64,000 nucleotides of DNA from Owenia fusiformis. Lineage: Eukaryota. Shown in pieces: positions 1 to 64,000 of this stretch. Each line of letters starts with the position of its first letter. The stretch's first letter is position 1. The stretch is taken from positions 25,110,001 through 25,174,000 of the forward strand of contig CAIIXF020000001.1 of the NCBI GenBank assembly GCA_903813345.2. Direction: 5' to 3'. The notes under the pieces were generated by a model, which saw only the letters and a list, made by a program, of their open reading frames with translations, searched no databases and was not told the origin of the DNA. The position numbers and the translations under genes are program-made.

Positions 1-706
1 TCTAATGCGTTAATCTTCTCACATAAGAATCGCAATCTGAACTTCAAATGTTACATCAAAGTAGAGAAGTGTGTCCCTTATACAAGTAGTCGTTTATTTA
101 AGGTAAATATTTAAGAAGAAAATATTCTGAGAGAAAAATAGGATTTCGAAAATCGTATACCTAAACCTTATACTTCGAATTATTTACTATCATAACTGAA
201 AAGAACTTAAAACATTCCATTCGGAAATAAAATATCAGAATGTGAAACTAACAATTTTAATCTACATCTTAATTACTATTTTTTACTTTCAATTGTATTA
301 TAAAAATTGGGATTAAGCAAGTGGCATCTGTGATCATACCGACTGTTCCAGAACCAAGATTAAATAGAATTAAATAAAACTTGAAAAACATAAAAATGGC
401 AAACAGGTAGCTCTAATTAGACGTTGCCGATGGCAAAATGTTAACACTAATCATAACTTGAACAATCTCTTATAATATGTATATCATACATCTACACAAT
501 AATCATGTTACGTCACTAATTAACAAACTTTTCCACTTGTTACAATCCTAAAAATGGCTCGAAGTTATTGTTTAAATTTAATTGAATGATCATAACAAAT
601 ATTACTATGCCTTGCTACAACATGCAACTCAAATGTTCTTTTTTAACTATTCGTATCGTTGTGTTTTTAAATCTCATAACATTTATTATATAAAAATTAT
701 ATTTAC

Positions 707-968
707 CCATAAGTTGATTGGTTTTTCCCTTCACATCATTGTCACTTAATGCATCATCGTCCGAGAAAGTTGGGGACACTTTTCCGTCATGAAATCTCTC
801 AGCCATGTCGTTGTGGACATGTGGGTAGGGTCCCATAGGGCTGTGGGGCGTGGGTGCGGTCATTATGTCGATCTCTTGGTCGTGGTCTGTCTCTACCATC
901 TTGCCGTTGGTCTTCTCCTGGAGTGTGTCGGTGTTGATGTGTTCGCGTTCAGTTTTAAATGACTGCAT
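707..968 (-). CDS. Probable first coding exon of an unidentified gene that continues beyond the left edge
   Basis: GC-richer open frame from ATG at 968 (MQSFKTEREHINTDTLQEK...KGKTNQLM), ending at a G|GTAAAT donor (exon end 707, phase 1), after which the sequence becomes AT-rich. Acidic, low-complexity N-terminus with no recognisable domain. Confidence 0.6.
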
Positions 969-3900
969 TCTTTCGCTCGGTGCGCTTTTTACGGCCACGG
1001 GTTAACCACAAGCAAGAGCGGATATCCAAAAGTCCACAAATTGATGTCACTCTCTCGTTGTAGTGAACTCAAATAATTACACAAAGTTTGTTGCAAAATT
1101 GCAGCTCTTTCAAATTTATAAAGTCCAATTTTGGTCCACTAGGTTGTTTGCTATATCGCAATAGAATGTGTCAGTATGAATGGCCCAGTAGCCTTATGTA
1201 TGCCAGTGCCATCATTACTCTGACGACGTTACAGTAAATATTCATGAGATGCTGATCATAAGCCCTGCCTCTCTATATCTGTCCAATAAGGGAGCACACT
1301 CTTTTCCATTGATTTGGGATTATCCCCGAAGGGAATGTTCTTAGATAGCAACCATGACAGTATGATTAATTGGAGGCGGTACTTATTACGGAACACTACA
1401 GATGATCGCAAACCATTGGTGGTCAAATGTCGCCCCCAGACTTTCACCAATCATCGTTACATCATGCTATAAAACCATTAGCTATATCATTACATTGCCA
1501 TCATGAATGAACAATTTACTTTGATCCTGGACAATGTTTTCACAATTTAGACAAGATGTTGAAAAGATTGCGCATAACAAAAAATATAAAATGATGTCCC
1601 ATTGACGCCTGGGGTTAGGATTACAGCATCCACAAATGTCTTCCCACACACTGTGACACAAAGAAAAACACATGTATGTATGTATACAATGCAAAACAAT
1701 GTCATCTGAATATTCCAAGTTTCGCATACAGTATAATTCATTTGCAATTTAGTAATCAATTGCGCTTGATGGATAGTCCAAAGTTGACAATAAACTTGGA
1801 AAAGAGCGATAAACTTGGTGCTAAGCGATCTTTAGAGTTTACAAACATCCAACTCTAATGCAATAATCGTTGATAAATTAGACTTTGATTTCCACCGACA
1901 GTAGTGAAAAATTGAACTACATGAATAGTTCACCTGATATTCAGCGCTTTTTTCTACAAATCCGAAAAACTAAGGAACCACTTATAGGCTTACTAAAATG
2001 TTTTGTAATGTTCTAACATAGTCTGAACCTAGCATCAAGCGCGGCATTCAAAGTTGACATTATTTTATAGTTAAGAGGGGTAATCTAAAGAAATAGAGCA
2101 GTTTTACATGTCAATTTATATGCGGAAGACCTGTAAGCAGTCCGTGTGTCCAACACTTCTACTTTGATCTTGTTCATCTTATTGTTGGTTTAATCATCTT
2201 TATAATGGCTGGTTTAATTGCTGAAGAATAGGCAAAGTATTACGCCTTTGTATTTTTATGCTTTTTCTATGTTCACCCCTCAATATACTGATATATGACT
2301 AGATACGGATGAAATAGACTGATAGAGGACTAAGCTTATAAAAAAGGCAAAGGGACATATTACAGTTACAGACAAGTCATGATTCTGGCTATCAAAAATT
2401 ATTATAACAATTAAAATCCACATTTACTTCTTAAAGTTTCTGCTTCGGAATGGTTTCTTTGATTCTTGATTTCTAATGTAGATATCATGGAAATTTATAC
2501 CCTACCATCTGTTATTTAAAAGCCACTTCGTGAGTTATGATGGGATATTCATAGACGGCAAATCTCGCTCACTTATCGCAATCATCATTACAGACTTATT
2601 GGTCCTTTTATACCATTCTAACATCACAATCTGGAGTAACACACAAGAGAACTTCCGTTTCCTTTGATCCGTTAATACTTTACAAAATAAGTGATAAGAA
2701 TATAAAATCTAGTGCAGATTTTAGATAGCTTCTTAGGATGTTATCTGCATCAGTCCGCGAATTCATTCTGGGTTGCATAAAATGTGAATTTAATTGACAT
2801 AAGTTGATTTGATGATTTAATGAAAGGTGATCAATGGCTAGTGACGGCGAATTCTTACTAAAACAAACATTATGAACATATGCCAGAATAATTATTATCT
2901 TTTTATGGTTTCCTAATTGGCACATTGACTCAACGATGAAAGACATCGTCCCCTGTTTCAGTTGTAACCATGATTCAAAGATGGCGCTGAGCTCAAATAA
3001 TGGGGAATAAACACGGTTACAATAGTCGTCACCATGTTATCAGTATTTCATACTAAGAACTCATTACCGTTATACTTATCAATATTCTGATTTCAGAGAT
3101 TGCTTAAAATCAATGTTTATCTTATTATTTTAACACCGTGTGATCAACAGTCTAAAAAACTAAAGATTTCATAGAAAATACTTTATACCACATGAACTTG
3201 TAACCAATGAAATAAATACTTCAAGGGGGAGTAGGCTAGTACATCCTGGGTAGGCACGCCCTCCTTTGTCAGATCCAATTTGCCTATTATTGCCAAATCA
3301 AAGTGGTAATTGGTAAGAACAAAAGTCTTTATTTGTAGATTTAAAGGAGGGACTTTCTCTCACTTGTACTTCAATAATAACATGATCGTACAAATCTCTG
3401 AGGAGTTCAACTGATTCTTAAGTCACTCAAAGCTTTTAATTTTCTCTGCCACTTATGTGGTGCTTCGGAACCTATTCGTTAGGCATCATAACTCAATCAA
3501 CTTGTATTACGGGAATTAAAACTATAGGGGTTAATAAATTTATATGTAATTAAATTATAGTTGTGTTCTTAAAGTGGCTAATCCCGGCAATCCAATAGTT
3601 TGAGAGTTAATTGGGTGGAGATGCCGATCGTTGTTTTGATTCCCTCGGGAGAATCGCGTCACCCTCGGGAACCGTTTAGTTGCATATAAATTGCTACTAG
3701 GCCGCATTAGTACATGGAAACTGGCAATAATTAGCATGGTATCTCATCTCTATCTTAATCATTACTATTGTTTGCAAGATGATGAGACATTAACATTACA
3801 TTCTACTCGTCCATAAAGGCCCATGGAATGCGCATTATATGTATTATGCCCGATCATCACACCTCTAAAAATCTCCTTATAGAAAACTTGAAATGATCAA

Positions 3901-4345
3901 AATGAGACCCTTGACATAGAATGTAATGTAACTCATTATGCCGGATTCTCGTTACCCTGATGTTTACGATCTCCAATTAGACTTGCTTTAATTACGTTTT
4001 CACAAAAAGGCTATGCTATATACCACCATGGTTTGGTTCAGTGAGTTCGTCTCTATTATATTATTGCAATGTATCTTCATCAAAATGGTTCCTTTTGGGT
4101 GATAGTTTCTTTGATTAAATTATTTTCATGTGATTTAATTTTTAATATAACTTTCCAGCCTATACATTCAGATTCCAAATATAAGTAAATACAAGAAAAT
4201 AATTTAATCCAGAGAATGCACATTTTCAGTTATATTAATAACTTGGAAATATTATTGAACCTTTTCAAACTTATTCCGTGATTTTTCACACAACAATTGA
4301 TTGTGAATTTTTCAATTAATTCTGAATATAATAAATATAAATAAA

Positions 4346-4467
4346 TACGAGTGTTGTTCCGGAAAGTCATAAAACAGCTTATAACTACGAGTCTTCGATT
4401 TCACCTTTTAGCCTTGAATAATAAAATCTCGTAGAAATCAGTTCAAAACTTCTGGAACAACACTCGA
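4346..4467. mobile_element. Short mariner/Tc1-like MITE
   Basis: Inverted termini (TA)CGAGTGTTGTTCC(G)GAA at 4346 and TTC(T)GGAACAACACTCG ending at 4466; the right-hand TA is not intact. Confidence 0.55.
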
Positions 4468-7400
4468 AAAACGATAAAACAATGTATGGATTGATACCAG
4501 AATATTGTATTTTCTAATGTTGCCCTTTATGGTTATTATTGGTCATAGAATAAATAGTTTTACAAAAATAAAATTCAAATTATTCCTCAGTTGAGACTGA
4601 CACTCAAAGCACTATTTGTGTACCACCACTCAAAGGTTTCTTACGCCATACTTAAGACAAAAAGATCAACCAAGGCTTCTGCTGATCACAATCAATTTCA
4701 AATTACAGAATTACAATTTTCTTTTGGAATGAAAAATCTCTTGTCTTGTAGCTAATCTAAAAGCTATTGATCACACAGCATTGCCAAATAATGTGGCTTT
4801 CCAATCAGTTTATTTGCACATTAGTTCCGTTTATGTTTCATTAAAGCCCAGTCTCAGAAGTCACTCCAAAAACACTGATAAAACATATGATAAAGATACT
4901 CATTAATATAATAAAGGCATATTAAAATTTGATTCATTTTCAGATAAGGCGACTGAGACATTCAAATTAAGTGGGCATTGATTAGAAAAGTGTCATAATT
5001 ATAGGCCTGTCTCAGCTTTTCTGATAAAGTAATATTTTTAGGGAGCCTGACCAAATGTTGGCTTAAAGCTTAAGTATTCTTGCCATTTCTGACATGAGCA
5101 TCTCACTAATACAGAAGAACCATCTCCAATCACTTAAATTATTTTGAAATGGCCACACTAACTCGATTTGGACAATTACTGGATAGTTAGGTCTTCAAGT
5201 TTGAGAGCTGGACTACATTTGATGTATCATTCATTCTTCTGAAATATTCCAGATTTACTGTTATTCCATATTTCAGTATTTTGCCACGTATTGGATCGCC
5301 AATCGTTTTAAGCAATTAAACTATGAAAAAAGAAGAAAGAAAAACTTCAAATATAACAATATTATATTCCCACATATTAAGCCTTAGTTAAAATAACATT
5401 TCTGTGCATTTTCGAAAGTGCAGATATGATCAATGAACAGAATAGCAAGAAATGAATATGACGATACGTTTTTCTTGAAATAAATTGAACATATAAGACT
5501 AAATCTAATTATTGGTATCCTAGGTTACTTGAGCACCACCAAGAAATAATGGCCAAGAATAAAGTGGAAATATTTTATTTTATTTTGATGACTCCAATGC
5601 AATTTTACAAACACATAAATTTTGATACAACTTGGCCAGTACTTATGAGTTCATTTTTAGCAATTTGCTGTCTAATGCAGGGCTGCGATAAGATGCCAAC
5701 TGGTTAAGTGGTTCTGGTGGCAGAAAACAGTAGCCTTGCAAATCTTCTGTTTGACAAATACTTAAGCATAAGTCAAAGAACCAAAAACACAAACAATTTT
5801 TATATTGACAAATTGATGATTAAAATAGGATGATATAAAACCTTGTTTTCAGAAAATTTGGATAATTTTAAACAATGAGACATAGGATGAAGAAACTATT
5901 CTCGGAAAAGAGTTCACAACAGTAAGGGATGGTAGAAGGAATATACGGAACACGTCATGTCTAAAACAATGGTTCTTGATTAAAAGCCGACAGGTTAATT
6001 CATGGCAGTAATTGGAACTAATGCTTATAATGTATCAAATCAACATTACATCAATTTTAACGCACATTGTTGAAGGTTAACATTGCGATTATCAGCCTAA
6101 GTAGCTATTTTAGTCAATACTCATAATGTCCTACCAAATCACAATGTTCATAATTTAGCCATTTAAAGTATAATATCCAGCACAATTTTTCAAAGCTTTC
6201 AAAGTAAGATTTCACTGATGTTTGGAAATGCATTAGTGCTAACTGAAAAAGATTAATTGAAACTCACTTTTGACAAACATTATCAAATAAACTACGTCAT
6301 ACATTATATGTGACTTTGTTCAGGAAGTAAAATGCTGGATTTTACACCTTAAACTGTTATATAGTGTTTAAATCTTAAAATATACACTTATCTCAGAATA
6401 CTTTTGGGCCTTACAGCTCAATTTATTACATACTAGTATTTTTCAACAAATTTTCTTAAAAACAATTCATTGGGATGTATGCTATGCAATATTGTTAAAC
6501 GGTATAAGGGTGGTCCTCTCATTGCCATTTTCATGGATATACATAACAAGTTAATAACAAAAACTCTTCTAATTTGAAAAGTTTCACATATATTTTAATG
6601 AAAGAGTAGTACCCAAAACATCATCAAATTCAATCCACTTGATAAATTTTGGCAGCAATTTTCATGTCTTGGGAAATGATCTTGGATTTTCCAACCTTTT
6701 CCTTTGTACTCATCTTTTTTATTTTAAAAGATAAAAAGTTTGATTTTGATTCTGATAAGACAAATGTGTAATTTTTTTGAATAAAAAAGAATGATCAGTA
6801 GCAAAGTGTCATTTAAAGGTTCTATTCCATTTCATTGTAAATTAAAATCTGATTTTTGAAAAATTTCTTTTCGCATTTGCAAGAAAATAGCATTTTAAGA
6901 TTCACACCATCTATAACAGTGTATAATAACACAGCATACTTTATCTCTAAAGCTATTTTGTATTGAACCAGCAGTCTGAAACAGCCATAAGAAATAATAT
7001 TTGAATGATGGTAGCCATTTTTGTTGTTTTGTGATATGCTTTATTCAATAATGCTGAATTCAGCCTAGGCCCTGTCATATGTATATCAATTTTGAAAATT
7101 AAAATAAAGAAACCATCAAAACTAAAAACTAAATTTGAATGAGAATAAAAATATTTCAAACAACCTAGCATTGGGTCTTTAAGAATATACATCAGGACAA
7201 ATCTTGATATTATCATGAACTAGCATGAACATATACTACAACATGTTTCACCATAAATCATGTATTTTAAAAAATGTGTACAAACAAAAATATATACAAT
7301 ACAGTACATAATATTCTAAAGCATATGAACTTGAATATAACCTCAATAGCCAACTAGTTTTTAACTGTAATTGTAACTGTTATCATAATATGAAATTTAC

Positions 7401-7993
7401 ATGGCAACAGCTTGCACCATGTCCCCACCTGCAATCATCCACCACAGCCAAGGTGGAAGACACATACAATGGTCTTGAAGATTGTCAAAAGATGGCATAA
7501 ACTGTCCAATACTAACATAATTAAAATCTCATTAATAAATTGCTGAAAAACAGATTTCTTGTAATTTACCCAATGAAACAGGTTTATATTTTTATATTCC
7601 ACAAAGAATAATCTTATGACGCATTAAGACAATGAGTCTAAAACAAGTTCAATGGTCCCTCAAAAACTGTTTTATCCTGAATCAGGCTATATTGTCCTAT
7701 ATTTTTTATCCTTCCAATCGATCATCCACACAATTGAAAAGGTCACTTTTGAAGATTTTTTCTTAAAACGCAGTCAATGATTTGATTTCAAGATGGTTGA
7801 CAAGAAGTGTAGAAGTGGCAATTTTTAAATCTGCATAAGAACTTACTATCACCAAGAGGTCTGTAGCAGTATTTTAGAAACTGAGGGAAGAATTTTGACC
7901 GTATGAACATTCCTTGTTCCACAATATGTCCTCCACCTTAGAGTGGTGGGGACATAACAAATGCCATCTTAGTTCCTATCATCCTCTGGTAGA

Positions 7994-8587
7994 TTAGGTT
8001 GGTATTCGTCGTGCTCTTATAGAGGCTAACAGTGCATCTCTTGGCTCTGTGGCCCTTCGCTCATGCTCTCTCTGAGGCTTTGGTTGTCTTATGCCTTGTA
8101 AGCGTCCTGGTGTTACATGGCTTCGTTGTTCAGATGTAATTGGGCCTTCTCGTACAGCTGTAACAACGTCTTTCTCAACAGATGAAACAATCCCTTGTTG
8201 CTCAAACAGAATAGGTTTTAGCACAGATGAAATATGCCCTTGCTGTACAGATGAAATATGCCCTTGCTGTACAGATGAAATAGGTCCGTGATGTACAGAT
8301 GAAATAGGTCCTTGATGTACAGATGAAATAGGCCCTTGTTGTACAGATGAATTAATATGCCCTTGCTGTCTGGATGAAATAGGTACTGGTTGAGCACATG
8401 AAATGAGCTCTGTCTGTTGCTGGTAATTATTATTAAAATTCATTCCTTGTTGACCGTAGTACTGTCCTGTATACTGTCCTGTATATCTCTGGGGTAGGGG
8501 AGGTGGTTCTTGTCTCTTGGGTGACGCCTGCTGCGTGTAGGGCTGCATACCATTGCTGTTTATAGTGCTATAATAGTTACCCTCATC
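7994..8587 (-). CDS. Last exon of ZPBP-like gene: Tyr/Pro/Gln-rich cytoplasmic tail with 9-aa repeats and a C-terminal WH2-like helix
   Basis: Acceptor ttgcag|GAT at 8587; NYYSTI and PPPLPQR motifs, roughly 7-10 copies of a 27-bp (Q/H)QG(P/H)ISSV unit, ending EPRDALLASIRARRIPT*. Confidence 0.8.
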   Translation of the reverse strand, partial: DEGNYYSTINSNGMQPYTQQASPKRQEPPPLPQRYTGQYTGQYYGQQGMNFNNNYQQQTELISCAQPVPISSRQQGHINSSVQQGPISSVHQGPISSVHHGPISSVQQGHISSVQQGHISSVLKPILFEQQGIVSSVEKDVVTAVREGPITSEQRSHVTPGRLQGIRQPKPQREHERRATEPRDALLASIRARRIPT

Positions 8588-11500
8588 CTGCAACATATAT
8601 ATTCTTTTATTGACAGACACATAGCAGTATAGTGCAGTACTCATGGAAATGAACAGGTATCTCTCAGTAGGCAGCTGACTATAATTTATTTATTCATTTT
8701 TCAATTAATTTACTGAATTTTACTTGTAAACCGAGACACACACATGTATGTGACACAGCTGAGGAAAATTATTTGTGTACAAAATCTTACAGTGGATAGT
8801 CCCTATATTTAATTTCAGCCACAAAATATATTGCAAATAAAGTTAATAATCTAATTTTATTGATGATTCAATAAGTTTTTTGATTACCTGATATGGTGGA
8901 GCTGGGGGTGAAGCTTTTGATGGCCTAGATGATTTTGTTTTAGTGGTTTTAGAGGTTGTCAAAGGCTTAGGGCTAGGTTTGGCTTTGGACTTTGTTCCAC
9001 AACTGCAATAAAATACGTTTTATATGAAATGACTGAATGTACCCAACATTAACATATCATAACCAACCGCCATAAACATATCATAATCAACCGACATAAA
9101 CATATCAAAACCAACCAACATAAACACATCACAATCAACAGACAATAACATATCACAATCAACCGACATTAGCATATCATAATTAACCGACATAAACATA
9201 TCAAAACCAACCAACATAAACACATCACAATCAACAGACAATAACATATCACAATCAACCGACATTAGCATATCATAATCAACCGACATAAACATATCAA
9301 AACCAACCAACATAAACACATCACAATCAACAGACAATAACATATCACAATCAACCGACATTAGCATATCATAATCAACCGACATAAACATATCAAAACC
9401 AACCAACATAAACACATCACAATCAACAGACAATAAAATATCACAATCAACCAACATTAGCATATCATAATCAACCGACATAAACATATCAAAACCAACC
9501 AACATAAACACATCACAACAAACTGACAAAAACCCATCACAACCATCCAACATAAAAATATCACAACTGACTGACTTAAACAGATCACAACCAACCGACT
9601 TAAACATATCAAAACTAACCGACATAATCATGTCACAACCTACCAACGTTAACATATCACAACCAACTGACATAACTACATCACAAACAACAAGCATAAA
9701 AGCATAACAACCAGACAACATAAACACATCACAACCAACCAACACAAACTAATCACAATATTATACACATCATGAACCTACCGACATAAACTGATCACAA
9801 CTTACTGACATAAGCATTTTACAACCAACCGACATAAACACATCATAACAAATCAACATAAACACATCACAACCAACCAACATAAACACATCACAACCAA
9901 CCAACATAAACACATCACAACCAATCAACATAAACACATCACAACCAACCAACATAAACACATCACAACCAATCAACATAAACACATCACAACCAATCAA
10001 CATAAAGACATCACAACCATTATCAACCAACAGCATAAACACATCACAACCAATCAACATAAAGACATCACAACCATTATCAACCAACAGCATAAACACA
10101 TCACAATAAACAATCCTTAACCATCACAACCAAACAAAATACATCATTACAATCAACTGACAAACACATCACAAGCAACCAACATACACATATCATAACC
10201 AATAGACATAAACACATCACAGTACAACAAACAAGACACACAGGGATAAATATTACAAGAGCAAATAGCAAATGCACACACGCCAATCAGCACAAGACTA
10301 CAAACAAACAAATCACAAGCAAAGACAAACACATCACAAGCAAACAACATAAACAAATCACAAGCAACCAATGTAACATAACCCACAAAGATCTGTTACT
10401 CCGAGTAAAAATGAAGACAGAAACATTGAATTCTCTTTATAGCCATTAAATTCCATAAAATGACATAAATACAGTTGAAGTTTTAGATTGCAGTAAGAAA
10501 TAAAACAAGGCATTAACATGACAGAATGTCACCACCTAGTTGCTCACAATATTATGAGTTCAATCTTAAGTCAGATTTGAATTTCAGAGAACTAAGAACT
10601 TGTAGATGATTTTGAGAAAATAAATTGGTCAATTTGAAACAAGTTGAAAAAATACCTTTTTGACCTTTTTTGACCTTGAGAAGGTAATTGAAGGCCAAAT
10701 CTCAAATCTAAAGTCAGATTTGAACTGTTGAGAACTTGTAGCTGATTTTGAAAAAAATGGTCAATTTGAAGCAAGTTGAAAAAATACCTTTTTGACCTTT
10801 TTTGACCTTGAGAAGGTAATTGAAGGCCAAATCTAAAGTCAGATTTGAACTTATGATAACTTGTAGATGATTTTGAAACATTTGGTCAATTTGAAGCAAG
10901 TTGAAGAAAGACCTTTTTGACCTTTTATTGACCTTGAAAAGGTCAATAAAACAGTAAACATAAAACCGCCAAACACCAACCACCAACCCCCATCCGCCGT
11001 CAAAAAAACGGAGACCATAACTTTTTGGTGGTGACATAATGATAAGAAATGAGGTGAGACAAAAAGATACAGAATTATTGGAAAATTTTGGAAAAGTTGC
11101 TCTTTATCTTTGATTAGAATGACACTTCCTAGTGAAGCCACATGCCTCAGATTCAGGAGGAAACTGATGTACTGTGTGTCACTTACCACCAACATAATCC
11201 GCAGCCAAACAAAATGATTGCAACTACAGCACAAATAGAGATAGGCACTGCGGTTTCAATATCTTTCATGCCTCCCCTCGCAAGTATTTTAGTTACCATG
11301 TTCTTCATGTCTGAAAATAGTAAATTAAATACATCATATCAGTCTACACTTTTTCTCACATAATACTAATAATTAGATTTTTAAAATAGTTACTACAATG
11401 AAACGTGTAAAGTGGAACAACTCTAGAGGTGAAGCACCTCTGTGAGTGAACTTACAGAGGTTTCCCAAGATCAACTGACTTAATGATAAATGAATCTCTA

Positions 11501-14500
11501 CAGGCACATTGCCAGCTTTTGCCAAGGGGGTTCACTTTTTAAAAGAATTCCAAACAATGGCTAAAATCACTTAAAAAAGTGCTCAGAATGGTGAAAACTG
11601 CATGATTTTGAAAGAATTTTTGGCTAAAGGGAGAGAGTTCTTTCAAACCCTCCAAGACACCATCCTGTCTACAGGCCTGCTCTTTAAGTGGTACACCTCC
11701 CAAATGGTACAATTTTTAGAGGTACCAAAGGTGTTCCACTAAGACAGGTTTTACTGTTTTTTATGTCCAAGGAAACTGTTTTAGTTGAGTAGCAGTGATG
11801 CATGCCCTCAGGTGGTGGATCTGGAAAGCTGATCTTAATGTTCTTTTGGCAGAAATATTATAATATTGTGGTAAAAGAACAATGGTTTATTCTTGCCTTT
11901 AAACTGAATGGAATATGTCAGCAATATACAAGATAGGAATTTTCGCTATAAAACTTAATTGGTACTGATAGTTTTTTAGAATTTTTTCCAATTCTTTCAT
12001 CGAGGTACAAGACTGGATTGATATTTCTGTATGTCTCCCAAGCAAACCAAATAACCAAAAGTTTATACAAATCTGCATTATTCATCACATAATGATTGTA
12101 CATTATACTATATAATATTTTTGGATATGTCGGTCTCTGTTATTCATCAAAAGCCTCCCTGCAGTGTTAAACCATTATCTAAATCATGGTACTAGGTGTA
12201 TGAGTCCTGATTTAATTGTTATAAAACTAGGTTTTTTTATTATTCAAGGCCAAAATTTCATCTATTGAGGACAATGAGCCAAACCTATTGTTTTAATAGA
12301 ACCATTATACTTGTGGTAAAAAATGATTGTCTAAAATCAAATGCCATACTGTGTATGGTTCTTTTAATATTATGGACATGTTTTTGTCAAAAAAAACTAA
12401 AGACCACACTGAAAAGTTAGATCCCTCTTAATGAAATGTGGCTACAGGCATGTACTTGCACATCATTATAAACTACTACTCGATACATAATAAATAGCTT
12501 CACAACCATATACAGCAAAACATGAATGTTAATGGGTGGTGGTCTTAGAACACCTACATATGTCTATGAGACAGGAGATGAACATGTTTGGGTTGTTCAA
12601 CAGATGTTGTAAGGTTTGTGGTCTTTACCTGCACAGTTAGGAAGCCACTTTATCCCTATCCATCATTCCAGCACACTTTACCACTAAGCTCACTCTCATT
12701 TAGAATAATTGTTTCTTAATGAAATATTAATCCAAGAGATCATAAAAGTTGCTATTAATTCAATTTATGATTATACCTGATGATCTATAGCTGGAATATT
12801 CTAATTGTGGTATACTATAAACTATGGGGATATAAACCTAGGGGACCTATAGATATGGGATAAATGGAAACATCATTATTTATTTAACAACGATCCATTA
12901 TTGATTGACAAATACAAGAGAAAATCTAAACTGGATTGGCAAAAAATTCATTAACTGATGAATATCCTGCTAATTCTTCTACAAAAAATCATAAATGAGA
13001 GAATAAATAATAGCCAAGTCAATCTATAAGTGTGTCACAATGTCCTGTTTATTATTAAGGTCAATTGCCTTCTGATCTAGCAAGTTAAACACATTAGCCA
13101 TCAAACAGATTGTTTAACCGGAGAGGATATCAAAACTGTGATTTTATATGGAGCCTTTTTATTTAAAAAATCCATTCATTGCAATTTTTAAAATCATGAA
13201 ATGTTACTACATATGCAATAATTCAAATCAATGCTCAGAACATGATGACATTAATAATTGGTTAAATCAGAATCCCAGACCAAAACCAAAAAGAATAATG
13301 ATAATGATTCATTCATCATCACCATAGGAACAGTTTTTGAACAATCAATTTTATTTTCATAATCGAGTGAAACAATAGTCATCACATAAAGAAGATATCA
13401 TAATAGTGATATCATATTATGTAGTCCAATTTAACTTCTATAAAAAATTAATAGCACCCGCAAGTAGAACAGCTTGATATCACCCATTGAATTATACATC
13501 ATATGGTTGCTATTCAACAATTAATTTGCTTCTTTTTTTCAAGCTCATTCTAGGGATTGTTCAAATTAAGGTCAATAAGTAAATGATTGATTTAGCGCTT
13601 GGCGCTCAAAATGCCACATGGGAATGTTTTAACAATAGCGTCTACCAATAATACAATAAAGTAAACAAACGATTAGAATAATATCATAAAATATTAATAA
13701 TGATGATAAAACATTAGAATACTAATTGTTTCCTAAGCATAGTATAAATAAATTAGTGTTTAAAACAATGGGTTGCATAAGCATTAACCAAGTCTATGCA
13801 CAAAGGGGTTTGCCTCTAACAAAGAGAGCAGCCTGGTGAGACGCTATAAAGTTGAATCAAAGAGACCCTCAGTACATTATCTAATTAAATATATTACAGG
13901 TTTATAGGCATTTATTGCTACCTTATACAGTTCTACCATATGACATTCGCAATCATAAGTTTGAATAGCGTAAAGCAATAATCATTTTGATTTCACTTGA
14001 ATACAACTTTTAATTTCATGAAACCTGATTGAAAACCATGGGGGTTCATAAAATTCCGTATGATTAAGCGCCCCTGAATTGGGGATCATGATGCAACCAC
14101 CACATCAGAGAGCAGAGGTCCCACAAGTCGTCAAGCCACAAAGCAAGGGGCGTACATAAATACTCAATTACAATTGACCATCAAAATGACCTACTTAATC
14201 ATAGAAAATTGCGGATTTCAGTTTCTACTTTGTTAGATCTTGACAGCTAATGTAATTGCATAACTGGTCCATTTGATCTAAATGATAATATTCACATATG
14301 AAGATTCCATAACTGAACACACCTGTCAGTTAGAACAAGTTAATTGAAAATTAAAACTATTCAAAATATGATTAAAATTATTTTCAAATGACAAGTTTTC
14401 TTGAGAAAGTATGAGATATATCTTGTAACAAAAAATAATTAAATCAAACACAATTGATTATAAATTGTGATTCTGAACACTTGAAACCTCTCGAAATTAA

Positions 14501-17500
14501 ATGAAAAAAAAAGAATGGAAAATTTCAAAATATATTTTGATCGATCAGTTCTACCTGCTAACATGGAGCGAAGGATGCAGAAAATACAGGAGACATAAGT
14601 GGCTGCAGAGCTTTCCTTATTGGCGCACCTCAGACATGTCTTCAACAGAGTCATCAAAGCGCTCACATCCAGCTAGCATATCACAGATGCCGCAACTAAT
14701 AACAATCCATTGGCTTTTGAAACGGTGGCATAACCCATTGCACAACCATATGATAAAGTACCGAGTTGTTTGGCTAAACTGTCAAAGATGCGGCACACTC
14801 CAGTGCAATTGGGCCATTAAACCACATCTGTTGTCAAAGAATCACTGTGATTATAATGAATAAAAGTGAATTATGGCCACTGAATTACTGTGTTCGGCTA
14901 TTATTAAGATATCACTGTTAAAGCTGACGAGGTGGTTGTGTTGTAAAGACTGGGCGGGGCAGGGTACATATTAACTGATAGCCCGCACGTGGTAACAGTA
15001 ATTACAAAGCTCCGCTAGTGAGACCTCAATTAAATGCTCTTTTACAGTTGACAATATCTAGCCTAAGTAATTGATAATTCATACAGACTTGCTACAATGC
15101 CATTTTAATAAGTAATGTTGAAACTCATTAGCAATTCTATGTAATAGTTAAGCCAGCAAATTGAATATTTGCTCCTTTATGTTTGTGAATGGTATATGAT
15201 AAGTGTTGTGATTATGTTTCATTAGGAATTTCATTACAGGCTACTCCCCAGTCTATTGACTGGGAGGTACGCTACTTTTAATGCTGTAAAGCTTTGATGA
15301 AAGTAGTTTCATTTTCACCTTTTTAGTTCTACTCTTTCAAACCTAACTATGAAACCATGCTCTTCATAAGCAAAACTCAGTAACAAGGCATTACCATGCA
15401 AAATCTCACTACCTGCCATTTGTTACAGACACTGACTGCTGAATACCAACTGCCAATCACCAAACACAGTCCACAAAAAAGTTGGAGACTATTACAGTAT
15501 GTCACTACGTCTTGTGGCGACATAATAATAGTGTCATATACCCTGATGCATTTCACCACTCGATCAGTTCAGAGTAACCCAAACCACCTTATAAAAATCA
15601 ATACTATCATTTTTTGTATAGGAATTCTGATTTTACATTCACCATTCTGTTCAAATGGCAGCGTCACTTACAAAGGATTAAAAAATTTGGGGAGATTTTA
15701 TGGATCTGTTTCTCCTTATCAAGAATATCAAATTAAAGGGAAAAGTTCCAAGCAATTTCAATGATCTTCTGGTATTAAAACTATTCTAAAAATTATATTT
15801 TTGAATAATCACTCTTTGAAAAAAATGAGGTTGGACATTTTCCATTTTGTACATTAAAAATGTCTGAATAAAGAAATAAAAGAGGCTCAAACAGAAAAAA
15901 ATCATTTTCTATATAATAATAATCTTTGAGAAGCAGCACTAAAGGTGGTTGTTAAAAACAATTTTAAACAAGACATTAACATGCAAAACGTCACAACCTG
16001 CCATTTGTTACAGACAATGAATCTCAACCGCCGAATACTGAACACCAACTGCCTAACACCAACCATATCCACAAAAAAGTTGGAGACAATAACAACATGT
16101 CGCCATTTGTGTTGGTGACATAATAAAACCAATATACTTACTGCCCTTAATGAATGCAACCTTTGTGCAATCTCCCTTAGTTCTAGAGCCAGATTTGGTT
16201 GTGTTAGTCTTGGGAGGACAGTCAAAACATTTGGTCATGGAATGACTGGGCTGGTAGGTTCCTGGATTACATTTAATACAACCCTTGTCTTTTGCTCCAC
16301 TGTACTCTCCTGGCACACAGGTTTCTGTAAAATAATTGCATCTGAAGCTTGGTTGTCAACTTACAACAACAATCATCTACATGTTTCAAATATATTTTAA
16401 TTCATAACTTATATGTATTTAATAGACCTGGACATAAACTTTCTTTTCTGCAATTTTTGAAGCCTGAAAAAATCATGCAGAAAGTGAAATTATTGCCTTT
16501 TAATTTAAATTCGAAAAAAGGTTTGAGTAGTTTTTCAATCTTGGAACTTGATCATATTGATAAGGAATCAAGCCTTTAAGAAGAAAAGGTATGTGTCCAA
16601 GTCTATTGATTATTTTAGACCTATGCATGAGAATAACAGCTATAATGTATGTATAAACTGTGAAAAGTTTCATTTAAATCACTTGACAGATAAAATACTC
16701 TAGCTGAAAAATGAGACCTTTTGAAAAAGATCTTGTTGATTATAAAAGATAATATTTAAAATATAAGTAATAATTGATTCATCCCTCAAAAGCATGTTAT
16801 CCATTGTGGGATTCATAGGCTGTACTACCCCTTGGAATCCAGGAATTTCCCTCTCAAGCAATAGGTAAAGAGGGGCATTGATAAATCAGAATGGTATTAG
16901 CTATTATCCTTACCACAAAGTATTCCCTGTGTTCCAAATCCTGGTGGGCATTCAAAAGACACTTCTTTGGTGGTATGTTTTGGTTCTGGGGTTATTTCAC
17001 CAGTTGCTGTCTCCGCATTGATGAAATCTTGAACTTTCTTGTAGCCCTGCGTATTTTGAATTGAAGCATGACATCAAAACATCATAAAATACTATGTTTA
17101 CAAATGATATGAATATCTACCCGAGTGCCCAGCATTCTGCGTGAATTCAATTTTACATGATTACACAGAACTACATATTGATATTTGATTTAATTGTTCT
17201 AAGTACATGTATACATTATGTAAGTTGTCTTGCCTCCTTTTCAAATAAACAAATATGTAAACAAATATGTGTATTCATGGTACAGGGATTGCCCCCCGAA
17301 AACGAAACCTTCAATTTTTGCAACAACTTTGATCTAAGATTATGGGCATTTGTATTTATAGGTTGCATTTTTAGACCACCTTGCACTCTAGAAAGTATTT
17401 AATGTAAAAAACCTCACCAGCTCAAGATTCTCTATGACCTTAGTCTCAATGCAGGCTGGTTCACACTTGGGTGGAGAGAAGTCAGTGGAAGTATGGGCAA

Positions 17501-20500
17501 AGAATGATACCCATAGTTCATATTTCAATGCTTGTGGATCCCCCTTAAAAATACAAAAACAAGTATACTTAAAAAACAATATTCATAATAAACGAAGCAC
17601 CCCCAATACAACATATTATGCCGAAATATGAAAACAAAATCAACTGTAGAGTGTATAAGCAGCAAATAAAGGAGGCAATTTGCCTCTTCAAGGGAGGCAA
17701 TTTGCCTCTTTGATCATAATGTTGAGAGTTTTGTCTAAAATATATAAGATTTTCAATGATACATCAGATCCTAAAATACTCCTTCCTTTATTTTGTATCA
17801 TAATGAAGGCATATTTTTGAAATCAAATGGTTAGAAATGGAAATCAATTTGGTGACTCAGATTTGAATTTCCAGATTTGCAAAATTACACAAAAAAGTCT
17901 AAAATGCTACTATCATAAAATGGAAGTAGCTTACATTACTTACAGGACTTTTGGTGAAGTGGCACTCATTTGTAAAATCTTGAAAAATACATGAAGTAGA
18001 ATTGGGGCACAATGCTTCTTTGACTGCCACCATCTTTACTGTATTGATTGCGTCCTGGCACTCGTTGGCACTATATTTCAGTGATATCTTGTAGCTAAAC
18101 TTTGGTATATGATAAACTGAAAGCAAATCCAAGACATATCATAAAGAAACATGTAGAATACATTCAGAGAGTATAGAATACATATTTGGCAAATATAGCA
18201 TATCTATTTTGAGAATATAGAACACCTATTTGGAGAATATTGATTATTTTCTTATATTTCCCACAATTAACTTTTTCATCTGTTTTTATGTTGTTTTAGA
18301 AAAACATTGAATAACTCAACACAAAGTTATAAATAATTGCCAGAGCAACATATTTGTGTTGAGTATTTTTTGAAATTTTTAGGAGTGTCACGAACTAAAG
18401 CTTACTCCAAAAACCTTTTCAGGTAAACAATATAATATGTACATATGTATTATAATGAACTAATGACAATTATAAAATTGATTTGAGGTATAGGGATCAT
18501 ACATAAATATTTTTATGACTTAATATACCTCACAGCACAAAATTGATGAAATCAAAAAGAGCAATTTACAGGTTGTTTCCTTTATGTCTCTTTAAAAATT
18601 TCAAATCATTTCATTTTATCAAATATGATCATAAATGGAAAATTTCAATGGCACAGGAGAAAATTGAAAAGTAAATTACATTTCAACTGGATAAATCTCA
18701 ACTTGGAATGATAAGACACTATAGTTTAAAAGTTTAAAAAATTAATGTGAAATGCATACATAGTTTAATTGACTACAATACCAAAGTGAAAATGCAAAGT
18801 AAAATTTGGAAGACACTTTTAATAGCAAGTTTAACATATGGAACATTCCAGATTGCCATGATGGTGTTTTATACTCAAAGTGATTTCCACACAATATCAT
18901 CATTACAAGGAAAACACTATGAAAATGACCAAAACATTGAGGATGAAATGGAATCAACTAGATATATTTCCACTATGCAAATAGCACCACCTTGGCACCA
19001 CCAGAACATGGCAGAGGGGTTTGATAATCTGAGAGAGGCGAAACATGCATCAGAAGAGTTGAATGTTAGAAGACAACACTATCAAATTGGAAATGTTACT
19101 GTTACAGAAGGGACAAAATTGATTATACCCAAATCAAATGTACTGTTTTTAAAAACACACAAAACAGCTAGTTCTACTTTACAAAATATATTGATGAGAT
19201 ATGGTGATAATAATAACCTCACATTTGCCATCCATCAGAAATCTCACGTCATTAAACCAGCTCAACCTTTCAAGAGAGAGTATGTGATGCCAGCAAAGGG
19301 AGACTATAACATTCTCTGTCACCATGCAAGATATAGCACAGAAATGTCCAAAATTCTGCCAAAGAATACTCCATTTGTAACAATTCTTAGAAATCCTGTT
19401 GATGTGTTTGAGTCCACATATACATATTTCAATATAACAGCAAGGTGCTTTGGAATTATGCAGCAAAATGGAGTTGAGTTACTTGCCCAAAATACAATGG
19501 ACTTGGATGTTAGGAAATTTCACTGTTTCAAGCGCAACATGATGCTATCTGATCTTGGTCACAAGAAAGAAGATGATGATGATATAGCGAACATTACAAA
19601 GAAAATCAAGGAAATAGATGATAACTTTGATTTAGTCCTCATTGCAGAATACTTTGAAGAGAGTTTAATTTTGCTGAAGCAATTATTAGGTTGGCCTTTG
19701 GAAAACCTTGTATATTTTAGACAAAACTCTAGGCAGAATTTTCAAAGAGGCAAACTGTCTCCCTCTACAAGAGAGTGGGTGCGAAAATGGAATAAAGGTG
19801 ACGAGATGCTTTATAATCATTTTAACCAATCATTTTGGAAAAGACTTCACTCATATGGCTATGATCAAATGCAAGACGAAGTTTTTCAGCTCAGACGACT
19901 ATGCAATACATGGCATACATACTGTGTAAAAGAAGTGACATCAGCTATAAAAATGACTGATTTAAAATTCAAACCAATAAGTGCCCCACTAAGCATCTTG
20001 GGATACACACTTTCTGACGATGGGATGAGAAATAAAACTTGTAGACAACTGGCAACCCCAGAAATTCCATATACCAATTATATCCGACAGAAATTGCTAT
20101 ACAAAGGCATTTTGCATCAATCTGGCATAGATCAAAAAGATATGGAAATTCCTTTCATTCGACGTAAGTGACATCTTTAAGATTAAGTGAAAGCTTATAA
20201 ACTAATTGTTACCAATTATAAGTGATGAACAGCTATACATTTTATGAAGATGTAATGAGAAAAAGTTTTAGCGATCTGGCAATTATCTGTCACTGATTGC
20301 AATGATATATTTTATTCAGCAAAGAGAACATATAAATAAACAAACTTTCATCACTGCTGCCATCTTTTTGTTAACATTATGCCAATAGAGTTTATATAAA
20401 ATGGGAGGTCACTGAAAATCTTTTTATTATAATTTGTTGGAAGTGACATCAGTGACATCTTTACAATTTGATGAAAGCTAGTGTATAGGTGGATCATAAC

Positions 20501-23500
20501 TTTTTTTGCATTCAATTTCAGCATGTTTCCATAAGTGGTGCTTTTAATAATAGCTTTTTTGGGTAGCAGAACTTGACGTTACTTAAAAAATGAATAGCAA
20601 ATAATAATAATTTATATTGTGTGATAAAATTATCAAAATAGCAATTATGTATAATGGAACCAATTAATACAACTGACTTCAAAAATAAAACACTTCAATG
20701 AAAATAAATACCCAAATAAAATAATAATGTATTTTTCACATGAAAACAAAAAAAATTCTTTCAAAATTCAAAGCAACAAATAAAGACAATGCAATCAAGG
20801 ACACACAAAAATGTTAAAGTAAGTGGAATCACCATGAAATCAATGACCCCTGACTGTATCAATTATGACACCATTAGGTCAAAGCTAGGACTCTGATTTT
20901 TAATTCTCTGAATAATGAACTGTTAAAAATGCCTATTTTAGCCAAATTTTTATCGCTTGCATTTTGCAGCTTATAGCCTCAATGATGAAAATCACAAACC
21001 TAAAAGAGGATGAAAATTAATGCTTACCAACTACCATGTACCGATGAGTTTCAGTCAGATCTTGTCCCTCTCTACTTTTGCCCTTAGCTATGCATGTATA
21101 AAGGCCAGAGTCTTTAGCTTGAGCATCTGATATTTTAAGATCACCTGCAGGAGTACTTAAAAGTCTGGCATCAGCGACAGGTTTCATTTCTGAATCTTCC
21201 CATGTTACTGTTGGATCAATTATGGTCTTCTTACCCATGCAACTAAGCAGTTTCTCTTGCCCTTGCTCCACAAAGGCATCTGCAAGTTAAGGAAGAATGA
21301 CATTGCCTTCAAAAAGCATGTTGGACAATCAATGAACAGTAAGAAATATTTTCAAGCATGTGTACATTTGTAAGTAGTATACCGCAAGATCATAATTTTA
21401 CAATGGACACATGTTATAAGTAAAATTCATATCACAATATACTGTATGTCCACTTTTTTAAATAATACTCAAACTGAACAATTCAATTCTGATATAATAT
21501 TAAAGGACTACTGTATACCTTTGAGATGCGGTCGCTGAGAATCCCCTACATCAGCTTCCCTACGTAAAATATGTGACTCTAATGACTCCGAAGATATCCC
21601 CTCTAGATTTGTATTCGTTGAACGCTTTCTACGCTTCCTTGTTTTTGCATTGTCATTCGCTTTTGCTCTCAGGTCAGCCATGACCTTTGATAAAGGTAAA
21701 GTAAAGTGGGCCTGTGGAAATGAGGGCAATATGTGCAGGTTAAAGTCATATGCTGACCTCAGTTTACTCTTTACCGCAGGATCACAATCCAAAAGTGATA
21801 AGTCTTTTTTCGTTACTGAAAAGACACAATTACTTTCTGTAAAAATTAGAAGCATATCATTGTAGCTACATGTATTTCAAAATTATAATTGAAAAACTGT
21901 TTAACAATAGAGACAATGTTTTAAAAAATGACTTGCTATGGATCGTTTTAATGTACCGTGTTCAAACATTACTTGTAATTAACATCAAATTGGAATGTAA
22001 TGATGCTACACTGGGGTGAAACAGAGAATCTAATTGAATTCTAGCTCTATGATTTCCAGGTAATCATGTCAAAATATCTCCACTTGAATCAAGTTTCACC
22101 TTAATGTCCAATTCAATCAAGGAGTCATCATGGCCTTATCTTAATAGATCTCACTACATAGTCTCAGGGTAACTGAAAGCTTGCAGCACAGGAAATTGTA
22201 ACAATGTCAACACACAAATGTGTAACACTTTGTTACATTTCCTGATAAAATGATAGCTATATTAAAGTCACCACTCCTTGGTGGTGCTTATAATGAGGGC
22301 AATATGTGCAAATAAGTTCCAAATAGAAAAGATGAACTTACATTCTTTTACTGCCACCGCATGTATTATTCCATTTTTAGAATGCTCCATCGTGAAACAC
22401 ATTACGAGTCTGTAAGGATTACTGAAATTAAAAGAAAAAGTTAACTAACATATTTTAAAATATTTCTTTGGAAATTTCCAAGTTTCATTGATTTTACTGT
22501 TTTTTTTGATTGGCAAAATTAGAAAATTAAACATGTCAGAAAGGATGCAAAAATTAAATGTACATATATTTTTATGAACATTTTGTGAAACATTTACAGC
22601 ATTTAACATCAGTAACCTACATGAAACATGAAAAACACATTTTGAACCAGGACCTTAACTCTTTATAGCTCACTATCTGACCATAAGTACAATTAGATGT
22701 ACTACACTTACTGGTGAGTGCGGCGGGTCAGGACGAGCTTGAATTGAAGATGTGTCCTGTCACAATGGATGCTCTTGTAAGATCTCTGGTGATTGTTTCT
22801 CCCCCACCCTGAAACCAGAAACTACATATAATTGCTCATATTTCTATCAAACTGTCTACTTTTACTAAGATCAACAAGTCATTGATTGAACATATGTACC
22901 TTTACAGCAATATGTTCTGTACCTGGGAAGTTGAAACTTACATTGATACTTCTCAACTTTAATTGCAACATGAATTACCATATTTGGGAATTACACGAGA
23001 CCACTTAGCAGCCAGGACTAAATACTAATGAAGGACCCACGGTCCTGTGCTCATACAGTTTGGAACCTTCAGAGGAATTTATATCCTGACTTTCAAACAA
23101 AAATATTGATTTGGATTTGTAGTCTCGACCTTAGATAGAAACTTAGATAGCATAGTTGTGTGACCTAGTTTGATGACCTTTGACCTTGAAAATTTTACTT
23201 ATTCAGAGCTCAGTAAGGTATTTTGTGATTAAGCTGACCAAAATTTACATCCAAAAATCAATTTGAAAAATCAACTTTTTTGACCTTTCGAAGGTCACTG
23301 AAGGTCAAGTAAAGGTCAAATCCTAAAACTAATGATTTGAACTTCTGGCAACTTGTAGATGATTTTCAAAAAAAATTTGGTCAAATTGAAGCAAGTTGAA
23401 AAATAACTTGTTTTACTGTTTTTTTTACGTCAAATATCTCAAAAACGGTAAAAATTTGATGCTGACGTATATTGAGAAATATGTAGGGAATGCTTAAGTC

Positions 23501-26500
23501 TATCAATGATGTAATTTATTGCAGGAAATGATCAAGTATAAGGCAAACTTTAAGAATCTTGTCAATCACAAAACCTGCCATTGACTTTATACATGAGAAA
23601 GTTTCCTGAAAATGATTTAAGTCCTACTTTTTTTCAAATTTTATAGAGTAAACACCAAAAACCGTTATTCCAAGAGCTTTGAAATCTTCAGAGGACATAA
23701 GTTGCATATACACCAACTACTTAAAGTTATTTGAAAGTTCTACTTCAACAAAGTGTCTAGTATTTACAGAAAATTTGACTTTTTGACGTCAAAATCCTCA
23801 ATTTCTCAGAAACTGGGCAAACTTGGGAAATGGCGATGATAGGTCAAATAGACATTATCGATATGCATAAAATGAATGTGGATATGACTCAATCCGAATA
23901 GCAGTTTTAATTTGTGTGGCCAATGTTGACGGACGGACGGACGCCGAACCAACGGACGGACGGACGAACCAACGGACGGACGCCTGGTCGATCCCATAGG
24001 CTCACTGTGTGAGCCAAAAATGATACAGACTTATAATTTATATTGTCAAAATTGAGATAATTTGTGAAAAATGAGACAAAAAATGATTTCTGAAATTGAG
24101 GTTAATATAGGAGTAAATTACCAGCATAAAATGATGAGTATTACAGTAGTTCAGATGAATAGCTGTTCTGTTTTTGTCAAAAAATGTTCACAGACAGATG
24201 GAAAGTGGGAAGGAAGAATGGACAGATGGATGAGTAAGTGGTTCCATTGTGAACAAAACAATAAAGATATACTCACAAGAAAATGGATCACCAGGAACAG
24301 ATCCCCTTCTTATTCCAGTATATTCTATATGTGTCATCCCCAAAATTATTTGCTTCATACGTGGTTTCTTTATAAGCACTTGCTTCCTCTTTGATTCCTT
24401 TTTGATAACCTTCTTCTTAATTGCTCTCCTGTGCTTTGTTCGTTTAACCCCATGTCCCTTATCACTGTCTAATGGTTTGAGGGTGTAAATACCAAGATAT
24501 TCCTGAAGGTCACATCTCTCTTCTCTTTGTTGTTCAGATATTGTTGGTGTCACAGCTATTATAGGTACCACATCTGAAATGTGTACATACATCAAGCATA
24601 ACTCTAGCTATTCTAGAAAAATGAATGAGATAAAAATTGGAAATAGAGTTACCGGGAGCAAATTGCAGTCAAAAATTAAAGTAGAAATTAATAGGCCAAG
24701 TTCATTTTTACCAGTTTTACTGATTTCCATTTCATTCCATAATATCAATCTCTGCATTAAAACCATTTCCTATTAATAAGTTAAACAGGCACTCTACATA
24801 TAAGAGAAATTTCTAAATTTGATACAGTGAATAATATTTCCATTTGTGGGGAATGCCTGTGTCACTTTCAAAAATAGTATAAACCCCTTATTTATCTTGT
24901 GTACAAGAAACACAGGTATGCCCGTCAATAGATTAAAATATTTGTATAATACTAACCGCGTCTATTGCGACTCCCTTTGTTTTCTTTATTCTGTCTGTAT
25001 TTTTTGTAAATATATGTAATGTGTTTTTTCTTTATCTTTTGAGCTACTAGGGATTCTTTTTGTTGGTTTTTCGGGTTTTTATTTTCTTGTGCATTTGATG
25101 GTTTTGTTAAATCTTTTTTTATGGATTGATGTCTTTTGTATTTTTTGGTACGGATATGGAGGCCTAAATGATCTGAATTTATGACTGTTTCTTCCCATTT
25201 CTGAGATTTTGCTTTCAGTACATCATAAGTCATGCGTAACTCATCTAAGACAGCTTTGACCACATTGTCCTTGTGCATTGGGGTCAATATTATGGAATTT
25301 GACATATCTATGATGCAGGACTTCAGAGTTTTTAACACATGTTTTGTATGAGTTTTTTTGAATATGTCAATAAAGCTTTCAATTGTTTTGCTTAATATGC
25401 TATGTGGGTTTTCTTTAATTGTGTGAAGGTAGGTTTGAAGTCGATGCAATAAATCATTAACATGCAATTTGGAATTATATTCTAGACTATCATAATCCTC
25501 AAAAGGTAGTGTTGGCATCATTGTAGTTGTGACCTCAGCTTGTTTGTAGGCTGTACCTTGTGCCAATTTTGTTTTCTGCTTTTTATTTGGCTTGACAGTT
25601 TTCTTATCATGTGCAGACTTTGCCTTAATGTTTGGTGAAGATGGGTTTTTATGCTTGACCATTTTCTTATCTTGAGCAGGTTTTTTGGGCTTGACCATTT
25701 TCTTATCTTGAGCAGGTTTTTTGGGCTTGACCATTTTCTTATCATGTGCAGACTTTGCCTTAATGTTTGGTGAAGATGGGTTTTTTGGTTCAACTTTTTT
25801 CTGTTTGTGCAAACCTTTTGCTTTTATGTTTGATTCTTTCTTATTTGCTGGTGATGATTTTCTTGGCTTGGCAATTTTCTTATCGTGTCCTACTTTTGTC
25901 TTAATGCTTGCTGATAATTTTCTTGGCTTGACTGTGATCTTACGCTGCACTATCTTTAAGTTTGCTGATGATTTTCTTGGCTTGGCAGTTTTCTTACTAT
26001 GCCCTACTTTTGTTTTAATGTTTGCTGTTGATTTTATTGGCTTGGCAGTTTTCTTTTGATGCCCTTCTTTTGGCTTCATGCTTGCTGATGATTTTCTTGG
26101 CTTGTCAGTTTTCTTATGATGCCCTACTTTTGGCTTCATGCTTGCTAATGGTTTTCTTGGCTTGGCAGTTTTCTTATGATGCCCTACTTTTGGCTTCATG
26201 CTTGCTAATGATTTTCTTGGCTTGGCAGTTTTCTTATGATGCCCTACTTTTGGCTTCATGCTTACTGATGATTTTCTTGGCTTGGCAGTTTTCTTATGAT
26301 GCCCTACTTTTGGCTTCATGCTTGCTGATGATTTTCTTGGCTTGGCAGTTTTCTTATGATGCCCTACTTTTGGCTTCACGCTTGCTGATAAATTTCTTGG
26401 CTTGGCAGTTTTCTTATGATGCCCTACTTTTGGCTTCATGCTTGCTGATAAATTTCTTGGCTTGGCAGTTTTCTTATGATGCCCTACTTTTGGCTTCATG

Positions 26501-29352
26501 CTTGCTGATGCTTTTCTTGGCTTGGCAGTTTTTTTATGATGCCCTACTTTTGGCTTCATGCTTACTGATGATTTTCTTAGTTTGCCTGTTTTCTTATGAT
26601 GCAGTATCTTTATCTTAGATGCTTTTCTTGGCTTGACTGTTTTATGATTACCTATTTTTGGCTTAACTATTTTCTTATGATGCCCAATTTTTTTGCTTTT
26701 ATTCGCTGATGGTAATCTTCTACGCTTTGCAATTTTCTTATGATGCCCTATCTTTGTTCTCATGCTTGGTGATGATTGTCTTGTTTTAAACTTTTTCTTA
26801 AGATGCTTGATATTTGTTTGAATATTTGCTGATAATTTTCTTGGCTTTGCAGTTTTTTTACGATGCCCTACTCTTGCCTTGAAGTTTACTGAAGATTTTC
26901 TTGAATTAACCTTTTTCATCTTAGGATGTCCTATTTTTGTCCTAATGTTTGCTGGCCATTTCATTGGCTTAACTTTTTTCTCAGGATGCCTGATTTTTGT
27001 CTTAATCCTTGCTGATGATTTTCTTGGCTTGGGAATTTTCTTATGATGCCCTGCTCTTGTCTTAATGCTTTTTGATGATTTTTTTGTATTGGTAGTTTTC
27101 TTATGATGCCCTTCTCTTGTTTTAATGCTTGCTGATGATTTTCTTGGTTTGGAATTTTTCTTATGTCCTACTCTTGTTCTAATGTCTGCTATTGATTTTC
27201 TTGGCTTGCCATTTTTCTTATGATGTCCTACTCTTGTTTTAATGTGTGCTGATGATTTTCTTGGCTTGGCATTTTTCTTACGATGTCCTAATCTTGTCAT
27301 AATGCTTGCTGATGACTTTCTTGGCTTAACTCTTCTGTTATGATGCACAATTTCTGTGTTAATGTTTGCTGATGATTTCCGAGACACGGCCATGTTTTTA
27401 TCATACATGGGCTTAAGATTTTCCTTGTTATGAATTTTTCTAGGTTCTGGTTTTCCATTGTTTCTTCCTTGATAAGATTCTTTTTTACTCGATGTAGTCT
27501 CATGACTTTTGATCCTAGATGAAGCATGATTTGAAATGGGTTTATCTTCCTTATTTCTAGATGAAACATGACTCAAAGAGGGTCTTTCTTCTTTATTTCG
27601 AGATGTGGCATGACTCAGAGAGGGTCTTTTTTCTTTATTTCTAGATGTGGCATGACTCACAGGGGGTTTGTCTTCTTTATTTCTAGATGTGGCATGACTC
27701 ACAGGGGGTTTGTCTTCTTTATTTCTAGATGTGGCATAACTCAGAGAGGGTCTTTTTTCTTTATTTCTAGATGTGGCATGACTCACAGGGGGTTTGTCTT
27801 CTTTATTTCTAGATGTGGCATGACTCACAGGGGGTTTGTCTTCTTTATTTCTAGATGTGGCATGACTCAGAGAGGGTCTTTTTTCTTTATTTCTAGATGT
27901 GGCATGACTCACAGGGGGTTTGTCTTCTTTATTTCGAGATGTGGCATGACTCAGAGAGGGTGTACCTTCTTTGTTTTTTGAAGTGGCATGACTCACAGGT
28001 CTATTTTCTTTTTTTCCTGATGTGGCATGAGTTGAGAAGGGCCTGTCCTCTTTGTTTCTAGTTGTGGCATGACTCAAAGAGGGTCTAAGATCTTCACTCC
28101 TCGGTGAGGCAAGGCTTGAAGAAGGATTACTCAAGGTGAGAAGCAGAAGAACAACAAGTACACCTGCAAATACAAAATTAACAATATTTACCAAGATGCC
28201 AGTAGGAAGTTACCAGTTTCACCACCAGGGGCTCTTTTTTGTACCGTAAGAAGTTACAAAGGTTTATTAGCCTATTGTTTAATTCGCGAATTTCATAAAG
28301 TTGCATTTTTGTCAGATTCGTAAAGTTACAAACAAAATTACGAAACTACTGTAGTGACATTATGCTTGCTTTCGTTTGCAGATTTAACAGCACCTCTGAC
28401 CCTTTCGTAACTTTGCTAATGGCTTCTTATTTATTCATTTATATTATGATTTGTGATGTTTTGTCATTCTAAATCAGAAAACACAAAGGGCAACACCGTG
28501 GTCAACTTATTATCAACCTATTTCTATATTTTTTTAGTATGTTTCATGAAACGGTGGAATATGACGTCAACCCATTCATAAATCTAGCTCTAAACAATTG
28601 AAAAATTATGAATAACTTATGGAAGCGTACAAAAAATGATCCATTCACAACTTTACGAATTTGTAACTATTTAAATATTTACCAAGTGCCAACATTTGTT
28701 ATTACGAACGGTGCAAAAACGGACTCTAGGCTGTAGGTGGCTAATTTGGGTCAGATAACATGGCAGAGTATTAGAAAGTTCCCTTAAACTTGAATATGTT
28801 CATCAGCTAGTGAATAATTTTTCATTTTACCCTTATCTTACCCTTATCCCATTAGGGAGCCCAAAAATACTTTTGAAATCTATTTTCACTGGGAAAAATC
28901 TTGTGCTCTTTTTGGAACCTCTGTATATGGGTAGGTTCAACTGTTTATAATAAAGCCTCTGGCAGTAATGAGTAACCAGGGAGATGTATGTAAAAGGCCG
29001 ACGAGTCAATCTCTACACTTGGGTCCAAAATCCAAAGTCGGTGCTTGGAGGTCAGTGGTCTGATGGTCTATGGACCGAAGTTCGACCTGTCTCTTGACCA
29101 AAAGTCTGCCATTATTACTTTATATGGCAAATCATCAAGGCAACGATCACGATGTCATATATTGTGATGAAGATATGACGTAATATCACATAAACTACAT
29201 GTATGACATCAGTCACATATTGCCCTATCAACTAAACAAACAACAGAGCGAAACGTCACATATCACTGTTGAATATATTTTAATTTGTGACATCATTAAC
29301 ATTTTACCTCACCAACAGTAGTTTGTTCATGTCTTTCTCTGGTATTGGACAT
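7994..29352 (-). CDS. ZPBP: Multi-exon ZPBP/Sp38-like type I membrane protein (~1905 aa) with polybasic repeat pro-region, Ig domain, Sp38-like domain, Cys-rich repeat, TM helix and WH2-like tail
   Basis: Phase-consistent GT-AG exons (minus strand): 29352-29313 (tentative start), 28163-24957, 24573-24277, 22808-22712, 22421-22342, 21815-21519, 21279-21028, 18116-17944 (alternative donor 17935), 17543-17418, 17046-16914, 16324-16142, 11310-11187, 9002-8888, 8587-7994; total 5718 nt, open throughout. The Ig motif LKISDAQAKDSGLYTC is followed by YHIPKFSYKISLKYSANEC...ECHFTK...LKYELWVSF...CEPAC...CPPGFG...CETCVPGEYS, matching the recalled vertebrate ZPBP pattern (YREPxYxYxFxARYxAAPC...ECHRVK...LQNELFFAF...CFPGYG...CVICSPGSY). 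The symbol means 'ZPBP-like'; orthology is untested. Confidence 0.8.
9040..10390. repeat. Intronic 24-bp minisatellite (approx. AACCAACATAAACACATCACAACC) with a 96-bp higher-order block
   Basis: A/C-rich unit repeated dozens of times; 9070-9520 repeats as a 4x24 = 96-bp unit; the array degenerates toward 10390. Confidence 0.9.
10503..11040. mobile_element. HINE/DINE-1-like non-autonomous element with internal ~125-140-bp tandem units
   Basis: Starts AAACAAGGCATTAACATG; 11-bp subterminal inverted repeat ATGTCACCACC (10526-10536) / GGTGGTGACAT (11027-11037); about 3 internal units containing TTTGACCTT...GAAGG, also present at ~23260-23410. Confidence 0.6.
11187..11310 (-). CDS. Transmembrane exon of ZPBP-like gene
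   Basis: ttttcag|AC acceptor and TG|GTAAGT donor; encodes ...ETAVPISICAVVAIILFGCGLCW, continuing into CCGTKSKAK in the next exon (Cys cluster plus basic stop-transfer). Confidence 0.8.
15376..15530. repeat. Short interspersed repeat (internally deleted HINE-like element), copy 1
   Basis: AACAAGGCATTACCATGCAAAA...CCTGCCATTTGTTACAGACA...GGCGACATAATAA; similar to 15965-16127 and to the ends of 10503-11040. Confidence 0.6.
15965..16127. repeat. Short interspersed repeat (internally deleted HINE-like element), copy 2
   Basis: AACAAGACATTAACATGCAAAA...CCTGCCATTTGTTACAGACA...GGTGACATAATAA; lies about 15 bp from the 16142 splice donor. Confidence 0.6.
16142..18116 (-). CDS. Four exons encoding the Sp38-like domain and a GCC2/GCC3 (ephrin-receptor-like) Cys-rich repeat
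   Basis: Exons 18116-17944, 17543-17418, 17046-16914, 16324-16142; CVPGEYSGAKDKGCIKCNPGTYQPSHSMTKCFDCPPKTNTTKSGSRTKGDC matches the C-x-x-G-T-Y-Q...C-x-x-C-P...T...G-S...C consensus. Confidence 0.82.
18792..20171 (+). CDS. GAL3ST: Galactose-3-O-sulfotransferase (GAL3ST / cerebroside sulfotransferase family), single coding exon, nested antisense in an intron of the ZPBP-like gene
   Basis: 459 aa from ATG 18792; N-terminal signal anchor (type II Golgi topology); PAPS-binding FLKTHKTASST and ILRNPVDVFESTY; family motifs FDLVLIAEYFEESLILLK and WNKGDEMLYNHFNQSFW. AATAAA near 20335. The paralogue number cannot be assigned. Confidence 0.93.
   Translation: MQSKIWKTLLIASLTYGTFQIAMMVFYTQSDFHTISSLQGKHYENDQNIEDEMESTRYISTMQIAPPWHHQNMAEGFDNLREAKHASEELNVRRQHYQIGNVTVTEGTKLIIPKSNVLFLKTHKTASSTLQNILMRYGDNNNLTFAIHQKSHVIKPAQPFKREYVMPAKGDYNILCHHARYSTEMSKILPKNTPFVTILRNPVDVFESTYTYFNITARCFGIMQQNGVELLAQNTMDLDVRKFHCFKRNMMLSDLGHKKEDDDDIANITKKIKEIDDNFDLVLIAEYFEESLILLKQLLGWPLENLVYFRQNSRQNFQRGKLSPSTREWVRKWNKGDEMLYNHFNQSFWKRLHSYGYDQMQDEVFQLRRLCNTWHTYCVKEVTSAIKMTDLKFKPISAPLSILGYTLSDDGMRNKTCRQLATPEIPYTNYIRQKLLYKGILHQSGIDQKDMEIPFIRRK
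21028..21279 (-). CDS. Ig (I-set-like) domain exon of ZPBP-like gene
   Basis: Phase 1-1 exon; LLSC...VTW...LKISDAQAKDSGLYTC. Confidence 0.9.
22993..24020. mobile_element. HINE/DINE-1-like (non-autonomous Helentron-type) element
   Basis: TGACCTTTGACCTTG core, (GGAC)n microsatellite at 23926-23982, terminal hairpin GGCTCAC-TGT-GTGAGCC (23999-24015) followed by an A-run. The left boundary is approximate. Confidence 0.65.
24957..28163 (-). CDS. 3.2-kb exon: signal-peptide core followed by Lys/His/Arg/Ser-rich tandem repeats
   Basis: tttgcag|GT acceptor and G|GTTAGT donor; hydrophobic VLVVLLLLTLS, about 13 copies of 14-aa SHATSRNKE(D/K)(K/R)P(P/S)(V/L) (42 bp), about 25 copies of 20-aa KPRKSSASMKPKVGHHKKTA (60 bp), then a non-repetitive, likely helical region. 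Confidence 0.85.
28228..28728. mobile_element. Degenerate MITE-like element
   Basis: Imperfect inverted ends (TTTTGTACCGT..GTTACAAA / TTTGTTATTACGAACGGTGCAAAAA) and internal TTCGTAA/TTACGAA motifs; related sequence at ~45280-45360. Confidence 0.4.
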
Positions 29353-29478
29353 GGATCAGTTTTGACAAAATAGCATTATGGCCTTCGTATTTTTCTAGTG
29401 TCATTTTTCACTGGATTATCTTGTTCTTGCACCCCATTTCATTAATTTAGCATATGGTGTTGACTGTTTTGAGCCACT

Positions 29479-31450
29479 CAGGCCCGTCAGATGGGGGGGG
29501 GTGCGATGGGGGTGCGATGGGTGCATCATCTCATACACTTTTAAAGTGCCCAGAAAGCATCAAATAGCATCTTAAAATTGTAAAATTTTCTAGAGGGAGT
29601 GGGCCACCCCTCACAGCCCCCTCAATACAATGGAAAAGTTCTGAATTTATTTTATGTATTGTCTCAGACACTTTTAAGTGCCCAAGTGCCCGCACATCAT
29701 CACATGGCTCCTTGACATAGTCAATGTTTCTGGGGGACTAACACTTGCTCCTCTTCGGGATCCTCACCCACCCCCTCTGGCACTCTCAAATTTTTAACTG
29801 ACTCGTACACTTTGAAAGTGCCCAGAAAGCACTAAATAGCGTTTTAAAATTGTAAAAATTTTCTAGGGGGAGTGAGCCACCCCTCACATCCCAAAAAAAC
29901 AATTGAAAAGTTCTGAATTTATTTTATGTATCATCTCAGACACATGTAAAGTGCCCAGACATCATCAAATAGCTCCTTGATATAGTCAATGATTCTGGGA
30001 GACTAACACTTACTCGCCCTCTTGCATCCCCACCCCACCTCCCCTTCTGGCACCCCCTTACCCCCTTAAATCCCCCAAAATATTTTTTATCGAGTCATAC
30101 ACTTCGAAAGTGCCCAGAAAGCTCCAAATAGCATCTTAAAGTTGTAAAATTTTCCAGGGAAGTAGGCCACCCCTCACATCCCCCATAAAACAATTGACAA
30201 AAATTCTGAATTTATTTCATGCATTGTCTCAGACACTTCTGAAGTGTCAAGACTTCATCAAATACATGTAGCACCTTGATATGGTCAATGTTTCTGGGGG
30301 CAGATATGGGGAACAAACACTTGCTCCCCCTCTGGCATCCTAATCCCACCTCCCCCTCTGGCATCCCCCTTTGACACCCCCAAAAATTGAAAAATATGAA
30401 ATTTTTTTCAATTTTTTTCGATTGACTCATACACTTTAAAAGTGCCCAGAAGCACCAAATATCATCTTAAAATTGCAAAATTTTCTGGAAGAGTTGTCCA
30501 CCCCTCACATCCCCCACAAAACAATTGGGAAAATTCTGAATTTCATGATTTGTCTCAGACATTTTTAAAGTGCCCAGACATCATCAAATGGCACCTTGAT
30601 ATGGTCATTGTTTCCACCCCACTTCACCCTCACATTCTATTTGACATCCCCAAAAAGAATTTGAAAAAAATTCACTTTTTACTGACTCATTCACTTTAAA
30701 AGTGCCCAGAAAGCAGCAAATGGCATCTCAAAAGTATAAAATGTTCTAGGGGGATTGGGTCACTCCTCACAAGTTTGGAAGTTGCATTTGTTAATTTTAA
30801 ACACTTTAAAAGTGCCTAGAAGTCACCAAGTGACATAATGAAATCATAAAAACATAAAAATTTCTGGCAGCCCACCCCAAAAACTAAAGCATTCATTTAC
30901 TCAAACACATTAAAAGTGCTCAGAATTAACCAGACAGCATCTTGAATTAGTAAAATTTTCCTTGCTGCCCCCCTAAGAAGAAAATGATTGAAAAAATCTG
31001 AATTTCTTATAAATAGATTCTATTTCAATTAAAACACCGTGAAAGGGTCCAGAAATCACTAAATGTGATCTTGAACTGGTAAAAGTTCTCGGGCTCTAGT
31101 ACACCCATCCCCTATTTCAGTGTTTCTCCAAATTTCTCATACAATATTGAGTCTAAAAACAATACGAAAACAATAAAAAACTACAAAATATAGGGAGTAA
31201 CTGACCCCCCCCCCTCCCCTTTGACTTACGCAATTTGATTTACGCGGCAAAAAATTGACAATTTCTCCAAATTTCTCATACAATATTTAGTCTAAAGACA
31301 ATACGAAAACAATAAAATACTACAAAATATAGGAAGTAACCGACCCCCCCCCCCCTTTGACTTATGCAATTTGATTTACGCGGCAAAAAACTGACAATTT
31401 TATTTTCTCTTTAGTTAAAACCGCACCCCCTTGGAGAAAAGGCCACTGCC
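29479..31450. repeat. Repeat element carrying a ~290-330-bp tandem array and a ~137-bp duplication
   Basis: Units beginning CATACACTTT(T/G)AAAGTGCCCAGAAAGC near 29532, 29805, 30096, 30428 and 30688, then decaying; 31124-31261 duplicated at 31262-31400; G-rich left end (GGGGGTGCG) and CGCACCCCC right end suggest a DNA transposon derivative. Confidence 0.7.
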
Positions 31451-31588
31451 CTAGTAATATAATAATATCATCTACATCTTTCATTCTTGCACAAAAGATG
31501 CCAATGTACCTAGAGTTGAGGTTACTTAGTTTGCACAAAGCTATCTCTCTCTCTAAAAGATGGCTATGCAAATACAGTATAGTAAAGT

Positions 31589-32171
31589 CCCGGGGGGTTC
31601 ACTATATATAAACCTTGACGGGGATCCTCGGCGCATGTGGGGTACCTTTTTCAACGTTTGGTATGGTACGTTTGGTATGGCAATGGACCCATATTTTAGG
31701 ATTTGGTATGGGAATGCCCAGAAATTTCTGATTTCTGAGGTATGGCAATGGTTTGACTTTTGCTCTTCTGGTATGTGAATGGTCGTTGTAGATACGTTAC
31801 CTAACATTCGTGATATGGCATTGGTCCTGTATTTGCACATTTGTATGACATTGATCCTATATTTCATTTACTTTGAATTAAGGTATGGCATTGGTCCCAT
31901 ATTTGGACATTTGGTATGGCATTGGTCCTACATTTTGACATTTGGTATGACATTGGTCCCATAATTGGACATTTGGTATGGCATTGGTCCTATATTTGGA
32001 CATTTGGTATGGAATTGGTCCTATATTTGGACATTTGGTATGGCCTTTGGGCGTTATTTTGGTTGGTATGGGAACATATTGAAATTTGACAGATTGGTAT
32101 GGGAACATATTGATATTTGAGGCTTCAGCCTAGGACCCCCGTCGAGTTTTATATACAGTGAACCCCCCGGG
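31589..32171. mobile_element. MITE with CCCGGGGGG termini, 8-bp TSD and internal 30-bp tandem repeat
   Basis: TIR CCCGGGGGGTTCACT(A/G)TATATAAA / TTTATATACAGTGAACCCCCCGGG; TSD AGTAAAGT at 31581-31588 and 32172-32179; internal (GGTATGGCATTGGTCCCATATTTGGACATT)n. Confidence 0.88.
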
Positions 32172-33095
32172 AGTAAAGTTGAGGGTTGATACAGTAATTC
32201 TTCAGAATGAACATGGGCTATAACTCTGGCCTTAACTTAGTCTATAGTTTTCAGAAAGTTTTGGCCTACATTTTGACTTCGTTTGATCTAGACACCCGGG
32301 GCTCTCCATCTACATCGGCCATCTCCTCAGTTTTCAAAAATGCAGGCCCAGTTGCCAAATGCAAAATGGAAAGATTTCAATGCAGTGGGTGGCTGCCGAT
32401 GATGCAGTACTGTACTGTCTGTACTAAAGATTTTCTCCCGGGACAGATTTTTTAGACCCAGTGCCAAAAATTCGCGGGATTTTGCGGGACATCTACTAAA
32501 TTCGCGGGATTTCGCGGGACATTAAAGGGATTTGCATGATTGCGCTAATAGGCCAAATTCAGGTCAAATTCCTAATCGCGGGACAGTTAACAGGTTTACC
32601 ACCAAAAACTTCATAGAGGGACAGATTTTTTAGACAAAGTGCCCTAAATTTGCAGGATGTCCCGGGACATTCAAGGGATTTGCGTGATTGGGACTAATGT
32701 AAAAGCGTGTAAAAGCTAATCAAACTTCTAGATACTGATTAATCAAATAAAATGCACCGTTGCATTGTAACTTAAATAAACGTCAACACAATTTCACAAA
32801 ATACGCATAGGAATATTATTAAACTTTATTGTAATTTATCAAAAACAAAAACGCCATGCTTCAGGTGTGAGTACCGTAATCTAACACGAAATTCAAAACT
32901 TCGGAACAATACTTTGCACTTAGGCTATGGCGTTCGTGACCAACTATGAAACGCTTACCCCCATAATGTTATATATTAAAATGTACCTATTCAATAGACC
33001 TATACTGTAGGCATGGGCTTTCAATTGAAAGCCCATGATATAGGGGTTCGATTAATCTACATCAAATTATAGGAAATGAGGTTACTTTTCTAGAT

Positions 33096-35180
33096 AGGGT
33101 TTGTAGAAAAAACCGGGTACCGGGTAGTAAATCCTCCATGCTGGGTTCAAACTTGGTACCCGGTCGAAAAAAACGAGTACCCAAAAAACGAAATATACGA
33201 ATATACAACATAATTAGATCATTAGAAAACGTGTAAGATTTGTTTTGAATTTACAAAAATGTATGTAACTTCCTTCAAAATTGAGCTAGAAGCTTCAAAT
33301 AAAAAGCATTTTAAGGCTGGCTCTTTTCTTCCTCTATCATCATGGTCATATTTCCATTGGTAATGAAGGGAGGGGGATGCGATCGCACCCCCTCCTGGCT
33401 ACGGCAATGACATTGTAAGACGATTTGAAAAACAAGATAAATCTTACTCTATTTTCAATAGTTCGTATGTTGGTACGTGAATTGTTTTGATTATGATTTA
33501 AATCTGTAAAAAGCTATCGTTGCTTTAGCAGAGAGGTGACGTGTGTTAATTTACATGATGCATCGTGTAAGAATTTGATTATTAATCATAATTTAAGTTA
33601 TTCCAAAAAATGTCCACTGAATTGTAAATTGTTATGTCTTACAATGTCATAGGCGTAGCCAGGAGAGGGTGCGTTTTCTCATAATCTAATTATGTTATAT
33701 ACAGTAAAACCTGTCTAATCCGAACACCCACGGGACCAGCCAAAAGCGTTCAAATTGGCAGGTGTTCAAATTTCGAGGATTTTGTTGGTCGGGGGGGGGG
33801 GGGATTTTCATTGTTCAGTCCACTATATTGAACACTTAATACTAAGTCAGAAAACAATAAATGTTGTTGATGAGTTAATTCTACAATAGTCATATAGCCT
33901 ATATGCTATGTTTTATTTATATTTTGAACATTATCATCGTTTTAGTAAAAATAACTCTTATGTTTTGGCAAAAACTTTGTAATACACTGTAAAAGTATAT
34001 GATAGTCTCTTATGAAATCTTATGCTTATCAAATGACTTATCCAATATTATGGTAATATAGCAGTGCTTTACTTTTGCTTGGAAAAGTCCTTCATTGTTG
34101 TTTGTTTCTTGGCACTTTTAGCATTAGCAATATTTGAGTAGATATCCTCTTCAAGTAAAAAGAATTTTTCATGAGTGTTCATTCGAGATGATGTATAATC
34201 CTTCAAAATATCAAGGGCATTCAGGATGTCAGATGTATGCCTTTTAGGAGACATTTTAGTGATAGGATATTACAAAGTTGAATTTTTTTCTCTTTCTTGT
34301 GATATAATCTTGTCTGCAAATGTTGTCTGTGTTGTCCTTGTGATTATAAAACATTTGCTGATTGAATCTTAGCTATCATAACAGACCCATGGGATATAAA
34401 ACAGTTAAGACCTGTTCATAATCCAAATCAAAAACATCCAGTTAATTTACAATAAGGATAAACCAATTATCTCCCAGATTCTCACCTTTCTCTTAATCCA
34501 AATCAAAAACATTCAGTTCTTTTCTAAATCTTGTCTGCAAATGTCGTCTATGTTGTCCTTGTGATTATAAATCATTTGCTGATTGAATCTTAGCTATCAT
34601 AACAGACCCATGGGATATAAAACAGTCAAGACCTGTTCATAATCCAAATCAAAAACATCCAGTTAATTTACAATAAGGATTTACCAATTAACTCCTGTAT
34701 TCACACCTTTCCAAAAAATCCTGTTGTTTTCCACAAATTAGGGATGTCACTGAGACTAAATAAGTTAGTTAGGACAATATTGGTCCTTTGATTACATTGT
34801 ATATGTAAAGATAAATAACAACTATAACATTGACTCAATATTTGGCTATAATTGAAATGTCCAGACATTTGATTTCTGATAAAAATGTTCAGATTAGACA
34901 GGTCACTTTTTCAAATCTGGTTGTTCACTGTTCAAATTAGGAGGTGTTCAGATTTCAAGTTTTTTTTAACATGGGAGTCAATGGGAGGAAAAAATGGGAC
35001 CGAAAAAAAGTGTTCAAATTGGAAGGTGTTCGGATTAGCCAGGTGTTCAGATATACAGGTTTTACTGTATTCGTATTTTTCATTTTTGGGTACCCGTTTT
35101 TTTGACCGGGTACCGGGTACCAAGTTTGAACCCAGCATGGAGGATTTACTACCCGGTACCCGTTTTTCTCTACAAACCCT
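33096..35180. mobile_element. hAT-type non-autonomous element with long (~140-bp) TIRs
   Basis: AGGGTTTGTAGA...GGTACCGGGTAGTAAATCCTCCATGCTGGGTTCAAACTTGGTACCCGG mirrored at 35070-35180; 8-bp TSD TTCTAGAT at 33088-33095 and 35181-35188 (NTCTAGAN target typical of hAT/Charlie). Confidence 0.85.
33702..35067 (-). mobile_element. Tigger/pogo-like deletion derivative inserted in the hAT TIR
   Basis: TA-flanked TIRs CAGTAAAACCTGT / ACAGGTTTTACTG; C-terminal transposase-like remnant at 34069-34254 ending KKQTTMKDFSKQK; internal ~220-bp tandem duplication (about 34308-34710). Confidence 0.82.
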
Positions 35181-36294
35181 TTCTAGATATCAGCGTCCAT
35201 TTATTGTAACTCGCGTTTGCTAACATTTGCTCAGTTCTGAGATGAAGGCCACGCGAGTAGTAAAAAGGCCAACGTTGGATTTATTTGTGACCTACATCCC
35301 TATTTTCGTAATTAAAATGAAATTTGAACCCTTCCTCTTTATTTTGATACCAAACAACAGCATGCTAGGTACTTGAAATTAGCTAAACTTTACTCCTCAA
35401 AAGTGCAAAAACTTAGCTTCTTATATAAGACAAGATAATCACAATATAGGAGATTGCAACAATTTCGGAAATTCGCGGAGGTCAAAGCCACATTTGCGGG
35501 ACTTCGCGGGACATTGCGGGACACGCGCTAATTTTGATCAAATTCGCGGGATAATCCCGCCATTCGCGGGACACTTGACAGCTCTGGATGATGTTTGATT
35601 TGCCCCATAAAAGTTTGGCTTACAGTACAGGGTAAGATAATTAGACTACTGTAGTACATTTAGATCTAGTAGACTAAGCTTACAGTGACACGACGTCTTA
35701 CGTTCATAGAATAAAAAAGAAAAAGGCTGGGCGATATTAGAGGATTCCTCGAGTTGAGTGAACTTGTGAATGACTGCCTAAGTTTCATACAACCCGTTTC
35801 ACAGATGAGTTAATGAATATGTACAATATAGAATGAACAATGATATATATATATGAATAAACTCACCAGAGCATGAGACTGAATAATTCTGGCTTTTTTC
35901 AATATTTCCTCTCTAAAAAAGTTTATATTCCCGTGATGCACTGGACCTACCGTGATGCAACTTCAAAACTTTTATGCGGGAAAATGAAAGTATAAGGCGT
36001 GTACATTTCCAACTGTTTAGCTACAGAACAGCGTGGATGCCCGGCCTGGATGGAAACTGTGGTAGCCTACGAAGGTCTAGGCTACACAATCAGCCCTGCG
36101 GCTCGGTGCTCTTGCTAAATTATGATACGCCTTTACTAGATCTCTAAATTCGAATTCACAGACGAAAAATAGATTAAAGTCTCAATTTACCCGTTCTTTC
36201 AAATCCACACATAGTTATTGAGCATGTTTTACCCAATTATGCTTTATTTCGTTCGATTCATGCGTGTGTCATCCAAATAGAAACGTCAGTCGAA

Positions 36295-36405
36295 CAGCCG
36301 GCCATTTTGAAAGTTACTGATTTATTATTGAAATGACGTCATACATTCTATGCATAGCAAACACCAATGACGTCACACGCAAATCTACAGCTGTCATGGC
36401 GGACA
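36295..36405. promoter_or_regulatory. Putative bidirectional promoter
   Basis: CGGCCATTTT (YY1-type, minus orientation, 36299-36308), TGACGTCA twice (36334-36341, 36368-36375), CCAAT (36364), ATGGCGG (YY1-type, plus orientation, 36396-36402); lies between a minus-strand donor at 35866 and a plus-strand ATG at 36522. Confidence 0.6.
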
Positions 36406-36521
36406 ATCATTCACAGAAAATTTAGTTTATATTTGTAGGCCTATAAGTTGCTGATAATTTAAAAAATGGTATCACTAAATTCACTTTTGACATCGTAAGT
36501 TGTCATTTAATGACATAAAGC

Positions 36522-39500
36522 ATGAAGAAAAAAGTGTCAGTTCAAAGTTCACATACAGGTAGGATTATAAATACATTTTCAACGAACTTCTGACTTCAGC
36601 AAAGTCGTTGTTGTTCTGTCGGTTTTCATATATTTTATTTGTTAGGTCTACAGTCACATTTATCCCGTTCCATTCCATGTCATGGAACGGGATAAAGTCA
36701 CATGACTCAGGCCAGGTATAACTTTTACCCGATTAGTTGCTCTTATAGTCCAAAGGTCGTGGCATAATTTTGATCCCGGATTTGATACTGTTTTCCAATA
36801 AAACCCTTGTAGCCTATTAGCCTACCAGTAAGCTTACCTGCTTCATCTGACAAAAAATTCTGTCAAGATTGTGTTTCCCGCTAATTTCATTATTGTTTAG
36901 ATAGTAAAGTTATGATGTGTAAAATCAGTATGTTCTTTTCTTGCTGATCATTGAATTCCGCTTCTATCGCCCGAAGTACATCTATGTCACCCGATAGGCC
37001 ATAGGTAAAATACTATATGCACTATGAAATACTGAACATAAATTTAATAAATGATAACATGATGATAATAAGTTATGCAAAGGTGTGTTAGTCTAAGTTT
37101 CTTGAATTAACGAATGCAACTTTCGGTAAAATAGTAGGTTATTCCGGTAGCCGACAGTCGTTAGTTGCATTCGGGGATTATAAGTTCGATTATATTCCTA
37201 AGTCCATTGTTCTTTAAATTGAACCATGGCGTCATTTTTTTATTTCATGAAGGTTCTGTTAATGGTCCCCTTGGTGGAGGCATATATCTCTGGAGTGGCT
37301 CATTATCTGTGTGAATTCGTCATTTAAGAAGAAATATGAAAGTACAATTATTTTTCAATTTCAGGTTCTAGCAGTTTCCTTGCTAGCGCTTCGCTTTTGT
37401 TATGTATGATTATCATCCTTCAAGTAGACCAACATCCAGTTGCTGGTAAGTAAATGGCCCCATAGAATGCTGCATAGTGTACAAATGTGAGTGAAAATGC
37501 TTTAAGACAATTTAACCTCCAGAAAGACATTTGTTATTCAATCAACTAAACTTTGAAGATTATCTTGCCCTAAAGTTGTTTGTATGTTCATTGTATTTTC
37601 TGAAACGAGATGATTTTGGCGTTTTTGCCTCTGTAATGTAAACATTAATATCATGAAGTGTCTTGCTGGAAAGTTGATAGTCTGACGGCTTCAACAGCTC
37701 AGCCAGCCGAAGGAAGTATTCCAATACACAATTTGTAAACAATTTAACACAGAGTAGTATGGCATTGGGACATCTCCATGACTGGGGACAGACCTCCTGT
37801 GGTGTTTGTTTATGGAAGAAAAGTTAGAATCTTCCATCTCAGAAGAAAGTAGAATTTCTGACGGAATTTGCCTCACCAAAAAGAATACTTCGAGGAGGAT
37901 ATTGTTCAATTCTGAGATGGAGGATTCTACAATGTGCTGAGATTTAGAACTATATAAATAGAAAGGGAAAAGGTGATTTAACAGAATTTTAGAAAAGCGA
38001 TTGAAGAATGAAGTTATGAAGTGGTTATAAAGTATTAAAGAGAAATTGTTAAATTATAGAAAATTGAAAATAAGAATTTTAGACTGAAATAATAAAGAAG
38101 GAAAGACAATCAAATAATTTAGGCTTATGTTGAGGAAGTTTCGTAATATAATAGAGAAGGGTCAAGACGGACACACAGTTCTTAATTTACGTAGGTCGTG
38201 AGGCGTGACCCTGCCTTTTGTGCAGAAATGAAAGATGTAACTACCATGTGTGGAATGGGTTATGTTAGAAAATAGCACATGGTCATGGAATTTCAAAATA
38301 TACAGAAACATTATTTTTGCCAAATTCACATCGCTGTTTGGTGATTTGAATTTGAAAGTGTATTCTTTATCAATCCCATTGATTTTACTTGAGACAACCC
38401 GACGATGGCTGGGAATGCCGTCCACAGTGGCGATAGTCGTCACTAGTCACAAGCTAATTAGTAATTTGCAGTTGTAATTTCTATTGTTCTTTTACAAAAG
38501 TCCCATGTTACCATTTTAGACGATTTCAAATTCTTCCGTATTTGAGCTAGCTTTTTATGTTAGTTCTGATTTTTTTAGGTCTCTGTCCCAGGGTTCTTAA
38601 CTGGGCACCAGTATTTAACGCCAAGAGACAATGGGTCCCAGGAGACCTGGGAGGTCTAAAAGAGATACAGACTGTACAATTACAGGGTGATACAGCATTG
38701 CAACGAAATAATTCAAATGATGGCAAGTCTCAAGCGTACAAATTCAAACTTGGATACAGTTTGGATGGCAAATCAGAGTCAGTTTACAAAGAAGTTCCAA
38801 ATGAAGAAAAGGTGTGTAAGAAAAATCTTTTATCGGATCACTTTATCTGTGTAAATGAAACGGTTAAAATTGGACGTGTACAAAACGTCGTGTATCTTGT
38901 GAAACTGTACATTCGGCTCCTACAGTACTGTAGATCATCTAGACATATATGACACGTCCTGCATTTGGTACATGTATTCAGATATTGATATCAGAAGTGA
39001 TCTCTGTAGCATCAGAACAACCTGGTGCTTCCTTATCCGTGTTTGAAATTCTCTTTATTATTTCGAATGTTTTTTATCTTGATTCACAAGGTTTCAATAG
39101 CTCCAACTGTTATGACACCTTGGAAATCGAAGATGAATGTTTTTGGCATTTTAAAGATTCTATCCGATCTGTTTTAGGTTTTCACTGGTACTTGGCGCTA
39201 CGACAAACCAGTCACTCATAAGTTGACAGATGCGTTTCTTGCACGTTATGTGAAAATCATACCGATCGAATGGAAAACTGACGTCGGTGTGAAGTTTGAT
39301 GTGAATGCTTGTTCAATTACAGGGGAGAGTAAAACAAAAAATAATTCGAGTAAGTCGGTGCAGTAAAATGTATTTGTTATTTCTTCTGATCAAACATGCA
39401 TGATCTGGATTCTTTCAAATCACACGAACAAAATATGATATTTATACCCGGGTATTCATCCATCTTGATTCAAGAGGCTTTTGTGTGGTAGCTAAAAAAA

Positions 39501-42500
39501 TGGTTATCAAACTTTATTTTCAGCTAATCGTTTAGTACTCGAGCATGGGAACCTTGGAAAGACTCCATCTAAAAGTCACATGCGCAAAAAAAGATCAACC
39601 TCCACGACTTCGTAAGTGAAATCCTAAACAATATTATAATTCATCTTTAGAATGGCTATATATTTTCAAAAATATCAACAAAGAAATAGTTCAGGACTTT
39701 TTAAACTATTATCTTCATGAGACCTACTTTTAAAGTCTACTTTTATCACTTATGTTAGTTCTTTCTTTAGTTAATCGTTCCCTACGGCTCAGGGGCTAAA
39801 CATTTTATCTGCATCTTCATTCATTCTGTGAAATATTTTCCAAAGTTGTTTGCTGTGTTTAATTCCTTCATCTTGACTCGTCCAAGACATTTCTTTACAA
39901 GAGAAAGTCAAAAGCGAGTGTTAAGTATGAAATTCCTCATTTAAATTCAAATTACATTTCAGAAGAAAACAAAGAAAAGGTAGAAGAGGCGGCAGAAAGC
40001 ATCGCATCAAGAAACACAACAAGCCGCCAAGACTTGGTAATTATGAGTTTATCAGAAATTATTCCAATAATTTTGACAAACACTTTTTATTTATGCAACG
40101 ATGGACATGTAAGAAACTCCGGGATTTATTTTGGCACCTAGTCACCATATCATCGTATACATGTGTTCATTGGTGACGTTTTTCAAAGATGCCAAATGAA
40201 CTTATAATAGTCTGCATATTGGTTGTGTGGCAATTATGAAAATACTGACATCGTCACATCTAGATGTCAACTTGACAAATTCTGACCTCTATGTATACTT
40301 TAAGTTTACTTTAACCTTTTGATGTGAACTTGTAATTGACCCAGCTATGGTTCTGAATTCATTAGACTATAAACAAATTCTAGAGTTTGATTCGTTGTAT
40401 TGCAAAATTAGATCGAAAGATGCAAAAAGTCTTGATGGCTTGTATTAGTGTTGCTTTTTCATGCCCTTGGTTAAGTGAACCGACAATATAGCATATGCAT
40501 CACAATGTTCTTGCAGGACGATGTTCCTTTGTCGGTATGAACCTACCAAAAAACAAGATATCAGCTTCCTCCAGTGCAAATCATTTTTCACCATTCATGG
40601 GAATAGCTAATACCGTGCGAAAGGGTGGAGCTTGGATACCAAGTCCCCTAGACCAGAACCCGTGGATTCAGATGGACTTGTCTACTCCCATGCAAGTGAT
40701 TGGCGTAATTTTGCAAAGTAGTGTCAGTGGAAAAGAATTCGTCCAGACCTTCAAATTCGGCTACAGTTTAAATGGCATTACATTTAATATGTACAAAGAA
40801 CGAGGCAACACTGCTAAAGTAAGATAGCTAAAACATAAGTCTTCATAACACAACACGTATTCTAGATTCTCATTGTCTTATTTATAGTCATATGATATGA
40901 AATTGATGATCTAATTCTCTTGAAAGTCCTAAATCGTGCTAACGGGAAGGTGAATTTCTGTGACTCCCAAATGGTCGTCACTGTTCGTATGCCAGTCTCA
41001 TCTATCCTTAAATTGTGTATTATTCAGCTTCACATCACTCCTGACATTTGCTATTTTCTAAAATGCCAAAAACTTAATAACAATAATTTCTTAGCAATTG
41101 TAATCATCTTTACCATTTTAGGAATTTTTGGGCAACACAAAAAAGAGGTCCACCAAAATGAACATGTTTTATCCTGGCGTTACTGCAAGATATGTTCGTC
41201 TTTACCCGTTGGAGTGGACCGATGCTATTGCATTGCGATTTGATGTTATTGCATGTGAAATTAAAGGTAAGAAGAATAATCTTGTAAAAATAGATTTTAC
41301 TTCATGTGTTCATAATTTTTTAACAAACAAGTAGTTCGAATGCGACACACAATTTGGGTACCACGTGCTGCGTGGACAATAGGGAGTTTAAGCTTGCATA
41401 TAAAATCGAAACGCCAACCTATACGTAAGACCAATATGCCATACAAATGCAACGCTTTAAGTATTTTCCGTTCACGTTTAGGTTGTGAAAAACATTGCAA
41501 GCTTAAACTCCCTAACACATGTTTTAATCCGCTTTTTCCATGGAATCTTTGGCTTTGAAATTCAATCCACGCCAAGAGTATATGTTACAGCCTGTGTTAT
41601 TGAAATTCCATCGTAGAGGAACATATAAACGGACGCATCTTTCACGCTACAGTGGCGTTAATTGCATGAAAATTCCTCATAGAGTATTAGTCATATTATG
41701 ATGACTGTAGCGCAAGCAGCAGATGAAACTTTGGCATGATAATGCGCAATTCCCCAATCACACTTCACAGTCTACATTATGTGTTGTCTTTCATATTTCA
41801 TTGAAGCCATCGAACCAAATATACAAGACTAAGAGGAAGAATAAAAGTCTACAATCCAGCTCTGTTGTTCAAAAATGAAGTGCAAAATTTTGGGAAAACA
41901 TCTGAATTATACATTTAGATACTATAAAGTTTCTTAAACATAATACACTTATGTAATATACTTGTATGGAGAAATCTTCAATAGGTCCATCATCATAACT
42001 ATTTAAATTATAGTTTCCGTTTCACATGCGCCATTCACATTTAATTTGAATTACATTTTCCATAGAACTATTTTGATTGATAGCACTTTGATATACTATT
42101 TGATATTGTTAAAACTTTAAAAGTTACAAATGTTATATTATTTTCCAGATGGTTCTACCATAGGACGACTATCAAAAAGACACAAACGCTTGAAAAGATC
42201 AACTTCGAAATACAGATCCAACAGGTATCCAAAAATAATAAGTGATCATTCAAATGTTACTTTTCTTGTAGCTTTACAGCCATCAACGTATTTTAGTTTT
42301 ATTCGGCTGCAAGGCGTAGCAAAACCAATAATGTTGCTGTGTCCAACATGCAGACCATCAGGCTATAGTTACGTGCGTTAGTAGTTATTTCTCTTCAATT
42401 GGTTCAGATCATGATAAAGCGTCTTGTTACTGGGGTTATCATCTCATTCAAATTGGCGAACAAACTTTGTTCTATGAGGGCGATAAATATGTGCTAAACC

Positions 42501-44272
42501 AAGTAAAATCTGAATTCAAATTATTCCGGTGTGCAAACTTATAAGGTTACGAATGTAATCAACCCCTTTGATGAAATCAAAGAATTCTAAGAAAATAGCT
42601 TCACTTAGGATGAAGCTAACTCAGTAACAAAAAGACATATTGCAATAATAAAGCAAATATTCCAATGGGTAGTTACTTGCATTGGGTTTGCTTCATCCAT
42701 GTGAATTAAAGAAAGATTTTTATTAAATTTAATTACTCTGTATATTTCAGAAGAGAACAAATAGATCGAAAAAGGGAAAACATGGATAGAAGGAAAGACC
42801 GGCGTAAAGAGAGTCGCAAAGTGAAACCTAAAAGCAAACACAAGATGACAAAATCTAAAAAATTTTCAAAGAAACCCTCAACAGCATTGGATCGTAAAAA
42901 CAACAATGAGCCAAACCTGGGTAATAATGATTTTATCACAACTACCTTCCTATGACATTATTATTTGTGCGAAAATGTCTGTTTATTTTCAATGAGATAA
43001 ATCCGATGATACGAAAATGAATCTATAGACAGAATGCTCTCCAATAATCTTAAATATCATTGTTTTTATACTGCAGACAAGAGTCTCTCCATCTATCTTA
43101 TATAACTAAAAGAATGTGGAAATGAATCAAGAATCTTTACAAATAATTTTTATTGCAAATCATTAATTATGAAATATGACAATTTGTTTTTACAGATAAT
43201 ATTATTTTAGTCAACAAAGTGTTTTGTATACGCGCGCGACTGGTTTGATACCTAAATAAATAATGCAGGAAATTAATTTAAAAAAATGAAAGTCCAAAAT
43301 CTAATGCTTATAATTGAAAATCTAAATGTATCTATTTTAATGATGTGCTGGCCTTAAAAATAGCTTTCAGTATCAATGTTTTTTGCAGGAATGTGTAGTT
43401 TGGTCGGTATGAAACTACCAAAGAACAGGATAACAGCGTCCTCTAGTGCAAACCATTTTTCACCTTATATGGGTATTGCCAATACCATACGTGAAAAGGG
43501 AGCTTGGATACCGAGCCAACGAGACAGAAGACCATGGATTCAGATAGACTTGTCTGTTCCTATGCAAGTTATAGGGATATTGTTACAAAGCAGTGTCAAC
43601 GGCGATGAATTCGTTAAGACCTTCAAGTTCAGCTACAGTTTGGATAATTCTACGTTTGATATGTATAGAGAACAAAATGATACTGTTAAAGTAAGTGAAA
43701 AATAAGTGAGGCAAGTTAGGCAACCGCTTTTTCGGATCATCGTGTCTCAAAATGCCCCCCCCCCCCTATACTTGGTTTTTATTCCAAAAGTGTACCACAT
43801 CGATTAGGCTAGCTAAAACTAGACTTAAAAATAGTGGGACGCCCACGCTGCAAAAACTTCAGCACAGGTATCTGATATAACTAAATTAACAATATATTGG
43901 ACTAAGATAATGAGCAATTTTCTCAAAATTTTGAGTTTGTATACAACAATAGGGAGTTTAAGCTTGCAATGTTTTCACAACCTACACGTGAACGGAAAAT
44001 ATTTAAGCGATGCATATTTGTATGGGCGATTGGTCAAAGGTTTAGGTTGGCGTTTCGATTTTATATGCAAGCTTAAACTACTTAATCACTGGCCAATCCG
44101 CCAATGTATGTAACCGTGCCATTTCAGGTATTTTTGGGTAACACAGAAAAGATGTCCACCAAACTTAACACATTTTATCCTGGCGTTACTGCAAGATATG
44201 TTTGCCTTCATCCGTTGGAATGGAATGATGCTATTGCACTGCGATTTGATGTTCTTGCTTGTGAAATCAAAG
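36522..44272 (+). CDS. Secreted multi-discoidin (coagulation factor 5/8 type C) domain protein with polybasic linkers; 3' end not determined
   Basis: Phase-consistent exons: 36522-36558, 37365-37445, 38579-38811, 39178-39349, 39524-39611, 39963-40036, 40517-40818, 41122-41266, 42149-42224, 42751-42920, 43389-43690, 44128-44272 (1825 nt, ~608 aa, ends in phase 1). Signal-like FLASASLLLCMIIIL; discoidin motifs ISASS, GAWIP...PWIQMDL, TFKFGYSLNG, ARYVRLYPLEW...IALRFDVIAC. The first exon is less certain. Confidence 0.85.
41379..41514. mobile_element. PIF/Harbinger-like MITE, copy 1
   Basis: TIR TAGGGAGTTTAAGCTTGCA / TGCAAGCTTAAACTCCCTA. Confidence 0.7.
43950..44083. mobile_element. PIF/Harbinger-like MITE, copy 2 (inverted relative to copy 1)
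   Basis: Same TIR at left, TGCAAGCTTAAACTAC at right; internal sequence is the reverse complement of 41379-41514. Confidence 0.7.
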
Positions 44273-44718
44273 GTATGTAAGCAGATTGCCTGTGGTAGCA
44301 CCGCATATAATATATGTTTTCATTGCTACATTTTAATCAGCTACAAGCACTGATTAGCGTTCAATTGATTTTGGAAAAATCTGCGTGGTCCACTTTATTT
44401 TCTAACATTAAACTTATCCTTTAACTTTCCATGGATGTATAACTAAAAATGATATTATGCTGGTAAGATGTGGATATTCGATTATGGCTTTGTTATTGTT
44501 GGTGTTTTCTCCATCCTATCTATCACAATTTAAATCAAAGGTGCAACTAAGTAAAGGTGAAAGGTGCACATTTGAGATTTAGGTTTTATAAATTGCTCAC
44601 AATTGTTCAGGTATACAATGTTTTTCACAATTCTGACTGTTGTTATCATAATGTTTTAATTTCCATGCTAATTTGTCTAACTTTTTCACAAATTATAGAA
44701 GGCGTGAATACATAGAGG

Positions 44719-45246
44719 TCATCCTATATGAGGTTCAGGATATTGGGATTATCCCGAGGCTAATATAATTTATCCTATGCCAAGTAGAGTTTTAGGAAGA
44801 TAAGTTGGTAAGATATATCCCGTATCCTGATTTCGAGGTTTCCATATCCTGAACCTCCATATCTCCCGCCATATATCCCGCTCCAGGGCATATCTTCCCG
44901 CTTCGAAAAGAAATTGAAAAAATAAAAAAAATTGAAAAAATTGAAAAAAGTCAGAAAAATGTGAAAAAATTGAAAAAAATTTAAAAAATTGAAACAAGAT
45001 TGAAAGAAAATTAGAAAACTCTACTTGGTATAGGATAAAGCAGTTATGTACGGTCGGTTTGGATATTGGGTTCATCCCTCGTGAGATATGCACATCTACC
45101 TTCGGTCCCTACGGTCCCTCGGGTAGATATGTATATCTCCCTCTGGATAAACCCCATATCCAAAACCTCCCAGTACATAACCCTTATATATCCGAGGGTA
45201 GATGGCCAAGGGATAATCCCAATATCCTGAACCGGCTATAGGAAGA
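44719..45246. mobile_element. MITE with an internal foldback
   Basis: GGTTCAGGATATTGGGATTATCCC (~44731-44755) / GGGATAATCCCAATATCCTGAACC (~45210-45233); inner inverted pair GTTATGTAC..TTTGGATAT / ATATCCAAA..GTACATAAC. Confidence 0.65.
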
Positions 45247-46104
45247 TATGTTTATCTCATACCAATCTTGGTCATCTGGGGGTCATTAACAGAACTTTCG
45301 CAAAGTTACGAAGTAACTTTATGAAATTCGTAAACATTTAAAAATGACTTGCGAATGGCGATTATACTATATCATCCCGCTGATGAAAATATAAGTTTTT
45401 ACATGGATTTTACAAATCACGCCCAAGTATAGGATAAAGTCATGTTCGAATTTTGAGAGAACCTCCCTCCCAATGTCATTTGAACTAAGAGGAGATGCAT
45501 GGTCACACAATTTATCATAGAGACTCTCTGAGAGTGACCAAAATTTCTTCTTTATATGCAATTGAATTGCATTCTCCTGTTTTATATGAAATATCAATGA
45601 AAAATTATGATGTAAATAAGAATCTTGTCATTGTTTTCTTGGATATTGAGGTGGTAATTTCAAAGAAAAATGTAAACATAAACACTAAGTTGAAACTAAT
45701 AACGCATAATTATATACTGTTGGGTTGCTTAGACCACAAACGTTGTTGTTTTTGACCTTTAGATTGAAAATAGAAACCGATTGTCAAAACATTTTTTGAT
45801 TAAAAAAGCATAATTGATTTCTTAATTTTACACCTTGGTGATGAAAGGGTTAATGCCCAATTTTGCATTCACTAAAATTCTAATGGAGGTCAGATTCTTA
45901 AAGCTGATACTTTCAGCTTTCCAACGGCGGAACCTTAGCGCAGAAGGGGTAATTTAAAAATCGAAAATTTATAATCGAATGTTTATATTCACAACACTTG
46001 CATTGCGTTAATATTCAAACATTTTGCACAGGTACATGAAGTGTGCAACACATTGCCACACCCATAACACGTCGTACAGACGGAAGTGGACGACATGTTT
46101 TGTA

Positions 46105-47975
46105 CGAGGGGTGATCAGGAATTTCTGGACCGTTTGTTCTATTTTTGCCATTTTCTATCCTTTCTTTGTGATTTGTTCACACAATATAACTCAAATATAG
46201 AGGATCACACCCTGTCGATTTCATTGTTCTATGACATTATTATCCTATTATTTTTATTACCATGGTAACTGGTGACCCAACAAGGTGGAGCTCAGAAAAA
46301 ATACCAAAATCAACAGTAATTTTATATAATGTTTGGACACTGTATTCATTGCTGAATATGTGAAATGCTGTAATATGTTGTATTATTTCATTAAGTATTT
46401 TCATTAATGTTCATAGTAGCTGTCATTATTCTTCATTAATTCTAATCCTTCAAAGAAGTTGCCAGCATTTTGTAAGCATTTGTTATGCCTTTTCAGTTTT
46501 CACCCAGTCCCAAAAGATGTGATACAGGCCATCTTTGCCTACTTTGTAACATGGTGTGTGAATTCTGGAATGATCTCATTACTGTCCTCAAAGTTGATAC
46601 CTCGTAATTTGTTCTTCACTGTGGGGAAAATATAGAAATCATAGCCAGCTAAGTCTGGGGAGTACAGTGTGTTTGGTACACGGTCACAACCAATGGAATC
46701 AATCACAGTTTGTAGGAAAAGAGAGTCTGTATCACGTCTTTCAGGACTGGGTGAAAAGGCATAACAAATGCTTACAAAATAATGCTAGCTACTTTGAAGG
46801 ATTAGAATTGACGGAAGAATAATGACAGCTACTATGGACATTAATGAAAATGCTTAAAGGCCCCGTGTAAAGTTTAAACCACTTTTGCTTATATTGTAGT
46901 CTTACCCAATGTTATCAAAGTGTGATATGTGAAACTTTTTTTTTTAATTTCAAAAAGTGGTTTTTGATAGACTTTTTGTTCCAAAATTTGTGAATTTATT
47001 TAAAACCAACTTTTAGAGGTCACTCATATCTTCTAATTAGCCTCAATTCATACCAATGCATAGCATTCATCCTCCCATGTTTTTTGCCGAAAAAATTAAG
47101 AAAATCGATTGATAAACAAGCGAGAAATGAACTTATAAGTGCATGAAAATGGTTCTGAGAAAAATGCATTTCAAAATTTTAGTTCTCATAGAAACCAATG
47201 GTACAATGATATCTAAAACATAATTTATTCTTCCTTTTAACCTGGTTAGACAATCAACATTGTTTTTTATGAAAGTCTAGCATATTTAGAAAAGATTGAC
47301 ATCGAAAAAAAAATTCAATTTTTTCAAAAAGTTTTTGTTACCTTAGTGACATCACTAATGTTTCAAAATATTTTTGATAAGCTAAAACATTGAAGTGGCC
47401 CATTAAATATGACATTTTATTATTGAAATAGTGTGTCTTTTGTTCAATCTTTGCATTGGTGTTAAAAAGATAATCTTTTTTGAAATGCATTAAGAAATAT
47501 TTGATGATTAAGAAATTTCAACTTTTTTTGAAAAATCGCCGGAAATTTGAATATTTGAGAAATGAAATGCTCACAACTTTTTTTTCAAAAAATGTTTTTT
47601 GTTCAAAAATCTCTAAAATCACTTTTTAAGTCCTGGCAAATAGTAAATGAATGATAAACTTTAGACGGGGACTTTAATGAAATAATACAACCTACTACAC
47701 TACATGTATGTCACATATTCAGCAATGAATACAGTGCCCAAACATCATATAAAATTACTGTTGATTTTTCAAATACAGTATTTTCCTGAGCTCCACATTG
47801 GTGCATCACCGGTTACCATGGTAACAAAAATAACAGGATAATGATGTCAAAGAACAGTGAAATATTCATGATGTGATCCTATATATTTGGGTTATATTGT
47901 GTGAAAAAATCACTAAGAAAGGATGAAAATGGCAAAAATAGAGCCAACGGTCCAGAAATTCCTGATCACCCCTCG
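46105..47975 (-). mobile_element. Mariner-derived foldback element with transposase remnant
   Basis: TA-flanked TIR CGAGGGGTGATCAGGAATTTCTGGACCGTT and its reverse complement ending 47975; arms inverted over about 400 bp; centre (~46560-46690, minus) translates to LYSPDLAGYDFYIFPTVKNKLRGINFED, the mariner YSPDLAP-D motif. Confidence 0.9.
46858..47673. mobile_element. TTAA-targeting non-autonomous DNA transposon (Kolobok-like) nested in the mariner arm
   Basis: TTAA at 46854-46857 and 47674-47677; TIR AGGCCCCGTGTAAAGTT / AACTTTAGACGGGGACT; the empty site is visible in the opposite arm (46381-46410). Confidence 0.82.
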
Positions 47976-48914
47976 TAAGTACAAACCTAGCGCCATTTAT
48001 TTCAACGTTTTGACAGCATATGGGTCTTTCTCCCTCATAGAAACATCGCCCATGGTACGCAGAGATGCCTCAAATCACTACATCTCATATTTTTCTGAGC
48101 ACGATCTAGAACTTTCTAGATTTTTTTGATATTTTTTCTTGATATATTTTTTATATATTTTTTTCCAGATATTTTTTTTAGATACTTTTTAGATATCAAA
48201 TCTTCTAGAAAGCACGACATTTTCTTGAAAAATATTGTCATTTTTCAAAAAATCTATCATATTTCCTACATCTTGTATCGTCACGCAATAGTGACTAAAT
48301 TATTAGTAAAATTATTACATCATCCAGACACTTCATTTTCCAAGACAAATGGAAGAATTCGGAGAAATCAATTTTCGTTGGAAAGCGTACGACTTGAAGG
48401 GTGTGTACGACACATACCGGTAATTGTTGCACATATGTCCTTCTTCTAAGTTAAAAAAAACACGTATTTAATAATGTGGATTTTCTATATTAATTTATGC
48501 TTCGTATACTTTTTTCATGTCTTTAAGACATGACATCTTAAATTGTTTGGAAGCTCCTCGAATTTCTATAGATTTTTGGACGAAGTAAAATTCTTAAAAT
48601 ACGCATTATCGGAATTACTCGCGATTAGGCCCACTGGGCGTTTATTTTGCCCAGGGCATTTATTTGAAAAAAACTCAATATAAACTCCCATGGGCCTTTT
48701 TTAAAAGGGGAAACAGTTTTCTAAGGGGATGGGCGTGTGCTAAGCTAAGAGGAGAGAAGGAACATATTTCAATGGAACTGTTGTTGAATGTCCTGCTCGT
48801 CGTACAACCCCTTCACTAAAATTCCTTTCTCTGAATTTATTCCATTTATTTTGGAAACAGAAGTGTCTCGAATCTCGATGATGTGTAATGAATTTAGATT
48901 AATAGTAAACTCAC

Positions 48915-49414
48915 NNNNNNNNNNNNNNNNNNNNNNNNNNNNNNNNNNNNNNNNNNNNNNNNNNNNNNNNNNNNNNNNNNNNNNNNNNNNNNNNNNNNNN
49001 NNNNNNNNNNNNNNNNNNNNNNNNNNNNNNNNNNNNNNNNNNNNNNNNNNNNNNNNNNNNNNNNNNNNNNNNNNNNNNNNNNNNNNNNNNNNNNNNNNNN
49101 NNNNNNNNNNNNNNNNNNNNNNNNNNNNNNNNNNNNNNNNNNNNNNNNNNNNNNNNNNNNNNNNNNNNNNNNNNNNNNNNNNNNNNNNNNNNNNNNNNNN
49201 NNNNNNNNNNNNNNNNNNNNNNNNNNNNNNNNNNNNNNNNNNNNNNNNNNNNNNNNNNNNNNNNNNNNNNNNNNNNNNNNNNNNNNNNNNNNNNNNNNNN
49301 NNNNNNNNNNNNNNNNNNNNNNNNNNNNNNNNNNNNNNNNNNNNNNNNNNNNNNNNNNNNNNNNNNNNNNNNNNNNNNNNNNNNNNNNNNNNNNNNNNNN
49401 NNNNNNNNNNNNNN
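48915..49414. other. Assembly gap (500 N)
   Basis: Run of N; the round number suggests a placeholder size. Confidence 0.99.
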
Positions 49415-50039
49415 CTAAATCTCGTTTTTCGTGAGATTTTAAGAGACTTGCATATTAGACCTCTAATGACTTACATTACCTTCTTTTAAATGGCATATTT
49501 GAATTCAGTGAAATGTTTTCTCCTTTAATAGCTTTGATTTACACAGTTATGTAATTTGAATAATTTTCTATAACAATTTAAAAAAACTTGGGCCAAATGT
49601 CCATAGATGCAATGCTAAAATTCTTTAAATCCGTGGATTATTTGTATGTCAATCAACATTTGCATGTTTAATCACATCATGTTCATAAACAGGGTCATCA
49701 TGTGGTATATCATTCAAGTTTTATACAGATTCAACAAACACACTTTGATAAATCATGAAATTAACCCACTTTTCCAAGGTTTTAGCATGTAAATGAATGG
49801 AGCTCTAGCCCAAGTTAAAAGCTGAATAAAAGATGGCAGCACGAGATTTCATTGATTTTTCTGCTATTTAGAAACTATCCTATTGTCCAAGGACGTATTG
49901 AGAATGAGGTAGAACTAATTGCAATTGCAAACGGGTTTAAACTGATTAAAGACTGCCTATGAACGATAGCTATCACACCAAACTAGTTCAGTAAAAACAC
50001 GACTGCATCATTGAACCTGTCCGGGGTACTATTGTAAAT

Positions 50040-50720
50040 AATTTGATTTTTTTTCAAATCTATCATTCTCATATGAAGTCACGATTACTTTACATTGATT
50101 AGGTTATTGTTATTTATTTCTATAATATTCAACATAATTATTTACATAGATTGTGAGGGGCCGAGGCTACATAGCATTATTGGCCCCCCTCTAGAAAGTT
50201 AAAAACATATAATAAATCACTGGAGTGTGTAGGATTGCAACGGACAGACGGTCGTCCACCAGGTCTTGCCCATGATGATGTATATGAGTGTTAATGAGAG
50301 ATGATGTGAAATGAGGAGGATGGTCATTCTAAGATGTTATCGATATAATTTGAAGATAGTTGAAGGCATTTTGTATTCAGTTCACTATTTAAATTTTCAT
50401 CTCCATAAAGTATAAATTCTATTTTTTGCTTTCTGGTTTTTCCAAAATAGCACATAATATCAAGATTGTCTAACTTTAGGATGTTCTGTATGTAATCATT
50501 TCTATGTATGGCGGTTAGAGGGCAGTCGAGTAAAAGATGAATCTTATCTTGATTTCGGTGGCCGCAGGGGCAAGAAGGATCTATGATGTTGTTGAAATTA
50601 TGTCTAAAAAAGTCACTTTTAAGGGCAAGGTCGCTTCTTATTTTATTAAGTTTAGTTTCAGAAGACCTTTTCAAATTAAGATTTTTTGTTAAAATATTCT
50701 TTTTATGAAATGTACATTGA
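50040..50720 (-). mobile_element. 5'-truncated non-LTR retrotransposon (LINE) 3' remnant
   Basis: ORF 50324-50674 has the post-RT Cys/His motif SCPCG...HLLLDCP followed by ILYG, typical of ORF2 C-termini; AT-rich tail. Boundaries approximate. Confidence 0.7.
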
Positions 50721-50724
50721 TCAG

Positions 50725-51365
50725 TAACCCTACTATCACACCAAACTAGTTCTCACTACGTTCTCTGGACCTACTAAGAACCGTTTGGGATCTATTTACA
50801 AACTTCATCGAACGTACTCGAACGGGTAGGTCCTCTAGAACTTAGACAATGCTCAAAATGTTCTCGTGGTCGTCACGTTCTACAATTAGAACGAGTGAAA
50901 ACGTACTAACGACGAGCTGGACGTACTACGAACGGAACCGTCGTACTTCAATCCTACTAGGGACGTTTTAACAACGAGTGGAACTGTCTCAGGACGTGTT
51001 TAGAACGAGGTAGAACTAATTGCAAACGGGTTTAAACTGATTAAGAACGTATTTAACACTGCTTATGAACTAGTTAGCAAAAATATAGCTATCACACCAA
51101 ACAAGTTGCCACTGCGTTCTTCAAAACTGGTTTGAAACTGTGAGCGAACGGAATGAACGTAGCTGCAACTTTCTAAGGTCTATTTACGAACTTTATGAAC
51201 GTTCTCAGACGGGAATGTGATTTTAGAATTTTGAATCGATTCAAAATTCGATGGCGACCATGCCGTTCTGTAATCAGGTCATGTTGACCTTCTAGACTAA
51301 GGAGCGCGTTCTACTACGTTGCACACCGACGTGGTTCGACCTGAACGAATTGCGAGGGGTATCCT
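50725..51365. mobile_element. Interspersed repeat, near-identical to 63391-64000 (possible piggyBac-like end)
   Basis: CCCTACTATCACACCAAACTAGTTCTCACTACGTTCT... colinear with the second copy apart from small indels; a fragment also occurs at ~49890-49990. Confidence 0.75.
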
Positions 51366-52071
51366 TCTTTTTAGACCCGCATGTCCGCACCTCCGAGTAC
51401 ACTATAAAATAAGTAGTATGAATTATAAAAGTATCTTGGTTGCAAATGACATTTTCTGTCTTTTGCTCAGATGAAATCCTGATATTGCATTGTACAGTTG
51501 TATAGTAAACGAACCCATAAAAGAGATCGAATCTGCAATCGTTTCTTTTGACTTGCTAATGTTCATTAAACGATGCAATTATTTGTGTATACTCAGATCA
51601 ATTAATATGCAAATAGAAATAGCAAACTATTCAGCCTCATGAACGTTGCAGATATACAATCAAAGAAATTGACTTTTGCAGGGCAAAGTTTTGATTTTAG
51701 ATAAAAATACCATTCGTTTTGACGCATTTTGATATATAGAAAAAAACTTTTCAAATATATCTCGTATTATAAACTTTGGTTAATCTTGATCTAATCTTGA
51801 TATTCTTCTAGATGCAAATTTGTTTTGCTATTGGCCAATTGAAATTACAAGTCGATTTCAACTAAGTGTGCCTCGTGGTCAAAGGCCACGTAAGAGATGC
51901 ATCAGTCTGTCAATAAAAGTTAAAAAAGTTTTAATAAGAATAATATCAAACTGACATATCTCTGTTAAGGTATCACCGAGACAACATGTCAAATATCGTG
52001 CAGTTTTATCATCTTGCAATAAACAATCTTGAACGTTACGAGCTAGTTACTAAATTAAGAATTAAGAAATC

Positions 52072-55000
52072 TGTAGCACCCCAGGGGCAGTGCGCTCTTT
52101 GCTTATAAGTGGTGGTAGCGTAGCAAATAAAATAGCACAACCTACTCCCGGGGGCGCCACGGGTAATCCCCAAATGACGCTCCCTCACTGAAGCCGCCAA
52201 ACGGGAAAAAGCAAACAGACTAATTAATTTAATTTTAATATCAAATAATAGAACATAACTTTTATTTACTAAAATTACATGGATTTGCTTGATGATAATA
52301 AAGAAAACAATATTCCAAGAATTAATATGAAATGTAATACAGATCAAGGAGAATTACAGATGCGCTAATAGGTGAGAAGGCTGAAGGAGCGCAGATAAAT
52401 GCAATGTCATGTTGCGACTTCTTAGCCGCTCTCCTGAGGGAGAACTGGCAGCGCTGCTAGGTTGGTTGATCGCTCCTAGTGCAGCTACATTCCCAACGCT
52501 CGGCCGAGCGGGAGGGGGTAGCGCAGAAAGACAGCAACATTCCAATGCCAGCCATGACTTCCAAAATAAAATCAATTAATGTAAATAACAGTGTTCATTT
52601 AATAAAAGAATTTGCCACTGCTCATCCTGGGATCCTGCAGGTATTAAAGTTGAATAAACTGATGAGTTTTTCATTTCGAATTCTTTTCTCTTTTCAATGT
52701 GAATTTTAGCATAAAATTACATGAACAAGAATGAAATAAAAGATGATGAGCTTACCAAAATACTGATTGATCCAAATAATATCCAAAAAAGGTGATTAAA
52801 TCCATTAAACGAAGATAAAAATGAGAAAACTAAAACTACATCTTGTCCCTGCAAAATCCCAGCAGAAGAGACAGATAACTTGATCAGAGCTGTGAACAAG
52901 CTAGGAACTGGCAGAATCTCATCAGTGGCTAAATAATCACTGTACAAAATCAAATGGAGAGTTTTATAGACACAATTACAAGGTGTTAAACAGTGAATCT
53001 GCAAACTGACAAAGTATTACACAGTCGCTAAAAATAGATTGTTTTGATGTCTGAGAAAAACTCATTAACAATAAGAGGAATATCTTCTCAATAATGATGC
53101 ATTAAATTATTTAATTACAAATCTAATTAATAAATAAAAATAAAAGTAACGGCACAAAATATGGTTGGGTCGTTACATACCTCCCCTCTTTGAAAGGCAT
53201 GGCCTAACCTCACAAAACTTTAAAATATATAGTCATTGACTACCACTCTAAATATACATCAAATGCCCATGAAAAAACTTTACATAAAAGTACTACAATG
53301 TCCATTTTAAAATAATCCAGGCATTTGCCCTGCTGCTCCACCAAGTGATGGATGGATGTAATCAATTGGAGCGCTGGCTCAGCGCACACAGGCAGCTGCT
53401 ATCGATAAATATACATTATGTATGCGTAGATCTCTAGATTTTCCTCAGAGTCAATCACTGGATTATTCCCATTGTATATCACTGGAGCAATATATTGAGG
53501 AGATCCTGGCCAGATTGTTCCTACAATAATAAGTCACTGGATCCTACATATGGTTTATCACTGGATTGTTCATAACGCAGTTCTCGCTGTTGATCCTTGA
53601 GTGTTCATAATGTAGATTTGTTTGGATAGTGAGACAAACACCTGAAAATACTAATAAAAAGAGTGGTAGACAAGATGTTTAAAACTTATCTAAAATACAG
53701 CTACATTAAGTTTAGTACAAATTAATACTAGCTTAAAATTACAAGATAGCTTGTTAAAGTGTATTAAATATTTAAATTATCATCCACCATACAGGTGGTA
53801 GCTATGCTCAGCCTGTCAGATATCAGGTCTTTAAAATATTTTTATACAAAAATTAGAAATAAATGAATAACATAAATAAATTACATAAGCGCTATTAATC
53901 ACAAGCAGCAAAGATCCTGGCAGACATCATCACTGCCGCTCAGTGAAAGTTAGCAGACAGGCAATTGCAGGCTTCATAATTCAAAGCGCATTGCATATTC
54001 TGTCATCAGGGTGAAACACTGGCTGCTACAGATACTCTGTGGAAAGGTCCTTCCTGCACACATCACAGCGCATGATAAGCCAAATGTTTCACAAGGTGCC
54101 CCAGGTCCACTCGGTGTCACAAATTAGAGGCCATTGCTTCTGTCCCCGTGTCATTTCCACCCGCGCCTAAGGGAGGGTCCACTCCCGGCTCCAACCCAGC
54201 CTGGCGCATCCGGTGTGGTCCGGCACTAGATGGGGAAACCAACCCAGGTTTCAAATGGCACATGAGCTATGCAGGCTACTTGATTAGAATTTGAGGGGTG
54301 AAGTATATGTCTTCATTCATTTCATTTACATAGCATCGTGATCACCATTCCTGGGGTCCACTCTTACCTCTAGATAGCCTTCTGCACACAAGACAGACGT
54401 CCTAGTGGAGGTTGGGACCAGCACAAATTATGTGACCAAGCTCCAAACAACTGTTAGCCAAGGGTTAACACAATCAAGCACTCCAGCAGGAGCTAATGTG
54501 ATACACAGCTCTACTGCGATGGCCATGAGTTAGTGCTAGATTTTTACATCTCAGCTTCGCTGGGGTGATCAATCCAAGCGAAATGTATTCCGCAGACACA
54601 CAATGAAATCAAGAGGGGTGGATCATTGAATGTCTGGTGACATGAGCGCAATACACATGAGACGTTGCGCTTTCCCGAGACAGCTGCTTAAAAAGTCTAC
54701 TGACTACAAGATATTACCCTCGCCTCAAAGGAAACTGGACGCTCCTTGTCTGCAACAACTTTACTGGATTGTAGAGCCATTGTGGTTCCTAACATGTTCC
54801 AGCTCAGGCAATATCCTGTTCATTCCAAAAGTGTTCAACCAAAGTGCAGCTCGGGTGATGCAAGCGCACTATAAAAGGCGAATAACTCTTAGCCTGGATA
54901 TGTGTGAAATGATGCATGATTTTCTGCACGCAGGCCATCATATTTCGGCATCATTCCACAAGTTTTCAATCTTCCCTGGATACATATCGTAGGATACGTA

Positions 55001-56645
55001 TATCCGCCAGCGTAAGGTGAAGATATGAAATACGTACACATACATGTAATACAATGCGATGAAGTATGCTTATGGCGCAATCCATTGGCTTACAGACTGC
55101 AACAAATAGCAACATCTATCGTGATAATCCCCAATTAAAACATCCGAATCACAAGATGTAAGTCATTTCATTAAATAAGATGTACATAGTACATAGGTAA
55201 ATCATCAGGCATCAGTTCCCCAGATATATGTACATAGTACAAAATGATCATCTTAGCTGCAGTATACATGTACATGGTACAAAATGCGCACTAAGCTACT
55301 ATGTACACAGTACACAATGGTAAGAATCAGCATATGTAAGTGCGATCCAAATTGACGAATCCTAAGGCTTACCAATAGCCAAAGGAACCGGCTCTTATGC
55401 ATGTGGCGTGACTAAAATCACCATGTCACAACCATGGGATAATGCAGTACAATCAAATGCGCATATTTCAGCACAATCAAGCTGCACAATTACAAGAGCG
55501 GCACTGTGAAGGCGCTCGATGCCACCGCTGCCTGACCAATGTAGCACCCCAGGGGCAGTGCGCTCTTTGCTTATAAGTGGTGGTAGCGTAGCAAATAAAA
55601 TAGCACAACCTACTCCCGGGGGCGCCACGGGTAATCCCCAAATGACGCTCCCTCACTGAAGCCGCCAAACGGGAAAAAGCAAACAGACTAATTAATTTAA
55701 TTTTAATATCAAATAATAGAACATAACTTTTATTTACTAAAATTACATGGATTTGCTTGATGATAATAAAGAAAACAATATTCCAAGAATTAATATGAAA
55801 TGTAATACAGATCAAGGAGAATTACAGATGCGCTAATAGGTGAGAAGGCTGAAGGAGCGCAGATAAATGCAATGTCATGTTGCGACTTCTTAGCCGCTCT
55901 CCTGAGGGAGAACTGGCAGCGCTGCTAGGTTGGTTGATCGCTCCTAGTGCAGCTACATTCCCAACGCTCGGCCGAGCGGGAGGGGGTAGCGCAGAAAGAC
56001 AGCAACATTCCAATGCCAGCCATGACTTCCAAAATAAAATCAATTAATGTAAATAACAGTGTTCATTTAATAAAAGAATTTGCCACTGCTCATCCTGGGA
56101 TCCTGCAGGTATTAAAGTTGAATAAACTGATGAGTTTTTCATTTCGAATTCTTTTCTCTTTTCAATGTGAATTTTAGCATAAAATTACATGAACAAGAAT
56201 GAAATAAAAGATGATGAGCTTACCAAAATACTGATTGATCCAAATAATATCCAAAAAAGGTGATTAAATCCATTAAACGAAGATAAAAATGAGAAAACTA
56301 AAACTACATCTTGTCCCTGCAAAATCCCAGCAGAAGAGACAGATAACTTGATCAGAGCTGTGAACAAGCTAGGAACTGGCAGAATCTCATCAGTGGCTAA
56401 ATAATCACTGTACAAAATCAAATGGAGAGTTTTATAGACACAATTACAAGGTGTTAAACAGTGAATCTGCAAACTGACAAAGTATTACACAGTCGCTAAA
56501 AATAGATTGTTTTGATGTCTGAGAAAAACTCATTAACAATAAGAGGAATATCTTCTCAATAATGATGCATTAAATTATTTAATTACAAATCTAATTAATA
56601 AATAAAAATAAAAGTAACGGCACAAAATATGGTTGGGTCGTTACA
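52072..56645 (-). mobile_element. Intact non-autonomous LTR retroelement (Ty3/gypsy-like termini), 4574 bp
   Basis: Two 1106-bp LTRs (52072-53177, 55540-56645), TGTA...TACA, apparently identical; TSD AATC (52068-52071, 56646-56649); minus-strand PPT AAAGAGGGGAGG next to 53177; PBS TGGTCAGGCAGCGGTGG next to 55540 resembling the tRNA-Leu 3' complement; the 2362-bp interior has no recognisable gag/pol ORF. Confidence 0.93.
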
Positions 56646-57068
56646 AATCCATTTCAGGTTGTGAAAATCAGTCCTTCCCTAATTAATAAACAGCAGCAAA
56701 TTAAGTAGTTAGGCTTAGAATTACTTCGCTGGATAGTAATTGATTTCGAGACCTAAGTGAATACTTATTGAAATAAATGCACCCTTGATATATTTGTGTC
56801 ATGATTTGCAGAATAAAATGATAGCATATAATAGCCGGTAATAAATTGGGTCGAGGAAATTATTCATTTTTAAATTGTCTTTCTCTGGGGGTGGAATAGG
56901 TAATTTTGTTGTGAAACACTCTTATCGTTCACGCAACTTACTTCATTACTTAATATCTTACTCAATGTAAGGACACTCAATCAAGTAGATGTTGACACAT
57001 GTTCAATACATTGACACGGACAACGATCATCCCCGAGAAATGTATTATTTTGGATGTTCCACGTTCAG

Positions 57069-60000
57069 ATGATGACTCGAACGTTCAAGAAGAAATTGCA
57101 CCATAAGCAGGACAAGCGTATGACGGAGAGCAACTCCGGGATTTTTACAAGATCGGGACTATTGGGGAAAATTCTGGGACGACAGTCAGTGGGAAACATG
57201 GAAAAGGAGCGAGTTGTAGTTAAAACAATGGATATTTCTTTGTCACCTGGTGATGAAACTGTTGGCGAAATCTGTCGGATTGAAGAAAGTCCACTCAGGA
57301 TTCTGAGGGTAAGGTCAATGTTATACAATATTGTGTGCAAAAAGGCATTTGCAAAATTGGTGACGCTAGTTTTATCTCTGTTTAGATTTTTGATATCGGT
57401 TGACGAAAAAGTCAAAGTGTTTTAAATTGTAGAAGTACGTAAATAAATTCACGTTATTTACGTAATTGTTTATTTCATCATGATACATCCATGGAAACCT
57501 TGGAATGACAATGTATGGCACAATATAAGATATCATTAAACAGAAATATTATCATTCATGTTTGTTGTCAAAGAAAATACATGCCCAGTGGATCAAAAAT
57601 GAACGCTTATTACACCTGTAATTACAAATGTAGGCTTACATGAAAAAATGCCTTATGATTTATATGAATAAAACATAGTCCACTGGTCCTAGAACCATGA
57701 TTGTAAGTACTACATCGTTTCTTAGCCGATGATAAGTCATATTTGATTTAACTTACTATTTGAAAGAATTCATCATTAATGAGAAGTACTGTTCATATTT
57801 GACATATTGATATTACCGTTATTGAACACTCTGGGGTTTACAAAGCTCTCCAACATGCGAGTATAAGTTATTTCCGTTTTATCAGAACTGCTTGTTTACC
57901 CTGATTTGCTAATTTAAGAAATCTGCAACACCAGATATATCAAGCAAATCATCTCATTTGGTCTTAATATATATTTCTAGTAAAATTAATCGACTGCCGC
58001 CCATTTTTGTCAAAATATTCATTAAACCCGACAAAGTAGTTATGCCCCCTGCACCAGTTGTATCGAAACGTGCTCGATCTCTTCTCCATACATACGTGAA
58101 GGTGACATCTAGGACATCTCCTACATCAAATGATCTTCACTTTAAATCACGCACTGAAGACAATTCAACATCGTACTTTCAAAACAAATTACAGAAAGTT
58201 GCTCTTGAAAATGATTGCATTAATAAGCAGATTATACAGAAACTCTGTAATGTAGAAATTCAAATCCATGGATTTAGTAATGTCATAGTAAGAGAACATT
58301 ATTTAATGAACCTCCTTATGCAATGGAGTGTTTATGTCTAATACTAGAATATTTACATGATGAAACGGCTTTTAAAGCCTATTATGCTTTGTTAACAATA
58401 CCAAGCGGGATGATGATGGATTGCAAACAATTAGAAAACATTAATTGCAATGTTATTAACCGACTTATGAGGTTAAATATTTATAGAAAGCTTTTCGAAA
58501 GGTGAGGCCTTGTCAAATGATCATCGATAAATCTCATGATGGACAAATTACTTCCTGAAATAAAATCTAAAATGCCTCCCGAATCAAAGAGAGCACTAAG
58601 TATTGAATGAAAACACGATCTTCGATCCATCAAAGTGGCTTTACTAACAATCATACGTAAAATGAATATGGTTAGAAAATTATTTATTCTATAGGTAATA
58701 CCGGTTTATCTTCGTATTGGCTAAAGGTTGAGGGTAATACGCTTTGCAAAATCATTGAAATTTAAGACGAAATGCGTGAACATAGAATGAAATATTTGTT
58801 TTATTGCTTTCATTCTTTTTTATCAGAATCCATGATTGGACAAAATATCTTAATATCAATTCGGAAAATGAGGCCAGTGTGATAGTTGAATCTTAATCAA
58901 GACACATGGGAATTCGAAATTGATTCTACAATTGCAATTGTGTAATAACAAGAAAATTCACTCATTGGATTTCATATTTGAGTAGTTAACAGCCTATAAT
59001 TCATTCATACAATAAACACGAAGAAATTGTACCAACATATCAATACTAATTTTGATTGATATGATCAATAGAGGCCTAAAATTGGTAATGTTGATGACAA
59101 CATAACTTATTTTATAACGATTCAAATTGTTCCATAACATGCATAAATGTAGGTTAATTTATGTCCATATTGTCAATATCCCATGCTTTCATGGATGTGG
59201 ATTGTGATAGTGATTCTTGAATGGTTGACGACATTCTGATACTCATAGCATCTTTCTGTTTCACTTGAAACATGCTCAGGGCTGAGAAGAAATGAGATGT
59301 CAAGGTTTATCAAGATGGGTTGAGGAATCTAATAAGACATTTTTTGGATATTGGGGTTTTGTTCTCTTTATGGCTGGTTGTTTCTTTTATTAAGCGTTTT
59401 ATGATTCTATTTGGTATTTCCCTGTAATTGACAGCAAGAAACAAAGGAAGGAATATGTTTGGGGTATACTTGACAGTATATGCCCGGCAGTTACTGTTTT
59501 GCTTGGCCAAGTCTCTAAGTTGGGGAAATTGAAGGAAATCAGCTTTGAAAAGAGTAATAATTGAACAAGAGGCATTTATACACAGTCACAACTAAGCCAC
59601 AATTTAACTTGGTATGTCGAATCATGTTACCGGGCAGAAATGACGCCCCGTAATAATAAGTTGCGAGTGAGGCACCGGTGATGCCCAGTCGAGTGAGTTT
59701 TGAACAATCTGGAATACGTGAAAAGAGCAACGATATGGGCAAACTAAGTAACATATTAAAACTGAAGCAATATTTCAAGAATTATTGTTCATAAGAAACA
59801 TGCGTTCTTACGCTCATTTTTGGAATTTCTGGACTGAAGCATTTTGTTTGAATTCGCTTATTGATAAAGAATAAATGTTTATAGCTCACACATTCATATA
59901 CATTAATATACTTAAAGCACTTTGAGATTTACAAACTCAACATACAGCAGCTGTTCACTTGTTTTAGTTTTATTTTGACTTACCTGATATTTAAGAGCTC

Positions 60001-61040
60001 GTAAAATATGTGAACAAATATTGAGCACGTATTTTATTAATTCACATTATAATTAGATGTGAAGTATCTAAGATCATTAAAGGTGGCAAAGTAATAAATG
60101 CTTGGGGGTCTCAGATTGAACGAAACGTGCTTTATCTCTTTCACACAAACGAGCATAATTTCAAGAAGGTGGCATTCTCAAGTTATGAATGCATGCTCCG
60201 ATCATTAGAAATCCCCATTCCACTCAGTACTTCCGTCACCCTTTACAGAAAGTGGCGCAACTTTTGCAAAATTGCATCAATATGGAGAATGTCGGATGTT
60301 TGCAAATGACTAAAAATGTACATGCTTAAAATCATTGGTTGCTGAGACATAAAACTAGGCTACATAATTATAAATAGAGGCCGTGAAAGCCAACCTGTAC
60401 CTAAAGGAACAATACGATACTTTGCTAACAATAACTAATAAAGATAATTATGGCAAATGGAAAAGGACTAATGTTACTCTGACCTGTTAATAATGTCATA
60501 GGATGTGGAGCTTTTCAATAGATGGGGTATATGGTAGATGACATAAAAGAATTATACCAGAGATTTGAGGTGGATACACTAATTCTGAAATAAAATCTAA
60601 AATGCCTAAATAATAATGAGAGAAATCTGCAAAGAAGAAAAGCAAGAACTTCAATCAATCAAAGTAGCCTTACTACAACCAGACCTCAAACTAAATGCAT
60701 GTGGAAGTATGGAAAACATTAATAATAGCATTTCAAGAACTGATATAAACATTGCTCTTGACATTAAGGATTCAACAGACAGGTATGACACTGCACAAAA
60801 TATTAAATGTAATCCGTTTAGTTTGGCAAAACACCATTTGCGAAAGAACGCCGAAAGACATAAAAACAGAGCAGAGGAAAGAAAAGAGCAGACTCGAAAG
60901 CATGTTCAAGAGGATGTGGACAGATATAAAGTTAAGATTGCTGAAAAGAGTGAACAGAACAAGGGAAAATTACGACATTTCCATGACAGGATTGTTGGCA
61001 AGGGAACGTGGGTGGAGGACGGTGGAATATTTTTTCAAGT
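57069..61040 (+). pseudogene. Unidentified degenerate coding-like sequence with an internally duplicated segment
   Basis: Clean exon-like 57069-57308 (ttcag|ATG...AGG|GTAAGG, 80 codons); broken frames at 57980-58660; ORF 60616-61038 ending at a candidate donor; CTGAAATAAAATCTAAAATGCCT and the L(R/Q)SIKVALL block occur at both ~58555-58650 and ~60585-60680, with stops and frameshifts nearby. Confidence 0.4.
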
Positions 61041-61239
61041 AGGAATTCTTAATTACCTTTTCATAAATGTCAATAATGACAATCTTTTAATTCTTTAAAT
61101 ACATACCAGGGGCGTAGCCAGCTTTTAGTCGGGGGGGGGGGGGGGTACGATCGTCAAAAAATATCGATTTACAGTCAGGGGGGAGTGCGACCGTGGCATA
61201 AGCGAGCAAAAAAAGATTTGTTTTGAATTTGACTACACC

Positions 61240-61419
61240 TATGCATAGTACCCCCATAAATGTGAGGTTGATTTTTCAAATCACCCCCACAGCTACTTGT
61301 GTATTGAAAACTTGGGGTTGTAAAACATTGTCAGTAGTTGATACAAAGCTGAATTTTATCTAAATAACCATAAAATCAAGCTTATTTTCAACCTCACATT
61401 TATGGGGGTACTATGCATA
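61240..61419. mobile_element. Short MITE with 32-bp perfect TIR, inside a G-rich repeat starting ~61106
   Basis: TATGCATAGTACCCCCATAAATGTGAGGTTGA / TCAACCTCACATTTATGGGGGTACTATGCATA. Confidence 0.8.
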
Positions 61420-61505
61420 CGGACTTCAAAAACATGGCTGATTATATCCTTGGCCGGGGGTGATGCGTTTACGCTCCATTAATCAATAGTTTGCAGAGTT
61501 AATTA

Positions 61506-61850
61506 ATTCTTTAATTTATGTTTATTTTGTAAAATAAGTATGCAGATGTCATCCCCGTTTACAATACTTTGCCATGACCGTTTAATAATGTATGGATATA
61601 AAAATATTTTTGATTCTTTAATTTATATTTATTTTGTAAAATAAGTATTGAGATGCCATCCCCGTTTACAATACTTTGACATGACCGTTTAATAATGCAC
61701 GGATATAAACATATTTTTTTGATTCTTTAATTTATATTTATGTTGTAAAATAAGAATGCAGGTGTCATCCCCGTTTACACGGTTGGCCAAAACATCAATA
61801 CTTTGCTGTGACCGTTTAATAATGCAAGGATATAAAAATGTTTTTGAGAT
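61506..61850. repeat. ~110-bp tandem repeat, 3 copies
   Basis: TTCTTTAATTTAT...GTAAAATAAG...CATCCCCGTTTAC...TGACCGTTTAATAATG repeated three times. Confidence 0.85.
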
Positions 61851-63390
61851 AAAGCAGCCAATTATATAATTTAACATTTCAATTGTACAAGGAGTCTAGT
61901 TTTGCGTCCCATATTGGAACCAGATAAATGTCTTAAAGTATATGATGGAGACATTACGTAAGCTGCTTACACTATTGTGATTTATTATTATATTATATTA
62001 AAATATAAATCACAATAGTGTAAGCATAAAGAACGGTACTAACTAGGACCGATCTGGCTAGTTTTTTTTATCAGGAAACATTAACCAAGTACCAACTTTT
62101 AGTCCTGAAAATCGTTACAAAGTTAAGTTTTTAAGTTGTTGTTTAAATCTAGCACTTTGCAAATCTTTCACAGACAGGTTTTCTCTGACCACTTTTCTTA
62201 TGATGTTGAATCAGTTTTTCTGTATCCCAATTACTTATTTGTCTAGTATTCTACTTTCGTCTGATAATATTTTTCAATTATTCTGAGCAACCTGCCATGT
62301 TTGTATGTATATCACTGGCAAAATGTTTGAGATGTCAAACGGATTATGTATTTGAGGCATGACTAATAACAGCGTAAATCAAAACTTTCTTCAAATATTA
62401 TTTTGTAACTGTTGTTAAAGTACTGAGAAATATGAAACTCATCTTCGATTAGGATTCATATTCAATTTTGATTTCTTGAACTGTTGGTGAAAATATTTTA
62501 TTTTGTAAACAAACCACTAATTATTGTTGATCTTTGTAAACATTTCAATCAGAATTAAACCATGTGACTGGAGATATCCAATCACAGCGCCGTTCCAGAA
62601 ATCGTCCAATTCTCGATATTCTGGGATTATGGCGCATAATATTATACGCGCATTTCCGGAAGTGAATTGGATTTTATCAGCTATGGATGAATCCGGAAGT
62701 AGACGCATCCAAAATTCATTGAATATAATTAAATGACAGCATGTTTGAGAGCGTTGTCATTCGACTTGGAATGGAGCTATCTTTGGTTTGGAAACAAGTT
62801 ATTGGATCTCAAACGGTATTTAAGGTAGAACAAAGTCGTTGAATAGAGGCATTTTTGCCGACAAAGAAATTGCTAATTTCCAAGTCTATTGACTTGTTAA
62901 TGAATCTTCTTGGTTCCATAGATCGCAAGAGCGTCTAAAACTCCGTGTGGTGTGTTAATTTTATGTCAATTAGTGATGAAAATATAGTAAAATACACACT
63001 TAGTTCTTTGAAGCTATCGGCTACCGGATTAACCTCCTATTTTATGGGCAACTCATTTTAATATGAATGGAATAGTGGCAGGTACTATTTATATATACAT
63101 GAGTTGGTCATAGAATAGTAAGTTAATCCGGTAGCTGCTTGCCGTTAGTTGCATTCGCGAATACAAGCTAACTCATGTAATTTGGTCAAAAAGTGTTTTT
63201 CTGTACAAAGTTCCTTTCCAAATATAATGTGCGGTGGTTACAATTCACTGTGTTAGCACTTGGTTGGTTGTTAGTCCTTTTATTTGATATCATAATGCTA
63301 ATATTCGGTTTATTTCATTATTTATTTATTAAAATATTTTATTTTAGTGTCACTAGTGTTAAAAGTATACATAAAATGTCAAATACAAAC

Positions 63391-64000
63391 TTAACCCTAC
63401 TATCACACCAAACTAGTTCTCACTACGTTCTCGAAAACGGGCTTCAACTGTGTACGAACGGACTGGACCTACTAAGAACCGTTTGGGATCTATTTACAAA
63501 CTTCATCGAACGTACTCGAACGGGTAGGTCCTCTAGAACTTAGACAATGCTCAAAATGTTCTCGTGGTCGTCACGTTCTACAATAAGAACGAGTGACAAC
63601 GTACTAACGACGTGCTGGACGTACTACGAACGGAACCGTCGTACTTCAATCCTACTAGGGACGTTTTAACAACGAGTTGAACTGTCTGAGGACGTGTTGA
63701 GAACGATGTAGAACTAATTGCAAACGGGTTTAAACTGATTAAGAACGTATTTAACACTGCTTATTAACGAGTTAGCAAAAATATAGCTATCACACCAAAC
63801 AAGTTGCCACTGCGTTCTTCAAAACTGGTTTTAAACTGTGTGCGAACGGAATGAACGTAGCTGCAACTTTCTAAGGTCTATTTACGAACTTTATGAACGT
63901 TCTCAGACGGGAATGTGATTTTAGAATTTTGAATCGAAATTCGTTCTGTAATCAGGTCATGTTGACCTTCTAGACTAAGGGACGCGTTCTACGACGTTGC
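63391..64000. mobile_element. Second copy of the 50725-51365 repeat, with a TTAA|CCCT start
   Basis: TTAACCCTACTATCACACC begins a block colinear with 50725-51320; TTAA-CCC is a piggyBac-type terminus. Runs off the window end. Confidence 0.7.

Follow-up and report, generated by a model that had tools for sequence, protein, structure and literature searches.

The C-terminus of a ZPBP-like type I membrane protein of Owenia fusiformis is, judged by sequence comparison, a conserved, helix-only WH2-like motif of ~15 residues carried at the end of a long disordered tail. It does not qualify as a WH2 domain by the criteria of that family: it lacks the LKKV half, and its score stays under the Pfam cut-off. 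The motif is near-identical in one distant homologue, and the observation is therefore stronger than it was when made from the Owenia sequence alone.

The gene and the encoded protein

The window analyzed was a stretch of O. fusiformis DNA of 64,000 nucleotides. On its minus strand an open frame running from 8689 to 7994 gives a protein with the C-terminal end ...HERRATEPRDALLASIRARRIPT, followed by a TAA codon at 7996-7994. The span 7994-8050 of this strand comprises the stop codon and the 18 final codons, and 7997-8047 codes for the final 17 residues, EPRDALLASIRARRIPT. The features to which we refer are listed here; P0001 is the public model of the Owenia protein, and the other P numbers denote homologues.

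7994 to 8005, minus strand: the three final residues, IPT, and the TAA stop (frame; RNA depth over the stop).
8006 to 8041, minus strand: core motif RDALLASIRARR (terminal-exon codons 183-194), a predicted WH2-like amphipathic helix and then the conserved Arg-Arg.
7997 to 8587, minus strand: the 197 coding codons of the terminal exon, for a disordered Gln-, Ser-, Pro-rich tail, presumed cytoplasmic (RNA joint, continuous RNA cover, tblastn).
8223 to 8383, minus strand: 24-nt tandem repeat, 6.6 copies, encoding QGPISSV-type repeats of the tail.
8492 to 8506, minus strand: PPPLP motif, inside EPPPLPQR, which also fits PxxPxR; common to the tails of P0005, P0011, and P0038.
8561 to 8572, minus strand: YSTI motif, of the form Y[AES][TS]I; common to the tails of P0005, P0007, P0011, and P0042.
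8888 to 9002, minus strand: juxtamembrane exon, basic and Ser/Thr/Pro-rich (CGTKSKAKPSPK...SPPAPPYQ), with an RNA joint to 8586.
11187 to 11311, minus strand: membrane-span exon (...AVPISICAVVAIILFGCGLCW), matched by tblastn to residues 734-774 of P0001, with an RNA link to the exon at 9002.
16056 to 16325, minus strand: exon of the cysteine-rich Ephrin_rec_like (PF07699) part of the ectodomain (Pfam E 9.4e-11, 41.8 bits).
20990 to 21307, minus strand: exon of the N-terminal Ig domain, Ig or Sp38-type (Pfam I-set 30.2 bits, Sp38 23.0 bits).

Three stranded raw RNA-seq runs (X17-X19) were mapped on window positions 7300-9050. Cover was unbroken from 8597 down to ~7831, stop codon included, with a depth of 5-10.6 over 7949-8066, and the first mate lay on the plus strand in every mapped read, indicating that the RNA came from the minus strand and that the gene is expressed. 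The sole joint listed was 8586/8887 (CT..AC on the plus strand, GT..AG on the minus strand), seen in 6, 3, and 5 reads; within the terminal exon, the reads mapped on 7300-9050 contained no splice joint. Loose read ends at 9003 (7, 8, and 3 reads) carried the letters of window positions 11188-11217, the end of the membrane-span exon. We concluded from the joint and the matching loose ends that in the transcript the membrane-span exon is spliced to the juxtamembrane exon (9002-8888) and this in turn to the terminal exon (8587-7997, then the stop), as read. The position of the motif at the extreme C-terminus, asserted in the sequence-only reading, was thus borne out by the frame, by tblastn, and by RNA cover across the stop.

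The terminal exon was 100% identical to part of P0001, a protein of 921 residues entered at NCBI as 'unnamed protein product, partial [Owenia fusiformis]', and tblastn of P0001 against the window yielded 12 minus-strand matches lying between 25518 and 8264. P0001 breaks off within the 24-nt repeat at 8223-8383; the final 88 residues, including the motif, are missing from it, so an annotation-based screen would overlook the motif.

The order of parts in the Owenia protein is an Ig domain, a ZPBP-type middle part, an Ephrin_rec_like domain, a membrane span, and a disordered tail of ~235 residues; the protein probably has a long basic-repeat N-terminus as well. On P0001, Pfam gave 26.7 bits for Ig (I-set) and 36.7 bits for Ephrin_rec_like, whereas Sp38 (PF07354), with a cut-off of 23.1 bits, reached 19.9 bits on P0001 and 23.0 bits on the Ig exon alone and was outscored on this Ig domain by general Ig models. 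The hydrophobic span AVPISICAVVAIILFGCGLCW is followed by a basic stretch and then by the Pro-, Gln-, and Ser-rich tail. Because domains of extracellular type precede the span and basic residues follow it, the tail should, from this domain order, be cytoplasmic and so reachable by actin. The motif lies ~230 residues from the membrane on disordered chain. Its placement downstream of Pro-rich motifs, as first described, is true but loose, since PPPLP lies ~150 residues upstream and SPPAPPY is in the preceding exon.

Relation to the ZPBP family

When P0001 was compared by HMMER with 1.84 billion representatives, 240 proteins matched at E ≤0.001. Single-stretch matches to query residues ~440-730 were obtained with P0028 (2.2e-17), P0032 (4.6e-16), P0039 (1.3e-12), P0075 (3.7e-07), and P0088 (1.4e-06), each of which bears a ZPBP1/2 or ZPBP-like name at NCBI. 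Matched proteins with the NCBI names ZPBP1, ZPBP2, or ZPBP-like had E values from 2.2e-17 to 1e-05; they come from birds, sharks, rays, bichir, lamprey, coelacanth, and lizard. Because the matches carry these names, the description 'ZPBP-like', originally given from the letters alone, is justified at the level of the superfamily. The homology to named ZPBP1/2 spans the whole module of Ig, middle, and Cys-rich parts, so that the Owenia protein and vertebrate ZPBP1/ZPBP2 (Sp38, PF07354) have in common a homologous ectodomain with an Ephrin_rec_like cysteine-rich part. They differ in that the bird and shark proteins P0075, P0088, and P0127 have neither membrane span nor tail, whereas the Owenia protein has the span and a tail of ~235 residues. 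Span and tail are also present in several non-mammalian vertebrate members (lamprey, ray, bichir, coelacanth, and lizard) and in most invertebrate ones; with so many non-mammalian members built this way, the soluble mammalian ZPBP may be a derived form. In the literature on ZPBP with WH2, transmembrane, or invertebrate forms, we found no account of this architecture.

Short motifs recur in the invertebrate tails, as listed above for PPPLP and Y[AES][TS]I, and the tail of the sea star Patiria protein (P0038) contains EPPPLPQ, identical to Owenia. From these shared motifs the tail looks like a string of docking sites of which the WH2-like helix would be the last. A WIRS motif (hydrophobic-x-T/S-F-x-x) was not noticed on reading the Owenia tail.

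Resemblance of the C-terminus to the helix half of WH2

WH2 (PF02205) was the sole Pfam family matched by the Owenia end, with E 0.0091 and 16.1 bits for the final 38 residues and E 0.067 and 13.3 bits for 207 residues; the cut-off of 23.1 bits was not reached. Residues 21-33 of the final 38 were aligned with WH2 profile positions 2-14 of 28, that is, with the helix half only, and profile positions 15-28 were unmatched by Pfam in this end and in that of the distant homologue P0010. The profile scan thus upheld the likeness for the helix half, although it stayed below the threshold for the family. The Owenia motif agrees at all positions through the Ile with the WH2 consensus R-ALL--I--G-----LKKV, as quoted in the part of PMC6203859 available to us. 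An LKK[TV]/LRRV strip ~6 residues past the helix Ile is absent from Owenia, in which RARRIPT and then the stop follow; the replacement of LKKV by RRIPT, noted earlier, is correct, and the chain ends 7 residues past the Ile, at the site expected for the WH2 linker and LKKV. The C helix and the acidic region with Trp of the WASP family are also absent after the helix, where the Owenia protein ends. In the WCA module, according to the text available from PMC10411975, a central helix and an acidic Trp region come after WH2; because it is without central and acidic regions, the Owenia protein cannot be an Arp2/3 activator.

Six-frame translation of the window, 127,996 residues in all, contained the strict pattern R.ALL..IR a single time and the loose pattern LL..I[RK] 17 times. 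When the aligned Owenia and P0010 ends were made into a two-sequence profile and run against 177,635 distinct PDB sequences, the top match was 3m3n_W, an N-WASP tandem WH2 construct with actin (GRDALLDQIR; E 0.033), and the only other match was a ribosomal protein (E 9.1). With the single 38-residue Owenia end, phmmer against PDB found no WH2 and gave a weak match to ribosomal protein L29 before the motif; an ESM Atlas feature search with these 38 residues gave no usable match. The proposed likeness of PRDALLASIRA to a WH2 helix nevertheless proved to be specific, WH2 being the sole Pfam match and the N-WASP WH2 the top PDB match.

An AF2 model of the final 68 residues placed a helix at residues 44-64, spanning the motif, and pLDDT was highest in the model over this helix (block means of 82 and 77 versus 54-61 elsewhere). 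As it was made from a single sequence with no alignment, the modeled helix is weak evidence.

With the WH2 motifs of N-WASP, WAVE, and WIP the Owenia end has in common the helix R-x-A-L-L-x-x-I-R, a location in a disordered, probably cytoplasmic region downstream of proline-rich sequence, and basic residues behind the helix; from the Arg on, GRDALLDQIR of N-WASP and PRDALLASIR of Owenia are identical at 7/9 positions. It differs from them in having neither the linker nor the LKK[TV]/LRRV strip, in falling under the Pfam cut-off, and in being carried by a transmembrane receptor, not by a soluble regulator.

Conservation of the motif

Among the matches listed (150 of the 240), 43 homologues with a single-stretch match to the Ig-to-Ephrin_rec_like module were compared. 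P0010, a homologue of 2481 residues from UniParc, is identical to Owenia at 102/414 positions (~25%) over the ectodomain and membrane span. Its C-terminal sequence is ...PPPPSQPAPAPPAMGMGRGALLASINARRNN, and its terminal motif, RGALLASINARRNN, has 10/12 residues identical to Owenia and a matching terminal position, being 2 residues from the C-terminus in P0010 and 3 in Owenia. BLASTP of the Owenia terminal exon against the whole of P0010 gave as best alignment RDALLASIRARR / RGALLASINARR, with an E value of 0.043 for this single comparison; outside the motif the two tails did not align. On the P0010 end, too, WH2 was the sole Pfam family (E 0.017, 15.3 bits, positions 2-14). After the helix Ile, P0010 continues with NARRNN and ends, so that the two arginines behind the helix are kept in both proteins, and a PPPP/PAPAPP run stands 7-20 residues ahead of the motif.

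By a crude hydropathy rule 32/43 homologues had a membrane span, and 29 of these 32 had a tail of at least 20 residues. The Owenia 12-mer was slid over the 29 tails with BLOSUM62 scoring, and each tail was shuffled 20,000 times. P0010 scored 42, a value reached by 0/20,000 shuffles (maximum 31). The Branchiostoma belcheri protein P0036 (RTATLASVRTSE, 18 residues from the end) scored 26, which was reached by 19/20,000 shuffles, or ~0.03 when corrected for 29 tests; its end had no Pfam WH2 match, and P0163, another model for this amphioxus gene, has a very long GPPPPGPP run instead of that end. The other 27 of the 29 tails were unremarkable in this test. Chondrichthyan ZPBP-like ends (...NLEAIFRHGR and ...NLAAILKHGR), an ostracod end (ATEPKRLATRMLQSR), and a spider end (SMMKRAARN) looked similar by eye and were rejected as instances of the motif, the shuffle test being not significant and a WH2 match lacking in each case.

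In a quick IQ-TREE tree of 40 modules, built without four of the 43 homologues (P0058, P0091, P0100, and P0141) because their models looked truncated or aberrant, Owenia grouped with P0005, P0007, and P0011 (SH-aLRT 86, unstarred), and the placement of P0010 was not settled. The motif was absent at the annotated ends of P0005, P0007, and P0011, the proteins nearest to Owenia in this tree. The expectation of conservation in orthologues was therefore only partly realized, by the near-identity of the motif in distant P0010. On the module tree three motif carriers need three changes, and the starred branches allow a single origin too. By these alignments two very distant members, at least, retain the motif and most are without it, a patchiness that could reflect repeated loss, or models without the last exon, or a long-form subfamily beyond the resolution of the tree. 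Word-index searches found only the Owenia model with the terminal exon, only two unrelated domain sharers with P0001 residues 430-800, and only P0010 itself with P0010 residues 1850-2481.

Within Owenia, the RNA reads varied at 20 places in the terminal exon, all between codons 22 and 177; each taken alone, 14 variants were non-synonymous and 6 synonymous. Codons 178-197 had none in the three runs, with ~2.3 expected, and the adjoining 3' UTR was likewise without variants. We rejected the argument that the variant-free final 20 codons reveal constraint, because the deficit is not significant (P ~0.1).

Alternative explanations for the terminal helix

A fast-evolving, low-complexity tail might come to resemble WH2 by chance and without function, and the sub-threshold Pfam match, the tolerance of the tail for non-synonymous variants (14/20), and the lack of the motif in most family tails would all agree with this. 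We nevertheless regard chance as very unlikely, since 10/12 identity at the same terminal position of a P0010 tail that is otherwise unalignable gave a score not reached in 20,000 shuffles and the strict pattern occurs only once in the six-frame residues of the window; the 0 variants of the final 20 codons in three RNA runs point the same way without being significant. Another explanation is that the end is a basic amphipathic helix for acidic lipids of the inner leaflet or for calmodulin, or a di-arginine trafficking signal, for which RXR is a known motif. The net positive charge, the three to four Arg per 12 residues beside a hydrophobic face, and the terminal location in both Owenia and P0010 would suit such roles, and RAR of Owenia fits RXR; but RXR is lost in P0010 (NARR), ~230 residues of disordered chain separate the motif from the membrane, and exact retention of R-x-A-L-L-A-S-I exceeds what charge or amphipathicity would need, so that we consider this group of explanations decidedly improbable. 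Two further motif identities were tried and rejected: for a dileucine signal, [DE]xxxL[LI], the Owenia Glu is one residue too distant and P0010 has no acidic residue there; for a 14-3-3 mode III or PDZ end, the final residues differ (IPT in Owenia, NN in P0010).

The strongest competitor, which we hold to be possible though on the unlikely side, is that the conserved helix is a short linear motif recognized by some partner that is not actin, and that this partner would link the receptor to signaling or, indirectly, to the cytoskeleton; a candidate partner is an adaptor that reads LD- or DAD-type helices through a FAT-like, vinculin-like, or formin DID-like domain. Amphipathic LLxxI helices are common docking motifs with many partners, and conservation implies selection but names no partner; moreover, the WH2 match is incomplete and other docking motifs (PPPLP and YxxI) occur in the tail family-wide. 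The paxillin LD consensus is LDxLLxxL with acidic flanks, and the formin DAD core is MDxLLxxL followed by a basic cluster and located C-terminal to an FH2 domain; DALLASI resembles both. As an LD motif, however, the end has Arg for the first Leu in Owenia, Gly for the Asp in P0010, and a basic rather than an acidic flank. As a DAD it has no Met ahead of the Asp, the Asp is not conserved, and P0001 contains no FH2 or formin domain, although the likeness of D-x-LL-x-x-I followed by RARR persists. At E ≤10, Pfam found no family besides WH2 on either the Owenia or the P0010 end, and the top PDB match was a WH2 bound to actin, which argues for actin as the partner and against a different one.

A possible interaction with actin

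We consider it plausible, at a little less than an even chance, that the terminal helix works like the helix half of WH2 and binds actin; the formation of the helix on binding, actin as the partner, and a cellular role are what we infer from the likeness. Helices of WH2 sit in the cleft between actin subdomains 1 and 3. On contact with actin RDALLASIR would fold into a three-turn amphipathic helix whose Leu-Leu-x-x-Ile face would enter this hydrophobic cleft, and the two conserved arginines would make electrostatic contacts substituting for the absent LKKV strip. At the membrane, actin monomers or the barbed ends of filaments would then be bound weakly, in the micromolar range; clustering of the receptor would raise avidity, and binding may cooperate with the PPPLP and YxxI motifs upstream in the tail.

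According to the portion of PMC7407642 available to us, which cites Chereau et al. 2005, WIP 29-46 (the helix) has a 10-fold loss of affinity for actin, whereas WIP 46-63 (the LKKT part) has a loss of >1000-fold. In the accessible text of PMC5792643, chlamydial Tarp, which is without LRRV, still binds G-actin with a Kd of 102 nM, and salt bridges to actin D24 and D25 are made by both arginines of the WAVE2 LRRV. The WIP and Tarp data suggest that a helix-only WH2 can work.

The Owenia arginines follow the helix with a three-residue spacing, at which they might conceivably reach the same acidic patch of actin.

Among the systems compared, Chlamydia Tarp is similar in that a WH2-like helix without LRRV/LKKV lies in a disordered region; it differs, as far as the available sections of PMC5792643 describe it, in having extra hydrophobic residues behind the helix (LDVVY), in that the construct had 100 residues, and in being an effector secreted by a bacterium, whereas the Owenia motif belongs to a membrane protein of an animal. 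We found no sequence relation of Tarp to the Owenia motif. The C-terminal tail of PINCH-1 and the N-terminal WH2 of alpha-parvin are likewise loosely conserved single terminal WH2-like motifs and bind G- and F-actin, with avidity arising from two motifs per complex; in them, by the same partial text of PMC6203859, the LKK part is kept and the helix part is weaker, the reverse of Owenia. The closest parallel of a receptor tail is that of C. elegans HPO-30, in which a disordered intracellular tail binds actin directly, both along the sides of filaments and at their barbed ends, the latter in a manner that requires dimerization; in the part of PMC10411975 available to us, the authors state that they know of no earlier transmembrane protein with such capping-like activity. 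HPO-30 differs in using its whole tail, which has no WH2-like motif and binds F-actin but not G-actin, and in being a claudin-like four-pass protein (PMC10411975, same excerpt).

A broader proposal, which we think unlikely but worth stating, is that the ancestral ZPBP was a type I surface receptor, not a soluble protein of the acrosomal matrix, with the disordered tail as an actin-handling device, and that mammals kept only the ectodomain. The tail of such a receptor would combine a YxxI site with a stretch of PPPLP or poly-proline that feeds profilin-actin or adaptors of the SH3/WW kind; a single deep lineage (Owenia, P0010, and perhaps amphioxus) would have in addition a terminal helix-only WH2 to keep a monomer or barbed end at the membrane. 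Once ligand had clustered the ectodomain, the growth of actin would be seeded or anchored there directly, which would suit, for example, the acrosomal process. The connection with sperm, egg coat, and acrosomal process drawn in the sequence-only reading is speculative.

If the terminal helix does bind actin, the Owenia protein would belong to the few single-pass receptors that hold actin on their own, without adaptors. It would also mean that selection can preserve, in animals very distant from each other, a WH2 reduced to a helix and two arginines, and it would change the view of the ZPBP family.

Extent of the ZPBP-like gene and its surroundings

The public Owenia gene model of the ZPBP-like protein (P0001) takes its initial Met at position 25518 on the minus strand, a site that lies inside a much longer open frame which continues in frame upstream of this Met.

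24952-28209, minus strand: open frame of 1085 codons, containing the P0001 start

This frame codes for Lys-rich tandem repeats with periods of 60 nt and 42 nt, and at its beginning there is a hydrophobic, signal-like stretch that lacks a Met. In the distant homologue P0010, too, a signal peptide precedes long basic repeats. The full Owenia protein probably comprises about 1900 residues and has an additional 5' exon.

Within the introns of the gene we found a single coding frame and two repeat arrays:

18738-20171, plus strand: single galactose-3-O-sulfotransferase frame of 477 codons (PF06990, E 6.2e-79)
9046-10221: intronic minisatellite, period 24/48 nt, about 40 copies, between the membrane-span and juxtamembrane exons
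10595-10943: additional 125-nt repeat

The sulfotransferase frame is on the strand opposite to the ZPBP-like gene and sits between its exons 17902-18126 and 20990-21307. Elsewhere in the window, two frames, both with scores below the cut-off, matched successive segments of the F5/8 type C (discoidin) domain, and are probably exons of an adjoining gene.

38551-38952, plus strand: open frame, part of F5/8 type C domain (E 0.001)
39178-39366, plus strand: open frame, part of F5/8 type C domain (E 0.0043)

RNA variants and the 3' end of the transcript

Codon 163 of the last exon (minus strand) carried two neighbouring RNA variants, at 8100 and 8101. By itself, 8100 A>C would change TTA to the stop codon TGA; combined with the variant at 8101, it gives CGA (Arg). 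In every run the variant count at 8100 was equal to or lower than that at 8101, which is consistent with a joint haplotype, as assessed from per-run counts. Over 7772-7830 RNA cover fell to zero; on the same strand it returned at 7300-7650. Run X1 yielded a contig that extended across 7622-8057 and carried small insertions near 7825. This break in cover is probably due to indel polymorphism within a long 3' UTR, and not to the end of the transcript.

Tails of family members

A membrane span and cytoplasmic tail were present in NCBI-named ZPBP1/2-like proteins of ray, chimaera, bichir, lamprey, lizard, and coelacanth (P0118, P0141, P0028, P0032, P0039, and P0065); whereas the bird and shark ZPBP1/2 representatives lacked both. 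NL[EA]AI[FL][RK]HGR forms the C-terminus of both the ray and the chimaera tail. P0163, from a Branchiostoma hybrid, is an alternative gene model in the same 90% cluster as P0036 (Branchiostoma belcheri), in which the P0036 end gives way to a stretch of GPPPPGPP repeats about 200 residues long that is similar to a formin FH1 region. The model terminates within this repeat, and may be incomplete.

Invertebrate family members share two short tail motifs, located in Owenia as follows:

8492-8506, minus strand: PPPLP
8561-8572, minus strand: Y[AES][TS]I

PPPLP recurs in the tails of homologues P0005, P0011, and P0038, and Y[AES][TS]I in those of P0005, P0007, P0011, and P0042; the letters EPPPLPQ are identical in the Owenia and sea star (Patiria miniata, P0038) tails. 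These motifs could be SH3/WW/profilin sites and SH2 or AP-2 sites, respectively.
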